Source: a virus | Virus record (IMG/VR): IMGVR_UViG_3300025009_000089 | Location: 627-64,626 of that record | Direction: 5' to 3' (one strand) | Length of the DNA: 64,000 bases | In this document: positions 1 to 64,000 of the stretch, piece after piece | Layout: each line of letters starts with the position of its first letter | Numbering within the stretch: the stretch's first letter is position 1 | The notes under the pieces: model-generated | What the model was told of the DNA's origin: nothing | What the model saw: the letters and a program-made list of their open reading frames with translations, nothing else | Databases searched by the model: none | Program-made: the position numbers and the translations under genes

Positions 1-741
1 CTTAGGTGCAAACTTTTCTGGAAAAACCTCTTGAACTTTCTGTCGTACCAGTGCATAAATCCTAGGCAGTGGAGCACCAACATAATTCTGCGCTACACTA
101 TCAGCAAACTGCGCCATATCGTTGTCTTCCAAGTACCACTCGTTATCCTGAATCCATTCATCATACACAGGATTTTCAACAGCACCAGCCTTGGACGTAT
201 CATTAATTTTTGGTGCAGCAAGATCATTTTTCTTTGCCTCGATCTGTGCGTCTAGCTCTTCGACCTTATCAACATCAGCAAGTTCAATAGCCGACTTGCG
301 TTCCTTTTTAAGAGATTCGATCTCAGCAGTTAGTTTCTTAACTTCAGTCTGATAGACTTTCTCATTGTGTTCCTTAAGTGCATTTACAGATGACTGAACA
401 GCACTCAGATTTTCCTTTAAATCTTTATTATGCTTACTCATTGCCTTCTGAATGTCTTTCGACCTCAGAATGTACGTGACTGCATCAACTGCATCTTCAC
501 CTACATGATCAGCACGCCAGCCAAGTTGTGAAGCAAGTTCTTCTACAGAAGGAGCAATCTTGGTTTGATCAGAATCAGCATTACCATTAGGGGTTTTAGT
601 TTGATTGGAAGATTGATCATCACCAGATTTAGCTACCACAACAGACTTGCTGATATCATCAGTAGTTTCTGTTGCTTCTGTAGAAGAACCATCAGTTGCT
701 TCGGCTGCCATAATAATGTCTTGCACAAATTCTTCTGCCAT
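1..741 (-). CDS. Putative capsid scaffolding protein (3' end runs off the window)
   Basis: Hand translation from ATG at 741 is open to base 1 (MAEEFVQD...LGW...coiled coil...WIQDNEWY...). Acidic N-terminus plus coiled coil; lies downstream of portal and GroES in the head operon. Absent from the ORF track because it is truncated. Confidence 0.6.
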   Translation of the reverse strand, partial: MAEEFVQDIIMAAEATDGSSTEATETTDDISKSVVVAKSGDDQSSNQTKTPNGNADSDQTKIAPSVEELASQLGWRADHVGEDAVDAVTYILRSKDIQKAMSKHNKDLKENLSAVQSSVNALKEHNEKVYQTEVKKLTAEIESLKKERKSAIELADVDKVEELDAQIEAKKNDLAAPKINDTSKAGAVENPVYDEWIQDNEWYLEDNDMAQFADSVAQNYVGAPLPRIYALVRQKVQEVFPEKFAPK

Positions 742-753
742 AATAACACCTAT

Positions 754-1086
754 TTAAAAGAGTAACCGAGCCAAAACATCATTATCATTAATCAATACAT
801 AAGATTCATCATCCTTGCCAGGCATTGACACACCAGCATATCGAGAATAACTAATCTTATCGCCAACTTCTGCCCAGGCAACTCCGTCATCAAGGTCTTT
901 CCAGGCAGTAGGTCCAATGGCAATCAATGTGCCAACTGTAGCAGCTTGCTGTTCCTTTTCCAGAGTTGTTTGTGGCAAATAGATTCCGCCCTTAGTCTTT
1001 TCTTCAACCTTCTCAGGAAGTACCAACAAGTGTCCGCCAGTCGGAATAATACCGGATTGATTAATATCCATAATGTTTGTGCTCAT
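754..1086 (-). CDS. groES: Co-chaperonin GroES (Cpn10) family
   Basis: PTGGHLLV...EEKTKGGIYLP mobile loop, GTLIAIG, VGDKI.YSRYAG, YVLINDNDVLA. Confidence 0.9.
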   Translation of the reverse strand: MSTNIMDINQSGIIPTGGHLLVLPEKVEEKTKGGIYLPQTTLEKEQQAATVGTLIAIGPTAWKDLDDGVAWAEVGDKISYSRYAGVSMPGKDDESYVLINDNDVLARLLF

Positions 1087-1133
1087 AATTATTACCCTTT
1101 TAAATAATTGTTCTTATTAATAACTGCGTATGC

Positions 1134-1427
1134 TTAGTAACCACTGATCTCATCAACTTCGTTATCTACAGAAGTATCTTCAAAAGAAATATTAAGAAGC
1201 TGATCCAGACCAGCTATTTGACCAACTAATCTATTAGTAGTTCCATGTGTAGCAGCTGCCTCATAGCCTATACTATTTCCATTGGCAAGCTGATCAACTA
1301 TGGACTGCCTAGTCTTTTTAATCTCAGCAAAGATCTCTTTCGTTACTGGATGGTTTTTCCACTCTTGGAATTGTTCGCTAGTTAGCATCTTGACACCATA
1401 AGTATAGATTATTCTACAATATACCAA
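1134..1427 (-). CDS. Hypothetical head-operon protein
   Basis: Co-oriented, overlaps its neighbour; FQEWKNHPVT..IF pattern resembles small proteins found between portal and scaffold. Confidence 0.55.
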   Translation of the reverse strand: MVYCRIIYTYGVKMLTSEQFQEWKNHPVTKEIFAEIKKTRQSIVDQLANGNSIGYEAAATHGTTNRLVGQIAGLDQLLNISFEDTSVDNEVDEISGY

Positions 1428-1927
1428 TCTTCATCAAGCATATCAGATTGGCTTGCTAACCAACCTGGAATCCATTCTTCTTGTGCATTATACATAGCAA
1501 AGTATGGTTGACAATTAAGTGGTTTATCTTCACCAATGAACTTAGCAGTACGATCATTTACTTTTCTATGTGTTCCTTGAGTATTATATGGAGGCAAGCT
1601 CAATGGTTCCATATACACTACAAACATATTCTTTCCATTCCATTTAGTTCTGGCTATTTTGTAACCTTTCTTTGCTGCTTCAATAGCTAAACCAAAAGGC
1701 ATTCCAGTTGTTTTACGATAAGCCCTTTCAAAAACTTCTTTAGGACTCCAAGAAATATATCCTTCATGCTTTGGATGATTAGACTGTCCACCATCTAAAT
1801 ATTCTACAAGAAAGCCATCATCATTACCATTTTCATCTGAAGGAAGTTCCCATCCACGATAATCATTATACTCTTGACGAGTCATTTTAAGTGCTTTAAT
1901 TTCTTTGACTCCAATAAATCTTTCCAT
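1409..1927 (-). CDS. Two-domain protein with C-terminal DUF2829 / Tad2-like domain
   Basis: C-half FGLAIEAAKKG.KIAR..WNGK.MF...PYF.M...W.ASQSDML.EDW matches the DUF2829 pattern; N-half ends YISWSPKEVFERAY. Start placed at ATG 1927 behind a GAGGAG SD (track start 1942). Confidence 0.75.
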   Translation of the reverse strand: MERFIGVKEIKALKMTRQEYNDYRGWELPSDENGNDDGFLVEYLDGGQSNHPKHEGYISWSPKEVFERAYRKTTGMPFGLAIEAAKKGYKIARTKWNGKNMFVVYMEPLSLPPYNTQGTHRKVNDRTAKFIGEDKPLNCQPYFAMYNAQEEWIPGWLASQSDMLDEDWYIVE

Positions 1928-2115
1928 CTGAGTTCTCCTCAATTCTGATTAGCTTTCTCCAATTCTTTCTTTCGCTTATTTGCAGCAGTTATTACATTCC
2001 CAGCATAAAAAACATTCTTGTCGGAAGCATCATCCTTGTTTTTACCTAAGCCAAGTGCACGTAAAAAAGAAAATGTACCTTTCTTTTTCTTCTCTAATTC
2101 ATCCATATTATCTCC

Positions 2116-4326
2116 TTAACTATATTCACGTTCAACCGTACTTTCTTTTAATCCACCAGGAGCTTTGCCTAAACTTTGCTGAGATCTACCAAGCTCTAAC
2201 TGCCCAGAAATTTGCTTATCCTTAAGAGCTAAATCTATAGCATCATTGTCCATGTCTGCAATTGTCTTCTCTTGCTCGAGCTGCGCTTTTGGAACTTCAA
2301 CCAAAATCTTCTGAGTTTCTGCATTCAACTTAGCGACCTTTGCACTCAGCTCTGCAATCTCAGCTTTGAGCTTCTCCACAGATAGTTGCTCAGCTGGATC
2401 AGGTTGGTCTTCTGCAGGAAAGAACCTTTCAACATCTTCTATATCAAGTGCAAGTAAGTATTGCCGTAATATTTCCTGATCATTAAGTCCTTGTCCTCGC
2501 AACTCTAGCATGGCCTTCGCCTTGAGAAGTCGCTGCATCATTGTCGTGCTGTTCGGATCGCTAACCGGCACTACATCGAAATCTGCACTAGAGAAGTCAG
2601 CCTGAACAATTGCCTGCGTATCATCCAGGACAACACTATATGTCATCTGATCAAGATAAAGAGCATTCAGTCTACGTAACTTAATGAACTCTTTATACTG
2701 ACTACGATAAAGTCTCTTATGAATGGCACTGTAGACTTGCAGCCCTTGTTCAATCAATGCGAGAACAGATTCAGCCGGAACATTCGCGCCTGGTGAATTA
2801 CCTGCAAGAATCTCTGTCATGCCGGCTAGTTCTTTACCACTCTCGATTAGCAATCCGAGCAACTGGAAAAGGACATTACTTGGCTCACGCACTGGCATGG
2901 GGAAGATGTTCTTGCGAAGATCGTCACCGGTAGCATCAACTGGTTTCCATTCGCCTGATTTAACTTGAATGGATTTGCCCCGCCCGAGTTTAAGTCCTCT
3001 CCCCAGGAAGCCACTTTGACGATTCGATAACGTCCCAGCATCTAGCAACTGATTAATTACTGTGTTTATGGCTGAGTTGCTGCTCATCAATAGAGAGCCA
3101 AACCCCATACCATAAAATCCGCCATCAATAGCAGGCATGAAAATGAATCTAGTAAAGTATTGCTCAGGAATGATTTTAACAATCGGTCCGTTCGGATCAA
3201 CTACACCGGCTTCATCAGACTTGCGAATAATCCCATCTGTGGCAAACCGAGGAGATATCCTAACTAACTTCTGTGATTGGTCATGAACAGTTACTACATA
3301 CGGCTCTTGATAACCATCCCCATCTAGGTCATACCAACGATGTTGTTCAAGAAACAAATGTGGAGTGTCTTCATCTACGTCAGCAGTCTTATCACTGGTG
3401 GCCTGGCCAAGTTCTGCTACATCAAACTTGATAAAGATCCCAGAATTGATGCGCTCGACAATTTCGTTATGGTACAAATAGATTCTATGTGTAACTCGTG
3501 GAGCCCTCTCCAGTGATTCGGCAAAGTAATTTACAACCAAATCATCAGCGAAGACTATCTGAGATACAGACTTCCGTTCAATTGCATCAAAGTAACTCTT
3601 TTTGAACACACAACCGATTGCAGGTAACGTAAAAAGTAGCTGATCAACTCCTTCTTCCCAATCTTCCATTAGTGACAGAAGCTGGAAAGACATAAACTGA
3701 GAAATTCGTTGAGCTTTATCAAACTTAACGTTGTCAGGATCAGCTCCAACTACCTTACCTTTGACAACCTCATTCCCCTTAATGAGTTCTGGATATGCTC
3801 TGGCAGCAAACTGGATGCAAGCATTAATGATTAAGGGATATTTAACATTCGCTACAACTTCGCCTGCATAGACTTTCTTCTTTACGAGCAGCTTCGCCAG
3901 GTCAATGATCTGTACATTGAGGGCTTCCCAGTCAGTACGGCTAGCAAGATCGAGCTTATAACCCTCCAGAACCTTAGTTGTAATATCTGCTAAGATTTCC
4001 TTAGTTTGTTTATCAGCCAAGTTTGTGATGAGAACAACTGCTTCAGCACGCAGAGCTTCTTTTTCTACAAGAGCAGTAGTAAGTGGGTCAACTTGAATTG
4101 GATTTATAATATCTTCAATAGGTTCTTCAGTTGCCCAAAAGGGAACTTGGCCCATGAGACTTGCCTGTTCGTCATCAGGTAGATTAGTACCGGTATTAAG
4201 AGTTGAGTTGGTTCGTGTAGGCAGCTTCGCTGCTTGACCAGCTATAATCGCATTCGCCATCGGAGTCGCTGGATTGCCTGGATCAACAAGTTCCTCTACA
4301 GGAAAGTCAAAACCATTATTAGCCAT
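2116..4326 (-). CDS. Portal protein (P22-like)
   Basis: 736 aa downstream of TerL; YPLI..ACIQFAARAYPEL, FYGMGFG.LL...N.AIN...NQLLDAGTLSN, C-terminal coiled coil. Confidence 0.85.
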   Translation of the reverse strand: MANNGFDFPVEELVDPGNPATPMANAIIAGQAAKLPTRTNSTLNTGTNLPDDEQASLMGQVPFWATEEPIEDIINPIQVDPLTTALVEKEALRAEAVVLITNLADKQTKEILADITTKVLEGYKLDLASRTDWEALNVQIIDLAKLLVKKKVYAGEVVANVKYPLIINACIQFAARAYPELIKGNEVVKGKVVGADPDNVKFDKAQRISQFMSFQLLSLMEDWEEGVDQLLFTLPAIGCVFKKSYFDAIERKSVSQIVFADDLVVNYFAESLERAPRVTHRIYLYHNEIVERINSGIFIKFDVAELGQATSDKTADVDEDTPHLFLEQHRWYDLDGDGYQEPYVVTVHDQSQKLVRISPRFATDGIIRKSDEAGVVDPNGPIVKIIPEQYFTRFIFMPAIDGGFYGMGFGSLLMSSNSAINTVINQLLDAGTLSNRQSGFLGRGLKLGRGKSIQVKSGEWKPVDATGDDLRKNIFPMPVREPSNVLFQLLGLLIESGKELAGMTEILAGNSPGANVPAESVLALIEQGLQVYSAIHKRLYRSQYKEFIKLRRLNALYLDQMTYSVVLDDTQAIVQADFSSADFDVVPVSDPNSTTMMQRLLKAKAMLELRGQGLNDQEILRQYLLALDIEDVERFFPAEDQPDPAEQLSVEKLKAEIAELSAKVAKLNAETQKILVEVPKAQLEQEKTIADMDNDAIDLALKDKQISGQLELGRSQQSLGKAPGGLKESTVEREYS

Positions 4327-4328
4327 TA

Positions 4329-4895
4329 TTAATTTCCTGTAATGTTATCAGTATTAATTTTATTTAACCAATTCTTAATACACTGACCTGAAGTACTTTT
4401 AGTATCACAATCAGGCCAATCTAAGCATTGCTCAGCAGCTAATCTTGTTGCAGCCGCTTCAATGTAATCTGCAAAACTACCTAAACGATAGTTTTTATAA
4501 TTTACCATAATATCAGCTGTCCAACAAAGTTTTCGTTTATTGAACCTTACTCCAGTAATACCAGAAGAATTATTACTACTTATTTTTGAGTTTCTTGCAT
4601 TACATTGTTTAGATGCTTCTCGTAAATTAGTTATTCTGTTATTTGCTGGATTTCTATCAATATGATCAAGCCCATTTTCTGGTATATATCCATATACATA
4701 TAACCAAATAATTCTATGAGCAAGATATGGTTTATTATGAATACATACTTTGTAATAACCATAATTATCTATGGTTTTAACTATGTCTCCTTTAGAAACT
4801 CTATGAGCATTTGGATTTTTCCAAATTAGCTCTCCAGTTTCTGGAATATAATTAAATAAATGCTGAACAAGTTCTTGCGATACTATTGCTTGCAT
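4329..4895 (-). mobile_element. Free-standing HNH homing endonuclease (HNH plus AP2-like DNA-binding domain)
   Basis: YLAHRIIW...LDHIDRNPANNRITNLR; C-terminal SGITGV...W.A.I..N.K..RLGSF; AT-rich insert between terL and portal. Confidence 0.85.
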
Positions 4896-4940
4896 AATAA
4901 TCTCCTAGATTATTTTATATAGTTCCTAGAAATATTAAAA

Positions 4941-4990
4941 TATGGAAGTCCGTCTAGGAGTCGACAAAGGCCGCTAAGCCACCTTCCATA
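4941..4990 (-). other. Branched hairpin upstream of the HNH gene
   Basis: TATGGAAG (4941-4948) and CTTCCATA (4983-4990) close two short inner stems (GGC/GCC, GTC/GAC). Confidence 0.45.
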
Positions 4991-5007
4991 AAATTGTTTA
5001 GTATATA

Positions 5008-7560
5008 TTAATATCCTGTAACATAATTAGTTTCAGCTTCATTATATTGTGTTGATGCTTCCCAGGCTTCAAATTCCCAATAGGGCTTTGCAACTGCTCG
5101 CTTCAAGCCAGACATAATCAGATATCGAGTACAGTCCATAAGGTGGTCCTTGTCTTTAACAATCTGACCGTTTTCATCGCGGCGATAAATCCGAAACTCA
5201 CTAAACCAATTAACCAGCGAACCAAACACTTTCAGGCGGTTAGTGCTCAGCATTTGCCACACAGCATACAGGCCGGCTTCAACAGATTTGTTAGCATTCT
5301 CGAGGTCAAGGCCTAAACCAAAGTATTGTTCAAAAAGTTGCTTTCCATCATCCTGGGAACGACCATGTGCAGCTGAATCCACCACGCCTGGAATCCAACT
5401 TCCCCTGGCTTTAATAGCATCCGCATGGATCAGTGGCAACTGTTGGCCCTGATAATATTCGGAATACAGATAAGTTATGTTGCTGGTCGGATCTGTGGCT
5501 GCCCAAACAGTTGCCGTCTTCTTCCAGCCAACATCCAACGCATAACAGCGGAGCCAATGATCGGGAATAGCGAAGTCAGCGACAGTGATATTAGATTCGA
5601 GGATTGGATAAATTGCACCAGATCCAAGCTGAGGTACGCCCTTTGACCTGGCGTCTCGTTGATGAGGTGGTAAGGCTGCCCAGAGTTTATCTTTCTGTTC
5701 TTTGGTAAGGTGTGGTGCATCATCCCATGTTGCCTGGATTAAGAATTTACTGCCTTCTTGATTATCCTCAATCTTTCCGTTCGGCATGAACTGAAGAACA
5801 GTATCGGTGAGGCCCTCTAAAGGAGTAAAGGTCAACATGATTAGACCATTCGTTGTCATGGTCCGAGTTATACATTCAGTATAGATTGGCAATGGACATT
5901 CTTCATCCAGCCAGATTAAATCTTGCTCAGTTCCTTCAAATGACTTGCGACCTTCTGCATATGACTTGATCTTAATCCGAGATATACCACCAGAGATATG
6001 CTTGACCAAGATCATGTCGATGGCGTTAGCAACTCCACCAGCCTTAGGAGATGTCTTGATTATATACTTTTCTGGGATGAGTCCAGTACCATACTCTTCG
6101 GGATTGCCAATCAGCTTATACTGAACGATGTCACGAGCAGTTGTACTGGTTGTTCCACAGGCCCAGATGGAAACTGGCTTGGTGAATCTCTTGCCTGTCC
6201 ACCAACTTGGATAGCGTCCAGTTGCGTGTAGAGTTGTTTCGTATGCACCAATTCCTTCAGAGTTATGAGTAACAATTCCACCAGCAATAATAAATGTATG
6301 ACTAGCATGATCAACTTCAATACAAGTACAGTCAGAAATTACATCTGGAACAATTGAATATATTAATCTATCAAATGAACTTTCTTTATCATTATATCTT
6401 TCTTTCTTTCTAGGAAGTTCAAAAGGACAAAATAGAAGCTTAACTGTAATAATATAAGCTAATTGTCCATTCCTTTTAATTCCATCAGAGTTGGTATATG
6501 ATTTTATCTTTTCTTTTACAACTGTTTTTCCACCTAAAGACTGAACTAAAGTACAAAAATCATCTTTCAATCTTGAGGATATTGTAGTATATGACATTGA
6601 GTTAGTGGGATTAATATAACCATCAGAATCCATTAAACCAGCTAACAAAGCTTTTCGCTGCTCAATTGAAGAAAGTAAATAATCTATTGGAATAAATTTA
6701 GTATGACTTTTAGTTCCAAGTAAACCAAGTTCTCTTAGATACTGAGTATATTCATTTGGAGCCTTACCAGTATGTAATCCACCTGGCTTAGATATGCAAT
6801 AACCAAGATATCCAGCTTCTTTAATTAGTAAGAGATTTTTAGGAATTGTTTTGGCAATTTTTGAAACAATAAAATCATCTTGTGTTGAAAATCTTACTCT
6901 ATCAACAATACTTCCATCCCCTAAAAGAATCCCCATAAAATATGGATCTATAAACAAATTAATTTTATCTAATTGCCATGCTTGTCCTTGAGGAACTGAA
7001 GCACGCATTCTGGCAATAGGAGTTGCTCCAGAATCACCAAGAATGGTTAAAGTATTAGCAACTTTATATTGATTATAAAATGGATTTGCTTCTTTTTGTC
7101 CATGAGATTGTCTATATGGATATCTTGCATTATAAGGAAGATATTTCCAAAGATGCTCACCACAACATATTACCTCATCATCTGAATCAAAAGTAATTTT
7201 AAAAAGTTGTTTTGGCCCTTGAGGATAGACACCAGTAACTTGAGTTAATGATCCATCACCAGCTATAACTGTTTCGCCAAGTTTAATATCTTCAATAGCT
7301 TTCCAGCCACCGGGAGTAGCTACTTTAGTTCCATGTTTAAGGGCTTTGCCTATGCGGTTTGCAGCCATGATGCAACGCTCAGAAAAATCTGCGCCGGCTG
7401 CAAAGAACTGCATATGCTTAGGATAGTTATTTCGACTTAGCTCGCCGTCATCTGGATAGTACTGAGTAATCTTATTTTGCTTGATCCGGATGTTCTTGGC
7501 TTGCAAGAGTTTGAGGTATTGCTCTTTGCGGTCTCTATCAAGGTGGGAAAGATCCATCAT
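5008..7560 (-). CDS. terL: Terminase large subunit, intein-interrupted (about 489 aa after splicing)
   Basis: Walker A AANRIGK|S split by an intein; Walker B LIWLDEE; LTFTP; nuclease residues ALDVG, DSAA, DHLMDCTRY. Confidence 0.93.
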   Translation of the reverse strand: MMDLSHLDRDRKEQYLKLLQAKNIRIKQNKITQYYPDDGELSRNNYPKHMQFFAAGADFSERCIMAANRIGKALKHGTKVATPGGWKAIEDIKLGETVIAGDGSLTQVTGVYPQGPKQLFKITFDSDDEVICCGEHLWKYLPYNARYPYRQSHGQKEANPFYNQYKVANTLTILGDSGATPIARMRASVPQGQAWQLDKINLFIDPYFMGILLGDGSIVDRVRFSTQDDFIVSKIAKTIPKNLLLIKEAGYLGYCISKPGGLHTGKAPNEYTQYLRELGLLGTKSHTKFIPIDYLLSSIEQRKALLAGLMDSDGYINPTNSMSYTTISSRLKDDFCTLVQSLGGKTVVKEKIKSYTNSDGIKRNGQLAYIITVKLLFCPFELPRKKERYNDKESSFDRLIYSIVPDVISDCTCIEVDHASHTFIIAGGIVTHNSEGIGAYETTLHATGRYPSWWTGKRFTKPVSIWACGTTSTTARDIVQYKLIGNPEEYGTGLIPEKYIIKTSPKAGGVANAIDMILVKHISGGISRIKIKSYAEGRKSFEGTEQDLIWLDEECPLPIYTECITRTMTTNGLIMLTFTPLEGLTDTVLQFMPNGKIEDNQEGSKFLIQATWDDAPHLTKEQKDKLWAALPPHQRDARSKGVPQLGSGAIYPILESNITVADFAIPDHWLRCYALDVGWKKTATVWAATDPTSNITYLYSEYYQGQQLPLIHADAIKARGSWIPGVVDSAAHGRSQDDGKQLFEQYFGLGLDLENANKSVEAGLYAVWQMLSTNRLKVFGSLVNWFSEFRIYRRDENGQIVKDKDHLMDCTRYLIMSGLKRAVAKPYWEFEAWEASTQYNEAETNYVTGY
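6262..7344 (-). mobile_element. Class 3 intein (361 aa) with LAGLIDADG homing endonuclease
   Basis: Starts Ala (ALKHGT), ends THN, +1 residue Ser; block B EHLW, block F CTCIEV, block G VTHN (WCT signature); endonuclease motifs GILLGDGS and LAGLMDSDG. Confidence 0.88.
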
Positions 7561-8246
7561 TATGACCTTTTAATATTGTGAAAAGGATCAAATGATAGGT
7601 CTTCTAAAATTGTGAGGTCTTCCATCAGAATGGGTTCTTCAAAAGATTCGTCAGGAATAAATAGGCCAGCCTGTTCTTCAGTACAGAACAAATCTTCCAG
7701 AGATAAATCATCCTCGTTAGCAGGCATCGTGACAACAGCATGATCTGAAGCAAGAGGAATAGTCGTAAATGATAAGTTTTGTCGTAAGGACTTTTTAATC
7801 TCTGGAAGATTTTTACCACCTGTGCGGTTGATAGCTTCTTCGATTGCAGCTATCTCAGCATCAAGTTCTTCGTCAGTTTTGGTTTGCAGCGTCATGTCGA
7901 TGTTCAATCGATCGGGTGCCTTATAACCATTGCGATCGAGAACATCTTTAGCTGCATTAAATTGTACAGATGCTGGAACAGCTTTGCGGGAACCCTTGTC
8001 AAGCAAGTGAGCAAAGGTATCTAAGGCTTCTCTGTTGAGGCTGACTAACTTTTTGCGAACGTCCAAAGTTGCTTCGTGCGCCCTGTCTTGAAGGCCATTC
8101 AAGTAGGCTTGCCCAAGAGGTGAGCGAAGGATTGTAGATACGGATGATTGTGCCATACCAAGACGCTCAGCAATCTCTTGGTTTTTGTACCCGTTGAACG
8201 CCATCTGGATAATGTTGCGGTGCTGAGATTTTAGCTCTTTCAACAT
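7560..8246 (-). CDS. Putative terminase small subunit
   Basis: N-terminal HTH (GYKNQEIAERLGMAQSSVSTILRS), AAKDVLDRNG motif, acidic tail; its stop overlaps the terL start. Confidence 0.65.
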   Translation of the reverse strand: MLKELKSQHRNIIQMAFNGYKNQEIAERLGMAQSSVSTILRSPLGQAYLNGLQDRAHEATLDVRKKLVSLNREALDTFAHLLDKGSRKAVPASVQFNAAKDVLDRNGYKAPDRLNIDMTLQTKTDEELDAEIAAIEEAINRTGGKNLPEIKKSLRQNLSFTTIPLASDHAVVTMPANEDDLSLEDLFCTEEQAGLFIPDESFEEPILMEDLTILEDLSFDPFHNIKRS

Positions 8247-8344
8247 GGCTGGCAGCTTTACAGGTAAGATAGGTTAAATGGATGTTGTGAACCTTTTGGA
8301 ACTTTACTATTTTAAAATGACATATTATGGTAAAAATAGCAACA

Positions 8345-8398
8345 TTAAAATGCATAAGGACTTAATTTTCCTGCTTTTTCCATAATGCCGGCAAACAT
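8345..8398 (-). CDS. Possible 17-aa peptide MFAGIMEKAGKLSPYAF
   Basis: AGGAGG SD 6 nt before ATG at 8398; TAA at 8347-8345. Confidence 0.3.
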   Translation of the reverse strand: MFAGIMEKAGKLSPYAF

Positions 8399-8505
8399 AT
8401 TGCACCTCCTATAATATATAAGGGCTGCCTGTTTTGCTAATGCTGCCAAGTTTCTATATTAGCCAAGTTGAATGCTGATACCAATATGATTGTTCCCGAC
8501 TGAAG

Positions 8506-8520
8506 GTTCACTTATGAACG
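8506..8520. promoter_or_regulatory. Operator-like palindrome GTTCA-N4-TGAAC (copy 1 of 3)
   Basis: GTTCACTTATGAACG is identical at 14298-14312 and 13/15 identical at 23877-23891; all copies are intergenic. Confidence 0.5.
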
Positions 8521-8778
8521 CTGGTGTGACTGGTGCAAATTGACGGCAATCAGAGATGGCTTGTTTCCGCAAATTATATGAGAAACCCTAATCCACTACA
8601 GGAGGATCGAGGCATCAACATGCAGGCAGGTCACACACTAGAAGAATTGTTCCCTCCGCTACGCGGACAAACGGACAGCAGGTATTGATCATGAGCAGAT
8701 ATCTCTGGCAAACTGTGGAACAGTTCAACAGATAGAATATTTCAATGTGATGGTCCTGACAAACTGGTAAGCATCATA

Positions 8779-8827
8779 CAAGTTACACCAGGCTATATTG
8801 GCAAGGTCCAGGCAAGTTACACCAGGC
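8779..8827 (+). repeat. Direct repeat CAAGTTACACCAGGC x2 with a degenerate middle copy
   Basis: Exact 15-mers at 8779-8793 and 8813-8827. Confidence 0.7.
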
Positions 8828-8849
8828 AGAATGGGGAACAGAATAACTC

Positions 8850-8878
8850 TTGACAGGCTGAACATGGGGAAGTATTAT
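8850..8878 (+). promoter_or_regulatory. Sigma70-type early promoter
   Basis: TTGACA-N17-TATTAT. Confidence 0.65.
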
Positions 8879-8900
8879 AATTGGGAAAGGACAAGCAATT

Positions 8901-8940
8901 GGAAAAGAAAGAATGGTGGAAAAGAAAGAATGGTGGAAAA
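8901..8940 (+). repeat. Tandem repeat GGAAAAGAAAGAATGGT x2 plus partial copy
   Basis: 17-bp unit at 8901-8917 and 8918-8934, directly upstream of the -35 box at 8947. Confidence 0.8.
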
Positions 8941-8946
8941 TAAATC

Positions 8947-8975
8947 TTGACAAACCTTTCAACAGGCTATACATT
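8947..8975 (+). promoter_or_regulatory. Sigma70-type early promoter
   Basis: TTGACA-N17-TACATT, upstream of ORF 9057. Confidence 0.6.
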
Positions 8976-9056
8976 GGAGATAACAAGAGGCAGATAGTTA
9001 CTTACCTGAATAACCGGGAAAGTTAGAAACAACTTTAACTTTGAAGGAGAATTATT

Positions 9057-9239
9057 ATGAAAAGACTTGGTAATCTTTGGCAAGGTCAGGTGAATGGAAG
9101 CAATCAGGTTATTAACGTAGTTGGTACTTATGGAGATGGTTTCCCCGTTGTTCGTATTGAACAAGGCCAGGATGTTGGAAAGGCTTTTGCCATTGATTGG
9201 AATACCGGAGAAGTTATCAAAGAAATTAATTATAAATAA
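9057..9239 (+). CDS. Hypothetical early protein
   Basis: GAAGGAG SD; first ORF after the tandem promoters. Confidence 0.6.
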   Translation: MKRLGNLWQGQVNGSNQVINVVGTYGDGFPVVRIEQGQDVGKAFAIDWNTGEVIKEINYK

Positions 9240-9259
9240 ACATGCTCTCAAAATAAAAC

Positions 9260-9289
9260 TTGACAATATCCTGGTCATGATACAAAACT
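9260..9289 (+). promoter_or_regulatory. Possible sigma70-type promoter
   Basis: A-rich UP-like tract then TTGACA; the -10 (TACAAA) is at a non-optimal 15-nt spacing. Confidence 0.35.
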
Positions 9290-9350
9290 GGCCTTAACGG
9301 GAAGAAAATAGTTTTCTCCCATTCAAACACTTTTTAAATGAGGTAATATT

Positions 9351-9764
9351 ATGGCACAGTCAATCTTTGTAACACTTGATACTTTGAAGACGGAAACTTC
9401 TGTACCTGCAATTGGTAGCATGGTTAGTCATACTTTGCCTCGGAGTATCTTTCCGACATCTGAACAATTTGCAGATGAACAAAAGTTGGTTGCATGGGCG
9501 ACTGAGGCTGGATGTCTTCATGCCTGCCTTCAGAAAGGTGTACAGGCAAAACTGATAGATGCTCGTGCAACCTTCAAAGCAACCAAGAAAGGTGCGGAAT
9601 GGTCGCCGGAATTAGGTCAAAGCAATGTGGATGGCATGAAGTGGGAAGCTGCCGAACGTCCGGCAAGCGCAAAGAGTGACGAGCAGAAAGCGATTGAAGC
9701 TATGGCCAAATTGACGCCTGAACAACTTGCGGCAATCATCGCAGGTATGCAGGCAAACAATTAG
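9351..9764 (+). CDS. Hypothetical protein, probable paralog of 20429-20791
   Basis: GAGGT SD; C-terminal EQKAIEAMAKLTPEQLAAII motif shared with three other ORFs. Confidence 0.75.
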   Translation: MAQSIFVTLDTLKTETSVPAIGSMVSHTLPRSIFPTSEQFADEQKLVAWATEAGCLHACLQKGVQAKLIDARATFKATKKGAEWSPELGQSNVDGMKWEAAERPASAKSDEQKAIEAMAKLTPEQLAAIIAGMQANN

Positions 9765-9775
9765 CAACCAACAAA

Positions 9776-9806
9776 CTCGGGCATAGTCCATGCGATTGTG
9801 CCCGAG
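9776..9806 (+). other. Stem-loop after ORF 9351
   Basis: CTCGGGCA/TGCCCGAG plus wobble extension; no U-tract. Confidence 0.55.
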
Positions 9807-9943
9807 CCTAGAGGTGCAAACATGAAATATTCAAAACGATTCATAAGTTTCTTTAACCGAAAATCCGCGCCATATCTGCCTGAATGGGTTATTGAGGCAT
9901 GGTATGTGCAATTCTCAGAAGTTGACTTTCACTTGGTGACATT

Positions 9944-10159
9944 ATGAAAACCTTGAAACTGCAAAAAGATGTAACCTATGGAATTGAGTTTGCAAAAGCA
10001 ATTAAATTGACTTCCAACAGGGAAGAAATGAAAATGGTTCGATGCTTACTATGTGGAGATATTCACAATGTTTCAAGTATGCTCAGATATTTGAATGTAT
10101 ATCCTGAACGGCTGAACAAGGCCATTAAGACAGGAATATATATTGAATTGTGCCGGTAA
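9944..10159 (+). CDS. Hypothetical protein
   Basis: ORF track; co-oriented; CLLC motif. Confidence 0.5.
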   Translation: MKTLKLQKDVTYGIEFAKAIKLTSNREEMKMVRCLLCGDIHNVSSMLRYLNVYPERLNKAIKTGIYIELCR

Positions 10160-10189
10160 TAAAAAGCCTAACAACCTTGATTTAACCTT

Positions 10190-10228
10190 AGCCCGATTAG
10201 GTTCATGTGACCTTTTCGGGCTTTTCTT
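10190..10228 (+). terminator. Probable intrinsic terminator
   Basis: AGCCCGA/TCGGGCT stem with inner AGGT/ACCT, followed by a T-rich tract. Confidence 0.6.
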
Positions 10229-10381
10229 ATTGCTAATGCCTAACAAACTGTAAATTGCCTAACAGACTGGATTGCATAACTATAGATTAGATGCTAGGTG
10301 TATGTGCGTTCGATGATGAACAGAGCTATAGGGTGTCCACACGTAACCAGATGGTGACACACGTAGCCAAACGTAGCCACT

Positions 10382-10462
10382 TGGACACACATAATTGGCA
10401 CCAAACGGACACTAAACATTACCACCAGGCATCGGATGGCACCGGCTGGACACACATAATTG
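10382..10462 (+). repeat. Direct repeat TGGACACACATAATTG x2 within GGACAC/GTCACC/GGCACC-rich non-coding DNA
   Basis: Exact 16-mers at 10382-10397 and 10447-10462. Confidence 0.7.
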
Positions 10463-10583
10463 TCACCACCTGGCACCACACTAACATCAACTGTCACCAT
10501 ATGGACACAGGCAAGCTAGAAAAAGGTAATCATTTCAAAGAGTTGCGTGCCTGTGTGTCCAAAAGTGGCCAATAGTGTCCAAC

Positions 10584-10692
10584 CGTACACCACCCCCCTG
10601 TGTCGTGAGTGTGTGATGGTAGTCTGTTTTAGTATTTAATTTTTTTATTAAATACTTAAATACGAGGTCCAGAGACGGGGGGGAGGTGTACG
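10584..10692. repeat. Nested inverted repeat around an AT-rich palindrome (origin- or terminus-like)
   Basis: CGTACACC-A-CCCCCC-TGTGTC (10584-10604) pairs imperfectly with GAGAC-GGGGGGG-A-GGTGTACG (10672-10692); central AGTATTTAA/TTAAATACT (10631-10656). Confidence 0.65.
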
Positions 10693-10843
10693 CACGGACT
10701 CTTTTGACGCCAACCGTACACAGCCCTCAAATTCTCCAACAATATCAACCACTTACACAAGCAACCTGTCACCAACCGGACACAAACGGCACCACAACAG
10801 TACCACCCGTAACCAAAAATCGTCACCACCCGGCACCAAACCC

Positions 10844-10873
10844 TTGACAACCGTCACCAACCCATGTTACACT
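10844..10873 (+). promoter_or_regulatory. Sigma70-type promoter with extended -10
   Basis: TTGACA-N18-TACACT, preceded by TG. Confidence 0.55.
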
Positions 10874-10928
10874 GTAACCAAATGTGGCCACCTGTAACCA
10901 CCAACCAACCTCAACCAACGGAGCTATA

Positions 10929-11114
10929 ATGAAAGCCAAGGACTTAATAAAACTACTCGAAACACAGCCTGAAGATGATGTAATTATTATGGAAGAGGAC
11001 AATGAAATTCTTACCGGCTATACAATCCATCTTATAACTCCAACATTAGTTAGAAGTAACGATGTTAGAAAAGCTATATGTTTTAAGAAACACGCCTGGA
11101 TATTTCGTATTTAA
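10929..11114 (+). CDS. Hypothetical protein (MKAKDLIKLLE type)
   Basis: ATG 10929 after a GGAG SD, inside track ORF 10884-11114. Confidence 0.55.
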   Translation: MKAKDLIKLLETQPEDDVIIMEEDNEILTGYTIHLITPTLVRSNDVRKAICFKKHAWIFRI

Positions 11115-11136
11115 TTCAACCAACGGAGCAACCATT

Positions 11137-11715
11137 ATGTCAAGCCCTCATATGTCATTTCGCCTGAACCATTACCAACTCGCCAAAGCATTAAGAATCC
11201 TTGTAACTCTGGAACCTGACCAACCAATAGCATCATTATCCCAGGCAGCCAAGCTAATAATCATTGACTGGATATCGAAGCACTCTATTCACACATCTTT
11301 AGAGTGCGCTCAGGCAGACATAAAAGCTATTGAGACAATCATCGCTCTGCCTGTAGATCGAATAGACCCATACACAACCATTCGGCAGATTATGGCTCAA
11401 GCAAAGGAGCAATCTCAACCATTCCAGGCACAACAAGAATTTCAGATAAAAGCCCAGGCAGTTAAATCAGCCCAGCAGATACAGAGAGATATCGAAGATA
11501 CCAGACTCTTTGAACAGCTCAGACGTGAACATGCATTAAAAGAAGCACAAGAAGCAAAAGATAAAGAGATTGACGAACAAATAGAATTATCTTTGCAAAC
11601 AAGAAAACCACTTCCCAAACCGTCAGAATTTCATGATCCAAACAACACAGACTCAGAAATATCCACTGTAACTGACTTCAGCCCGCCGAAAGATTGGATT
11701 GACAGCGAGGAATAA
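11137..11715 (+). CDS. Ribbon-helix-helix-like protein with coiled-coil extension (paralog family A)
   Basis: MSSPHMSFRLNHYQLAKAL...SLSQAAKLI aligns with ORFs 14993 and 15589; start at ATG 11137 behind a GGAG SD. Confidence 0.55.
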   Translation: MSSPHMSFRLNHYQLAKALRILVTLEPDQPIASLSQAAKLIIIDWISKHSIHTSLECAQADIKAIETIIALPVDRIDPYTTIRQIMAQAKEQSQPFQAQQEFQIKAQAVKSAQQIQRDIEDTRLFEQLRREHALKEAQEAKDKEIDEQIELSLQTRKPLPKPSEFHDPNNTDSEISTVTDFSPPKDWIDSEE

Positions 11716-11971
11716 GCATAACTAATGATCGGGCATAACGTGGTGGAATTACACAGTTTTTACGTTATGCCCGTTACAGCCCTACAACGGCCTACACGCC
11801 ACGTTCCCAACCGTCCATGCAACCGTACCAACACGCCACGTCCGGCCCGCTACGGCCATCCTACGACCATCCTGGACCTATCCCGGCCGGCCACCATACT
11901 ATATACACGCCACCGACCAACTACCACACCGTAGCACACACCACAACCGTAAACCGCCTACATGTTTTTTG

Positions 11972-12000
11972 TTGACAACCCTGCATGTATACGGTAAAAT
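11972..12000 (+). promoter_or_regulatory. Near-consensus sigma70 promoter
   Basis: TTGACA-N17-TAAAAT with an upstream T-tract. Confidence 0.8.
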
Positions 12001-12080
12001 AACACAAGATACAGCCATACCCATTGTTCAGGTAGCTACGCTGCAAACTACAAAGCACTTAACAGTTAAGGAGAAAAACT

Positions 12081-12245
12081 ATGAAAGCATCAAACAAGGT
12101 GGAAATCACAATAGATGCTAACGGTACATTAAAAACTATTACCTTTAACGGAAGTCTTGAAAAACTTATAGAACATTTCTACAAGGCTGGCCTTATCACA
12201 AAAACAGAGTTTGAACAGTTCAAGGAAAGGCCTGAAAAAGGATAA
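12081..12245 (+). CDS. Hypothetical protein (54 aa)
   Basis: TAAGGAG SD; hand translation MKASNKVEITIDANG...; below the track cut-off. Confidence 0.6.
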   Translation: MKASNKVEITIDANGTLKTITFNGSLEKLIEHFYKAGLITKTEFEQFKERPEKG

Positions 12246-12256
12246 ATAATAATTTA

Positions 12257-12298
12257 GCCTGAATTACACTAGCTTAGTTTAATTAGTGTAATTCAGGC
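12257..12298. other. Perfect 15-bp inverted repeat (hairpin; terminator or processing site)
   Basis: GCCTGAATTACACTA / TAGTGTAATTCAGGC. Confidence 0.75.
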
Positions 12299-12325
12299 AA
12301 AAATCACAATAACTGAAGAAAAATT

Positions 12326-12505
12326 ATGAACATGGCAAAAGAAAGACATCGATTAATTATAAAAATCCTTCGTGAAGATTATACTGGACTGACTAAAAAT
12401 GTATCTGACCGTCAAATTCTAAACGATATTGTAACAATCTTATTATCCAGGAAAATATGTCCGAAAAGCATACAAAAACTATATAAACGATTAGACAATA
12501 TCTAA
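12326..12505 (+). CDS. Hypothetical protein (59 aa)
   Basis: Hand translation; co-oriented and fills the gap. Confidence 0.4.
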   Translation: MNMAKERHRLIIKILREDYTGLTKNVSDRQILNDIVTILLSRKICPKSIQKLYKRLDNI

Positions 12506-12539
12506 CAATTTTGCTTAATCACTTGATAAGGATTAACTA

Positions 12540-12740
12540 TTGGAGACTCTCATGCAACAGTTAAAGCCAAACCAAATAGATGCCTGGCCAGTTTTACGAT
12601 GGTCCGAAGCAGCCAGCCTATTTAAAAAGTTAATCCACTCCAACGATATGCACCAAGAAAAATACCTTAGCCTTTTCACAGCAATACTTAGTAAAAGATT
12701 AGCTACTAAAATGCTGGAATTAATTATACCAATGAGATAA
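12540..12740 (+). CDS. Hypothetical protein
   Basis: ORF track; the start may be ATG 12551 after GGAG. Confidence 0.45.
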   Translation: METLMQQLKPNQIDAWPVLRWSEAASLFKKLIHSNDMHQEKYLSLFTAILSKRLATKMLELIIPMR

Positions 12741-12857
12741 CTTTCAGCTAAATTACAACAATCAGAGGTTATACAATGAAAACATTCATCGAATTTGGAA
12801 TCAGAGGTGATTTACATAGTGGAACAATCAAAAATTGTTTAACCCAACGGAGATAAT

Positions 12858-13292
12858 ATGAAAACCACTTCAAAAAGCGTAACCTCTGAATTATCCGCAT
12901 GTAAGAAAACAGCTCTAATTTGGCAAGAACTTGCTCGTACTGGTGATAAATATAAAGAGAGTGCAATTATTAAAGTATTTTCATCTGATCCTTATTTTTC
13001 TAACGATTGTCCTTGCTGTGAATTTGTTGGTGATACAGAATCATATGACGGTATAAAATTAGATGACACTCTTAACAATTGTCCAGCTTGCCCAATGAAG
13101 GATTTCTGGCCAAGTAATATGCCTTTCTATATGTGCTGTGATGAAAAATCAGAAGATGATTTTATTGGGATCTTTATGATGTGGACAGATGCAGAAAAGT
13201 TTAAAGATCGTCGAAAACATGCCACCACAATATATCACCTCGCTCTTGAAGCATCTGAATACTGGCAAGGGATGAAAGATATGAATTCATAG
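12858..13292 (+). CDS. Cys-rich hypothetical protein
   Basis: GGAG SD; CPCCEF and CPACPM motifs suggest metal binding. Confidence 0.65.
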   Translation: MKTTSKSVTSELSACKKTALIWQELARTGDKYKESAIIKVFSSDPYFSNDCPCCEFVGDTESYDGIKLDDTLNNCPACPMKDFWPSNMPFYMCCDEKSEDDFIGIFMMWTDAEKFKDRRKHATTIYHLALEASEYWQGMKDMNS

Positions 13293-13496
13293 TTGATTAA
13301 CCAAACTAAGCAACGAAGTTGCCTACCTGTAACCACCAGCCATAAGGAGAATATTATGCACCATTGGACACATTACAGATGGACTGAGGGCACAGAAGTA
13401 ATTACAAACCACAGTGATTATATAGAAGAGATGTTTTATACCTTTTCAGCAGTTTCAAAAAGACTGGGAGATTATTGTTGGCGGAAAGCTTGGTAA
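13293..13496 (+). CDS. Hypothetical protein
   Basis: ORF track; the true start is probably the internal MHHW behind TAAGGAG. Confidence 0.4.
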   Translation: MINQTKQRSCLPVTTSHKENIMHHWTHYRWTEGTEVITNHSDYIEEMFYTFSAVSKRLGDYCWRKAW

Positions 13497-13521
13497 ACCT
13501 CAAATTAGGATATAAATCATC

Positions 13522-13734
13522 ATGGCTTATACTACTCACAACTATAGAACAAAGAAAGAAATTAAACTTGCCCTTGCAGCCGGCCAGAAAATAACTTGCT
13601 TCCAGCCCGGACCTTTTGGACCATCAGTCCCTGCGAACGGAACAATCTATTTAGAAGGCCCACACTTTCAGGAGCCTCACAAATGGTACGGCCAGGGCCA
13701 GATGAAGGATGGCCAGCTGGTGAATATTAAATAA
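13522..13734 (+). CDS. Conserved-looking small phage protein
   Basis: NYRTKK...QPGPFG...LEGPH..PHKWY pattern. Confidence 0.6.
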   Translation: MAYTTHNYRTKKEIKLALAAGQKITCFQPGPFGPSVPANGTIYLEGPHFQEPHKWYGQGQMKDGQLVNIK

Positions 13735-13765
13735 GATTCAAACAACTTAAAAAGGAGCAATCATC

Positions 13766-13960
13766 ATGAATAAGCAAAGCTACGAAACTCGGTCTGGTTA
13801 TTTCTGCAAATGTGGAAAATCAATTAAAATGAACCTCTTTAGTAAGAAAAATAGAAAAGATTTTCTTTGTTACAAGTGCCACAGAATTTCAATCGGAAAG
13901 CCAGCTCAGCATGTGCCACGAAGAAAAAGGCTTGATGCAGGACTGCCAGTACATAACTAA
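13766..13960 (+). CDS. Small Zn-finger-like protein
   Basis: AAGGAG SD; CKCG...CYKC. Confidence 0.55.
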   Translation: MNKQSYETRSGYFCKCGKSIKMNLFSKKNRKDFLCYKCHRISIGKPAQHVPRRKRLDAGLPVHN

Positions 13961-14035
13961 ATTGATTGCCTAATCACCAGGTCAAAGCCCTTGCAACCAT
14001 AAGAAGTTTTTGACCTGGTTATGAGTTAGTCAATT
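13960..14035. other. Long imperfect hairpin
   Basis: CCAGGTCAAA (13977-13986) / TTTGACCTGG (14009-14018), with outer AATTGA/TCAATT pairing. Confidence 0.6.
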
Positions 14036-14049
14036 TAATAACCTCAACA

Positions 14050-14262
14050 ATGGAGCTAGCCATGAAAGCTAAGCAGCGTAGCAATAAGAACCATTTCACA
14101 CCGATTGAAACCATTAATATCGAAGCTATTTGCCTTGGTATTCTTTGGACATTCGGTGCAATAGCCACAGTTAGCCTGCTTATCTTCTTTGGAATCCACG
14201 AAGTAAAGGAAGTATTCCAACCAATTGTTGATGCTTTGCAAGTTCAGCCAACGATCAAGTAA
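14050..14262 (+). CDS. Small membrane protein
   Basis: One hydrophobic segment (ICLGILWTFGAIATVSLLIFFGI). Confidence 0.55.
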   Translation: MELAMKAKQRSNKNHFTPIETINIEAICLGILWTFGAIATVSLLIFFGIHEVKEVFQPIVDALQVQPTIK

Positions 14263-14297
14263 AAACCATGCTATCTTGCCAAATGTTTAGTTTAGCT

Positions 14298-14312
14298 GTT
14301 CACTTATGAACG
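14298..14312. promoter_or_regulatory. Operator-like palindrome (copy 2)
   Basis: GTTCACTTATGAACG, identical to 8506-8520. Confidence 0.5.
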
Positions 14313-14352
14313 TTCATTATAAAAACCAACCAATTGGGAGACTGTAGCAATT

Positions 14353-14541
14353 ATGAAAGGCAAAACAATTCGTTTCTACAACAGATTTGGAACTCATATG
14401 GGATGGAAATATCTTGCCAATGTAACATACTTTGAATTGATTAACTGGCTCAAGACTGGCAACACATTAAGATTCCAGAAACAAATCTTGACTAAGCAAT
14501 CCACCAGTAATGAAATCTTCAAACTTTTGCGGAGGTCATAG
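14353..14541 (+). CDS. Hypothetical protein
   Basis: ORF track; GGGAG SD. Confidence 0.55.
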   Translation: MKGKTIRFYNRFGTHMGWKYLANVTYFELINWLKTGNTLRFQKQILTKQSTSNEIFKLLRRS

Positions 14542-14543
14542 CC

Positions 14544-14990
14544 ATGAAAAAACTCTGTCCAGTTTGCAACACTCTCAATGAAGCAGTCGCATTCAATTTA
14601 ACGGAAAAAGAAATTCATAACATTGCAAAGATTGGCTTGTCCGAACAGCTTTGCAAGACTTGCTATCAGAAGGAACTTGCCACCAGGTTAGAAACAACAA
14701 AATCCGAACTCATCCCACTGAATAAAGAGAAAGAAATTACTCAAACTGCTTACCATAAAGCCTATGAAGCCTGGAAAGACGTAGCCAGCATTTATCAAGC
14801 TATCGACTATAATCTCAACATGAATAAGCACGCAATCAAAATGAAAGAATCAGTCAAAATTAGGGTACTAAAAACTAGTGAACCAGTCAACATTGAACTC
14901 CTTTGTCAGCAGATTCTATCATCCCTAAGTAAAGAACAACAACAGGCGATCATTCAAACCTTTAAAGCAACTCAAACTATTGGTAATTAA
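14544..14990 (+). CDS. Zn-finger plus coiled-coil protein
   Basis: CPVC...CKTC, coiled coil, C-terminal LSSLSKEQQQAII motif. Confidence 0.65.
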   Translation: MKKLCPVCNTLNEAVAFNLTEKEIHNIAKIGLSEQLCKTCYQKELATRLETTKSELIPLNKEKEITQTAYHKAYEAWKDVASIYQAIDYNLNMNKHAIKMKESVKIRVLKTSEPVNIELLCQQILSSLSKEQQQAIIQTFKATQTIGN

Positions 14991-14992
14991 TC

Positions 14993-15256
14993 ATGAGCAG
15001 TCCAATCATAACATTCCGCCTCACCCACCATCAACTTGCTCTCGGCCTGCAAATTGTACGCAGCCTGGAGCCAAATTTCCAACTTACCAGCCTATCGCAA
15101 CTGGTTAAGATCATCTATACTGATTACCTGGCAAAAATGCCCCTTGATCAAACAGATGAAATAGACCAAGACATTATGCAAGAAATTCAAGTTTTCATCT
15201 TCAACCCCAGAAAGAAAGAAATCAACTTAGCATCACTAGCAGATCAAGAGGCTTAA
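14993..15256 (+). CDS. Ribbon-helix-helix-like protein (paralog family A)
   Basis: MSSPIITFRLTHHQLA...SLSQLVKII, clearly similar to the N-terminus of ORF 11137. Confidence 0.6.
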   Translation: MSSPIITFRLTHHQLALGLQIVRSLEPNFQLTSLSQLVKIIYTDYLAKMPLDQTDEIDQDIMQEIQVFIFNPRKKEINLASLADQEA

Positions 15257-15257
15257 C

Positions 15258-15560
15258 ATGAAAAGAATACAAGTAAACAACATTGTTATTTGTAAAACAT
15301 ATTATGCAGTATGTGTTGGTTCAATATCAGTAATACAATTTGAAGAAATAATGATACCTAAAGCTACAGTACATAATTTCAGCACAGGTTTCACTTATGA
15401 CTGGTATTTGTCTGATATTGGCATTGAATATGAAAATGAATCATATGTAAACAATCTTAATCGAGTATTTGAGACGGAAGAAGAAGCCAGAAACTGGATA
15501 AGCACTGAAACATATCAACAGGAGTTATGGCATCATAGAAGCTTTTGTAGCTATATGTAA
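15258..15560 (+). CDS. Hypothetical protein
   Basis: ORF track; tightly packed with neighbours. Confidence 0.55.
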   Translation: MKRIQVNNIVICKTYYAVCVGSISVIQFEEIMIPKATVHNFSTGFTYDWYLSDIGIEYENESYVNNLNRVFETEEEARNWISTETYQQELWHHRSFCSYM

Positions 15561-15588
15561 ATTAAACTATTAATAAAGGAACCCAATC

Positions 15589-15849
15589 ATGAGCAAAACT
15601 CGTGTAGTTTCAACCAGAATGACTATTGAAGACCTTGCCAAAGCTCGTGACGGCCTACTTGCCAAAGGCATCGATCCAGCTGATTTAACAACAACTAGCC
15701 AGCTTATCAAACTTACTTTCTATTACGGAATTATTTATTTATGTCACGATCCAAAATCCCCTCCCAGCCAGGAAGCTACAGACTTTGTAAAGCAGAAATT
15801 CAGCCAAACAAAAGTAACCAGAGGAATGGCTTTAACTGATCTGGAGTAA
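15589..15849 (+). CDS. Ribbon-helix-helix-like protein (paralog family A)
   Basis: VVSTRMTIEDLAKA...TTSQLIKL; AAGGA SD. Confidence 0.55.
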   Translation: MSKTRVVSTRMTIEDLAKARDGLLAKGIDPADLTTTSQLIKLTFYYGIIYLCHDPKSPPSQEATDFVKQKFSQTKVTRGMALTDLE

Positions 15850-15997
15850 ATCAATGAAATTAATTATTAAACTTCTTGCATCTATTATTATTTTAATTCT
15901 ATTCGGCATTGCAGGAGAAATGGATTATCAACATACCATCTTACAACAAGAACCATTAGTTCAATATTAAAAGAACAACCTTATTAGGAGAATAAAT

Positions 15998-16294
15998 ATG
16001 TTTGAAGGAAAAAAGATTAAATACTTTAATGGCTATGCTATCTATGATGCAATTGTAATTTCTTGTATAAAAGATATCGGAATCAGTATTGTGCAAGAAA
16101 GTAATCAGGAGAAATTTTGTCTTTGCCATAACATGAAAAATTCTCCAAAATTTATACCCGGAAAAGGAGAAATAACTCAAACAAGGAAAACATTTACAAA
16201 GATTAGGCAAATGATAATAAATGGTTATGTAGACGGTCCTGCTTTGAATGGATCAAAAAATCCAAGCACAATTAAATGCCCATTTGGAAACTAG
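15998..16294 (+). CDS. Hypothetical protein
   Basis: AGGAG SD; ORF track. Confidence 0.55.
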   Translation: MFEGKKIKYFNGYAIYDAIVISCIKDIGISIVQESNQEKFCLCHNMKNSPKFIPGKGEITQTRKTFTKIRQMIINGYVDGPALNGSKNPSTIKCPFGN

Positions 16295-16298
16295 TGTC

Positions 16299-16535
16299 AT
16301 GAAAAACTTCCCACAATATAAAACTCCAGCTAACTTTCTTTGCCCAGCCTGCAATCAGCCATGCACCATAATTGCCTTAGACGATTCATTTGGCTATTCT
16401 GGTACTCATTGCACTTATGGCCAAGCTGGCATTCACTATCCATCTGATTATGGCTCACCTGTAACTGATTGCTGCGAAGCTGATGTACCAGAAGCTGAGA
16501 TGGATGAACCAGATTATTATGATTATGGAGAATAA
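16299..16535 (+). CDS. Cys/His-rich hypothetical protein
   Basis: CPAC...HC...DCC; start placed at ATG 16299 within track ORF 16248. Confidence 0.5.
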   Translation: MKNFPQYKTPANFLCPACNQPCTIIALDDSFGYSGTHCTYGQAGIHYPSDYGSPVTDCCEADVPEAEMDEPDYYDYGE

Positions 16536-16696
16536 TTATGTGGAAAAAATTTGGTACATGCAAAGTTTGTGGAAAAGATTAAAGTTAAAAGTACCAAATG
16601 TTCTGCCAAAGCATTCAGTAAATAAAACTGTCTGCTCAGGATCAAATCTACCAGGATCAAATCATTGTTATGAAATTATAAAAAAGGATATGAATC

Positions 16697-18250
16697 ATGG
16701 TAATGAAATACAAAGGCAAGACTCTGACCACCGAACAAGAAGCGCACGTTAACACAATTCTTGATGGCAACAATTATGCAATCCAGGCCCCACCAGGTTC
16801 TGGAAAGACCTTCTTGTTGCTCGCAATGGCGCGCAAAATGTCAGGATATGGACTATCCATCTCATTTAACAAACTACTGGCTCAAGAGGCAGCAACCAAG
16901 TTTTCCAGTAACATAATGTGCAAGACCGGCCATGCCTTAGCCTACGGAACCATTGGTTACAAGTACAAAAAGAAGCTCAGCAAATTGACAGGCAAACAAC
17001 TAGCTGATACTTTCGACATTGGAGAATGGCAGTTATATAATAGTCCAGCCAACAAAGGTTACTTAATTCTCAATACGATCCGTAAGTACTGTTACTCTAG
17101 TGACGAAGTTATTCAGTATAAGCATTTGCCTCGACTAACAATCTTGCAAGATACTGACCTGGATATTATGCGTGAAGATTTGGTGCAATACGCAAATCTG
17201 GTATTCAACGAAATGGCCGATACAAACAAGCCTATGCCAATTACCCATGATGTTTATCTGAAAATCTGGGCATTAACAAACCCAATCATTAACAAAGACT
17301 TCATCTTCTTTGACGAATACCAAGATAGCAACCCAGTCATTGCACAGATTATCAAGAATCAATCTTGCCAAAAGATTTTCGTTGGCGACTGTTTCCAACA
17401 AATCTACAGTTGGCGTGGTGCCGTTAATGCACTTCAAGATGACAATCTGGCAAAGCTCTACATCACTAGAAGTTTCCGTTTCGGTGAAAACATTGCAAGT
17501 ATGACAAACACCATAATTACTGGCTATTATCCATATCAATTCGAGTATGTTCCATTTCATGGTAACGATGATGTTACCTCATCTATCCATTATGAGCCAC
17601 TTCCAAGCGTAGACGCTATCCTCTGCCGGACAAACAAAGGAATTATTGCAGAAACAATCGAAGCGCTTGGCAAAAATCTTTCTGTCCATATCCTTGGTGG
17701 GACTCAACAACTTACATATCTTATCAACTCTATAATTCAACTCAAATTGCAGGGATATTCAAATCATCCAGATCTATTCCTTTTTAAGAACTTTATCGAT
17801 CTAGTTGAATATTCCAATTCTCCGATGGGCGGAGACATTAAACCCATCCTAAAGTTAATCGAACTCTATGGCAGGGAAAGATTGCTATCTATTTTGGAAT
17901 CCACTGTGGAAGATCCAAACGAAGCCGACGTTACCATAACTACAGCTCATAAAGCAAAAGGTTTGGAATGGCCTAGAGTGAGACTGGCTAATGATTTTAA
18001 AGTTCCATCTGATCAGGGGAATCCCACAACTGAAGAAACCAACATATTATATGTAGCTGCCAGTCGGGCACTTCACCAACTCGATGTAAGCAAATGCGAG
18101 GCTTGCTGGCCTCATACTTTTGACAAGGCCCGCAAGGTTGCATATGAACAATGGCAAGTAGATCAAATGAGTAAAAGAGATATTAATACTATGTTTAAAG
18201 ATGTTGTTGGTAAGCATATCAATGAACTTGAAAATGATGTTAAGTTTTAA
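16697..18250 (+). CDS. UvrD/Rep-like superfamily 1 helicase
   Basis: APPGSGKT, FFDEYQD, VGDCFQQIYSWRGA, SFRFG, TAHKAKGLEW, LYVAASRA. Confidence 0.9.
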   Translation: MVMKYKGKTLTTEQEAHVNTILDGNNYAIQAPPGSGKTFLLLAMARKMSGYGLSISFNKLLAQEAATKFSSNIMCKTGHALAYGTIGYKYKKKLSKLTGKQLADTFDIGEWQLYNSPANKGYLILNTIRKYCYSSDEVIQYKHLPRLTILQDTDLDIMREDLVQYANLVFNEMADTNKPMPITHDVYLKIWALTNPIINKDFIFFDEYQDSNPVIAQIIKNQSCQKIFVGDCFQQIYSWRGAVNALQDDNLAKLYITRSFRFGENIASMTNTIITGYYPYQFEYVPFHGNDDVTSSIHYEPLPSVDAILCRTNKGIIAETIEALGKNLSVHILGGTQQLTYLINSIIQLKLQGYSNHPDLFLFKNFIDLVEYSNSPMGGDIKPILKLIELYGRERLLSILESTVEDPNEADVTITTAHKAKGLEWPRVRLANDFKVPSDQGNPTTEETNILYVAASRALHQLDVSKCEACWPHTFDKARKVAYEQWQVDQMSKRDINTMFKDVVGKHINELENDVKF

Positions 18251-18264
18251 GGAGGATCATTAAT

Positions 18265-18465
18265 ATGAAAAATATAAGTTTATGGGTGTTTGGTGAAATT
18301 GCAGTAATAGGATTAATTTTAGGGTTAATTTTAATTTTTATGTATATGGCAAGTATTCTCAACTCAACTACTTTACAAACACAAGTAATAAATCCAAAAG
18401 CAGATGTGGAGTGTGTAGTTGTGAATGCGGCTAGTTCTATTTCTGTTGATTGCTGGAAAAAGTAA
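18265..18465 (+). CDS. Small membrane protein
   Basis: GGAGG SD; N-terminal hydrophobic helix. Confidence 0.6.
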   Translation: MKNISLWVFGEIAVIGLILGLILIFMYMASILNSTTLQTQVINPKADVECVVVNAASSISVDCWKK

Positions 18466-18491
18466 TATTGAAATTTAATGAGGCCTAACCT

Positions 18492-18665
18492 ATGAACAAA
18501 CGACAACTAAAGAAAATAATCACCTTATATAAAGAAGGCTTATCTTGTGAAATCTGCCTATCTGTTATGCTTGACCTTATGCGAGGTAAAAGCCCTATTG
18601 AGAAAGCAATGGCAATTCATACTTTTTATGAATCAATATTTATGCTAACTAAGAAGGAGGCTTAA
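18492..18665 (+). CDS. Hypothetical protein (57 aa)
   Basis: Hand translation; below the track cut-off. Confidence 0.4.
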   Translation: MNKRQLKKIITLYKEGLSCEICLSVMLDLMRGKSPIEKAMAIHTFYESIFMLTKKEA

Positions 18666-18851
18666 AAGGTGATCAAACGCAAATTCTTGCCAGAACTCCT
18701 CGGAATGAACCTTTACCAGACTTCTTGCGGCGAATGTTTTTATGCCTGGAATCATAAACATGCCATTAATAAAAGGCCAAACGAACTGATTTATTTTGTT
18801 ACAGACGTTGGAAAAAGAATATTGATTATTAACAAATAAACTAGAGTAAAT

Positions 18852-19112
18852 ATGGATAAAGACAAAATAATAGATTTGACTATTAAGCTCCTTTTTTGGG
18901 CTGTTATAATATTCTTTGTAGCTAAAGCCGATTTAGAAAAGAATAAGATGATAGCCGAACTGCAAGAAAGAGCAAATCTTGTGCCTGTCATAACTGTTGA
19001 TACCCTAGGAATTTGTAAAGTAACTCAAGGAGGCAAAACATACATGCTGATTGATGTTACTAATGAAACGAAAGCACTTGAGGAAGTTAAACAAAACACT
19101 GCTACGGAATAG
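18852..19112 (+). CDS. Small membrane-anchored protein
   Basis: Hydrophobic LLFWAVIIFFVA near the N-terminus. Confidence 0.55.
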   Translation: MDKDKIIDLTIKLLFWAVIIFFVAKADLEKNKMIAELQERANLVPVITVDTLGICKVTQGGKTYMLIDVTNETKALEEVKQNTATE

Positions 19113-19380
19113 GAGAAATAAATTATGAAAAAGCGATACAATGCACTAGCAATAATTTACATAATCAAAAGACGTATGTTTGAACATTATCAAATAATAA
19201 GAATATAAATTAATATCTAACCAAGAGGAGAAATAATGTGCGAAAGATTACTCGAATACTTCATGCTTTTCTTACTCGCTTGCGTAACATTCAGTCTTTT
19301 TTTACGCGAAAAAGTAAAAGCTCTTACGATCAGGATAGGAAAATAATGCGAATAGCCAGACTACATATTTGGAGGGTAAA

Positions 19381-19539
19381 ATGAATAACATAAAAAATAC
19401 TTTAATCTTCCTCGCATCTTTTATAGTTATAGGATTATTTGTCCTTCTTATTGATCAATTGTACCCCACACCTCCGATTGATCAAGCAGTTTTGCAACCG
19501 TTTTCTAATAGAAATGTTCTTACCAGTTTGGATAAATAA
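19381..19539 (+). CDS. Small membrane protein (52 aa)
   Basis: GGAGG SD; hand translation MNNIKNTLIFLASFIVIGLFVLLID... Confidence 0.5.
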   Translation: MNNIKNTLIFLASFIVIGLFVLLIDQLYPTPPIDQAVLQPFSNRNVLTSLDK

Positions 19540-19617
19540 CTTGGCTTTACCTATAGATTGAGTAAGTATTTAAGGATTTTATTAAATAGTAAAAGGTCAA
19601 AAAAGTGAAAAGAGTAG

Positions 19618-19646
19618 TTGACAAAGCACCGGGTTCCGGTTATAGT
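19618..19646 (+). promoter_or_regulatory. Near-consensus sigma70 promoter
   Basis: TTGACA-N17-TATAGT, upstream of the HNH and the recombination genes. Confidence 0.75.
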
Positions 19647-19701
19647 GGGGGGAACAAATTACGGCAAACGACTATAAACCTTTAGCCCAAAAAAGCCACC
19701 C

Positions 19702-20370
19702 ATGAGTAAGCTACTGATAACTGATAAAAGCTTTATAACTGATAAACAAATATACAATGCTTTCCATGAAAAATATATTTGTCTTCCAGATATTGGCCTT
19801 TTAATATCTAAGGAAACTTTAACCTTAGTTGGGGCATTAAATGATGATGGTTATATTAAGACTTCATTTAAAGAAAAGAGTTTTGGTGTGCATCAAATAA
19901 TTTTTTGTATGTTTCATGGATATATTCCAAAAATAATAGATCATATTAATCGCAACAGAGCAGATAATAGAATTGAAAATTTACGAGAAATTTCTGCGAC
20001 TGGAAATATGATAAATAAAGATGTAAATAAAAAAAAGCCTTTAGGTATTAAAGGAGTTAATTGGGAACGCAATGATAAGCGTTGGAGAGTTACTATTCGT
20101 TATAATAATAAATTAGTTCATATTGGAAGCTTTAAAAACTTTTTAAATGCTGTAAGAGCTAGGCATTATGCTGAGCATCAATTTGGATACGATGAATATG
20201 ATATAGTCAGTGCTGCTCAAAAGTATCTAATGTGGATTGGTAAGTTTTCTTTTAGTACTAATATTAAATTAGAGGAGGAAAATAAATACAATAAAGATTC
20301 AATTAAGAATGAATGGGATTTTTTCTTACTAACAAAAAAACAAAAAATTGATAACCTTATTAAAAAGTAG
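19702..20370 (+). mobile_element. Free-standing HNH homing endonuclease
   Basis: VHQIIF.MFHGYIP..IDHINRNRADNRIENLRE; AP2-like GIKGV.W....RW...I....K..HIGSF; AT-rich. Confidence 0.85.
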
Positions 20371-20428
20371 TTTGCACCAAGTCGGGCATGTCGCCCATTC
20401 TACAAACCCCTAATTAGGAGAATCAAAA

Positions 20429-20791
20429 ATGAGCATGATCAAAGTAGTTAGCAACCAGGCATCTCGTGAGATTACCGTAACTGAGCCGGCAGTCCTCAAC
20501 CTCGGAACTATCGAGGAAATGGTACAGGCTCTCGGTGAGGATCTTACCGTGAACATGATCAAGAACCAGCTGAAGGTCAGTTTCCGGGCAGTTATTCGGC
20601 GTAAACTTGAAGAGAAAGACGACAATAACGAGTTCAGCAACACTGATGAAGCCATCGTGGCTGAGGATTTCAGCGACTGGAAGCCGACCTTGCGCATTAC
20701 CAAGACTCCTGAGGAGAAAGCTCTGGAAGCTCTTGGTAATCTGCCTCCGGAAATTCGTGATGCAGTTCTGGCCCAGTTCAACAATCGGTAA
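20429..20791 (+). CDS. Hypothetical protein, probable paralog of 9351-9764
   Basis: AGGAG SD; C-terminal EEKALEALGNLPPEIRDAVL. Confidence 0.75.
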   Translation: MSMIKVVSNQASREITVTEPAVLNLGTIEEMVQALGEDLTVNMIKNQLKVSFRAVIRRKLEEKDDNNEFSNTDEAIVAEDFSDWKPTLRITKTPEEKALEALGNLPPEIRDAVLAQFNNR

Positions 20792-20819
20792 TCCTAACTC
20801 AGTTAATTAACCTTTTACT

Positions 20820-20905
20820 GCCGGAAACGCATTGGATAGCAAGTCCATGCGCACCATTCGACCTGAATTGACAGGTATCGCCAGCATGACGATGTTGGAA
20901 TCGGC
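20820..20905 (+). ncRNA. Candidate structured RNA (four-way junction)
   Basis: Closing GCCG/CGGC stem with three hairpins: CGCATTGGA/TCCATGCG, ACCTG/CAGGT and CCAGCAT/ATGTTGG; strand not proven. Confidence 0.45.
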
Positions 20906-20908
20906 TTC

Positions 20909-21910
20909 TTGGTAAAGTTCAACGAGAGGATTTCTCAAATGAATTTTTACGAAAAAATAGACTACAGTGCATTATCTACCTATCTCACGTGTCCACGCAG
21001 GTTCTTGTTCCAATATGTAATGAACCTCAAGCCAGCCGGACAATCAATACATCTTGTCTTCGGATCTTGTTGGCATTACGGCCTAGAAGCTACTTACAAC
21101 ATTCTAATTAAAGATTCTTCTCCATCTGTTCTTGATGCAACTGAAACTTCCATCAAAGCATTCCACAAGCTCTGGAAGCTTGATGGCGAACCATTTTGGA
21201 AAAACGAGGATGCAATCTTTCCAAAGTCTCCCGGCCATGCCGCAAACATGTACAAAGGCTATTGGGATCGCTTTCTCGTAAGTGATGTAAAAAATCGTTC
21301 AATCTTGGCTGTTGAAGCACCATTTTCTATTGACCTATCTACTAAAGGAACAAAGCTGCCAAATTATATAGGCCGCATCGACCTGATCTTTTCCAGCGGT
21401 GAAAACGGAATTGATATTCTCGACCACAAAACAGCGAAAGCTATCTACTCTACGACACCACAAACTTTTGAAATGTCATTCCAGTCAGACGGTTATCTAA
21501 CTGCTGGCAGAATTTTTTATGATAAAATCCCAACCATTACTTATCGAGTGGCTCTTTGTCAGAAAAGCAAAATTGACTTCGTCCCAATTACGATCAACAA
21601 ACGATCCGCTGCAATAGAACACTTCTTGTCTGATCTTTGTCATTATGCCGATGAGATTCAGCAAAACTTAAACCTACTTGAAGAAGATAAGATTAACTGC
21701 CGGGAACGCTCGGATGTGCTGCAATCCTTCCATCGCAATCCAGGCTATGCTTGTACGACATTTAGCTCAGTTTGTCCTTATTACGATCTTTGCAGACTCC
21801 GAAATAATCCGTTGCATTGGATGGAAAAAGCACCACAAGGATTTATTCATTCTGAATGGGACCCGGACAAACATGAGGCAAACACGAAGCAGAGGTTAAG
21901 TGAAGTCTAA
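20909..21910 (+). CDS. PD-(D/E)XK exonuclease (RecB/Cas4-like)
   Basis: YSALSTYLTCPRRF, GSCWHYGLE, GRIDLI, DHKT, terminal C..CPY...C cluster; the start is likely ATG 20940. Confidence 0.85.
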   Translation: MVKFNERISQMNFYEKIDYSALSTYLTCPRRFLFQYVMNLKPAGQSIHLVFGSCWHYGLEATYNILIKDSSPSVLDATETSIKAFHKLWKLDGEPFWKNEDAIFPKSPGHAANMYKGYWDRFLVSDVKNRSILAVEAPFSIDLSTKGTKLPNYIGRIDLIFSSGENGIDILDHKTAKAIYSTTPQTFEMSFQSDGYLTAGRIFYDKIPTITYRVALCQKSKIDFVPITINKRSAAIEHFLSDLCHYADEIQQNLNLLEEDKINCRERSDVLQSFHRNPGYACTTFSSVCPYYDLCRLRNNPLHWMEKAPQGFIHSEWDPDKHEANTKQRLSEV

Positions 21911-21936
21911 AATTAATTCATTTAAAGGAGTTTTAA

Positions 21937-22746
21937 ATGAACCCACCAAGTTCAGTTACACCAGAAAGTTTTCACAAAACAAAGCTGGCAGCTAAAAAAC
22001 GTATTTTTGATCTTAAATTTTTACTGACCGGAAACTCAGGTTCTGGAAAAACCCACTTCACAGCCACTTACACTAAAGGCCCACTTCATTATTATCTTTT
22101 CGACAAGGGAGGTGAAAAAACTGTTGAAAAAATCATGGGCAGTAGGAACGATATTACTATCGATAATTTCTCAGCCGACTCTTTACTCTTTTCTGATTTT
22201 TGGCGGACATTCCAGGAGGATGAAAAAAATGGTTTGTTTCAGTGGCTGAAGGAACAGTCAGGCATGTTAGTCCTTGACTCTTTGACGAATGCTAACAAGA
22301 AAGCAATTCATGAAATTGAAAAGAAAAGCGGCATTACTCCAAGTGGCATTGGTAAAAAGATCGACATGAAGATGGGCATGGCGCCTGCTCATTGGGGCCA
22401 ACTATTGAACTGGATGAGCACTTTGGTAAGTTCACTCCAGGAACTTCCTTGTGCAGTTGCAGTCACTGTCCATTTGCACACGCTTATGAATTCTGATCAA
22501 GAAGTAGTGGCAAGATATCCTGCAGTCAACGGTCAGTTCAGGCAGTTATTGGCTGCTGATTTTGATGAAGCATACTTGCTGACTACACAAGGAACGAAAC
22601 GACAAATCTTCTTTACTGAGAAACTTGCATTTGAAGCAAAGTCACGAGTGTTTGATATGCCAAAGGTTGAAGGAATATCAATGGATCAGCTTGCAAACGC
22701 ATATTTGGCAGGCAAAACAGTTATTCCACAATCCATCTCAGCTTAA
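21937..22746 (+). CDS. AAA ATPase, Sak4-like annealase candidate
   Basis: GNSGSGKT, LVLDSLT; lies between a PD-(D/E)XK nuclease and an SSB-like gene. Confidence 0.7.
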   Translation: MNPPSSVTPESFHKTKLAAKKRIFDLKFLLTGNSGSGKTHFTATYTKGPLHYYLFDKGGEKTVEKIMGSRNDITIDNFSADSLLFSDFWRTFQEDEKNGLFQWLKEQSGMLVLDSLTNANKKAIHEIEKKSGITPSGIGKKIDMKMGMAPAHWGQLLNWMSTLVSSLQELPCAVAVTVHLHTLMNSDQEVVARYPAVNGQFRQLLAADFDEAYLLTTQGTKRQIFFTEKLAFEAKSRVFDMPKVEGISMDQLANAYLAGKTVIPQSISA

Positions 22747-22763
22747 TTAAAGGAGTTTTAATT

Positions 22764-23048
22764 ATGAAAATTGGATTCAAACCAAAAACTTACAATGACG
22801 TTGTATGCTTTAATGTTGTTGATGATGTTATAAATGCAGATCAATTTATAACTGCCCTTTTTAGTGCTATTTCAGCAGAGTCAGAAAATAATCTTGACTT
22901 TGTTGTAACTGTAAATAGTAAAAAGGAGGCTGAAAAGGTCAAAGAAGATTTTTATCAAATAGTTGCAGATGAATTAAATATAACAAGAGAAGAAGCAAAG
23001 AAATCAATATTAAATATTCACTATAAAGGAGAAGATAAAACAGAATAA
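22764..23048 (+). CDS. Hypothetical protein
   Basis: AAGGAG SD; AT-rich. Confidence 0.55.
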   Translation: MKIGFKPKTYNDVVCFNVVDDVINADQFITALFSAISAESENNLDFVVTVNSKKEAEKVKEDFYQIVADELNITREEAKKSILNIHYKGEDKTE

Positions 23049-23148
23049 AACTAAAATAAAACAAATTAATCTAAACAAGCCAAACTAACTTTTGATCGAA
23101 GAATAGTTCTTTGGTCACGCATCAAAACTATCTAAAGGAGTATTAACT

Positions 23149-23571
23149 ATGTCTATGATTCCTAATCTGTCCGAAATTCCTGACAAAGCACCTGTTGAAG
23201 CTGGCGAGTATGACTTGACTATCTCTAAGGTCAAAGAGACCAAGTCTCAGCGCACAGGCAGGTATGGTTGTCAGCTGATTATTAACATCGACGGAGAAGA
23301 TAACGCTTCAACTATCTTTCACACTCTCTGGTATGGAAATTACAAAGATTATCAGGGCGACGATGAAGAAAAGAATAACTTGATGTGGAGAATGGTAAAA
23401 GATTTTCTCCGTGCACTTGGTCTTGATCCAGACCAGGAAACTGACGAATCTGATTTGGTTGGTCTGAACTTTACAGCTGAACTCAGTTTTAATGATGGCA
23501 TGAGCACAGACGATGATGGTAATCCGATCAAGGTTGGTCAGCCAAGGAATGAAATTGCAAGAGTCGTTTAA
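23149..23571 (+). CDS. SSB-like OB-fold protein (DUF669-like)
   Basis: PVEAGEYDLTI..V....S...G...C.L..., acidic; follows a Sak4-like ATPase. Confidence 0.65.
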   Translation: MSMIPNLSEIPDKAPVEAGEYDLTISKVKETKSQRTGRYGCQLIINIDGEDNASTIFHTLWYGNYKDYQGDDEEKNNLMWRMVKDFLRALGLDPDQETDESDLVGLNFTAELSFNDGMSTDDDGNPIKVGQPRNEIARVV

Positions 23572-23597
23572 TAACGGAGCTTTATGATCAAGTTTAA

Positions 23598-23702
23598 TTC
23601 GATATTAGAGTCTAGTTACCACTTTCAGTTAGCTAGGTTTGACATTGTCGGAACAATGTCATTCTGAACGAGGCGTTGATGTGACGCCTACAAGATATCG
23701 AA
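23598..23702 (+). ncRNA. Candidate structured RNA (four-way junction)
   Basis: TTCGATAT/ATATCGAA closing stem; inner CTAG../..CTAG, TGACATTGT-CGGA-ACAATGTCA and AGGCGT/ACGCCT hairpins. Confidence 0.55.
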
Positions 23703-23708
23703 AAAGAA

Positions 23709-23859
23709 AAGCTGGTGGCGAAATGGTAAACGCTAAGACAGATTAAATGAGTAGCGGCGAGCGAAAATTGCCTAGATACCTAATTAACTTCTTGTTATAG
23801 GGATGCATACCTAAAAAAAGGTACTTCAAACTCATACAGGTTCGAATCCTGTTCAGCTT
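23709..23859 (+). ncRNA. tRNA-like element with a 102-nt insert between D and T arms
   Basis: Acceptor AAGCTGG/TCAGCTT, U8, D arm GCG-AAATGGTAAA-CGC, T arm ACAGG-TTCGAAT-CCTGT; no canonical anticodon arm and no encoded CCA. Confidence 0.65.
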
Positions 23860-23871
23860 TTTAATATTAAC

Positions 23872-23930
23872 TTGTCGTTCAAATATGAACGTAACTTTTT
23901 TAAATAGTTTCGCAAGTATTTGAACGACAA
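23872..23930. repeat. Perfect 14-bp inverted repeat containing operator-like palindrome copy 3
   Basis: TTGTCGTTCAAATA / TATTTGAACGACAA followed by a T-rich tract; GTTCAAATATGAACG at 23877-23891. Confidence 0.65.
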
Positions 23931-24018
23931 CTTTTATTTTTATTTATCTTTACTAAGAATTAATCTGCTAAAATATTAATGTTTAGCAAAGATAAATATC
24001 TTACAAAGGAGACACATT

Positions 24019-24333
24019 ATGATGGATTTTACTAAAATAACAATTGGTTCAGAAGTTTATTATTCAGTTAGGCCAAATAGAAAAAATACAAATCCAAAAC
24101 CTCCAGTTAAATGTAAGGTAGTTTATATTTTTAAGGCATTTGAAATTCCAAAAACAGCTAAAGTTATTAAGTATTATGGAGAAATGGTAATTAATCCAAA
24201 ATATGCTTCTTTGTTTGGGCCAAATAAAAGTGATCGTATTGTATTAAAAAGAGGTAAAAAGGATTTTATAATTATTCCAGTTCATAATAATACTCTTTCC
24301 TGGATAGATTTAAAGTTAGTAGAAGCTAATTAA
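24019..24333 (+). CDS. Hypothetical basic protein
   Basis: AAGGAG SD; ORF track. Confidence 0.6.
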   Translation: MMDFTKITIGSEVYYSVRPNRKNTNPKPPVKCKVVYIFKAFEIPKTAKVIKYYGEMVINPKYASLFGPNKSDRIVLKRGKKDFIIIPVHNNTLSWIDLKLVEAN

Positions 24334-24343
24334 GGAGCTTATC

Positions 24344-24673
24344 ATGACTGACTATGAAAAATATCGTGGTAAATGTAAAGAATTTTCAGAAGAATTAATT
24401 AAAAAAGCTCCAAGTCTTAGATTAGTTCGAGGACATTACTATTGTCCGATATGGGGTAAGCAAGAACATTGGTGGTGTGAAGATAAGATTGGAAAGATAA
24501 TAGATCCAACGAAAGATCAATTTCCGTCAAAAGGAAATGGAGAATATATAGAATTTAATGGAATATGTATTTGTGCTGAATGTGGCACTGAAGTTAAAGA
24601 AGAAGATGCTATATTCATGTCAAGGTATCCTGTTTGTTCAGATAGTTGTGCTAGAGCTTTAGTTGGATTATAA
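24344..24673 (+). CDS. Cys-rich hypothetical protein
   Basis: GHYYCP.WG..EHWW...IIDPT..QF; C-terminal CAEC...CSDSC. Confidence 0.65.
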   Translation: MTDYEKYRGKCKEFSEELIKKAPSLRLVRGHYYCPIWGKQEHWWCEDKIGKIIDPTKDQFPSKGNGEYIEFNGICICAECGTEVKEEDAIFMSRYPVCSDSCARALVGL

Positions 24674-24687
24674 TAGAGAGGCTACCT

Positions 24688-26436
24688 ATGAATCATGAAG
24701 AACTCATAAAAGAAATCTCCCAGGCAAACATGGCTTATGCTTCCGGCATACCATTCATGACAGACAGCGAATATGATCTGTTATGGCAACAGCTTTATGC
24801 TATTGATCCACATAATAATATCCTCTACCATACCGCACAAGGCCGAGCTGCTCTTACTGGCAAAACCTGGCACAAGCATCCAATCTACGGAACAAACAAA
24901 GCATTTAACATGCTTGACCTTAAACCATTCCTTACAAGATTTGGTAGCTATGTTCTTCGGATTGAGCCCAAATACGATGGATGTGCAGCAGTTATAACAC
25001 TCACAGACTCTGGAGTAAACATTACTCTTGAAGGCGACGGTAGATGTGGACGAGACATAACTCATTTAATGCCATACATCACGTTTCCATTTCAGCTGAG
25101 ACATTTTCAACCAGTCGAAATACTTATCCCATTAGCTGATTGGAATCCAGATTATGGAGCAAATCCAAGAAATGTAGTTGCTGGCTGGCTAGATCGCAAA
25201 TATGATAAACCTTCTGCCCTGATGACAGCAATCCCCCATAATCATGGCAACCTATTTGAAGAATATACCTACTCCGGTAGCTTAGAAGCTATGGGAGATT
25301 TTCTACTTGATACATACAATAAATGGTCAAAGATCTATCCGATGGATGGTTTGATGATCAAGGTTGCAGACGAGAAAGTTCGGTTGGTCGCCGGTAATAA
25401 TGGCCAGACCAATAACTGGTCAATCGCTTGGAAACCTCCTATCCAAGTTAAAGAAACAAAAGTTGTTAATATTGAATGGAATATCTCACGACTCGGCAAA
25501 GCAATTCCAACAGTTGTCTATGAACCGATTGAACTTTGTGGCACGACTAATAATCGCGTAACAGGCAATAATGCAAAATGGATTGATGAACGTTGGATTA
25601 TGCCAGGATCAGTCATTTCTGTTGGCAAGGCAGGCGAGATAATTCCAAAAATTTTATCTGTTAAAAACATTGAAAATTATAAAAATTTACTTCCTATTCA
25701 CTGTCCAAAGTGTACTGAAATTCTCCAGTGGGAGGGAGTACATCTTGTTTGTAATGGAGGCAATTGCATAGCTAAACTCATCGTATCAATTGCTTACTTC
25801 TACTCTCAAAAGGGAATAAAAATCGACGGTGTAGGCGAAGGCATTATAGAAAAGCTACTCCAGAGTGAAAAATGTTATTCAGTATTATCAACTAAGCCTT
25901 GGGCACTCTTAGATCCTCTTAGCTACAATCTTGTGCCAGACATTATAAATACAATTGGAGTAACAATTTATAGTAACATCGCTGAACAAGTATTTTCAAT
26001 GAATAATCAATGCACAATGGCCCATTTTGTAGCAGGATTAGGATTGCCCGGACTTGCATATAAGTCCTCTTTGCGGCTTTGCCAATATTTAAAAACCGGT
26101 CAAATTAACATTCACATAACTGATAATGCCAAACGCAGCTTTATTGAAGCAGCTACTATTTATACTGAAGCAATTAAGGAAATGAAAAACTTCTCTTTCG
26201 CCCCATTACCAAGTGAGGCGAAAGCGATTTATTGCATTACCGGATCGTTAAGCCAATCCAGGGAAGTTATGATAGAAATTTTGAACGGTTATGGATATGA
26301 ATTTTCATCTGGAGTAACGAGGGAAACAAATTATTTAGTCGTCGGTATTGATCCAGGCAGAACTAAGATAGAAAAGGCAACTCGTTACAACATACCTCAG
26401 ATAACTGAGGAACAACTTTTTAACCTTTTACGGTGA
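24688..26436 (+). CDS. ligA: NAD-dependent DNA ligase (LigA-like)
   Basis: KYDG adenylation motif, DGLMIK, AWK, OB-fold SRLG...P..VYEP..L.GT, AGEIIP, C4 zinc finger CPKC..C..C, C-terminal BRCT. Confidence 0.9.
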   Translation: MNHEELIKEISQANMAYASGIPFMTDSEYDLLWQQLYAIDPHNNILYHTAQGRAALTGKTWHKHPIYGTNKAFNMLDLKPFLTRFGSYVLRIEPKYDGCAAVITLTDSGVNITLEGDGRCGRDITHLMPYITFPFQLRHFQPVEILIPLADWNPDYGANPRNVVAGWLDRKYDKPSALMTAIPHNHGNLFEEYTYSGSLEAMGDFLLDTYNKWSKIYPMDGLMIKVADEKVRLVAGNNGQTNNWSIAWKPPIQVKETKVVNIEWNISRLGKAIPTVVYEPIELCGTTNNRVTGNNAKWIDERWIMPGSVISVGKAGEIIPKILSVKNIENYKNLLPIHCPKCTEILQWEGVHLVCNGGNCIAKLIVSIAYFYSQKGIKIDGVGEGIIEKLLQSEKCYSVLSTKPWALLDPLSYNLVPDIINTIGVTIYSNIAEQVFSMNNQCTMAHFVAGLGLPGLAYKSSLRLCQYLKTGQINIHITDNAKRSFIEAATIYTEAIKEMKNFSFAPLPSEAKAIYCITGSLSQSREVMIEILNGYGYEFSSGVTRETNYLVVGIDPGRTKIEKATRYNIPQITEEQLFNLLR

Positions 26437-26651
26437 ACAAAATGCTCAAAGAAGAATGTAAAGTAACTGCACGAATAGACAAAGACTTGTACGAACAAGT
26501 CCAGGAACACTTCCATCATGGGCAGCAAACAAAACTGTTCAGGCAAATATTCCTTTCGTTGAAAAGCATCATTAATGGTGGAAAGCTGAATGAAGTTCTT
26601 GATTATATGTACAAGGGAAAGGCATTAACTTTGCCTGGCATTGAGGAATAG
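26433..26651 (+). CDS. Small ribbon-helix-helix-like protein
   Basis: KVTARIDKDLYEQV strand-helix pattern. Confidence 0.45.
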   Translation: MNKMLKEECKVTARIDKDLYEQVQEHFHHGQQTKLFRQIFLSLKSIINGGKLNEVLDYMYKGKALTLPGIEE

Positions 26652-26653
26652 TC

Positions 26654-26980
26654 ATGACCTTTAATGAATATCAAGCCTTGGCAAATTCAACCGACATTTA
26701 TCCACCAGATAAAGCTCTTGATTGCCATATTCTTGGCCTTGCCAATGAGGCTGGTGAAGTAGCAGGCAAGCTCAAAAAGATTTATCGTGACAAAGATGGT
26801 GTTATTTCACCAACTGATGTACTTGAAATATCTAAAGAGCTTGAAGATGTTTTGTGGTATCTATCTTGTACAGCTTACGACCTCGAAATAACACTTGAAG
26901 ATATAGCAATAATGAATATTAACAAACTTGCTGATCGTAAAGAACGCAATAAGCTAGGTGGTTCTGGAGATCATAGATAA
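26654..26980 (+). CDS. mazG: MazG-like NTP pyrophosphohydrolase
   Basis: FNEYQ..A, LGLANEAGEV..KLKK..RD, ELEDVLWY, N..KL..R..R..L.GSGD.R. Confidence 0.85.
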   Translation: MTFNEYQALANSTDIYPPDKALDCHILGLANEAGEVAGKLKKIYRDKDGVISPTDVLEISKELEDVLWYLSCTAYDLEITLEDIAIMNINKLADRKERNKLGGSGDHR

Positions 26981-26992
26981 GGAGATTTCTTT

Positions 26993-27283
26993 ATGCCACT
27001 AATGGATCGTATTTACTGCCGATCATTCTTAGAAATGTCATATCCAGAGCAAGCCAGATTAATTGAACGCGTTCGGACTATGCGAACATCTGCGATGAAT
27101 GCAGCACTTGTTAAGTCTCAGAAGATCACAAAGTCTGCAATGAAGAATATTTCTAAGAACTCTGGAACAAAGCGCGGCAAGAAGATGCTGGCTGATCCTA
27201 CAAAGAATGCAACAGACTTGCTTGGCAAACTTTCAGCAGATCAAATAGAGTTAATCAAAAGGCAGTTTCAAAATTTAAATTAG
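26993..27283 (+). CDS. Hypothetical basic protein
   Basis: TAAGGAG SD; C-terminal LLGKLSADQIELI motif. Confidence 0.65.
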   Translation: MPLMDRIYCRSFLEMSYPEQARLIERVRTMRTSAMNAALVKSQKITKSAMKNISKNSGTKRGKKMLADPTKNATDLLGKLSADQIELIKRQFQNLN

Positions 27284-27292
27284 GTTAAAGCT

Positions 27293-28723
27293 ATGCAATT
27301 ATTTCAGATAGAAGAAAGAAACATTTCCGACATAATCATCAAAGATCGCGCACGATCAGCTGTAGGCGACATCTCCAGTCTAGCCGATTCAATCTCAATG
27401 GTCGGCCAACTTCATGCGATCCTCATAGATTCGAACAATGTCTTAATCGATGGTCTTCATCGTATCGAAGCCTTTAAAAAGCTTGGGCGAGAAACAATTG
27501 AGGTTCGAGTCTTTGACGGCATTACTGAGGATGATCATTTCTTGATCGAACTTCTTAGTAATATGGACCGTAAGGAATTTCTATGGCATGAGGAAATAGA
27601 CCTCAAGTATAAGCTGCATAACTATTGGGTAGATGCTGCAGGCAAGGAAGGCAAATCTTGGGGCTATCGCGAAACTGCCAAACGGCTCAAATGCAGTCTC
27701 GGAGGTCTATCTACTGACCTTGCCTTCGCAGAAGCTCTTAAAGTCTTTCCGATCCTTAAAGAACAGTCTACTAAAGGTCGAGCTAAAGAAGCATACAAAG
27801 CTCTTGGTGAGCAAGCTAAGGCGCTTCAGCGAATGGGAAGCTTTACCGATGCTGAAAAAGGGCGTTTAGTTGCGTTACAGAACGGAACCATGACAGCCCC
27901 AATAAAAAATACTGTAACTCAAAATGTATTTGAGAAAACCAAGCAAGCTAAGGAAAGACTTACCGAGTTTGACGAAGATGATGAAGATCTTAACGATGAA
28001 CAAGAACCAATCAGATCTAACATCCAAGTAATTTATGTAGCCGAAAACTACAAGACTTTTCTCGATAAGATTCCAAGCAATTCTGTAGGAATGGTAGAAC
28101 TTGATCCACCATATGCAATTGATTTCAATGACAACTATGGCAAGACAAACAAGATCGAATGTAAAGCCCAAGATTGGGATGAAAAAGAACTTTATGACTT
28201 CTACTTCAATTATCTCCCGTTAGTCTATGAGAAAATGCTTGACTGTAGTTGGGCTTTAGTCTGGACAGGCAAAGAACATTTTATTCAGATCAACAATATT
28301 GCAAGGGAAATCGGATTTGGTGTTCAGTCTCCTGGATCATGGAACAAAGTTGGTGGCAGTACCAATAAGCCGAAGACAAATATGGTGAGCAATTGGGAAA
28401 TGTTCCTCTTGCTGCGTAAGGGAAATGCACAGTTCAATACTCCTAGCTTATCATCTTCAATTAACATAAGTACAGTCAGCTCAAGTCAACGCATCCATCA
28501 ATGGGAAAAGCCTATAGAGCTTTATGATCATTTCTTAAAAGCATTAGGTAAACCTGGAACTTTATTTATGAGCCTGTTTGCTGGTTCTGGCAATTGCTTG
28601 ATTAGTGCAGCCAAAGAAAAAATGATGCCCGTTGGATGTGATAAGAGCCAGAAATATATTCCAGAATTTTACCAGAGGCTTGAGAATTATCTGGGAATAA
28701 CTGCTGACGTAGAGGGACTTTAA
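27293..28723 (+). CDS. ParB-like domain plus HTH fused to an amino-DNA methyltransferase
   Basis: N-terminal LIDGLHRIEAFKKLG; HTH YRETAKRLKCSLG; C-terminal DPPY, H..EKP and FAGSG (beta-class motif order). Confidence 0.8.
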   Translation: MQLFQIEERNISDIIIKDRARSAVGDISSLADSISMVGQLHAILIDSNNVLIDGLHRIEAFKKLGRETIEVRVFDGITEDDHFLIELLSNMDRKEFLWHEEIDLKYKLHNYWVDAAGKEGKSWGYRETAKRLKCSLGGLSTDLAFAEALKVFPILKEQSTKGRAKEAYKALGEQAKALQRMGSFTDAEKGRLVALQNGTMTAPIKNTVTQNVFEKTKQAKERLTEFDEDDEDLNDEQEPIRSNIQVIYVAENYKTFLDKIPSNSVGMVELDPPYAIDFNDNYGKTNKIECKAQDWDEKELYDFYFNYLPLVYEKMLDCSWALVWTGKEHFIQINNIAREIGFGVQSPGSWNKVGGSTNKPKTNMVSNWEMFLLLRKGNAQFNTPSLSSSINISTVSSSQRIHQWEKPIELYDHFLKALGKPGTLFMSLFAGSGNCLISAAKEKMMPVGCDKSQKYIPEFYQRLENYLGITADVEGL

Positions 28724-28725
28724 CT

Positions 28726-28899
28726 ATGCTCTCTAAAGATGATAAAGATTGGCTTGAAAATAAATGTGGTAAAGTTGATAGACCATTACTTTATGCAATG
28801 CTTATAATTATATTAATTAGCTCTTTTGATAATTTTGAGAGTGTAATAATTAAAATAATAAATAATATGAAACCTCCAATAACAATGGAAATAAAGTAA
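28726..28899 (+). CDS. Small membrane protein (57 aa)
   Basis: Hand translation; LLYAMLIIILISSF; TAATG overlap with the next ORF. Confidence 0.45.
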   Translation: MLSKDDKDWLENKCGKVDRPLLYAMLIIILISSFDNFESVIIKIINNMKPPITMEIK

Positions 28900-29168
28900 T
28901 GACTAAGTATAAAGTAGGCCAACTATCTGAACAGAAAGCTCCCATCACGCCTGGTTCCAACTGTTGCCTACACAAAAACATCGTGCCACTCGAAATAGGT
29001 TTTGCCTCCAAGAGCTGGCCGAACGGCTATAAAAATGAGCCAAACTATAACTTTGCTATCAATATCATCAGCGCAAATGTTATCCGGGTTCGTTCTTATC
29101 TTTGCTTAGATTGCAAACAGGAAATTAAAGCTCCGAACCCAGGAGCATTGACTAAAGATAGGATATAA
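28899..29168 (+). CDS. Hypothetical protein
   Basis: ORF track; CCLH...CLDC. Confidence 0.6.
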   Translation: MTKYKVGQLSEQKAPITPGSNCCLHKNIVPLEIGFASKSWPNGYKNEPNYNFAINIISANVIRVRSYLCLDCKQEIKAPNPGALTKDRI

Positions 29169-29171
29169 AAA

Positions 29172-29348
29172 ATGAAATTAAGAATTTTAAGAAAATATTC
29201 TAAACAATTAGATTGTCATCTTATGGATGTTAGGTATGGTGGACCAAATCCAATGAAAATAGTAAATTATGATACATTACAATATTTTAATGAAGCAACT
29301 TCTGAATGGATAGATGTTCCTATAATAGAAGAAAAAGAATTAAATTAA
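29172..29348 (+). CDS. Hypothetical protein (58 aa)
   Basis: Hand translation ending LQY......EW.DVP. Confidence 0.45.
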   Translation: MKLRILRKYSKQLDCHLMDVRYGGPNPMKIVNYDTLQYFNEATSEWIDVPIIEEKELN

Positions 29349-29360
29349 AAGGAACTAGCA

Positions 29361-31883
29361 ATGATAATTCCTAGCATATCAACTACAGCAACTCCGCAGA
29401 AAGAAGGTTCTTTCGATTGCTTGGCTGTAGAGTGCGCTCCAACTGACAACATACTTACGGCTGAAATCGCAATGGTTGGCGAAGCTCCAGGCGAAATAGA
29501 AGTCCTGAAGAATGAACCTTTCGTAGGTCCGACAGGATCTCAGCTTAATCGCATCTGTGCAGCAGTCAGACTCGCAAGATATAAAATCTATCTCACTAAT
29601 GCTTGCAAAGCTAAGTTACCTAAAAACAATACTGCTGTATTATGGACTGATAAAGGCTACCGCCATCCAGACTGGAGCAAATTGCAAGCTGCCCTAATCG
29701 ATGAACTTGCTCAATTTCCAGGCAAAGTAATAATGTTACTCGGCGCTACTCCAATGAGATTATTGTTGGACGAGCCTAAGTTCGATTCAATCACAAAATA
29801 TCGCGGTTCTTTCTACCATGCTGAAGACTTCCCACATTTGAAAGACAAACTTGCAGGTAAGATAATCGGTTTGTCTTATCATCCATCTTTCACCCTCCCA
29901 TACGGTCAGCCTATCCACTTCTACACGATGATCGCAGACTTTACAAAGGCCCTGCGAATCATTGAAGATCCAGAATTGCTTGTTGACAATGTGGAAATAA
30001 AAATCAAGCCTAGCTTTGAAGAAATCATGCAGTTCTACGCCTTGATTAAGACAAAGGAATATGTAGCATTTGACATCGAGGCTACGCCAGAATTTATTAC
30101 CTGTTACTCATTGGCAGTCTATCACGATAACAAGATTCTCTCCATGTCTGTTCCTCTAATGAACAACCAAGGCAACTATTGGGCAACAGCAGAAGAGATA
30201 AAAATCTGGATTGGACTAGCTGAAATACTTAACAACGAAGCTATCGGCAAGATTTGTCAAAATGGAATGTTCGACATCATGTTTACTTTTCGTACCATGA
30301 TGATTAAAACAGATAACTTTTATTTTGATACAATGCTTGCGCAACACATATGCTATACAGAACTTCCAAAGGGACTTGATTATTTAACTTCAACATACAC
30401 CTACTATCCATATTACAAAGATGAAGGTAAGCAATCACATCTTAAGGCTATCAAAAACTGGCCACAATACTGGACTTATAATGCCAAAGACTCAGCCTAC
30501 TTATTGCCAATAACTGAAAAGCTCCTTGAAGAGTTGGGTGAATTCGATTCTATGGACGCTATGGATTATACAATGAACCTCCATAAGCCTCTTATGGAAA
30601 TGGAATTCAATGGCATCCTGACTGATACAGACGGAATCGAGAAGATCAAATCTGATTATGAAGTCAAACTGATTGAGCTTCAAGCAGAGTTGAATAAGCT
30701 CGCAGGTAAGGAGATTAATCCAGGTTCAGCGAAACAAATGGTTGCATACTTCTATGGCACTTGTATGATCAAGCCATATGTGAATCGCAAAACTGGATCA
30801 GTCACATGCGATACTGTAGCCCTCCACAGAATTGCAAAGAAAGATATTAAAGGATCTGAAGAAGCTAGAATCATCATAAAGATTCGTAAGTATCAAAAGA
30901 TGGTATCTACATACTTTAATATCCAGGTCGATGATGATAAGCGTCTCCGATGTAACCATAAAATCTCTGGAACAGTCTCAGGCAGGATTGCTACTGAAAA
31001 GACTTATTTTGGTACCGGGTCAAACTTGCAGAATCAGCCGTATGTTTTCAAATATTATCTCATTGCTGATGAAGATTGGATTCTCTGCGAATGTGATCTT
31101 GCAAAGGCTGAAGCTCATGTAGTTGCATACCTAACTCAAGATGCCAACATGATTCAGTCGTTTGAATCAGGAATTGATGTGCATAGTTTTAATGCAAGCA
31201 AGATATTTAATGTTCCGATTGAAGAAGTAATTCATGAGGCGAAGACTAAAAAGGCTGATCAGAAATCTACTATGCGTTACATGGGCAAGAAAGTAGTCCA
31301 CGCATCCAATTATGCAATGGGGCCACAGACATTCTCTGACAACCTTGCAGCTGAGGAAATTTTCAAATCTCAATCAGAATGTAAGCGATTGCTTGATAGT
31401 TATTCTGACCGCTTTCCTGGGCTGAAACGCTGGCATAGATCAATCGAAGAAGAGGTTCAAAAGAATCGTGTTCTCTACAACTTGTTCGGCCGGCCTCGTA
31501 GGTTCTTAGGTGAAATGAATGCAGCATTATTCAGGAATGCTTATAGCTATAAACCTCAATCAACAGTAGCAGAATTGTTAAATCGTGGAATGATAAAAGT
31601 AGTAAATGATCCCAGGCTAGGCAAAGATGGATTCGACATTCGCTGCATGACAACTGTTCATGATTCGTTCGTGTTTCGGTTTCACAAAAGCCAAATTTCA
31701 AACCTGCCTCAGATTCTTCTTATCATTAAAGATCATCTAACACACACATTTACTTACAAAGGTAAAAGTTTCACCATCGGTTTGGATGCTAAGATCGGTA
31801 CCCAATGGGCTGGTAACACGGCTGAAATCAGTAAGTTTACTCAAGAAGAATGTGATAAAGCTATTGAGAAGATAGGTTTTTAA
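29361..31883 (+). CDS. polA: Family A DNA polymerase with N-terminal family-4-like uracil-DNA glycosylase domain and 3'-5' exonuclease
   Basis: UDG: VGEAPG..E....PFVG..G..L, TNACK, LLGA, YHPS. Exonuclease: FDIE, NGMFD, FDTML, YNAKD. Polymerase motifs A CDLAKAE, B R...K...H...Y, C VHDS. Confidence 0.92.
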   Translation: MIIPSISTTATPQKEGSFDCLAVECAPTDNILTAEIAMVGEAPGEIEVLKNEPFVGPTGSQLNRICAAVRLARYKIYLTNACKAKLPKNNTAVLWTDKGYRHPDWSKLQAALIDELAQFPGKVIMLLGATPMRLLLDEPKFDSITKYRGSFYHAEDFPHLKDKLAGKIIGLSYHPSFTLPYGQPIHFYTMIADFTKALRIIEDPELLVDNVEIKIKPSFEEIMQFYALIKTKEYVAFDIEATPEFITCYSLAVYHDNKILSMSVPLMNNQGNYWATAEEIKIWIGLAEILNNEAIGKICQNGMFDIMFTFRTMMIKTDNFYFDTMLAQHICYTELPKGLDYLTSTYTYYPYYKDEGKQSHLKAIKNWPQYWTYNAKDSAYLLPITEKLLEELGEFDSMDAMDYTMNLHKPLMEMEFNGILTDTDGIEKIKSDYEVKLIELQAELNKLAGKEINPGSAKQMVAYFYGTCMIKPYVNRKTGSVTCDTVALHRIAKKDIKGSEEARIIIKIRKYQKMVSTYFNIQVDDDKRLRCNHKISGTVSGRIATEKTYFGTGSNLQNQPYVFKYYLIADEDWILCECDLAKAEAHVVAYLTQDANMIQSFESGIDVHSFNASKIFNVPIEEVIHEAKTKKADQKSTMRYMGKKVVHASNYAMGPQTFSDNLAAEEIFKSQSECKRLLDSYSDRFPGLKRWHRSIEEEVQKNRVLYNLFGRPRRFLGEMNAALFRNAYSYKPQSTVAELLNRGMIKVVNDPRLGKDGFDIRCMTTVHDSFVFRFHKSQISNLPQILLIIKDHLTHTFTYKGKSFTIGLDAKIGTQWAGNTAEISKFTQEECDKAIEKIGF

Positions 31884-31948
31884 TTAAGAGATAATAAAAT
31901 GGGAAAGCCCATTCAACCATCGTATGTTGCTATTCAAGGAACCTTTTC

Positions 31949-33220
31949 ATGTCGAGGCAATTAGATAATTGGTTATCACACTACATGAAGTACACACAGC
32001 GAACAGAGCCACCAGAACTTTATCATCTTTGGAGCGGACTAACTGCTATTAGCTCTGCCTTGCGAAGAAAGTGCTATTGTAACTGGGGAGCACTTCGTGG
32101 TCATGTTTATCCAAACTTATTCGTTTCCCTAGTCGGACCTCCAGGCGGACGGAAAGGCACAGCCATGAAAATTGCAAAGAGCTTTGTTCAGAAACTAGAC
32201 GTTAATATCGGAGCAGATTCGCTAGGCTCCACCCAGGCGTTGTATAAAGAACTCATGGACAGCGAAGATACTTATGTTGACCATGCTGGATTTACTCGCA
32301 AACATAAGAGCGTATCAATCTGGTCAGAAGAATTTCAAGTCTTTTTGAACGACAGAGACCAAATGCTTCTCGCATCCCTGACTGACCTGTTTGATTGTGC
32401 AGATACTTGGAAGTATAAAACCTTAGCCAGGAAGACTGAAGACATATCCAATTGTTGGCTAACGCTTTTTGGTTGCATAACTCCTAGTCTTTTGCAATCT
32501 AAGCTGAGTCAAGACGCAGTTGGTGGTGGATTGATCTCTCGAATCATTTTCGTAGTTGGCCAAGGCCCCAAGCAAAGAAGAGCCTTGCAGTTCTTGACTG
32601 AAGAAGAAGAAAGTACACAGAAAATGTTAGAAAACGACTTACAAGAAATTGCAAACCTATCAGGACAGTTCACCCTCAGTAAGGATTTTCTCAAAACTTA
32701 TGTTCGTTGGTATGAGCAAGATTATGACGAGTCAGGTGTGCCAAGCGAGAGGTTTCTTGGCTATAATCATAGAAGACCGCTTCATTTGAATAAGGTCTGT
32801 ATGCTTGTATGTGCTGCCGAGTCTGACAACATGATCATTACGGCTGAACATTTCGAGCAAGCACTAGCAATAATGCAAGCAACAGAACTTGAGATGCCAA
32901 ACGCTTTTTATGGACTTGGTTTGTCCAGTCAGGCTAACATCTATGCAAAGATACTTTCATTCATTGATAGTCACGAATCTTTTGAATGGACAGAACTGGT
33001 TAGAAACTTTCACCTAGATGTAGATAACATACCTCAGCTACGAGGCTATGTTGAAATGGCTGAACAATCGGGGATACTCAAAGCCGAGAATTCTGCTACT
33101 ACTTGTATGTATACTACCATTCGGAAGAAACAAAAGCTTCGTGATCCAACGTATCTTGATAGAACAATATTTAGATTGATGGACAGGAATGTTATTAAAA
33201 ATCAAATGGAGAAAAACTAA
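31949..33220 (+). CDS. DUF3987 (YfjI-like) P-loop protein, putative replicative helicase-like ATPase
   Basis: EPP..YHLW..L..IS.AL.RK, NLFV.LVGPPGG.RKGTA, SEEF, GCITP, GL.SR..FV. Confidence 0.7.
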   Translation: MSRQLDNWLSHYMKYTQRTEPPELYHLWSGLTAISSALRRKCYCNWGALRGHVYPNLFVSLVGPPGGRKGTAMKIAKSFVQKLDVNIGADSLGSTQALYKELMDSEDTYVDHAGFTRKHKSVSIWSEEFQVFLNDRDQMLLASLTDLFDCADTWKYKTLARKTEDISNCWLTLFGCITPSLLQSKLSQDAVGGGLISRIIFVVGQGPKQRRALQFLTEEEESTQKMLENDLQEIANLSGQFTLSKDFLKTYVRWYEQDYDESGVPSERFLGYNHRRPLHLNKVCMLVCAAESDNMIITAEHFEQALAIMQATELEMPNAFYGLGLSSQANIYAKILSFIDSHESFEWTELVRNFHLDVDNIPQLRGYVEMAEQSGILKAENSATTCMYTTIRKKQKLRDPTYLDRTIFRLMDRNVIKNQMEKN

Positions 33221-33844
33221 ATGACACCAGCTACTAAAGTACTATTCTTTGACACTGAAACAAGTGACTTCATTAAAAAAGCTCTGCCTGCCAACGATCC
33301 AGAACAGGCCTGGACAGTACAAATCGGAGCAATTCTTGCCAGCCAAGAAGAAGAATTTGATCAAATGAATGTCATCATCAAAAGTAATGGCCGGTCAATG
33401 AATTATTATGCCCAAGAAGTGCATGGCATCACCATTGAGCGAGCAGACCAAGAAGGGATAGACGAACTAATTGCTGCTGAACAGTTTGGTTTAATGCTTC
33501 GACAGGCAGACTTGGTCGTATGCCATAACTTTGAATTTGATTGGAACTACGTTTATCAGATGATGGAACGCAACTTTGAAGAGCTATCAGATCTGGCGAG
33601 AAGTGCCTTCTATCTTGACCTTCCAAATCATTGTACCATGCGCGATAAGAATGTCGTCAAAATGTGTGGCTTGAAAAACAAGGCTGGCAGACCAAAATGG
33701 CCAAAGCTAACCGAGTTGCATGAGCACTTATTTGGTGAATGCTTCGATGGAGCGCATGATGCTTATGCAGATATCAGCGCAACTAAAAGATGCTTTTTTG
33801 AATTGGTGACTAGAGGAATTGTTATTCCGAACTTAGAGGATTGA
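33221..33844 (+). CDS. DEDDh 3'-5' exonuclease (DnaQ-like)
   Basis: FFDTET, VCHNFEFD, AHDA.AD...T. Confidence 0.88.
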   Translation: MTPATKVLFFDTETSDFIKKALPANDPEQAWTVQIGAILASQEEEFDQMNVIIKSNGRSMNYYAQEVHGITIERADQEGIDELIAAEQFGLMLRQADLVVCHNFEFDWNYVYQMMERNFEELSDLARSAFYLDLPNHCTMRDKNVVKMCGLKNKAGRPKWPKLTELHEHLFGECFDGAHDAYADISATKRCFFELVTRGIVIPNLED

Positions 33845-33845
33845 A

Positions 33846-34022
33846 ATGATTATGGATAAAAATATAATGTTATCTTACTTGAGAAACCCATACGGTATTG
33901 ATGAACTTGAATTACGTACAGCAAGGTTACAAGCTGCCAACGAGCTTGAAAGGCTTTATAAGATTGAAAAAGGATTGAAAGATATTGTATCAAAAATAGA
34001 AAAACATAATAATGGAGCTTAA
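33846..34022 (+). CDS. Hypothetical protein (58 aa)
   Basis: Hand translation; GAGG SD. Confidence 0.45.
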   Translation: MIMDKNIMLSYLRNPYGIDELELRTARLQAANELERLYKIEKGLKDIVSKIEKHNNGA

Positions 34023-34024
34023 CT

Positions 34025-34357
34025 ATGCAAATTGATCCTTGTCCATCAGAAGATGATTACGAATCTGGTCCTTCATTACGAGCATCAGAATGGCAAAACT
34101 TTGCTACTAGAGTCTTTAATCATATTGAATCCTACACTGTTCCGCAATACGGAGATAAAGGACACGATCAATGTTCAGAATTTAGCGAAGCTGATTTCAT
34201 CACCCAAATGAAAAAGTATCTAAATAGGTATGGAAAGAACTCTAGAGAAGGTCAACAGAGACTTGACTTGCTAAAGATTGCACATTATGCAGGGATGCTT
34301 TATACAAAATTAGCTGAAGAAACTCAAGAGCTTGATAAAATAATCATGCATGAATAA
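34025..34357 (+). CDS. DUF3310-like helical protein (possibly nucleotide metabolism)
   Basis: KKYLNRYGK....DLLKIAHYA pattern. Confidence 0.4.
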   Translation: MQIDPCPSEDDYESGPSLRASEWQNFATRVFNHIESYTVPQYGDKGHDQCSEFSEADFITQMKKYLNRYGKNSREGQQRLDLLKIAHYAGMLYTKLAEETQELDKIIMHE

Positions 34358-34365
34358 GGATATTT

Positions 34366-34563
34366 ATGGAAATCCAAAAATTCATAATCACTATCCAGTG
34401 GGGAAAGGGCCTCCATTATGTTGCATCTACTTGTAATACTGAAAAACATGCATCAGAATTAGTTGCTTTCCATACTGAAAAATGTGATAAATTAAAACTT
34501 AAAACCAGCCGCGGAGCTAAAGCAACTGTGCGATCCTGGCAATTAGTAACAGAGTCTAAGTGA
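34366..34563 (+). CDS. Hypothetical protein
   Basis: TAAGG SD; ORF track. Confidence 0.55.
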   Translation: MEIQKFIITIQWGKGLHYVASTCNTEKHASELVAFHTEKCDKLKLKTSRGAKATVRSWQLVTESK

Positions 34564-34796
34564 ATAAATTTATGAAAAAATTAACTGAACTAGATTTACA
34601 AAATGCTCTAGATGAATGCGAATTATTACAGTTCAAATCTCATGGAGATTGGCTGGCTGGCATGATTAAGAGATTGAATGCTACGCTTGGACTTATAACA
34701 GAAAAGAAAATTGTTAAAAGTTTTCCGGCACTGGCAAAACAAACTGTGATTAAAACTGGCAATTCTATTGATCCAGAAGTTCCATGCAAGAGTTGA
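34560..34796 (+). CDS. Hypothetical protein
   Basis: Overlaps the previous stop; ORF track. Confidence 0.5.
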   Translation: MNKFMKKLTELDLQNALDECELLQFKSHGDWLAGMIKRLNATLGLITEKKIVKSFPALAKQTVIKTGNSIDPEVPCKS

Positions 34797-34829
34797 AGTG
34801 ATTAACTACACCTGGAGGGTGTAATAAAA

Positions 34830-35015
34830 ATGACTACGTTCAAATCTACAGTGCTGCAAAAACTCCAAACTTATTTACTTTCTCGGGAAGCAGAACCAAC
34901 TAGAGATGCAGCCAACGTAATAATTCCTAATGGAGTTACAGCAGCAGCTACTATTCAGGCAATTAAAGATTGTATTAAAATAGTGGAGGGAACAAATAAT
35001 GAAAGCACATCTTAA
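34830..35015 (+). CDS. Hypothetical protein
   Basis: GGAGG SD; ORF track. Confidence 0.5.
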   Translation: MTTFKSTVLQKLQTYLLSREAEPTRDAANVIIPNGVTAAATIQAIKDCIKIVEGTNNESTS

Positions 35016-35253
35016 AACACTTGATAGAGCACATATTAATGCGCCATTGCTTCGAGAATTTCTTACTAAAGAGCTAACTGGTGCTAGCATAATTGCTATT
35101 GAGGAAAAGATTAAGCAACTCTATAGTCAGATACGAGTTTTAGCTGATATAAAAGTACATCTAATGAATGGCTCAAAAGACTGTACAATTGATCTCAGAG
35201 AAGCTTTACATAATGATTTGATATCAGCCTTAGCTCATGAAGATGGAGAATGA
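34999..35253 (+). CDS. Hypothetical protein
   Basis: GGAGG SD; ORF track. Confidence 0.55.
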   Translation: MKAHLKTLDRAHINAPLLREFLTKELTGASIIAIEEKIKQLYSQIRVLADIKVHLMNGSKDCTIDLREALHNDLISALAHEDGE

Positions 35254-35920
35254 GAATATGAAAATAACTGTAACCAAAATCACTAATTTATCAGATGCTC
35301 ATTTAGCTATTGAATCTACAATGCGATCTGGATTTACTGCTAAATGTTCACTTGATCAGTTATATAGATGGGAACATAGTCCAAGTAGAACGCAGTTATT
35401 TTGGATACACATGATGAATATTCCAACAAAAGTTAGTGTTCATCTTGTTCGTCATGCAGCAGTAGGGCAGCAACATTTTGTCATGAGTAACAGATCAGAT
35501 CGTGGAGGGGCTGGTGATGACCAAGTCACACGAAACTCTCCAGTTAATCATCGCATGTTACTTAATGCCCAGCATTTGATTGATATGAGTAGAAAGAGAT
35601 TATGTTATCAGGCGAGTAAAGAAACACGTAATGTAATGCTGGAAATTCAAAAAGCAGTAGAAGGGATTGATTCAGTTCTTGCTAATTATATGGTACCAAA
35701 TTGTGTTTATCGTGGTGGCTATTGCTGTGAGCCAAAACCATGTGGGCAATATAACATTAAACGATATGATCCTACAGCTATAACTAAAAAGATAAGTATA
35801 AAAGATCAAGAAAGTAAAATTCATAGGTGCAAAAAGCATCATAAAGATTTTACTGGTAGCATTTGTCCTGAATGTGACGATGAGAATAGTGATAACTTAG
35901 TTGCGTATCACGAAGGATGA
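35237..35920 (+). CDS. thyX: FAD-dependent thymidylate synthase-like (ThyX-like) protein
   Basis: EHSP.R, VSVHLVRH...SNRSDR, M..NAQ.LI..SRKRLC.QA..ETR, VP.C.YRG..C.E...CG. Confidence 0.7.
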   Translation: MKMENENMKITVTKITNLSDAHLAIESTMRSGFTAKCSLDQLYRWEHSPSRTQLFWIHMMNIPTKVSVHLVRHAAVGQQHFVMSNRSDRGGAGDDQVTRNSPVNHRMLLNAQHLIDMSRKRLCYQASKETRNVMLEIQKAVEGIDSVLANYMVPNCVYRGGYCCEPKPCGQYNIKRYDPTAITKKISIKDQESKIHRCKKHHKDFTGSICPECDDENSDNLVAYHEG

Positions 35921-36552
35921 AAGAGGTATATTTTATGGCAAATATTGTATGTATGCAAGATGGGAATGGTAATGTTTATGCTACATATATGAAAGAAGAA
36001 AGCATAAATAAATTAAATAAAGTAACTGAGAAGAAAGAAATTACTTTAAAAGAATTAAGAAAGATGTTTATTTATAATCCTGAAACGGGTGATTTAATAT
36101 ATCGTGATCCTCCAAGAAAGAAAAAAATTTATTTTCCTAATGCCGATGGAAAAGCTGGATATGCTAATTCTAAAGGTTATAAACATGTTTCTATTAGAGG
36201 AAAAGTATACTCAGTACATAGATTAATATGGTATATTTATTATGGTAAGAAACCAAATAAAGATATTGATCATATTAATAGAAATCCATCTGACAATAGA
36301 ATAATAAATCTTAGACTTGTTACTAAACAACAAAACTGTTTAAATAGAAGTATAAGTAAAAATAATATTTCAGGTGTTACTGGAGTTAGTTGGAATAAAC
36401 AAATAAATAAATGGCAGGCAGGAATTACTATTAATAAAAAATATATATTATTAGGAGTATTCTTAAATTTTGAAGATGCTGTAAAAGCTAGAAAATCTGC
36501 TGAAGATTTTGCAGGCATAACAAAATTTAAATTTCATTTAAACAAAGTATAA
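35917..36552 (+). mobile_element. Free-standing HNH homing endonuclease
   Basis: VHRLIWYIYYG....DIDHINRNPSDNRIINLR; SGVTGVSW....KWQA.I; ATGA overlap with the thyX-like gene. Confidence 0.85.
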
Positions 36553-36571
36553 ACAAAGTATAAACAAGAAA

Positions 36572-36603
36572 GCCAGAACCTACGATAACTTGTAAGTTCT
36601 GGC
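36572..36603. terminator. Hairpin between the two convergent arms (probable bidirectional terminator)
   Basis: GCCAGAAC/GTTCTGGC, flanked by A-rich sequence on the left and T-rich sequence on the right. Confidence 0.65.
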
Positions 36604-36610
36604 AATCTTT

Positions 36611-39600
36611 TTATTGCACCGTATTTGTTACTTCAAAATATCTTTTCAATATCACCTCTCGTTGCTGTTGCAACTGTCCAAGCCTTTCACGAACATTTGT
36701 TGTCTGATCAATCTTTTTCAACTTATTAATTACTGCCTGGTTCCGATTTAGTGCGGATTGAAAATTTTCATGCACTTTCATTTGTTTGAATCCATCCAGG
36801 TTTGAATTCAAGAAAGTTCGCTTGTCTTCCGAGTTTTCAAGTTGCTTCTTGAATATGTCTACTTCCTTGCTGCCCTTTCCAAACTCTTGTTCGTTGCTAG
36901 ACTTTTTGTAATCCTCACCTCGTCCGTAATGCCAATAGTAGAGTTTGCCTGCAATCGGAATGGACTCTACAATTCTGGCATGATCAAAATCTATTGTATC
37001 TCCCGTAATGTAAGCTCCATACAATTGGTTAAGATCCTTACTTATGGAATTTACAAATCTGAATGGTGGCAAAATTTGTCCTATTAATCCAGATCCTAGC
37101 CCCTCTCTAGTAGTCTGCATCCTTACAAACTTTGATGCTCCACCCATAGTTAGAAAGTTTTCAATCACGTTGTCTTCAAACTTAGTTTCTTTTCCCAACA
37201 TCCAATCCTTCAATTCATCCGCTCCAGCATTAGCAAGTGTCAGTAAACTCACCAGCTTGATCATGTTACCAATTCCTTCAATAACCTGATCCCGTTCGCC
37301 AGTCTTAATTTTGTGCCAGGCTTCATTTCGGAAAACATCAAACTGTTTGAGTGTGTATGTCTTGAGCATATAAAATACTCGACCATTTCCACTCTTTAGG
37401 TATTGCTCTGACATTTCAGAAAGCGCCACAGGCTGGAAGTCAAGCAATCTATGATACAACAACATCTTTACATTGTCTGTTGGATTGTTTGCAAGCAAAT
37501 CATTTATTACACTCTCAGACTGTGTACCAAATATTGGCTTGATTTCCTTCAATAATGTTTGCCGTCTATCCTCAGTGCTGGCCATAGCTTTGTAGTTACT
37601 AAATGCATTGTTGATCAATGTCTCCTTGCCTATCGAATCAATTCTTTCAAGTCCGACTTTTTTAAATACCCAACTTACTGCATTTCCTAACGTAGTTCCA
37701 TCTGCAAATTCCTGGGCTATCCTTTCAATCCCGAGGTCTTCCTTAGTTATTTCAGACTTCTTAGTTATGGCCTTACCAACATTCTTAATCGTATCAGCAA
37801 GTCCACGTGGTGTCCATACTTTGCCAACATACATCGCCCAAGCCAAATCACCAATCTGAGTCAGCGCAGATATAGGCGAACCCATCACGTCGATGTATGA
37901 CATATTTTTGTATGCATTAACTATTCCTGTAGCTCCATGTTCGTGGAATCTAGCATCAAGAATATCCCTAACTACTTTTTCATCATCTGCTTGGATTCTA
38001 CCAGACATTCGCAAGTCATTAATATATGTTCCAATATTCTCAGTGTAATCTCTTTGCAGTTTGTACTTATCCAATTCTTGTTCAATTCGCAAGAGGTCGC
38101 CAGAAACATCTTCTATGCGTGCAGTATTGTTGGATTTTTCATACTCTGTGAGCATTACCTGCTTTCGTTTCTTCTCAGTCTTCAGGGTTGCTATTCTTTC
38201 TGGAACCTTACCAAAGAAACGTCTTGCTTCTATTTTCTTCGTCATACTATAGATGTATTGCATCAATGCTGCATCACTATCCATGTAGAACTTATTCAAT
38301 TCTGGTGGAACAGTTTCATATTGCCTGGCTTGAATGTTTCCTGGTCCACCAAGTCCTAGGTTCCTGCCAAGTATTGTGTTGCTTGCAATATCTGCTGCCT
38401 GTTCAGGATATTCAATCTCAAACTTTTCAACTGTCATACCCAGTTTGTCTGCATAAACTTTGATTGCATCAGTAATAACTGGGCGTTGAGAAATTCCTTT
38501 AGTTGCCTGCAAGAAGCCTTCTTGATCCTTGATTATGCGAGGCCAGTATTCTTCGATAAAACCTACGTCGTAACCAACATCAATTGCATCCTGACGAATT
38601 TGATCCAAGACTGATCGTAACTTTTCTTGATCAGCAGCCATGTTGTACTTTGCTGCAATCTCTTTTATCTTAACCTCGTCTGAATTTCTCCTCGCTGCAT
38701 CCCAAACAAATTTGTCTTGCGGACTCATTTGCTTAGTCTTCTCAAGGAGTGGATGTGCAATTCGTAATGCAGTTACAATCTTTTGGGCTGTCCGAAAGTC
38801 GAGGTTTCTAATCTCTGAACGGAGCATTGGATCTACATTCTTAAGTCTAGTTGATATAGACCCCAATCCCTTGTCGAGGAGTTGCTTAATTTCATGTCCA
38901 CGCATACGAAGAGTCTGGCCGATTGTACGGACCAAACTATTTCGTTCGCTGAACATTTGATGATAAACATCATCGCTAATCTTCTGAACTGGGGCTTCAC
39001 GAACCTCGAACATAGGCATACCTTCACGGAGTGCCTCAGCTTGGCGCTCATAAAGCTTTCCGCTTTCTACTTCACGAGCTAAACCAGAAACAGTCTGCTT
39101 ACCAAAGCTTAATAACTGCTGGAAGAAGTCCATTACTCGTTGAATCACTTTACCAAACGCAGTGTTTCTGTATTCTGCTCTGTTGACCATAATCTGCGCG
39201 AACATGTTCGCACGATTTTCAACCATCCTCTGCTTCGTATCTTTGTGAGTACTCAGAGCAAAATCAAGCTTACCTGCTTTGCGAAGTTTATTAAACTCCT
39301 TATTCAATGCACTATCATCAGCTTCTGTAATCAGCCCAAGATTGTCAAGGACATGCTTGTTCTCATGCCAAAGAGTCTTGTTGTCTGCAAAGTTTTCATC
39401 AAGAAGAATCTCATTTCCAATCGTAATGCCAAGAATTTTTCCATCCTTTGACATCTGCCCAGTTTCAATTGCTAACTTAACAAGACCTTGACCAGCTCCT
39501 TGAATACTATTAATTGTTAAACCTTGACCATTCTTAAATCTAACTGATATTGTTCCATCAGTAGATTGATTTATTTCTTGTACTGGAAAAGCTAGTTTAA

Positions 39601-42385
39601 TATCAGCAAAATTTACTTTACCTAAGGCTTCTTGATTTTCAGTTGTTTGAAACTGTGAATTAAAATCTTTTCCTGCAGCATCTCTACTAACAGGAAAAGC
39701 TACTTGATTTTTTCCATTTTGACTTATTAATGTTGTGGGCCAAGAATCTTTATAATCAAATTTATTTGGATTATTTTGTTCACTCCAACGAATAGAAGTT
39801 GCTCTAAAATCTACAGGAATTGTTTTATATCCTAATGCTTTTAAAGCTCTTGCTCTATGTCTACCTTCATGCCCAATAACTTTTGGATTATTTATATCAT
39901 CAGTATTAATTAAGAGATATGGAACATCACTAAATTTAGTTCCATTTTGAATAAGTTCTTGAATACCATCTGCTTTATCTTCACTCTGGCCTTCTTCAGC
40001 GAGTAAAAGAAAATCATCAATTGACATACTAATCAATTTAGATCTAGACTTAAATCCTGTTGTACTTTTATCTTTAATTACTTTTTGATCAAAAAGTTTT
40101 TCAACTGCTTGCTCTTCACCTACCTGAAACTGTGGAGCACTACCTACTTGCCGTTCATTAGTGAACCTACTCTGCAAACCTCCAGGCAAGTTTCTAGGAA
40201 CCTCAGTTTCAACTGATTGCCTATTTGATGTCGGAATATCTCCGAGATCTTTAGCAATTTGTTGAAACCATGCTTGACGTTTGTTCTGCTTAGCTAAAGA
40301 CGTAACAACATTTTGTTTTGCTCCAGCTTGTGCTGCTGTATCACTTTTGACATTACCTTCAATATTAGCAAGCTGTGTCTCAAAGAACTTCTTCCGCATG
40401 AACGCTTCTGTTCCAGGAGTCATTTCTTCTCGGCGAAGAGTTAGTTCCTTCTTAATGCTTTGCCAATAATTTTCAATAATAGCCTGCTCTGGAGGAGTAA
40501 ACCTTTCACCAATCTTTCTTATATAATTTGCATAATCTTCAATCTGTTTTAAATTATTTTCTTCAAGCGGTTTAAGTGTTTGCTGTTCAGAATCTAATGT
40601 TTGTTGATCAGATTTGAGCTTAATTAAACCATTTGCATAATTAGCCATTTCTACAGGCAATAAATTATTAGCCTCAAAATTTTGAAAAGATTCAGCAGCA
40701 TCTTTTTCTATACCAACCTTCTCTCCTACATTTACTGTCCCAAAAAGTTCTTCAAGATATTTCTGCCTACCATCTCTAGTAGTGTATGGAGCAAAAGCCT
40801 TCTTAACCTCAGGCGTTTCTTTATCAAGTAACTCATTACGCCTTTTGTTCAATGTAATAAGTTTATCTTCAATTACTTTTCTTTCTTCTACACTAGGTGA
40901 AGTTTTAGCATCTAATGCATATGGATCAAACTTTTTATTATATTGTTCAGAGAGAGTTGTAATCTCATTATCAATATTTGTAATCCTTTCATTAAGCTGG
41001 CTTGCATCAGCAATTCTCTTCTCAGCTAACTTATTTTCAATTTCTTTTACTTCCTTCTCTTCAGGAGAAAGAGCTTCATATTCCTTCTTAGCAAGTTCTT
41101 CTTTCTTCTGTATTCCAGAATTAATTCGATCTAAAAGGTTCTGACTATTTTTATTATCTTCAATAGTCTTCCTAATCAATTCAGCCGGATCAACATTTAA
41201 CTCTCTGGCCTTCTGATCAAGTTTATAAGGATCATCAAGAATTTCTTTATTTAAATTAAGAGTTTCATTTAAAGTTTGAATACTCTTAGCAAGTTCATCT
41301 TCTTTCAAATTAAGAATATTCGCCGCTCTTCTGTCAAGCTCAATCTCTGCATCAGTCTTTCCAGGTCCAGGATCTTTTGCTTGTGTAGAGAAGCCTGCAT
41401 TAACTGCTGCACCAGCCCCACCGCCTACAGCACCAGCGGCCATGCTTTCAATAATGCGTTCAATATTATCAGCAGTCAGTAACTTCTCATCTGTATTTGC
41501 TACAGTATTAAGAACACTAAGCAGCTCTTGCCCACCTTCCTGCAGGGCTTCTTGAGGAATGTTTGTAAGCAATTCCTTTGCAGATTTTTTAACCATTCCA
41601 GTAGAACCCTTACTCAGAGCATCTACAAATGTATCTACTAACTTACTATTACCACCAGCAAACTCTAGTGATGTTGCCAAAGCACCAAACAGTAAGGCAG
41701 TCTCAGGAGCATCAATGCCTTTTTCTTGTAACAACTCTGCATACATTCCACCAGACTCAAGTGGCATCACTGATCCAGCAATACCAACCTTGCCACCAAA
41801 CTTCTTCAGTGCCTGGCCAGTAAGTTGCTTTCTTACTTGATTTTCTGTTAAGTCACCAATTCCACGTTTAACTGACTGCTTAATAGCTTCATCAATTCCT
41901 TTCTTAAGCAAAGTTCTGCCTGCCAAACCACCAACAACAGTACCTGGACCAGGAGCTATAACAGATCCAGCAATCGCACCTACTGCTGCTTCGGCCATAC
42001 TTGGAACAAGTTCACCTAAAGTTCCTTGTGCCCAGTCAACAGCACCACCAATTCCAGTTTCACCAGTATAAATATCTTTAAAGGAATGTTTCTTAGGATA
42101 CTGTTTGGCTTCTTCAATATTTCTATTATAGCCTTCCATACCAAAGTCTTGCAAATTCTGGCCAACAGATTCAGCACCAAGCTTTTTCAATCCTGATCCT
42201 GCAAGTGCAGTAGCACCATATGCAGATGCTTGAAGATTCTGAAGTCCTCTTTGAACACCAGGTATGAAATCAGAATCAGTTGATGCAGGTTTATTTACTG
42301 ACTCAGCAGCACCAAACATCTTAGCAAACTCGTCTGGTTCATCTTCATTACTAATTCCAAACATCTTATCAAACTCATCCATCAT
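36611..42385 (-). CDS. Large internal virion / DNA-ejection polyvalent protein (1924 aa)
   Basis: Last gene of the morphogenesis arm; Gly/Ala-rich hydrophobic N-terminal region, coiled coils, ParB-like GHEGRHRA segment, HENKH (HExxH) motif. Confidence 0.7.
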   Translation of the reverse strand: MMDEFDKMFGISNEDEPDEFAKMFGAAESVNKPASTDSDFIPGVQRGLQNLQASAYGATALAGSGLKKLGAESVGQNLQDFGMEGYNRNIEEAKQYPKKHSFKDIYTGETGIGGAVDWAQGTLGELVPSMAEAAVGAIAGSVIAPGPGTVVGGLAGRTLLKKGIDEAIKQSVKRGIGDLTENQVRKQLTGQALKKFGGKVGIAGSVMPLESGGMYAELLQEKGIDAPETALLFGALATSLEFAGGNSKLVDTFVDALSKGSTGMVKKSAKELLTNIPQEALQEGGQELLSVLNTVANTDEKLLTADNIERIIESMAAGAVGGGAGAAVNAGFSTQAKDPGPGKTDAEIELDRRAANILNLKEDELAKSIQTLNETLNLNKEILDDPYKLDQKARELNVDPAELIRKTIEDNKNSQNLLDRINSGIQKKEELAKKEYEALSPEEKEVKEIENKLAEKRIADASQLNERITNIDNEITTLSEQYNKKFDPYALDAKTSPSVEERKVIEDKLITLNKRRNELLDKETPEVKKAFAPYTTRDGRQKYLEELFGTVNVGEKVGIEKDAAESFQNFEANNLLPVEMANYANGLIKLKSDQQTLDSEQQTLKPLEENNLKQIEDYANYIRKIGERFTPPEQAIIENYWQSIKKELTLRREEMTPGTEAFMRKKFFETQLANIEGNVKSDTAAQAGAKQNVVTSLAKQNKRQAWFQQIAKDLGDIPTSNRQSVETEVPRNLPGGLQSRFTNERQVGSAPQFQVGEEQAVEKLFDQKVIKDKSTTGFKSRSKLISMSIDDFLLLAEEGQSEDKADGIQELIQNGTKFSDVPYLLINTDDINNPKVIGHEGRHRARALKALGYKTIPVDFRATSIRWSEQNNPNKFDYKDSWPTTLISQNGKNQVAFPVSRDAAGKDFNSQFQTTENQEALGKVNFADIKLAFPVQEINQSTDGTISVRFKNGQGLTINSIQGAGQGLVKLAIETGQMSKDGKILGITIGNEILLDENFADNKTLWHENKHVLDNLGLITEADDSALNKEFNKLRKAGKLDFALSTHKDTKQRMVENRANMFAQIMVNRAEYRNTAFGKVIQRVMDFFQQLLSFGKQTVSGLAREVESGKLYERQAEALREGMPMFEVREAPVQKISDDVYHQMFSERNSLVRTIGQTLRMRGHEIKQLLDKGLGSISTRLKNVDPMLRSEIRNLDFRTAQKIVTALRIAHPLLEKTKQMSPQDKFVWDAARRNSDEVKIKEIAAKYNMAADQEKLRSVLDQIRQDAIDVGYDVGFIEEYWPRIIKDQEGFLQATKGISQRPVITDAIKVYADKLGMTVEKFEIEYPEQAADIASNTILGRNLGLGGPGNIQARQYETVPPELNKFYMDSDAALMQYIYSMTKKIEARRFFGKVPERIATLKTEKKRKQVMLTEYEKSNNTARIEDVSGDLLRIEQELDKYKLQRDYTENIGTYINDLRMSGRIQADDEKVVRDILDARFHEHGATGIVNAYKNMSYIDVMGSPISALTQIGDLAWAMYVGKVWTPRGLADTIKNVGKAITKKSEITKEDLGIERIAQEFADGTTLGNAVSWVFKKVGLERIDSIGKETLINNAFSNYKAMASTEDRRQTLLKEIKPIFGTQSESVINDLLANNPTDNVKMLLYHRLLDFQPVALSEMSEQYLKSGNGRVFYMLKTYTLKQFDVFRNEAWHKIKTGERDQVIEGIGNMIKLVSLLTLANAGADELKDWMLGKETKFEDNVIENFLTMGGASKFVRMQTTREGLGSGLIGQILPPFRFVNSISKDLNQLYGAYITGDTIDFDHARIVESIPIAGKLYYWHYGRGEDYKKSSNEQEFGKGSKEVDIFKKQLENSEDKRTFLNSNLDGFKQMKVHENFQSALNRNQAVINKLKKIDQTTNVRERLGQLQQQREVILKRYFEVTNTVQ

Positions 42386-43599
42386 ATTTCTCCATTAGCG
42401 ATTTTCTGAAGAATAGCTTCTCTAGTAATGTTTGGATTAGCTTTAATCAAGGCATTGATCTTAGTTCTTTGTTCAGGAGTAACTTGTGGTGTAGTAGTTG
42501 CTGTTGGCATATTATCAACATATCCAGTACCTTCAGCATTTGGCATTTTAATTACTTGCCTCTTAGCCATCCCAGTAGGATCGTTCGGATCAGGTTCTTC
42601 AATTACTAAAGGCTTTAATGGGTTTTCTTTAATAGGCGGATTTTGCAACACATCACCCTGAATACCCCGCAATTTATTTTCTGCAATAACTCCCTGCTCA
42701 TCAATACGATTCTTATCTGCATCAAGAGAAAGTTGATCTCTTGCAATCTGATTACGATCTAAAGTAGAAAGAAAATTTGCACGATTCATATCTCGATCTG
42801 CTTCAGCATTTATTATTTGTGCATCAGATCTATCTTTTTTACTTTGCAGACCTCGTACAAACATTCCACCAATACTATTATCTACAGGTTGCTCTGACTC
42901 TAATGGAGTTGCTCCAAAGAATCTACCTTTCTGAGCATTTGCATAAGCATCATATCTAGCTTGCTGCTGTTTATGATAATCATCCCAAGTTGGTGTACCA
43001 GCTGGCCCCATCATATTACCCAGGCCTCGACCTCGTTCATTTATTGGTACACTTGGATCAACGGTAATGTCCAAATTACCAACTCGTTGACTACCATTTG
43101 AATTTATTCTTTCTAAATTAGTTTTATTTTGCCTATCATTATCATTCCGATTATATGAAAGAGTATTTCCACCAATATCATAAGTGACTATATCGCCTTC
43201 AGTTGATACAGTCATCTTGCCTAGTTCTGAATCTCTTTGAGTATTAGGAGTTTCATTAATTTTTGGCAAGTTTAAACTTGTTGGATCTTCATATAATTTC
43301 GGTACTTTCGGCTCACCAAGTGGAGAAGTTTGTCTTGCTGGAGTTTGAATATTTTTCAAAGTTATTCCTGGTTCATTAGTCGAAGCTTCTGCACCAAATG
43401 CCTTTGAAGGATCATTAATACTTTTTCTATATTCTGCTGTATTTTTTAAATTATCAATTGCATTAATTATACGAGGAGTTTGATTCAGCTTTATTGGCTT
43501 ACCCTCTTCATTATAGGTACTCATAGGATTACTTCTATTAAGCCAAGGCGCGGATTTTAACTTTCTTTTCTTCTCTTCTTCAGTTTGATTCAAAGCCAT
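42382..43599 (-). CDS. Putative internal virion (ejection) protein
   Basis: Low-complexity Gln/Asn/Pro-rich sequence directly upstream of the giant protein. Confidence 0.5.
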   Translation of the reverse strand: MALNQTEEEKKRKLKSAPWLNRSNPMSTYNEEGKPIKLNQTPRIINAIDNLKNTAEYRKSINDPSKAFGAEASTNEPGITLKNIQTPARQTSPLGEPKVPKLYEDPTSLNLPKINETPNTQRDSELGKMTVSTEGDIVTYDIGGNTLSYNRNDNDRQNKTNLERINSNGSQRVGNLDITVDPSVPINERGRGLGNMMGPAGTPTWDDYHKQQQARYDAYANAQKGRFFGATPLESEQPVDNSIGGMFVRGLQSKKDRSDAQIINAEADRDMNRANFLSTLDRNQIARDQLSLDADKNRIDEQGVIAENKLRGIQGDVLQNPPIKENPLKPLVIEEPDPNDPTGMAKRQVIKMPNAEGTGYVDNMPTATTTPQVTPEQRTKINALIKANPNITREAILQKIANGEI

Positions 43600-43622
43600 T
43601 TTAGCCTCGCAGATTAATTTTA

Positions 43623-44591
43623 TTATTCAAATGCACTAACAGATTGAGAAACAACACTGTTCAAAGATGTTAAGGCAGCCTGTGCAGTCTTAGCAAAAAC
43701 ATCCGCAGCAGCAGCAAGTGCCTGAACATTAACTTGCCCACCCTGCACAGCATTATCTCTTCTATGACGATACACCTCAATTCCAGCACCCATTTCAGCA
43801 AGTTTCGATTGCAAAACCATTTGATCACGATTCTGTCTTGCTCTGTACCAGTCTGCTGCTGCACTCATCATCTTAGCTTTTATATCTGTATTTAATGCTG
43901 CGATTCTTGCCGCTGCATCAGGAGCTACTGCCAGCGCTCTAATATAATCAATTGCTGCCTGCATTGCTGTCAGCCGAGATTCAATAGCCTTACCGATTGC
44001 AAACTTAATAGTTTCGATGGCTATCTCAATTTGTTTTATAGCAACTGTAGTTGTTGCAATACCGATCCTGCCTGCCTGTTCAAATGTTGCTTGGTTAAGA
44101 TCATAAATCATTGGTCCCTGAACAAGTGAAAATCCTCTCGCAGCATATCCAGCAGCTATACCACTAGAAACTCTCTGCCCATCCCTAATAATTCTGTCTC
44201 TTTCACGCTGAATTATTTGATCTTCAAGTGCATCAGGTATCCCTGTTCCACCATTAGTAATTGTATTTACTAACCAATTTGTGGCTTCATCAAATGCATC
44301 ACTTGTCAGAGGATAATAAGTAGCAAAAAAGTTTGCTAACTGATTAGACAGTAGGGCAATCAATGCATCACGTTCTGCTTCATAATTATATTTTGAATCA
44401 TCGACTGTTGGTATTTCTGGTTCTATTGCTTCAACAGTAAATCCTGTAGCAGTTGTGGGAGGAGTAAGATAAAAACCTGCATTACTTCTAATAAGATCTT
44501 CCGCAGCATCTTGTGCCGATTCAGTTGATGTATTTGCAGTAGTAATGGCATTTTCAATAATTTGATTTATAATCTCTGCGGCAGTAGCCAT
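43623..44591 (-). CDS. Putative internal virion protein (Ala-rich, helical)
   Basis: Composition and position between tail genes and ejection proteins. Confidence 0.5.
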   Translation of the reverse strand: MATAAEIINQIIENAITTANTSTESAQDAAEDLIRSNAGFYLTPPTTATGFTVEAIEPEIPTVDDSKYNYEAERDALIALLSNQLANFFATYYPLTSDAFDEATNWLVNTITNGGTGIPDALEDQIIQRERDRIIRDGQRVSSGIAAGYAARGFSLVQGPMIYDLNQATFEQAGRIGIATTTVAIKQIEIAIETIKFAIGKAIESRLTAMQAAIDYIRALAVAPDAAARIAALNTDIKAKMMSAAADWYRARQNRDQMVLQSKLAEMGAGIEVYRHRRDNAVQGGQVNVQALAAAADVFAKTAQAALTSLNSVVSQSVSAFE

Positions 44592-45772
44592 TAAAGTCTC
44601 CTATTTAATTGCATAATTTCAAACATAATACTATCAAGATCAAAACTATAACCATTATTTTTAAGTATAAAATCCCAATAATGGCCAGAAAGCATACTTC
44701 CCATATTAACACGTTGCTTTGTCATTGTAGTACTTGAATCTTTCATTTCAAATGTACGAGTCTGTCCATCAGCTTCAACTGTGAGTAAAAGTTTTCCGCT
44801 TGAACTTACTCCTAAATACGCTGAAGTAACTCTCTTCTTATAATCCGACCCTAATGTAGATCGGCCAAAATCAATCAGTGCATCTATTTTAATTCCATTA
44901 TCAGTGCTTCCAGTTAATTCATAAATACCATCTCTTGCTATACCATAGTTTTTACCTTCATGTGAATAGAAAGAAAGATAACCATAATTATCATATTGAC
45001 CAGTTGCATTAGTATCCATATTAACTACCCAAACTCGAGCAGTCGTATCAAGTGCAGCAACATTGTCAATTGTTGCAGCAATACCAGAAGTAGCAATAAC
45101 TACATCACCTGTTATTATAGAAGTATCGAATGAAGCAAGAAAGGATCCGATAACCGTGAATGTGTCAGTCGTCTGCATGGAAGCCAGCAACTGGGAGATG
45201 TATATATGGCTGCCTGTGATAGTATCGACAATCTGGCCGGAATTGTCAAGCACGACAACAAAAACTGGACGATGACCAAATGCATCCAATGTATAGCAGA
45301 AGCTGTAGAGCTTACGCTCGAACGGAGTTGCATCATAAATACCAGAAGAAGCAAGAGCAGGAAAATAAGCCGTACCTTCTCCATATTCTCCTTCACCACC
45401 CTTAGCAAGCATTGCCGGAAAGTCAGCATCGCCGTCAAGATAAGAGATGGTGCCGAGAATGCCAGAAGATACCAGACTGGGAAAGGTTGAAAATCCATAG
45501 TTAGTCAACACAGGCACATACAGTCCACCCTCGGCATAGGACTGCATTGAGGGAAACGATGAATCTCCTGCACCGTAACTGGTGATATCTCCACCAAATC
45601 CAGCCAGTGCTGGAAACAATGCATAGCCGTAATTGCTCGATGCCGTGGCAACCATCTCGCCAACCCCTGACATTGTGACGCTTGCTACTTGGAGATTGTC
45701 TAGTGTCAGCGTACCAACACCTGTCATCAGCACTTCATAATCTTGGATTGTCAGTGTTCCATAACCTATCAT
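44591..45772 (-). CDS. Putative tail structural protein
   Basis: Gly/Tyr-rich N-terminus; C-terminal GIY.L.G..D.G...ALIDFG...LG...KKRV...YLG domain. Confidence 0.5.
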   Translation of the reverse strand: MIGYGTLTIQDYEVLMTGVGTLTLDNLQVASVTMSGVGEMVATASSNYGYALFPALAGFGGDITSYGAGDSSFPSMQSYAEGGLYVPVLTNYGFSTFPSLVSSGILGTISYLDGDADFPAMLAKGGEGEYGEGTAYFPALASSGIYDATPFERKLYSFCYTLDAFGHRPVFVVVLDNSGQIVDTITGSHIYISQLLASMQTTDTFTVIGSFLASFDTSIITGDVVIATSGIAATIDNVAALDTTARVWVVNMDTNATGQYDNYGYLSFYSHEGKNYGIARDGIYELTGSTDNGIKIDALIDFGRSTLGSDYKKRVTSAYLGVSSSGKLLLTVEADGQTRTFEMKDSSTTMTKQRVNMGSMLSGHYWDFILKNNGYSFDLDSIMFEIMQLNRRL

Positions 45773-47067
45773 CAGACACTCCCGTACTGGACTTCACCAG
45801 TTTTAAATACAGCGGATGTTACCTTATCGCCTGCTGTGTAAAGATAACCGTAAGCATAAAGTTGAAGCAATCTAGATACTGTAGGAACTGTACTAGTGTG
45901 AACAACAGAAACTTCATCAGTCTTAGCCATGTAAACAATTACATTATCAGATTGACGATAAATTCTAATTTCTGTCAGTTCAGTTTGTACTGAAAACATG
46001 GTCTTTACCATGGTTCCATTTTCATACACTCTCACTCCATTCTGATCACAGATAATACCATGCGAAAACCTCGCTACTCCAGCTCCTTCCATGCCTTTAG
46101 TTGATATGCTAACACAAGCACTTGTTACTCCTGACGCTGCAGTGAACTTGATAAATGTTCCAGCATTAAGAGGATTTATTGATCGTGCCCAAGTATTCCA
46201 GCCACTATTAGTTAGTTGCAGTATCTCTTGATAAGTCAGTGGCTCGTTTACACTGGTCGTAGGCTCCTGCGCTGGCATGGTGGTTTCGACAGTGTAAGTC
46301 GAGGTAGGGACGGTCTGGTCTCCTACGAGAGGAGTCCCATCATTATAAGTATCACTGCCTGATGGAATTATGGGGGTGTCATACCCATCAGCCATTTCAA
46401 TATCAAAAATGCCGTCCCATGATTCACCTTCTTCGTCTTCCAATGAGGTCCACGATACTTTGCCATCTTGAAGAATCTCGTCCATCAAAGTATCATAGTT
46501 TTCCTGATCAAATCCTGTAGAATCCTCAGAAAGCGTTTGCGTAGGCTTAGAGTTTTCATACTCAACAAAGTGATACAATCCGTAGCCAACAAAACCAACC
46601 CAGAACGCGAGATAACTCCCATCAGAGTATGAGTATTTAGGCACCCCAAGTTCACTCTTGCCTTGATACCAGACGATGTTGTGATGGTTGACCCGTGCTT
46701 GCATGTCGGTAACTGTCCCATCCCAGTCGTTCGGGTACAGTGCCCGCATCATATCGTTTTCTTGCAGTGTCGTAGCTAGATAGATACCTTTTTTTCCTGA
46801 CCTTGTTCCATCAGGCGGAGCATCACCAATGAAGCCGTCAGGATAGAAAATCCCCTTGCTCGTCATGGTATAGCCTGTCACTAGCCCACCAGTCTCGTCT
46901 ATCCATTGGCCATCCTCTAATTGAGTCCAACCATCAGGGATGTAGTAGTAACTCAAGGTAGACTGGCCAGACGTTCCGGTAGTCGTTGAAGTGTAACCCT
47001 CAGTGCCAGCTGTTCCACCATATCTAGTGACTAATTCATATTTATAATCTTTAATTAGTATGCTCAT
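45772..47067 (-). CDS. Putative tail/virion protein
   Basis: Thr/Gly/Asp-rich, beta-rich C-terminal domain; ATGA overlaps. Confidence 0.5.
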   Translation of the reverse strand: MSILIKDYKYELVTRYGGTAGTEGYTSTTTGTSGQSTLSYYYIPDGWTQLEDGQWIDETGGLVTGYTMTSKGIFYPDGFIGDAPPDGTRSGKKGIYLATTLQENDMMRALYPNDWDGTVTDMQARVNHHNIVWYQGKSELGVPKYSYSDGSYLAFWVGFVGYGLYHFVEYENSKPTQTLSEDSTGFDQENYDTLMDEILQDGKVSWTSLEDEEGESWDGIFDIEMADGYDTPIIPSGSDTYNDGTPLVGDQTVPTSTYTVETTMPAQEPTTSVNEPLTYQEILQLTNSGWNTWARSINPLNAGTFIKFTAASGVTSACVSISTKGMEGAGVARFSHGIICDQNGVRVYENGTMVKTMFSVQTELTEIRIYRQSDNVIVYMAKTDEVSVVHTSTVPTVSRLLQLYAYGYLYTAGDKVTSAVFKTGEVQYGSV

Positions 47068-48839
47068 GGCATTCCTATTGCGTATTTATCATAAGGCCCG
47101 ACCGGACTTTGTGGGACAATTGGAGGACATTGATATGATGCGAGAGCATCTGCCCTTGGGTCATCACCATAAAGACCGAGAGCAAAGTTGTCAGCATTTC
47201 CAACTGGAAAAGGAAGTTCGCCCATTATCTGCCACAAATCTGTACTTTCAGGAATCCAGTTTAGCGAAGCAAATGCGTACTTCTCAACATCATTCACTGT
47301 ATACTTAACGACTCCAATCAGAAATATTTTCTCAGGCGTGACCATACAAGGACGGACGCTGATAAGATCGACACCATCAGAGCATCCAGGCAAGGCAGTC
47401 CATCCAGTAAATGGAGAGCCATAATGCACCGCCCTAACCCCAACCTTGACCTTGTTGCTGACACACAGGTAAAGATGGGTATCGTCGAACACCCCGGCGT
47501 AGGTAATATCCGGTCGTACTCCTTCCTCTCCTGATACCTGTGAAGGGACAAGGACGGTTGCGAGGAATAGCCCTGTCGCGGTGAACTTGACTGCGCCGTA
47601 CTTCCGAGTCCATGTGTAGATAATCCCAGCATGGTCATGGAACATCACAGAGTCATAGGGGACAGTATGAATCGTATTTGGAAATGCACCAACCAATTGC
47701 TCAAACATCCTTTTTGCATTAAACCAGTCAGTTAGACAGTCCTCTGTTGCAAGGTCGTCAAGTAGCGCAAGAAACTGACTTGAATTTACCAGATTGACAT
47801 TACCATTTACGACCATCGAATAAAACAACCTCCAGTGATCATGCTCTGGATTATCGTCATAATATTCAGACGCTTCACATAATTCATGTCCAGATGAGTA
47901 CAGATGGGTAGAGGCATTCACAGCGTGAAATAATGTACCGTCAAATGCGTAAGATCCTACAGGTTCGCAGGAACCATCGTTTTCTGATGTTACAAAAATA
48001 TTTCTTAATGTAATTGGGATTTCGTCTGTAACTATATCTATAAACCTGATACTGCCAGACACCCCAGCCATAACGTCAATAGTATATCCAACCGTTTTCT
48101 GAAGAGGGTCACCGACGAAATCATACAACCATGTGTTGTGCGCTGAAGTGTATCTATCTGCTCCTGTTTTATAATATGTTACCCAAGGAGCATACCCATC
48201 GGCGTACTCTATCCGCTTTGCTACACAGTCTATTCTGCTTTGCTGACTTCCGTTGGCAATATAAAATGAGGTATTTTTCTCAAACATCTGCTGCCACCAG
48301 ACAATGCCTCCGGTTTCAGTAAAGTCATATAACAAATAATCCGATACAAGAATGTTATATAGTTCCCCGACTTGTGGAAGCAATACAGGATAGGAAGAAT
48401 AATCCTCTACTAAGACTGTATCTGGTCCTGAGGTATCGCCATCAACAAGACCAAAATATGAACTGTTCACAGATGGAACAAATTTCATAGGATAATAACC
48501 AGTCAACGGATCAATAGAACTATTAAAAAATGTAGTGAACTCCCCAGCAACCCCTAAGTCTTTGAACATCACATACAGATCCTGCGCTGGATTGAATCCG
48601 CCTGCCCAGTAGTCGGCAACGGCAATCTTGATGCCATCCTGAGTCGAGCAAGTTACAACCGCACCCATAGGAGCAGCCACCCTGCCTCCATCAAGATCCT
48701 TGTTGAGTTGCCATACCTTGAACCTGAATCCGTCCCAGATCGGACAGGCAGCCGGAATATCCATTTCTTTGATCTGTGCGAGTTTCTTCTTGGCAAACCA
48801 TCTACGCTTAAGGCTGCGATCACCATCGAAGGTGATCAT
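47064..48839 (-). CDS. Putative virion protein
   Basis: 591 aa, aromatic-rich, translationally coupled within the tail module. Confidence 0.5.
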   Translation of the reverse strand: MITFDGDRSLKRRWFAKKKLAQIKEMDIPAACPIWDGFRFKVWQLNKDLDGGRVAAPMGAVVTCSTQDGIKIAVADYWAGGFNPAQDLYVMFKDLGVAGEFTTFFNSSIDPLTGYYPMKFVPSVNSSYFGLVDGDTSGPDTVLVEDYSSYPVLLPQVGELYNILVSDYLLYDFTETGGIVWWQQMFEKNTSFYIANGSQQSRIDCVAKRIEYADGYAPWVTYYKTGADRYTSAHNTWLYDFVGDPLQKTVGYTIDVMAGVSGSIRFIDIVTDEIPITLRNIFVTSENDGSCEPVGSYAFDGTLFHAVNASTHLYSSGHELCEASEYYDDNPEHDHWRLFYSMVVNGNVNLVNSSQFLALLDDLATEDCLTDWFNAKRMFEQLVGAFPNTIHTVPYDSVMFHDHAGIIYTWTRKYGAVKFTATGLFLATVLVPSQVSGEEGVRPDITYAGVFDDTHLYLCVSNKVKVGVRAVHYGSPFTGWTALPGCSDGVDLISVRPCMVTPEKIFLIGVVKYTVNDVEKYAFASLNWIPESTDLWQIMGELPFPVGNADNFALGLYGDDPRADALASYQCPPIVPQSPVGPYDKYAIGMP

Positions 48840-49660
48840 ACCAGTATCTCAGTCTGCCCGGAGAAATTCGTCCAAAACTCTACTGGAACAGGAGTAAATG
48901 AGTACTCCCTGATACTTCCTGGACTAGTTCCTACAAGAAGAAACAACTTCTCAACCTCTTCACTTGCAAACACACCTGTAATATGATCAATTCCTGTAGC
49001 AAAAGAATCTGTTGTTGTGAGGGTAGAAAAATCCCACGGAGTTGAAAGGTCGAACCTGGAAAGCACTCCAGGCACAGCGTCTACTGTATATATTCGCTTA
49101 CCTGTTGGAGATGCGAATATTTGTGGAGTGAACGCTCCAGTAAAGAAATACTCAGCATCAACCTTTATTGCTGAACTTATGTTGAATGGAGATGATAAGT
49201 TATATTTTGTTAAATAGAGCCCCCCACCTGTTGTATTGACAGCAAGAATCAACTGCTGCCCTGTAGGCTCGAACATCCCGGAATGAATCCAGTATGATCC
49301 CGTTCCTGCTGCATCTGTAAAATTTTTCACACCTACATATGATGCAGTAGATAATCCCCCAGCGAGAGAATACTGATAGACATTAAATACTCCATAGCTT
49401 TGACTTTGACAAATATACAAAGCACTATCATTCGGCGCAATGAAACAGGAATACAGATATGTTGTGGGAGAAAGGGTATCTCCGGTAAATACTGCTGTGC
49501 TTATATCCCATGGAACTGAGAGACTTAGTTCTCGTACACGATTGGGGACAACTTCTGTTGAGACAAAGTAAGCCCTTGTTCCAGAAGAATTAAAGCATAG
49601 GCTTAAGCCGTTCAGACTACCTATGCTCTTGCTTGAAAGATATGTATATATATCAGCCAT
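48836..49660 (-). CDS. Beta-propeller-like repeat virion protein
   Basis: Repeated LSVPWDISTA / LSSPFNISSA / LSTPWDFST units; C-terminal FWTNF. Confidence 0.6.
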   Translation of the reverse strand: MADIYTYLSSKSIGSLNGLSLCFNSSGTRAYFVSTEVVPNRVRELSLSVPWDISTAVFTGDTLSPTTYLYSCFIAPNDSALYICQSQSYGVFNVYQYSLAGGLSTASYVGVKNFTDAAGTGSYWIHSGMFEPTGQQLILAVNTTGGGLYLTKYNLSSPFNISSAIKVDAEYFFTGAFTPQIFASPTGKRIYTVDAVPGVLSRFDLSTPWDFSTLTTTDSFATGIDHITGVFASEEVEKLFLLVGTSPGSIREYSFTPVPVEFWTNFSGQTEILV

Positions 49661-50127
49661 TATGCCGCCGGAAACCCGATGTTATACGCATTGATAGGCT
49701 GTACATTGCCGATGGTCATGTAGGAGTTGCCAATTATCAAGTCTTTACTGACCGTTCCGACAGTTCCTTGTACCCGTTTTTCTGTGGTGCTTAAAACTCC
49801 TGTATCAGAACTCAACACGCCCCGATAGAACGAAGCATATCCGGATGCGACATTCGTTCCGGTCCATGTTTCAGCAGCAGCTTTAGCAACAACCCCAGAA
49901 GCAGGAGCGTCGAACGTCCCGCCTGTACCACCACCATTTACAGAAATAGTACAAAGCAAAGTTGCCGAACCAATCGCTGCATCAGCCGTGGCTGGGATAA
50001 GTGCATCTGCTGCTGCCTGACTTGTTGCAGAACCATAAATCTTAATAAGAAACCCGCTCATGCCAGTGGCAAAGTCATCGCTACCGAGCATATGATTACG
50101 TAAACCTGTGCTTACTTTAAGAGCCAT
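49660..50127 (-). CDS. Small virion structural protein (similar to 63289-63663)
   Basis: RN.ML...IKIY...P.TADAA....LL.TI...A.ASFYR pattern. Confidence 0.55.
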   Translation of the reverse strand: MALKVSTGLRNHMLGSDDFATGMSGFLIKIYGSATSQAAADALIPATADAAIGSATLLCTISVNGGGTGGTFDAPASGVVAKAAAETWTGTNVASGYASFYRGVLSSDTGVLSTTEKRVQGTVGTVSKDLIIGNSYMTIGNVQPINAYNIGFPAA

Positions 50128-50135
50128 TATTCACC

Positions 50136-50531
50136 TCAATCCAGTGCGGCGATGATTTCGCCAATTTCAAAAGTTAATGGACTAGCATTGCTTATCGCTC
50201 GTGAAGTTGCAAGAGCACCATACATAATACAATTTCCTGCTGTAGCCGCAGTCCAAATGCTTACATGAGTTACCGTGTATGTCCCTGCTGCGACTGCTGG
50301 TGTAAATACAACCTGCGTTGTGCTGGCAGACGATCCGGTTGTTGATGTTCCCATAGTAACAGCCTTGCGGATATAGTCAGCGTCGGTGCCAACGATCATC
50401 TCAGCAGTTGCACCAGTTTCAGTTGGGTCAGCTGTGTGAATTGCAACAAACCAAGCCGTAGGTCGAGTTACCGAGTCAGTATTAAATGTCCAGTTAATAA
50501 GGAGATTTTCGCCGTAGTTAGTAAATGACAT
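50136..50531 (-). CDS. Small virion structural protein
   Basis: FTNY.EN.L...YVA.HTADP.E.G..E.....Y.R.AV...VTHV.IW.A.T.GN pattern. Confidence 0.6.
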   Translation of the reverse strand: MSFTNYGENLLINWTFNTDSVTRPTAWFVAIHTADPTETGATAEMIVGTDADYIRKAVTMGTSTTGSSASTTQVVFTPAVAAGTYTVTHVSIWTAATAGNCIMYGALATSRAISNASPLTFEIGEIIAALD

Positions 50532-50540
50532 AATTTCTCC

Positions 50541-51047
50541 TTATGCCGAAACGAGTGCGAACCCGACCGGAACTCGTAATGCACCAAGATTGGCCATAGT
50601 AAACGGAGATGCAAACAAAGCTGCCGAAACTAGCAAGCCGGTATTTGATCCTCTAGTTATTCCAGTCGTAATAAATGCCCCTCGTATCGTCGCTGCCCCT
50701 GTAAATGCAAACTCATTTGGTGATGCCGATGTAGTAATTGATCCAGCTACTGGTGATGGTAAAGTCAATGTCAACCGATTTGTACCAGTTGTAGTGTATC
50801 CAGTATTCTCTCCACAAGCATCCATGAACGTAGTCATTGTATCCGTTGCCAGTGGAGTATAATTATTTTCAAATAGTGAAAGATAGTAAGTCGAATATTG
50901 ACTTCCCCCTCTCAATACTGCATTAAGCATGTATGTAATCATATCTCCAGGCATGAGATTATGTACCTCTTGCTGAGAAATGATCTGCCCATCCTCGCCT
51001 ACATGCGTCGGAGTGTAAACGAACCCGACTTTATAATCATTATTCAT
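50541..51047 (-). CDS. Small virion structural protein
   Basis: HNL.P...ITY.LN......YLSLF...Y.P...D...A.F.FTG..TIRGAF pattern. Confidence 0.55.
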   Translation of the reverse strand: MNNDYKVGFVYTPTHVGEDGQIISQQEVHNLMPGDMITYMLNAVLRGGSQYSTYYLSLFENNYTPLATDTMTTFMDACGENTGYTTTGTNRLTLTLPSPVAGSITTSASPNEFAFTGAATIRGAFITTGITRGSNTGLLVSAALFASPFTMANLGALRVPVGFALVSA

Positions 51048-52279
51048 TATGCCTCTCTTCGAATTTGTTCAGCAGTTATCCAACTACTTGCTGCCATAGA
51101 TGACATTGATGCATCTTTAAGACTTGTTATAGCCTGTTTCATACCATTTTCTTCCCGAATCAACATAGCTCCTTTATCACTGTAATCTGGTGCTACTTGC
51201 TCCTCCTGTATGTTCTTTATTTCTCCTCCATTTCCTGCCATTATTAAACCTCGCGTTGAAAACCAATAAACATTTCCATCTGATCGTTTTTGCCCAGTAC
51301 CAAGTGACGCACCATAATCAAGTTTAGTTAATTGCTGAAAGTTCTCTGGACCACTTCCAGCAAAGAAATAAGTCTTATCTGCTACAATCCAAACACCATC
51401 ATCAACAGGTTCAACTACAGTTATATTCTCGCTGAATTGAAAAACACTATTACTTAATTGAGAAACAAGATCAGTTGAATATGCTTCAGTCACATACAGC
51501 AAATTATCTTTTGCAATCAAAAGTCTACCATTATGTTCTCGAATAATTTGCCCCGCTGGTGGCTTTGTAATAAATAAAGTTTCAAGAACCTTTCCACCAT
51601 CATAAGCAAGTGTTACAGAATAACTCAGTGTGCCAATCACAACATCTCCACACTGATAAAAGACTTGACCATTCGCAGTAGTCATGTACAAACGAATTCC
51701 GATAACTTGACTATCACTTGAAGATGGAAGACTTGTAAAAACAACACTACTATTATCTATAACTGAAATTGATGTAATATCACTTGATCCAGACTCATTA
51801 TCAAGTGCATCATAAAAAGTCAGGCAACATAAATAAACTCCTGCTCCAAATATTCCAGAAGAGCTATAAACTACTGGAGCAGTCGGATTACTCATACCCC
51901 AATTTTGAGCCACACCATTCAGAATCTTTTTTCCTCTCAAACCATCACTAAAAAACAATTCATTATTATGCTCATAATAAGTAAAGGTATCACCAAGTAC
52001 TCCACCTAAAATATCAATCTTTGTCCAATCAGTATTGACTTTTTTAAGTGTTGTACCTTCAACAATAAAGTGTCCTTGAGAACAAGCAAAGCCATATTTT
52101 ATATCAAACCCACTGCATTTCTTCGTACTACCGTTCCTCATTTTGATCTTACCTGCATTAGTAAAATCAACACTTACAGCATTTCTAACCATCGTACTTG
52201 AATCTTCTGAATTAACTGGTAACGCATGATCTTCAGCGCGATTATTCATGCCTTTAAAAGGCCCAAGTGAAAGCTTCAT
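51047..52279 (-). CDS. Putative tail tube/nozzle (stabiliser) protein
   Basis: GPF.GMNN, RNAV.VD....G...R.G; follows the adaptor gene; beta-rich. Confidence 0.55.
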   Translation of the reverse strand: MKLSLGPFKGMNNRAEDHALPVNSEDSSTMVRNAVSVDFTNAGKIKMRNGSTKKCSGFDIKYGFACSQGHFIVEGTTLKKVNTDWTKIDILGGVLGDTFTYYEHNNELFFSDGLRGKKILNGVAQNWGMSNPTAPVVYSSSGIFGAGVYLCCLTFYDALDNESGSSDITSISVIDNSSVVFTSLPSSSDSQVIGIRLYMTTANGQVFYQCGDVVIGTLSYSVTLAYDGGKVLETLFITKPPAGQIIREHNGRLLIAKDNLLYVTEAYSTDLVSQLSNSVFQFSENITVVEPVDDGVWIVADKTYFFAGSGPENFQQLTKLDYGASLGTGQKRSDGNVYWFSTRGLIMAGNGGEIKNIQEEQVAPDYSDKGAMLIREENGMKQAITSLKDASMSSMAASSWITAEQIRREA

Positions 52280-52290
52280 TTTAGCTCCTT

Positions 52291-52959
52291 TTATCTAAGC
52301 ATGAATCCACGAGTATATGATGGAATAGTTAGTTCAAGAGTTCGCATGGCTTCAAGGAAAAATCTTTTATATTTAAGTGTATTTTTCATTTCGTCATCTT
52401 TATCATCCTCAAGCCGCTCATATGCTTTCCATGCACCAAAATTAACTAAGAGAGCTTCTTGTAAATGTTCTGGAATTCCATCTGGAGTATCATCATCATT
52501 AATCATATTAACTGGTTTTCGATAATAATGTAATGTTACAGTTTCACTACTTGTAGGAATACCTTGATAATATAATTTTCCTCCATGTTCAATAGATTCA
52601 GAAATTCTTCCTGATTTATTCAGCAATGGATAAGTTTCTGCAAATTCAATAAATGAATGTGCTATATCAATCTCACTTCCAGTAGATGATGATACAAACT
52701 GCAAGTCTCTATGAAAATTAGTTGGCATATTTACATAAGCAGCACTAGTTGAAGTTGTCACAGTATCTATTGTAAACAATTCAGGCAATGGTGGAGTAAG
52801 CGAATTTGGTAATGGATCCTCAATTCCATCCAACAACGAAGGCATTCCGCCTGCAATTTCATAAACACCCTGATTAATAAAATCGCCTAAATGATCAAAT
52901 ATTGCAGGATTATCAATAAGAATATTTACTTTATTTATTAAATATTCAAAGGTAGCCAT
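52291..52959 (-). CDS. Head-tail adaptor protein
   Basis: Helical N-terminus, .V.L.YYRKP..M....D.PD.IPEH.Q.ALLV..AW.AY. Confidence 0.65.
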   Translation of the reverse strand: MATFEYLINKVNILIDNPAIFDHLGDFINQGVYEIAGGMPSLLDGIEDPLPNSLTPPLPELFTIDTVTTSTSAAYVNMPTNFHRDLQFVSSSTGSEIDIAHSFIEFAETYPLLNKSGRISESIEHGGKLYYQGIPTSSETVTLHYYRKPVNMINDDDTPDGIPEHLQEALLVNFGAWKAYERLEDDKDDEMKNTLKYKRFFLEAMRTLELTIPSYTRGFMLR

Positions 52960-52967
52960 AATTTTCC

Positions 52968-53207
52968 TTATAAATCATCTGGAGTTATTGGTGTAGTTAT
53001 AAAATTCTCTTCTGGTTCAGGCCTATGCACAGGAACACTTTGCTTCTCACCTAACGGCTTCGGATCAGTATAATGTGGATGCTTTTCTTCCCAACATGTA
53101 TCAGCACAAACAAACAACTTATCCCAAGTCATTCTGCATTCAGATGCATATCTTTGAAAACCGCATTGATCACAGATTACTAAATAATCACCAGGTTTAT
53201 ATGACAT
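52968..53207 (-). CDS. Small Zn-binding protein
   Basis: CDQCG...VC..CWEEKHP. Confidence 0.65.
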   Translation of the reverse strand: MSYKPGDYLVICDQCGFQRYASECRMTWDKLFVCADTCWEEKHPHYTDPKPLGEKQSVPVHRPEPEENFITTPITPDDL

Positions 53208-53210
53208 AAT

Positions 53211-53612
53211 TTATCCTTCACGATAAAAACGATGGCCTTTAATTTCAACAATGAATTTCATACCTTTGATCCAGTATGGTGGTTGGTGGTTCGGCATACC
53301 CAATAAAGCATAATAATGTGTTGCACCATAAAGTGTATCACCAGCCAACCATTCATTGAATCCTGCCTGAGCATTTTCCAATACCTTTGCTGAGGTGACA
53401 ACATTTCTAATCCAAACAGATGGATGATCTAGACCTAAATTAAAACAACTAAATTGCTTTCGTGATAGCACAACATTCGATACTGGCCAGTTATTTTTCT
53501 TCGCTCGATTGAGAATAACCTTGACAACTGCTTTCTGTCCAGCAACTGACTCCCCTCTAGCCTCATGATAGATTGTCAAAGTCAGCCAAAACAAGGCTTG
53601 TGTTATATCCAT
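53211..53612 (-). CDS. Cell wall hydrolase (SleB/Hydrolase_2 family)
   Basis: TIYHEARGE...GQ.AV..VILNR, QFSC, ATHYY, P.W, I.GHRFY; start at ATG 53612 (TAATG overlap). Confidence 0.88.
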   Translation of the reverse strand: MDITQALFWLTLTIYHEARGESVAGQKAVVKVILNRAKKNNWPVSNVVLSRKQFSCFNLGLDHPSVWIRNVVTSAKVLENAQAGFNEWLAGDTLYGATHYYALLGMPNHQPPYWIKGMKFIVEIKGHRFYREG

Positions 53613-54337
53613 TAACTCACCGCCTTTCGCGCAAAAGCACACTCACCACCGCGCTTCATAAATACCTCAGCAAAATCATCAAGGTCCATTACCCAGTATC
53701 CATTACGCAAAAGGTTCCAATATGGCCATGAGTTTGGCCCACCAATAATGTTTTGATGGAGATTAATAAATGTTCCCGCAGTACAGTGTCCGCCAACTAC
53801 TTCACCACCGGGAGTACTCAGTCCATCCACTTCCCGAGGATACATCATACCCTCAGTCCATTCAAGCCCAAGTATTGCAGAACCATAATAATCAATACCT
53901 CTGATTACTTCATCAATAGTTCGTGCTCGACAATAAGATTCAATCAAACCTTCTTGCTTGGCAGTTTGCATTACCGCTGCAAGAGACGTTCCATAACTAA
54001 TTGGTTTCGATCCTGGTCTTTCTGAGCCTGGCCACTGATCATTATCCTGGCACCTGAAATAAAACTCAAGAGCCCATTCGTCACCAAGAGTTCTTATTCC
54101 AGGCTCATGTTCCATAAAAGCAGTGAAGCCAAATCCACCACATGCACTCCACTTAGCCTGATTAAGCAAAGGTTCCTTGAACTTCTTTACTCGATATTTG
54201 CTGATCAACTCTCGATATCGCAAATCAATACCATCATCAATCGGAGGAACTGCAAGAAGATTTGGAGCAGTAGGATCAGCTTGAAAGATTAAGCCACAAC
54301 GAAGATCTTGAATTTCACTACCATCTTTAAGTATCAT
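53612..54337 (-). CDS. Papain-like (C1A-type) cysteine peptidase
   Basis: NQ...SACGGF (Gln/Cys), GGHC (His), NSW (Asn). Confidence 0.7.
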   Translation of the reverse strand: MILKDGSEIQDLRCGLIFQADPTAPNLLAVPPIDDGIDLRYRELISKYRVKKFKEPLLNQAKWSACGGFGFTAFMEHEPGIRTLGDEWALEFYFRCQDNDQWPGSERPGSKPISYGTSLAAVMQTAKQEGLIESYCRARTIDEVIRGIDYYGSAILGLEWTEGMMYPREVDGLSTPGGEVVGGHCTAGTFINLHQNIIGGPNSWPYWNLLRNGYWVMDLDDFAEVFMKRGGECAFARKAVS

Positions 54338-54339
54338 AA

Positions 54340-54831
54340 TTAATTCACAGTCTGATTTATTTGTTGAATTGCTTTAAGAATTGTTTCTAAGTTCTTCTCT
54401 TGAGCTTCCTTCACTTCTTTAACTTCACTTTCAAGTTTCCCAAACCTTTCAGCACCTGCTGCCATTTTTTCTTCAAACCGTTCATGACATGTTTCTCTAG
54501 CATCAGCACAAGTTGGCCTAGTGATAAATCGTGGTTCTCCATCAGACATTTCAAACATTTTAAGAACAGACTTAATCGCATTTTCAATCTCTGATAGCCT
54601 ACGATCATAATCAAGAATTCTAATTCGTGTTTGAGTTGTTTCTGCAAGAACTAAATCATTTGCAGTAAACTTAATATCATGAGCGTCAAGCCGAGTATGT
54701 GCTCGTTCTATCTCACCCTTTGTCTTTTGAATCTTTCCACCAAGCCCAACAAGAGAAAGTGCCCAGCCAAGAATAACTCCAAATGCTCCTGCTGCACCAG
54801 CAAAAAAAGTAAATCCTCCATTCTCCGGCAT
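54340..54831 (-). CDS. Membrane-anchored coiled-coil protein (holin/XhlA-like candidate)
   Basis: N-terminal hydrophobic helix followed by coiled coils; next to the SleB gene. Confidence 0.5.
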   Translation of the reverse strand: MPENGGFTFFAGAAGAFGVILGWALSLVGLGGKIQKTKGEIERAHTRLDAHDIKFTANDLVLAETTQTRIRILDYDRRLSEIENAIKSVLKMFEMSDGEPRFITRPTCADARETCHERFEEKMAAGAERFGKLESEVKEVKEAQEKNLETILKAIQQINQTVN

Positions 54832-55380
54832 TTAATATTCCTTCTCGTCGTCTTTATAAAGCGCATCTTCATTATCAGGTAACCGAGTGTCAAGAATCTT
54901 CGCCCAATGATTATTCCTCGCAGTAGCCAGTCTTCTTAATCGATCTTTTACTGTAGGATTCTCCAATGGATTAACATCTTCTTTACGGTTCTTAGTAAAC
55001 CATGAAAAGAACAAGATTCCCATTGTACTTACTGCAGTCAAATATATTCCAGTTACTGAAGTCAACATCTTAATCTTAGGCCATAAATCAAGATCAGAAG
55101 CAAGAACCAACTCTATACAATTCAGAAAAAACCTACCATTCGCACCCATGAACGCACTTAGATTCTTAGCTGAACAAGACCATTCAACATCATGACAAAG
55201 ACCAGCTGGATTGAGATAAACCTTGCCTATTTTATCAGGCACTATTGCATCTCCCCAACCTTGGCCAGCTCCACAGAATGTTGGCCATGCCTCGGGAGGC
55301 AAATCATGAGGCCATAGAGGTTCAAGAAAATCAGGAATAGTAAGATCAGCCCCCCAATAAGAAATCTTAACAAAATTCAT
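54832..55380 (-). CDS. Phospholipase A2-like / DUF1353-like protein with a C-terminal hydrophobic segment
   Basis: FCGAGQG...VPD...LCHD motif order; start at ATG 55380 behind GGAGG. Confidence 0.4.
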   Translation of the reverse strand: MNFVKISYWGADLTIPDFLEPLWPHDLPPEAWPTFCGAGQGWGDAIVPDKIGKVYLNPAGLCHDVEWSCSAKNLSAFMGANGRFFLNCIELVLASDLDLWPKIKMLTSVTGIYLTAVSTMGILFFSWFTKNRKEDVNPLENPTVKDRLRRLATARNNHWAKILDTRLPDNEDALYKDDEKEY

Positions 55381-55835
55381 TTCTTCCTCCAAACCCAAGG
55401 CTGGACTGGAGCAGGACCAGACCACAATCCTACTCGATTACCAGCAGAAATACCTTGAAGCTTTTCCCATGCCTGACAAAATGACTTCTTACAGTATTGC
55501 GGATAAACCCAAGCATATCCAGCAAGTAAAAGTTGTTCTTGCACACATTGTGTTCCGAGCATGACCACAGCTACCGACCGGTCGTATGTACGTCCCCCAG
55601 TTGGCAACACATCGACAACCTTACCCTTGATCATAACATCTACAAAATCCTTAGCCGCAAGGCCGAAGGCTTGAGACTTCTCTGGAGAATCAATGCCATA
55701 GAGCCTGATCGTTGTCAGTCCAATCTCATCAACGACTTTAATCGTATCACCATCAATGACTCTAACTACTGTGGCTGGCTTGGCTTGAGCAATTGAAGCA
55801 ACAAGTAAGAAGAATAAGATTATAATTTGATACAT
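55377..55835 (-). CDS. Thermonuclease (SNase family) with signal peptide
   Basis: VIDGDT, IRLYGIDSPE, YDR..A, LL.AGYAW, GLWS.P.P..PW.WR; N-terminal MYQIIILFFLLVASIAQA. Confidence 0.88.
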   Translation of the reverse strand: MYQIIILFFLLVASIAQAKPATVVRVIDGDTIKVVDEIGLTTIRLYGIDSPEKSQAFGLAAKDFVDVMIKGKVVDVLPTGGRTYDRSVAVVMLGTQCVQEQLLLAGYAWVYPQYCKKSFCQAWEKLQGISAGNRVGLWSGPAPVQPWVWRKK

Positions 55836-56008
55836 AATTTTACACCTGTTGGTTGGTAGCGAAACCGCTCGCAACTTACGCCGGCTCTGCCATGATCATC
55901 GAATGAGAAACATGGTCCTGGCTCATTACAATACCGATCCTTGACAAAATGCAAACCTTCATCATTTTTCTTGAACAACTGCAAACTGTCTTCCGAAATC
56001 ACCCGCAT
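55820..56008 (-). CDS. Hypothetical protein (62 aa)
   Basis: CAGGAG SD before ATG 56008; C-terminal part of track ORF 55820-56164. Confidence 0.45.
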   Translation of the reverse strand: MRVISEDSLQLFKKNDEGLHFVKDRYCNEPGPCFSFDDHGRAGVSCERFRYQPTGVKLCIKL

Positions 56009-56036
56009 AACTTTCTCCTGAAAGTTGAAGTAAGGT

Positions 56037-56120
56037 TCAATCACAGTCTTCGTTTGGATAATTACATATTGGACATCTTGGGCCGGTGTAGTTATGGCCA
56101 CAACGCGTACAAGTGTGCAT
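56037..56120 (-). CDS. 27-aa Zn-ribbon microprotein
   Basis: Hand translation MHTCTRCGHNYTGPRCPICYYPNEDCD; exactly fills the gap between two ORFs. Confidence 0.4.
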   Translation of the reverse strand: MHTCTRCGHNYTGPRCPICNYPNEDCD

Positions 56121-56124
56121 CTCG

Positions 56125-56907
56125 TCACCAATAAATCGTTACTTTTTGGCTGTTGTCCTTCCAAGGACCTTGCAAATAGACCCCTCCATGGCTCGTCCCG
56201 GTGTCACTGTCGCCGTCACCATTCGGCCCAATCCCGGGCTTGAATACCGTGCCGTACATAGGCGCTTTGGAGTTTCTGCTGCAAGAAGGCTGGTCTCTGC
56301 AATTCTTTGATGTGTTACTGACCACGAACTCTTTGCCGGAGGAGAACACCAGCTTTATGGGCCCGGGCCCAAACTCCGGACCTTTCTTGTTGATGCGCCA
56401 GGCCCATCGGCCGTTCCTCGACCCATAGCTATCATACTCTGCTTTGTGTGTATATGATCCTGCCGGAGTCCCAGGTTCAGTCGGTGTAGAAGCCGTTCCG
56501 CTCTTGGCAGTGTAGGTCACGCCGTCAGCCATCTTGATCACGAACACCAACGGCCGAGCATACTGGTCGCCGGACTTGGTCAGCAGGAAGACCGGTGCGC
56601 CTTTGTACGGAGTCCCGAGCCGAGCGACTTCGCCGTTGACACTGACGTAGGTAATCGAGCCAGCCTGCAGGGTCCTGAACAGGATGCCTGCGGAGCCATT
56701 GCCTTGGTCGGTCGAGCGCTCGAAGGTGATTGGATGTGGGAATGTCTTGTTGCCGGACGGAGGTGTGACAGGCGGTGTGACAGGCACTCCTCCCGGGAAA
56801 TACTGAGCACAGAGAGCGTTGCATTCGTTAAGGGACTGCGGAACAGTTACTGCCCCTGCCGGCACCGCCCAGAGCAGGGCTAGGACCAGGATAAGGCGGA
56901 ACATCAA
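56125..56907 (-). CDS. Signal-peptide-bearing hypothetical protein
   Basis: MFRLILVLALLWAVPAGA, Pro/Thr linkers, two beta-rich domains. Confidence 0.7.
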   Translation of the reverse strand: MMFRLILVLALLWAVPAGAVTVPQSLNECNALCAQYFPGGVPVTPPVTPPSGNKTFPHPITFERSTDQGNGSAGILFRTLQAGSITYVSVNGEVARLGTPYKGAPVFLLTKSGDQYARPLVFVIKMADGVTYTAKSGTASTPTEPGTPAGSYTHKAEYDSYGSRNGRWAWRINKKGPEFGPGPIKLVFSSGKEFVVSNTSKNCRDQPSCSRNSKAPMYGTVFKPGIGPNGDGDSDTGTSHGGVYLQGPWKDNSQKVTIYW

Positions 56908-57278
56908 TCTACCTCCTCGATCTGGCCTTCAGGTTCAACCGGTTCATCAGGGAAGGTGGGAGCCGCAGGTACGGGCTCGATCGGTTTGACCTCTTCTTTG
57001 ATCTGGGTCGTGGTCGTCGAGGTCGTGGTCTTCTTGGACATATCCGGTACAAGTTTGCCAACTGCATCCCTGATCCCACCAAGAGAGGCGAGTCCACCGT
57101 CTGCTGCTGCCGACCCACTGGCGTCCTGAGTAGGAGTCGTAGCCGTCGTCAAGCCTTGTGCATCGGTCTTCATCGTCCCGCTGCCGGTCTGACTGAACGT
57201 AACCTCAGTCGGACTGTAATTCACTGAGCAACTTGCCAATAAGCCAACAGCCATTAATGCTCCCAAAAGTCTCTTCAT
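56904..57278 (-). CDS. Putative lipoprotein
   Basis: MKRLLGALMAVGLLASC lipobox; Thr/Pro/Glu-rich tail; start at ATG 57278. Confidence 0.65.
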   Translation of the reverse strand: MKRLLGALMAVGLLASCSVNYSPTEVTFSQTGSGTMKTDAQGLTTATTPTQDASGSAAADGGLASLGGIRDAVGKLVPDMSKKTTTSTTTTQIKEEVKPIEPVPAAPTFPDEPVEPEGQIEEVD

Positions 57279-57331
57279 TTCTTCCCCCAAAAAGTTAAAT
57301 TTTAATTTCAGAAACGCCCGCTCGTCGCCGG

Positions 57332-59602
57332 TCATTGGGATATCGTCACACTTCCAGTCCCGCCAAGCCCCGCGCCTTGCGCGCCGCTGAGGGATGCCGC
57401 GCCTGCTGGCGGATCGGGCGGAACTTCTCCCTCAAGCACAGCCGCAAGAGAATTGCGGACCCCGTAAAATGTCGCCTCGTCGGTCGTCAGGTTCCAGTAT
57501 GCATCATCAACATCTGCGTCGGTGAATGCGCCGTCTATGATTGCCATCATCGCCGCTTTCCCATCTGCAACAGAAACCATGTGTGCATATTCCCAATCCT
57601 CGATAGCATCCCTGATGTGTTTCATCCTGATGCTCTCAATTGGGATATCGTTCGTCCCGCCAATGATGGGAGTGTCTGCCGCCAGAGTTGTCCTCCCTGT
57701 CGCGCTTGCCACACCAGGATATATTAGATGCCCATCCCCGTTCGAGCCAAAAACGAAAATATCGTCGTAGGGATTTCCCGCTGCTGCCACATTTCCAGGG
57801 CCATAGATATTATCATAGGTCGTTTGCCAGTAGATCGTCCCAGTCAATTCATACTTCGCCCAGATGAATCCGGGAAATCTATTGAACAGCGGATTTGCAT
57901 CGGCTGACCAGTCTATTTGACCGCCGGACCACTCTGGACCAGTGAGCCAGCAACCATTATTATCACAGGCCAGATACCCCCACATCTCGTCATTCGGATA
58001 TCCTGGATAGGTGTCGCGTGATACCTTCGTACCGCCGACAGTACAGGTTTTATCCCATCCAGGGCAAACAAAGGTGTATGAGTTTGCACTATAAAAACCA
58101 TGATTTGCGAAGTCCTCAAGCCCTATTCGCATTTTTGAGTTAGTATATACCTGCTTAAAGGTTCCTGCTCCCCCAGTGTTGACGGCGTTAACATCCTCCG
58201 CTTGGTCTATAACAGCATCACACTTATTCCAAGTCGATCCTCGCCAAGTGGTCGTCTGGTCGCACCTTGGTTCGTCAAGTGTGCCGAAAACCAAAGTGTT
58301 CCAGGGGTCCCATCCTTCTGCCTCAAATTTGTCGTAGACAATCTGAACGTACTGCCGCGCTGCTGTCTCTTTATCAGCAGCATCAATATCCGTTCTGGTT
58401 GCAGAGTCGGCAGGCCACTCGGAAGGCACGCGGCGGAATGCTTGTTTTGCCCCTGCGTATGGCCCTGAGGTAATGGCGGTGCCGTCAAACACGCCTTCAA
58501 CAATCGTCTGCCAGGGGTCCCAGTTGACCACAGTCAACACTTTATTGACAGCATCCCACGGCATGTATGACGCCCCGACCATTGATTTGCCGCCGCTGGG
58601 TATCGCTCCCATCTTGTGATACAGAAAAGCCGTCATGTAAGTTTGAGCGAGAGCCACGGCCTCTGCGGTTCCGTTAAATGCCGGGTCCTGGTCCATGCCG
58701 TGGCCGTATGTGGCATAGGATTGCTCAAAAACGAACGAAGAGTGAAAGGATGACGTGGAGGGTAAAACAAAATCCCACACTTCGACCGTCACCGGCAGGA
58801 CAATGTTCGATTTGCCATCTGCCAATATTGTCGCTGTGCCGGTATAGGCTCCTGCCGGTGTCGTTGTCGTTGTCCCGAGATCAACCCACACCCCCTGGAC
58901 TTTGCCGGACGTCACGGAGAAGGGGAAGGTGTTTCGTGTTTCTCCGAAGTATCTATCGACTTTTGGCAGCAGTGCATCTGGGTACATCCCGGTTGGATAG
59001 TCTACCCTTGACTTGCGGTTCGGTGCGTCGATCTCTGAATAGTAGGTTGCAGGGTTTGATGGGGCATAAACCGACAGATATGTCCCGTCGTATTTCCACT
59101 TGTAAGCAGCATCCAGCACGGTCTCGTTATTGCCATCATGCCAATTCGACTGCCCAGTGCCCCCGTAATAAAACCCCACCTCTTGATCGTGGTATGCGCT
59201 TGGAGTGCCGCTCCATACATGCTCAATAGCTCCGATGTTCTTCCGCCAGACCCCGCTCCCCATGTCCGTCCAGTCGCCAACCACTCCTTTTACGTCTACT
59301 GATTTTGTCCAGTGATAGTGCTGCTTGTACAGGTAGATATCATCAATCGTATCGCTGCCCTTGGTGAGATTTGACACGACGACATCGACATTTGTCAGGG
59401 ATTCGCCATCAGCGTAAATTATCACCTGGAATGATTCTATTTCATTCTTTGCCAGCCTGATCGTCAGCGATTGCGCCCCACTCGTCCCATCCTCGCCGTC
59501 CTGCCGATATTTGGTCAGGGAGTTGTCGAGCCAAGCATTCATTGCAGCAAATGACTGGCACGGTGTCAGGATGAGAAATAGTAAAAACAAAACCCTCATC
59601 AT
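57332..59602 (-). CDS. Glycoside hydrolase family 123-like / DUF4091 protein with signal peptide
   Basis: AKNE.ESFQV, YPDALLP, G.Y.G...I, VEVWDF.LP, TLDEP, NGDG.LIYPG, SIR...IRD.IEDWEY. Confidence 0.65.
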   Translation of the reverse strand: MMRVLFLLFLILTPCQSFAAMNAWLDNSLTKYRQDGEDGTSGAQSLTIRLAKNEIESFQVIIYADGESLTNVDVVVSNLTKGSDTIDDIYLYKQHYHWTKSVDVKGVVGDWTDMGSGVWRKNIGAIEHVWSGTPSAYHDQEVGFYYGGTGQSNWHDGNNETVLDAAYKWKYDGTYLSVYAPSNPATYYSEIDAPNRKSRVDYPTGMYPDALLPKVDRYFGETRNTFPFSVTSGKVQGVWVDLGTTTTTPAGAYTGTATILADGKSNIVLPVTVEVWDFVLPSTSSFHSSFVFEQSYATYGHGMDQDPAFNGTAEAVALAQTYMTAFLYHKMGAIPSGGKSMVGASYMPWDAVNKVLTVVNWDPWQTIVEGVFDGTAITSGPYAGAKQAFRRVPSEWPADSATRTDIDAADKETAARQYVQIVYDKFEAEGWDPWNTLVFGTLDEPRCDQTTTWRGSTWNKCDAVIDQAEDVNAVNTGGAGTFKQVYTNSKMRIGLEDFANHGFYSANSYTFVCPGWDKTCTVGGTKVSRDTYPGYPNDEMWGYLACDNNGCWLTGPEWSGGQIDWSADANPLFNRFPGFIWAKYELTGTIYWQTTYDNIYGPGNVAAAGNPYDDIFVFGSNGDGHLIYPGVASATGRTTLAADTPIIGGTNDIPIESIRMKHIRDAIEDWEYAHMVSVADGKAAMMAIIDGAFTDADVDDAYWNLTTDEATFYGVRNSLAAVLEGEVPPDPPAGAASLSGAQGAGLGGTGSVTISQ

Positions 59603-60612
59603 AATGCGACCCCCAGCAGATCGTCAGCGCGAGCGTCATAATCTGTGTTATCTCGGTCGAAGATAAGGCCTATGTAGTCTCCCGCAGAATAGGTTGAGTC
59701 TGTTACAGATATTCTCTCAACCCCGCCGACATAGACTTTTATCGTGGTCCCTGACACGCTCAATTTGATCGTATACGTACCAGAGGCGTATGATCCTATA
59801 TATGTGTCAATCGGGGTTACGGTGGTTCCAGAAAAAGACGACAAGAGGACTTTTCCTGTCTCTCCGAAATACGCTATGTATCCGGTCTTTGGCGTGCCGG
59901 TTGAGACTCTCGCCAGAACTCCAGCGCTGTCTGTTGCGCCGTTATATGTGACTGACGCGCTTACCTCTTGGTTCGCAGTCCCCAGTGTTGACTCATGATA
60001 TACTAGATTCTTTGCCCACGTTCCAGACCCTCCAGCATTTCCACCAGATACCGATATGCCTCCACCGATTGCGGTGTAGTTCGCTGAGGTATCAGAGGAA
60101 AAGTCATCAGATACCCCGACAGATGCAGGGTCGAGGCTGTCGGTCAATGCGAATGTAAGCCACTTACCCGCGGTATCACTGTATATAGCCCCAGTAGTCC
60201 CATTGCGGGCAATGCCGCTTACGTGGGGCGAATCCTCATAGGTTGGAAAAGTATCGAAAGCGAATGATGCGCCGCCCGCAGCGATCAAATCGACCACCCG
60301 ATCAGCACTCAGCAATTTGTCTACGTCCCCATTCCCGGCAGTGTCGTCAATCAGCCCAGCAACCGAGGAGGTCCACTCATATGTGCCTGCGCCGGTCGCT
60401 TGAATGATTTGGTTGGTTGCTGTGGGGAGAGATGTGAGGCCTACAAATGCAGAGAAGGGCGCATTCTTTACCTTCCACGCGTCTGCCGAATCGCTAATTA
60501 GAACCTTGTCGGCACCTACAGGGGTAGCCTTGGTCGGATAACTTGATGCTGCTGCACCAAAGACAGTTGATGGAAGCATTAAAACTGCCATAATAATAAA
60601 TAATTTTTTCAT
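59599..60612 (-). CDS. Signal-peptide-bearing protein with fibre-like motif and C-terminal ConA-like beta-sandwich
   Basis: MKKLFIIMAVLMLPSTVFG; KATPVGADKVLISDS; GVLAR...GY...TIKL.V.G..IKVYV.G..RI.VTDS.Y..G.IGL. Confidence 0.55.
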   Translation of the reverse strand: MKKLFIIMAVLMLPSTVFGAAASSYPTKATPVGADKVLISDSADAWKVKNAPFSAFVGLTSLPTATNQIIQATGAGTYEWTSSVAGLIDDTAGNGDVDKLLSADRVVDLIAAGGASFAFDTFPTYEDSPHVSGIARNGTTGAIYSDTAGKWLTFALTDSLDPASVGVSDDFSSDTSANYTAIGGGISVSGGNAGGSGTWAKNLVYHESTLGTANQEVSASVTYNGATDSAGVLARVSTGTPKTGYIAYFGETGKVLLSSFSGTTVTPIDTYIGSYASGTYTIKLSVSGTTIKVYVGGVERISVTDSTYSAGDYIGLIFDRDNTDYDARADDLLGVAL

Positions 60613-60908
60613 CTCTCCCGTACCCTCATAGTTATATCATGCTCCCATTTATGCCCTGCTGATGTAACACATCGAAAAGTCAACTTGTAAGGACTCATAG
60701 ATGCAGAACCAGCTCGAACCTTTAAAGACACTGCGTTTGATGTTTGCACCACTGTCGTTTGATCAGTAATCGTACTGGAGACATCTGTTCCTGCTTTATC
60801 AACCGCAGTTACTGTTGAAGAAACAATCGATTCACCACTTGCAAGATTGAGAGCAAACGAAACCTGGACTGTAAACTCTTCATAGGACTGTTTTATCACT
60901 TCATTCAT
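60609..60908 (-). CDS. Small Ig-like fibre adaptor-type protein
   Basis: KQ.YEE......L..GE.I.SS...G....YKLT...VTS.G...E pattern. Confidence 0.5.
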   Translation of the reverse strand: MNEVIKQSYEEFTVQVSFALNLASGESIVSSTVTAVDKAGTDVSSTITDQTTVVQTSNAVSLKVRAGSASMSPYKLTFRCVTSAGHKWEHDITMRVRER

Positions 60909-60909
60909 A

Positions 60910-63288
60910 TCATTCCGCCTCTAAGTGTGCGAATGAGGTTCTTGGTGCGATGGCTAGTATCTTAGTATCTGTTCGTTCCCTGAAGAACTCGATCTGCCGC
61001 TGCTGCATTACATATTTTTTGATTACACCAGCGGTAGTCGTATAAACAATGCCAGCACACCCTGCCTGATCATCCCCAACTTCACCAGTATCCAACTGCC
61101 CCATAACTATATGAAGAGCAGTAATGTGAACAATATCCTCACCAACCTCTTGGGGTGTGAATGTACCGATGACCGTAACGCTACCTGATAATGCTGCCGT
61201 ATCTGGTGATTCCTGTGCTTCGACCACTCCGAATACAGTCACAGTCCCGACGAACGCTACAGAATCATTTCCTATTTCAGAGACGATTAATGATCCAGTT
61301 ACCGGAGCATAACCTACGGTTCCTGAGAAGACGACCGAATCCCCCCCGCTCTCATTGACATCAAGTGATCCGACGACGAGCACAGTCCCTGAGAACGCGG
61401 GAATGTCTACGCCCTGCTCGATTGCTGCTGTAGTGCCTGAAATGTAAACATCACCTGTGAATGAGCCGGTGTCTGATTGATCAGTGCTTGCGAGACTGCC
61501 GGTTACGTAGACAATGCCCTCGCCATCCGCAGTGTCACTACCAGTCTCCTGAACTACAAGCGAGCCTGAGATTGCAGACCCCCACGACACAACACCTTGC
61601 CATGTTGCAACATCAGAACCTGTCTCGGTGGCTGCCAGAGTGCCAATAATGAATGTGTTACCTGATGCAGCAAGAGTATCACTTCCTGATTCCGCTGCAG
61701 TGAGAGTTCCGTTAATTAGAACATCTCCAGTTAATGCGAAGGTGTCTGTACCTGCCTCGGTTACACCGACGGTTCCAGCTACCAGAATATCCCCTGATAT
61801 TGCACCAGTGTCTGTACCTGTTTCCTGAGTAGCTAAGGCTCCTGAGATTATTACATCCCACGATACCACGCCTTGAATGATTGAAGTGTCCTGCCCTGAT
61901 TCAGTTACTTCAAGCACTCCAGTGACAAAAGCATCACCAGCAACTGATGCTGTATCCACTCCAACTTCAGAAGCAGTGAGAATGCCTGAGATTATGACAT
62001 TACCAGTCAATGCCGCTGTGTCTGCACCAATTTCCTGTCCTGCGAGCGTGCCGAATGTCGTAATGCCACCAGTCGCTGTGAGAGTATCAGTCCCAGTTTC
62101 CTGCGCCGATATTTCCACTGCAATCGGAATATTACCAGCTATCGCGGATATGTCTGTACCAGTCTCTACGCCTGATAGTATCCCGTTAACAAGAACATCT
62201 CCACTAACTGCCAGCGTGTCCTCGCCACTCTCCTGCGTTGCTACGGTGCCGGTGACAACAACATTGCCAGTCAGTGCTGCCGTGTCGTTGCCGATTTCCG
62301 TGCTTGCCAACGCCCCGGAGATAATTACATCACCAGCAAGTGAAGTGGTATCGTCTCCTGAATCTGTTGTGGCAATAGTGCCAGAGATAAGAACATTCCC
62401 AGTAAGGGCTACTGAATCTTCCCCAGTCTCTACCCCGGCGAGTGTCCCGCTGACTCCAGCATCACTTACTGATCCGCTCAAAGCCATTGCGTCATCTCCG
62501 ACCTCGGAGACAGAAAGAGGACCAATATTAAGAACCCATCCATCATAAATGGGTAAGCCATTCTCGTCGGTGACTATCGCGCCGGTTTCGTCACGAAGGA
62601 TACCATCAGTGAAAAAGGCGAAAAATGAGTCACTACCTATCTCACTGACTGCAAGCGTTCCCTCAACGCCTGCCTCGCCGCCTGACACCGTTCCCGAAAG
62701 ACTGGCAGTGTCAGCACTTGGCCCTTCGGAGACATCAATCATCCCCATGATGCAAGCTTCGCAGGCTATGGTCGCAGTATCTTCCCCAGTCTCTTGTACT
62801 GCGAACGTCCCTGTGATTGGACTCACATAATAGACTGTCAGATAAACATGATCGACAGCACGGGAATAGTTGGTTGTGTTTGATGGTTTGAGCAGAACAC
62901 CGAATGTCGAAGCATTGACATCGCCCGGGGAAAGCGTGTTGCCAAGAAGGTTCGCTTCTCCACCGACCGTGAACGTCTGGTCAGTGTTAGCAATAGTTGC
63001 AGAGAAAGCCGAGGCCGTCCCGGTCCCTGCCGATCCATCCTTGGTGAGCTGAACCGTCAGTTCCCGCCGTGCCGCTGAGTTGCCAGCTGCCTGGTACTCG
63101 GTGACAATCTCAATGCCAATGATTGTCGCTTCAGTAGGAATGGAGAACCCGAACCCAGTCGCCGCCATGATAGCGGATGTAGCCGTAGCTGTGGCTCGTT
63201 GATCATCAGAACCATAGACATATGACGGGTTGCTCCAGCCAGCAACAATACTGGCTGAAGCTGTAGGATTACGGGTTGAGGACGACAT
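60910..63288 (-). CDS. Repeat-rich fibre-like virion protein (792 aa)
   Basis: About 155-aa N-terminal globular domain, then many tandem G.L...E.G.DT...G.V units. Confidence 0.7.
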   Translation of the reverse strand: MSSSTRNPTASASIVAGWSNPSYVYGSDDQRATATATSAIMAATGFGFSIPTEATIIGIEIVTEYQAAGNSAARRELTVQLTKDGSAGTGTASAFSATIANTDQTFTVGGEANLLGNTLSPGDVNASTFGVLLKPSNTTNYSRAVDHVYLTVYYVSPITGTFAVQETGEDTATIACEACIMGMIDVSEGPSADTASLSGTVSGGEAGVEGTLAVSEIGSDSFFAFFTDGILRDETGAIVTDENGLPIYDGWVLNIGPLSVSEVGDDAMALSGSVSDAGVSGTLAGVETGEDSVALTGNVLISGTIATTDSGDDTTSLAGDVIISGALASTEIGNDTAALTGNVVVTGTVATQESGEDTLAVSGDVLVNGILSGVETGTDISAIAGNIPIAVEISAQETGTDTLTATGGITTFGTLAGQEIGADTAALTGNVIISGILTASEVGVDTASVAGDAFVTGVLEVTESGQDTSIIQGVVSWDVIISGALATQETGTDTGAISGDILVAGTVGVTEAGTDTFALTGDVLINGTLTAAESGSDTLAASGNTFIIGTLAATETGSDVATWQGVVSWGSAISGSLVVQETGSDTADGEGIVYVTGSLASTDQSDTGSFTGDVYISGTTAAIEQGVDIPAFSGTVLVVGSLDVNESGGDSVVFSGTVGYAPVTGSLIVSEIGNDSVAFVGTVTVFGVVEAQESPDTAALSGSVTVIGTFTPQEVGEDIVHITALHIVMGQLDTGEVGDDQAGCAGIVYTTTAGVIKKYVMQQRQIEFFRERTDTKILAIAPRTSFAHLEAE

Positions 63289-63663
63289 TTACGCGTGAGT
63301 AATAGTAGCAGCGGTAATGGTAACGGTCTGACCCGCCGTAATACTAACAGAGTCTAGAATGATATCAGAAGCCGATAAGCCGACCGTCAGGCCAGTGATG
63401 ATATCCGTGTTGTTGCTATCCCTGATCCTCGCCGCTGCCGCCGTGCCAGTGTTATCCGCTGACGTATCGGAGTGGGGCATGGTGAAGGTGAGAACTGCAC
63501 CTGTTGCCGAGCCACAAGGATCAGTCAAGGGGATGGTGGCCAGGACAGAGGCCATGCCGGTCGTGCCGATCTCAATATAACCAGCCGCAGAACCTGCGTC
63601 AATGGCAGTAGCTACTGCGGTCATACGTGCCTGTTTTACTGTTGTAGTATATGTAACTGCCAT
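63289..63663 (-). CDS. Small virion structural protein
   Basis: Y....K.ARM.AV...ID.G...G.I.I...LATI.L..P.G...G..LT...D..A..TGTA..ARI; resembles ORF 49660. Confidence 0.6.
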   Translation of the reverse strand: MAVTYTTTVKQARMTAVATAIDAGSAAGYIEIGTTGMASVLATIPLTDPCGSATGAVLTFTMPHSDTSADNTGTAAAARIRDSNNTDIITGLTVGLSASDIILDSVSITAGQTVTITAATITHA

Positions 63664-63709
63664 AATTCATACTCCAAATAAAATTTTTAAAATTATAATG
63701 TCATAATAC

Positions 63710-64000
63710 TTAAAGTTTATTCACTTCAAGAATAATTGAATAAGAATCTCCAGCAGTATGGCCTACTGTAGTAAATAATAAATCTCCAGTAACACCACTT
63801 CCAGCATTATTTTTAATCCCACCAAAACTAGAAAAATCTAAAAATCCTGTTTGATTTGCTGCAACAGCATATGTAAGAACATCTGTTGTAGCATCCCAAA
63901 GCATTCGTACTGCCATACCATCAGTAGTAAACCAAATCTTATTAATAGTTACTTTTGTTGGAGCATCTACCAATGTGCTAACATCAACTTTTACAACAGC
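63710..64000 (-). CDS. Virion-associated protein (5' end outside the window)
   Basis: Frame is open to base 64000; V.I.KIW....GM.V.M.WDATTD...G.LDFS.FGG..NNAGSG.TGD..FTT. Confidence 0.65.
   Translation of the reverse strand, partial: AVVKVDVSTLVDAPTKVTINKIWFTTDGMAVRMLWDATTDVLTYAVAANQTGFLDFSSFGGIKNNAGSGVTGDLLFTTVGHTAGDSYSIILEVNKL

What the first reader, a model, noticed from the sequence alone, without database searches (positions are those of the whole stretch)
55377..60612. Run of signal-peptide-bearing proteins inside the virion morphogenesis operon
Five nearly consecutive late genes begin with Sec- or lipoprotein-type signals: 59599 MKKLFIIMAVLMLPSTVFG, 57332 MRVLFLLFLILTPCQSFA, 56904 lipobox LASC, 56125 MFRLILVLALLWAVPAGA and 55377 SNase. 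ORF 59599 also carries a tail-fibre-type motif (KATPVGADKVLISDS) and a lectin-like domain, and is coupled to the fibre adaptor. Tailed-phage virions assemble in the cytoplasm, so exported fibre-like, glycan-binding and glycan-cleaving proteins are paradoxical. Inference: either a phage-encoded cell-surface remodelling or receptor-masking system, or appendages added to virions in the periplasm or at lysis. I know no described system of this form.
Basis: partly seen in the sequence, partly recalled or inferred. Interest (0 to 1): 0.68.

Follow-up and report, generated by a model that had tools for sequence, protein, structure and literature searches.

The report
Phage fibre-like proteins carrying export signals
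An uncultured short-tailed phage puts classical bacterial export signals on a sugar-binding fibre-like protein, a sugar-cutting enzyme, two envelope proteins and a nuclease that sit between its tail-fibre and lysis genes, so part of its host-surface gear should fold outside the cytoplasm where phage particles are built, which no paper I found explains.

Summary
Observation confirmed. Five of the six signal-like N-termini among 76 ORFs lie in one run of six genes (55377-60612, minus strand; chance about 1e-4).

The signals recur in relatives. Nearly all 25 close homologues of the fibre-like protein A carry a Sec or lipoprotein signal, as do 89 of 120 homologues of protein D. Orthologues of A swap one signal type for the other.

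The run is not one system:
- **A + B:** A is a fibre-module N-part plus a CBM66/galectin-like lectin domain. B is a GH123-like glycosidase with a conserved C-terminal tail. They form a swappable glycan-targeting pair.
- **C + D (+E):** a lipoprotein, a conserved two-domain envelope protein and a small Cys-rich protein. They travel with holin and endolysin genes. D's C-domain has lipoprotein paralogues in Desulfobulbaceae chromosomes.
- **An exported SNase.**

The phage backbone separately encodes signal-less fibres of the Pseudomonas phage A1002 type.

Export is well supported (about 0.85), but the proteins' fate is open. They may join virions at lysis (0.4). The precedent is Cellulophaga phage phi10:1 gp091-094, which are signal-bearing yet recorded as detected in virions by MS/MS. 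Or they may act on the infected cell's envelope (0.35).

This scan has flagged the same pattern on other DNA at least seven times. I found no account of it in the papers searched.

The parts
60609..60908 (-). gp77-like small beta protein (fibre-tail adaptor/collar family), no signal; its stop overlaps the start of A
   Evidence: Pfam PF23148 Gp77, 31.1 bits against a cut-off of 27. 85% identical copy in L002.
59599..60612 (-). A: Sec signal (cleavage about 19|20), fibre-module N-part (res 20-165) and lectin-like jelly-roll C-domain (res 200-337)
57332..59602 (-). B: Sec signal, then a GH123-like glycoside hydrolase starting right after the signal, then a roughly 65-aa C-terminal tail whose last ~40 residues are shared with unrelated enzymes in the same slot of relatives
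   Evidence: Pfam GH123_N. PDB 8k2f E 9.5e-16, collinear from residue 16. Tail shared with L002/L004 proteins, 65% over 40 aa.
56904..57335 (-). C: lipoprotein (lipobox LASC; probable start at 57278), Thr/Pro-rich, conserved acidic C-end
   Evidence: Fused to D's C-domain in other phages.
56125..56907 (-). D: Sec signal, CxxxC helix, Pro linker, Ig-like beta-sandwich and a highly conserved C-domain (res 150-260)
   Evidence: 177 homologues. Alignment A1. Model pLDDT 85. Fold searches. Host lipoprotein paralogues.
55820..56008 (-). E: 62-aa four-Cys protein without a signal, conserved next to D
55377..55874 (-). Exported staphylococcal-nuclease-type nuclease (signal from the ATG at 55835 or the TTG at 55874)
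   Evidence: Pfam SNase 57 bits. PHROG 452. NCBIfam partial hits. Signal-bearing copies in L002 and L021.
53211..55425 (-). Context, the lysis-type genes directly downstream: a 197-aa protein with a C-terminal TM segment, a 163-aa protein with an N-terminal TM segment plus coiled coil, a 241-aa peptidase-like protein, and a SleB/Hydrolase_2 endolysin
60910..63663 (-). Context, signal-less genes upstream in the same high-GC block: a 792-aa protein with at least 21 copies of a 22-residue repeat, and a 124-aa protein
   Evidence: C-terminus conserved in L002.

Best explanation
The five N-terminal segments are working export signals: four cut by signal peptidase I and one of lipoprotein type. The proteins leave the cytoplasm of a diderm host, possibly a member of the Desulfobulbaceae.

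The run has three parts.
1. A (fibre-like stalk plus lectin domain) and B (GH123-like glycosidase) are the phage's exchangeable gear for binding and cutting a host surface polysaccharide. I commit to this reading: they fold in the periplasm and are loaded onto particles, or released with them, only once the holin has opened the inner membrane. That makes them auxiliary appendages added late to a particle that already carries cytoplasmically assembled A1002-type fibres.
2. C (lipoprotein), D and E are envelope proteins of the lysis cassette.
3. The nuclease is an exported accessory enzyme.

Shown here:
- the signals are present and conserved;
- the domain identities;
- the operon coupling;
- the modular swapping between relatives.

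Inferred, not shown:
- actual export and cleavage;
- the glycan target;
- late loading onto virions;
- the host.
For: Export:
- 5 of 6 signal-like ORFs in the window are clustered here.
- Nearly all of the 25 close homologues of A carry Sec or lipoprotein signals.
- 66 of 120 remote homologues of A's N-part carry signals, 15 of them with lipoboxes.
- 89 of 120 D homologues carry signals.
- Every enzyme in the B slot of L002, L004, L005, L007, L008, L029 and L031 carries a signal.
- Window A has a Sec signal while its 69%-identical L002 orthologue has a lipobox in front of the same mature N-terminus.
- Signal-bearing A relatives have even cysteine counts more often than signal-less ones: 56:26 against 18:27, Fisher p 0.0026.

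Fibre or receptor-binding nature:
- A's N-part modules recur, often repeated, in long signal-less fibre-like proteins.
- A's C-domain has the jelly-roll fold seen at the tips of many phage fibres and minor tail proteins.
- A and B keep their termini but swap their bodies between relatives.
- The slot upstream of the adaptor gene holds ordinary signal-less fibres in sister phages L030, L036 and L037.
- A is translationally coupled to a gp77-family fibre-tail adaptor gene.

Precedent for the virion reading:
- Cellulophaga phage phi10:1 gp091-094 all begin with textbook signals. The GenBank record annotates them as structural by MS/MS; they include a pectate lyase and a tail fibre. TM proteins and an endolysin follow them.
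Against: - Tailed-phage particles assemble in the cytoplasm, and no route is known for loading exported proteins onto them.
- About a quarter of the signal-bearing A-type proteins are lipoproteins. They would be membrane-anchored and hard to place on a particle.
- B is a complete enzyme from the first mature residue, with no N-terminal virion anchor.
- The backbone already encodes homologues of the A1002 nozzle-base and fibre II, so A and B are dispensable in principle. Sister phages with 87-92% identical adaptors lack large signal-bearing proteins (L030, L037).
- The ~100-aa genes that precede fibres in relatives show no detectable homology to the gp77-like protein, so that synteny argument is positional only.
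- MS/MS detection in phi10:1 neither shows how the proteins got onto the particle nor excludes co-purifying material. That phage also infects a different phylum.
Confidence: 0.4

Rival explanations
1. Envelope-acting cargo, never part of the particle. A and B are exported in order to bind and cut the host's own polysaccharide in the periplasm or envelope of the infected cell. They would either destroy or mask the receptor against superinfection and progeny loss on debris, or clear a capsule or matrix at exit. C, D and the nuclease belong to the same exit and exclusion toolkit.
For: - Both Sec and lipoprotein signals sit on orthologues, so envelope location rather than solubility looks like the selected trait.
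- The genes always abut holin/endolysin genes.
- B looks like a captured bacterial secreted glycosidase that begins right after its signal.
- The backbone has its own fibres.
- The cassette is dispensable among close relatives.
- Known analogues, from my own knowledge: T5 Llp and the Cor lipoproteins are encoded beside receptor-binding genes (PMC9586334 listed), and streptococcal prophages encode secreted DNases next to their lysis genes.
Against: - It does not explain why A keeps fibre-shaft modules shared with true fibres, or why it sits coupled to a fibre-tail adaptor gene.
- In a diderm, Sec export reaches only the periplasm, whereas receptors are on the surface.
- The genes lie in the late operon with no promoter of their own above chance.
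- The phi10:1 record places such proteins in virions.
Confidence: 0.35
2. The hydrophobic N-termini are not used for export in infected cells. They might serve as transient membrane tethers or assembly handles, or the Sec pathway might be shut off late in infection. The proteins would then assemble on virions in the cytoplasm like ordinary fibres.
For: This is the simplest way to reconcile fibre-like proteins with cytoplasmic assembly. The phi10:1 proteins are found in virions.
Against: - The N-termini have a canonical n-h-c layout with small residues at -3 and -1 and true lipoboxes, kept over wide divergence.
- A positive n-region predicts that the body of the protein goes out, not in.
- The cysteine-parity bias fits oxidative folding.
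Confidence: 0.08
3. Recently acquired passenger genes: bacterial secreted enzymes and lipoproteins carried in a recombination hotspot with no phage-specific role.
For: - The block at 56.0-63.5 kb has 49-59% GC against about 38% for the backbone.
- It is a mosaic with 68-85% nucleotide identity to a higher-GC phage.
- D's C-domain has chromosomal paralogues in hosts.
Against: - The same architecture recurs in several distinct phage backbones (L002, L004, L005, L007, L008, L029, L031).
- The genes are tightly packed and translationally coupled.
- D has 177 homologues, all from metagenomic sources (ena/jgi/Logan), many on contigs of phage-genome size.
Confidence: 0.05

Closest known systems
Cellulophaga phage phi10:1 gp091-gp095 (NC_021802; record notes cite MS/MS proteomics)
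   Same: A run of consecutive signal-bearing proteins at the distal end of the tail module, including pectate lyases and a 'tail fiber protein', followed by TM proteins and an endolysin.
   Different: It is a siphovirus of a Bacteroidota host, with signals of the Bacteroidetes Gln+1 type. I looked for no sequence similarity to A-D and found none in passing. The record gives no explanation of the signals. Here the backbone has additional signal-less fibres.
Virion tail fibres and tailspike depolymerases of podophages (T7 gp17, P22 gp9; GP4/A1002 chain-like fibres)
   Same: Position beside the lysis genes, conserved docking ends with swappable glycan-binding or glycan-cutting bodies, and a lectin-type distal domain.
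   Different: Known fibres and spikes have no export signal and assemble in the cytoplasm. B's conserved end is C-terminal, not N-terminal.
Phage receptor-masking lipoproteins (T5 Llp, Cor of phi80/N15/T1-like phages)
   Same: Phage-encoded exported lipoproteins encoded next to receptor-binding genes that act on the infected cell's envelope (PMC9586334 listed; the rest from my own knowledge).
   Different: Those are small single-domain proteins that bind an outer-membrane protein and are made early. No homology was found. Here the proteins are large, fibre-like or enzymatic, and lie in the late operon.
Signal-peptide genes of Porphyromonas gingivalis phages (Matrishin et al. 2023, PMC10367356)
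   Same: Phage genes with host-adapted Sec signals, read as modifiers of the host surface.
   Different: Those are unknown-function genes of temperate phages. That paper names no tail fibres or depolymerases.
Spanins, and Sec- or SAR-exported endolysins
   Same: C (lipoprotein), D and the TM/coiled-coil protein sit in the lysis cassette. D occurs in exported and in signal-less forms, as endolysins do.
   Different: No homology to known spanins. C is separated from the TM/coiled-coil gene by four genes. D's activity is unknown.

Membership tests
Sec (signal peptidase I) signal peptides: A, B, D, SNase | Positive n-region, a 10-15-residue hydrophobic core, and small residues at -3 and -1 within about 15-30 residues of the start | tested here: met
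   Heuristic scan and the sequences. The feature is conserved in homologues. SignalP was not available.
Sec (signal peptidase I) signal peptides: A, B, D, SNase | Actual translocation and cleavage | not testable with these tools
   Needs PhoA/Bla fusions or N-terminal sequencing.
Bacterial lipoproteins (signal peptidase II): C and the L002 orthologue of A | Lipobox [LVI][ASTVI][GAS]C at the end of the hydrophobic core | tested here: met
   LASC in C. LTAC in L002 A'. 15 lipobox forms among 66 signal-bearing relatives.
GH123-type beta-N-acetylgalactosaminidases (B) | Sequence match to the family's N-terminal domain and to a solved member over the whole enzyme | tested here: met
   PF19543 at 25.8 bits against a cut-off of 22. 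8k2f E 9.5e-16 in three collinear segments.
GH123-type beta-N-acetylgalactosaminidases (B) | Catalytic Asp-Glu pair in the barrel domain | tested here: inconclusive
   The barrel region (res ~294-537) was not aligned by phmmer. A D-E pair exists in the sequence, but its equivalence was not established.
Staphylococcal nuclease (SNase, PF00565) | Profile match above the gathering score | tested here: met
   57.1 bits against a cut-off of 21. Catalytic residues were not inspected.
GP4 gp77 fibre-tail adaptor (PF23148) | Profile match above the gathering score | tested here: met
   31.1 bits against a cut-off of 27. No direct phmmer hit in the PDB.
ConA-like / CBM66-type lectin domain (A, res 200-337) | Jelly-roll fold | tested here: met
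   Model block pLDDT about 60-97 over res 200-337. Foldseek 4b1m E 4e-7, TM 0.64. Sugar-binding residues were not tested.
Virion tail fibre | Physical presence on particles, docked to a tail protein | not testable with these tools
   Only position, module sharing and the phi10:1 precedent bear on this.
Two-component spanin (C as o-spanin) | Small outer-membrane lipoprotein gene adjacent to, overlapping or embedded in an i-spanin gene (N-terminal TM plus periplasmic coiled coil) | tested here: not met
   C has a lipobox, but four genes separate it from the TM/coiled-coil gene at 54340-54831. No spanin family hit.

The most novel reading that the evidence does not exclude
A two-compartment assembly line for tail appendages. 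The particle leaves the cytoplasm carrying a repeat-bearing 'rope': the 792-aa protein with at least 21 copies of a 22-residue repeat, or the 50-53-aa stubs with short tandem peptide repeats seen upstream of signal-bearing fibres in L004 and L005. Exported lectins and enzymes, folded and disulfide-bonded in the periplasm, would then hook onto the rope at lysis through their conserved terminal strands (B's C-tail, A's mature N-end). This would parallel the way fibre dimers dock on the rope protein of GP4/A1002-type phages.
Probability: 0.15. Interest if true: 0.85.

Novelty: new variant of a known kind. Interest (0 to 1): 0.62.

Why it matters
Textbook tailed-phage assembly is wholly cytoplasmic. 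If receptor-binding and depolymerase proteins routinely mature in the periplasm, there would be a late, extracytoplasmic step in virion completion. If instead they act there without ever joining the particle, there would be a new class of large phage-encoded envelope effectors.

Either outcome changes three things:
- how receptor-binding proteins are predicted from genomes;
- how depolymerases should be expressed for use, with disulfides, lipidation and the signal removed;
- how host range is inferred for uncultured phages.

This window adds a case outside the Bacteroidota. It also shows orthologues switching between Sec and lipoprotein signals, and a backbone whose other fibres match a solved structure. 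Together these make the question experimentally approachable.

Tried and rejected
- **Complex prediction:** gp77-like protein against A's mature N-part gave 'no answer' (score 0.00). It is evidence neither for nor against binding.
- **Cultured relatives:** megablast and tblastn of the region, B, A's N-part and the gp77-like protein against cultured phages gave nothing useful.
- **B in viral contigs:** no relative found.
- **B-type C-tail:** a search with the tail alone found only 3 proteins, because the query is too short for that database.
- **D's fold:** domain 1 is a generic Ig/CBM-like sandwich (Z about 6). The C-domain has no PDB match, only an unnamed AFDB 'Lipoprotein' cluster. The Atlas search gave nothing.
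- **PLA2 idea:** I suspected that the 197-aa protein downstream (conserved C-H-D motif) is a phospholipase A2. No Pfam or NCBIfam support, so I dropped it.
- **gp77 homology of neighbours:** I asked whether the ~100-aa genes preceding fibres in relatives are gp77 homologues. Pfam gave nothing and hhalign gave probability 0.3%.
- **Desulfobulbaceae genomes:** the portal and A's N-part were not found in the 151 genomes searched.
- **Transcription signals:** promoter and terminator scans were at chance level.
- **tRNAs:** none in the window.
- **Sample identifiers:** a literature search for them found nothing relevant.
- **Holmfeldt 2013:** the paper is not held under the id I tried.

Full report
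**What the window is.** It covers bases 627-64626 of a 68,440-bp IMG/VR virus record that CheckV rates complete. It is a podophage. It has an SU10-type adaptor (52291-52959) and a gp77-family fibre-tail adaptor (60609-60908). The 410-aa protein at 51047-52279 matches a 398-aa 'Structural protein' chain of PDB entry 26FB (E 3.7e-30). By length and entry id, as given in PMC13730344, I take that chain to be the nozzle-base protein of Pseudomonas phage A1002. The 168-aa protein at 50541-51047 matches a 171-aa chain of entries 26LA/44NX (E 5.9e-16), which on the same grounds I take to be A1002 fibre II. The backbone therefore encodes signal-less tail fibres of a structurally solved type.

**The observation.** The genes on the minus strand between 60612 and 55377 are:
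- A (337 aa);
- B (756 aa);
- C (143 aa);
- D (260 aa);
- E (62 aa, no signal);
- a staphylococcal-nuclease homologue.

A, B, D and the nuclease start with an n-h-c segment that ends in small residues at -3 and -1. C has the lipobox LASC. A simple scan of 76 non-overlapping ORFs found six signal-like N-termini, five of them here. I estimate the chance of such clustering at about 1e-4. The gp77-like gene, A, B, C and D overlap each neighbour by 4 nt. No promoter or terminator signal exceeds chance. They are therefore one late transcription and translation unit together with the fibre-adaptor gene.

**Are the signals real?**
- The closest viral relative (L002) has the same gene order. Its orthologue of A is 69% identical over the N-part and carries a lipoprotein signal (LTAC) in front of the same mature N-terminus. 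Its protein in the B slot is a different, unidentified protein with its own Sec signal and the same C-terminal tail. Its copies of C, D and the nuclease keep their signals.
- Of the 25 close homologues of A, all but two begin with a Sec or lipoprotein signal. Those two contain only the lectin part.
- An exhaustive search with A's mature N-part (residues 20-165) found 135 proteins. Of the 120 new ones, 66 have signals, 15 with lipoboxes. The other 54 are mostly long signal-less fibre-like proteins in which the same ~45-residue units recur up to 23 times.
- D has 177 homologues, and 89 of the 120 listed carry signals.
- Signal-bearing A relatives have an even number of cysteines more often than signal-less ones: 56:26 against 18:27, p 0.0026. 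That fits disulfide formation outside the cytoplasm.

I put the probability that these proteins are truly exported at about 0.85. No trained predictor or experiment was available.

**What the proteins are.**
- **A.** The model shows a signal helix, a poorly ordered fibre-like N-part and a confident jelly-roll at residues 200-337. The jelly-roll matches CBM66 and galectins (E 4e-7, TM 0.64). It also matches the distal domains of many phage tail fibres and minor tail proteins.
- **B.** It matches the GH123 N-domain. It aligns collinearly with the oligosaccharide-releasing beta-N-acetylgalactosaminidase 8k2f from residue 16 onward (E 9.5e-16). The enzyme therefore starts directly after the signal, and only a C-terminal extension of about 65 residues is extra. 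The last ~40 residues of that tail are 65% identical to the ends of the unrelated 394/395-aa proteins of L002 and L004. A similar end closes a Pel9A-like beta-helix protein in L005.
- **D.** The model is confident (pLDDT 85). It shows a CxxxC helix, a proline linker, a generic Ig/CBM-like sandwich and a C-domain with about 24 invariant residues. That C-domain has no solved relative.
- **Variants of D.** In some phages D lacks the signal and starts with a CPxC knuckle. In others only its C-domain is present, fused behind a C-type lipoprotein. C and D therefore work together.
- **D in bacterial genomes.** The C-domain also occurs as one to three tandem chromosomal lipoprotein genes at a conserved locus in Desulfobulbaceae genomes, including the isolate Desulfoprunum benzoelyticum. 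It also occurs as a C::D fusion next to a holin-like gene at what I read, from the neighbouring ORFs, as the end of a prophage in a Desulfobulbaceae MAG.

**Host.** These links make Desulfobulbaceae the best host guess for this phage group. The 38% GC backbone fits such hosts poorly, however, and neither the portal nor A's N-part was found in the 151 family genomes searched. I rate the host assignment for this particular phage at about 0.45.

**Context and variability.** The block at 56.0-63.5 kb has 49-59% GC against about 38% for the rest of the genome. It shares 68-85% nucleotide identity, in patches, with the higher-GC phage L002. Phages whose adaptor is 87-92% identical carry very different cassettes upstream of the adaptor gene:

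| Locus | Cassette upstream of the adaptor gene |
|---|---|
| L029 | three large signal-bearing proteins |
| L035 (= L005) | two to three large signal-bearing proteins |
| L031/L032 | two |
| L030 | a signal-less 676-aa fibre-like protein, plus only small exported proteins and lipoproteins |
| L037 | a signal-less 765-aa fibre-like protein, plus only lipoproteins |
| L036 (57% identical adaptor) | only signal-less fibres, and no lysis genes |

This slot is therefore the phage's exchangeable fibre-and-lysis cassette. In L004, L005 and L029 a signal-less stub of 50-140 aa precedes the signal-bearing fibre-like gene. The L035 stub shares its first 19 residues with the 765-aa fibre of L037. The ~100-aa genes that precede fibres in these relatives show no detectable homology to the gp77-like protein, so that parallel is positional only.

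**Precedent.** The scan's earlier notes pointed to Cellulophaga phage phi10:1, and I checked the record. gp091-gp095 all begin with textbook signals followed by Gln. gp091-gp094 are annotated as structural 'based on experimental MS/MS proteomics analysis'. gp093 and gp095 are pectate lyases and gp094 is a tail fibre protein. TM proteins and an endolysin follow. In at least one cultured phage, then, signal-bearing fibre and depolymerase proteins are reported in virions. The nearest paper I could read is Matrishin et al. 2023. It reports Sec signals on Porphyromonas phage genes and reads them as host-surface modifiers, and it does not mention tail fibres. Other literature searches found nothing closer.

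**Interpretation.** Two readings remain close.

Virion-appendage reading, 0.4. It explains:
- the fibre modules in A;
- the lectin tip;
- the conserved ends with swapped bodies;
- the slot shared with true fibres;
- the coupling to a fibre-tail adaptor gene;
- the phi10:1 proteomics.

It is strained by the lipoprotein variants, by B's lack of an N-terminal anchor, and by the absence of any known loading route.

Envelope-acting reading, 0.35. It explains:
- the lipoproteins;
- the linkage to the lysis genes;
- the dispensability of the cassette.

It does not explain the fibre features. The two readings are not exclusive: exported proteins could act on the envelope first and bind particles on release.

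C, D, E and the nuclease are best read as lysis-associated envelope proteins and an accessory enzyme, not as fibre parts.

**Standing.** The same pattern has been flagged on other DNA by this scan at least seven times, so this window is not the first sighting. It adds four things:
- a probable case outside the Bacteroidota;
- interchange of Sec and lipoprotein signals on orthologues;
- the link between the D family and host lipoproteins;
- a backbone with fibres of a solved type.

Noticed in passing
window 49660-52279 (-): The 410-aa and 168-aa proteins match PDB chains that I take, by length and entry id (PMC13730344), to be Pseudomonas phage A1002 nozzle-base gp42 (26FB) and fibre II gp41 (26LA/44NX). 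The neighbouring 131- and 155-aa genes may be further chain-fibre subunits. This suggests a split-nozzle, chain-like-fibre tail in an uncultured 38%-GC phage.
   Followed up: partly
window 60910-63288 (-): A 792-aa signal-less protein has at least 21 copies of a 22-residue repeat (E-x-G-x-D spacing) between residues ~160 and 760. Its C-terminus is conserved in L002. It could be a 'rope' with many docking sites, as in GP4/A1002 fibres. No DNA-level tandem repeat was detected.
   Followed up: partly
L015 10297-10794; L013 3554-5170; L011 9779-10801; L017 5128-6259; G001:C24:36576-37413: Desulfobulbaceae chromosomes carry one to three tandem small lipoprotein genes with the phage D C-domain. The locus appears conserved across the genomes; I did not run its flanking genes against any family library. 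Function unknown.
   Followed up: partly
L005 9852-10004; L004 9843-10004; L029 832-1254: Small signal-less ORFs (50, 53 and 140 aa) sit directly upstream of signal-bearing fibre-like genes. The 50- and 53-aa ones end in short tandem peptide repeats. The 50-aa one shares its first 19 residues with a 765-aa signal-less fibre in L037.
   Followed up: partly
window 54832-55425 (-) and L002 6296-6865, L008 11027-11422: A conserved protein with a C-H-D-V motif (with a C-terminal TM segment in the window and L002 copies) lies between the nuclease and the TM/coiled-coil gene. No family match. The phospholipase-A2 idea was not supported.
   Followed up: partly
window 56000-63500: GC jumps from about 38% to 49-59% across the fibre and exported-protein block. 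This points to a mosaic origin from higher-GC phages such as L002 and L004.
   Followed up: yes
L007 7906-8748: A tyrosine integrase gene sits inside the equivalent cassette of a related 55-kb contig, between the signal-bearing proteins and the lipoprotein/D genes. This suggests that some relatives are temperate.
   Followed up: no
window 52968-53207 (-): A 79-aa four-Cys (zinc-ribbon-like) protein just upstream of the adaptor gene is kept in every relative examined, even where the whole cassette differs.
   Followed up: no
window 18852-19112 (+): The only other signal-like N-terminus in the window, on an 86-aa ORF in the early/middle region.
   Followed up: no
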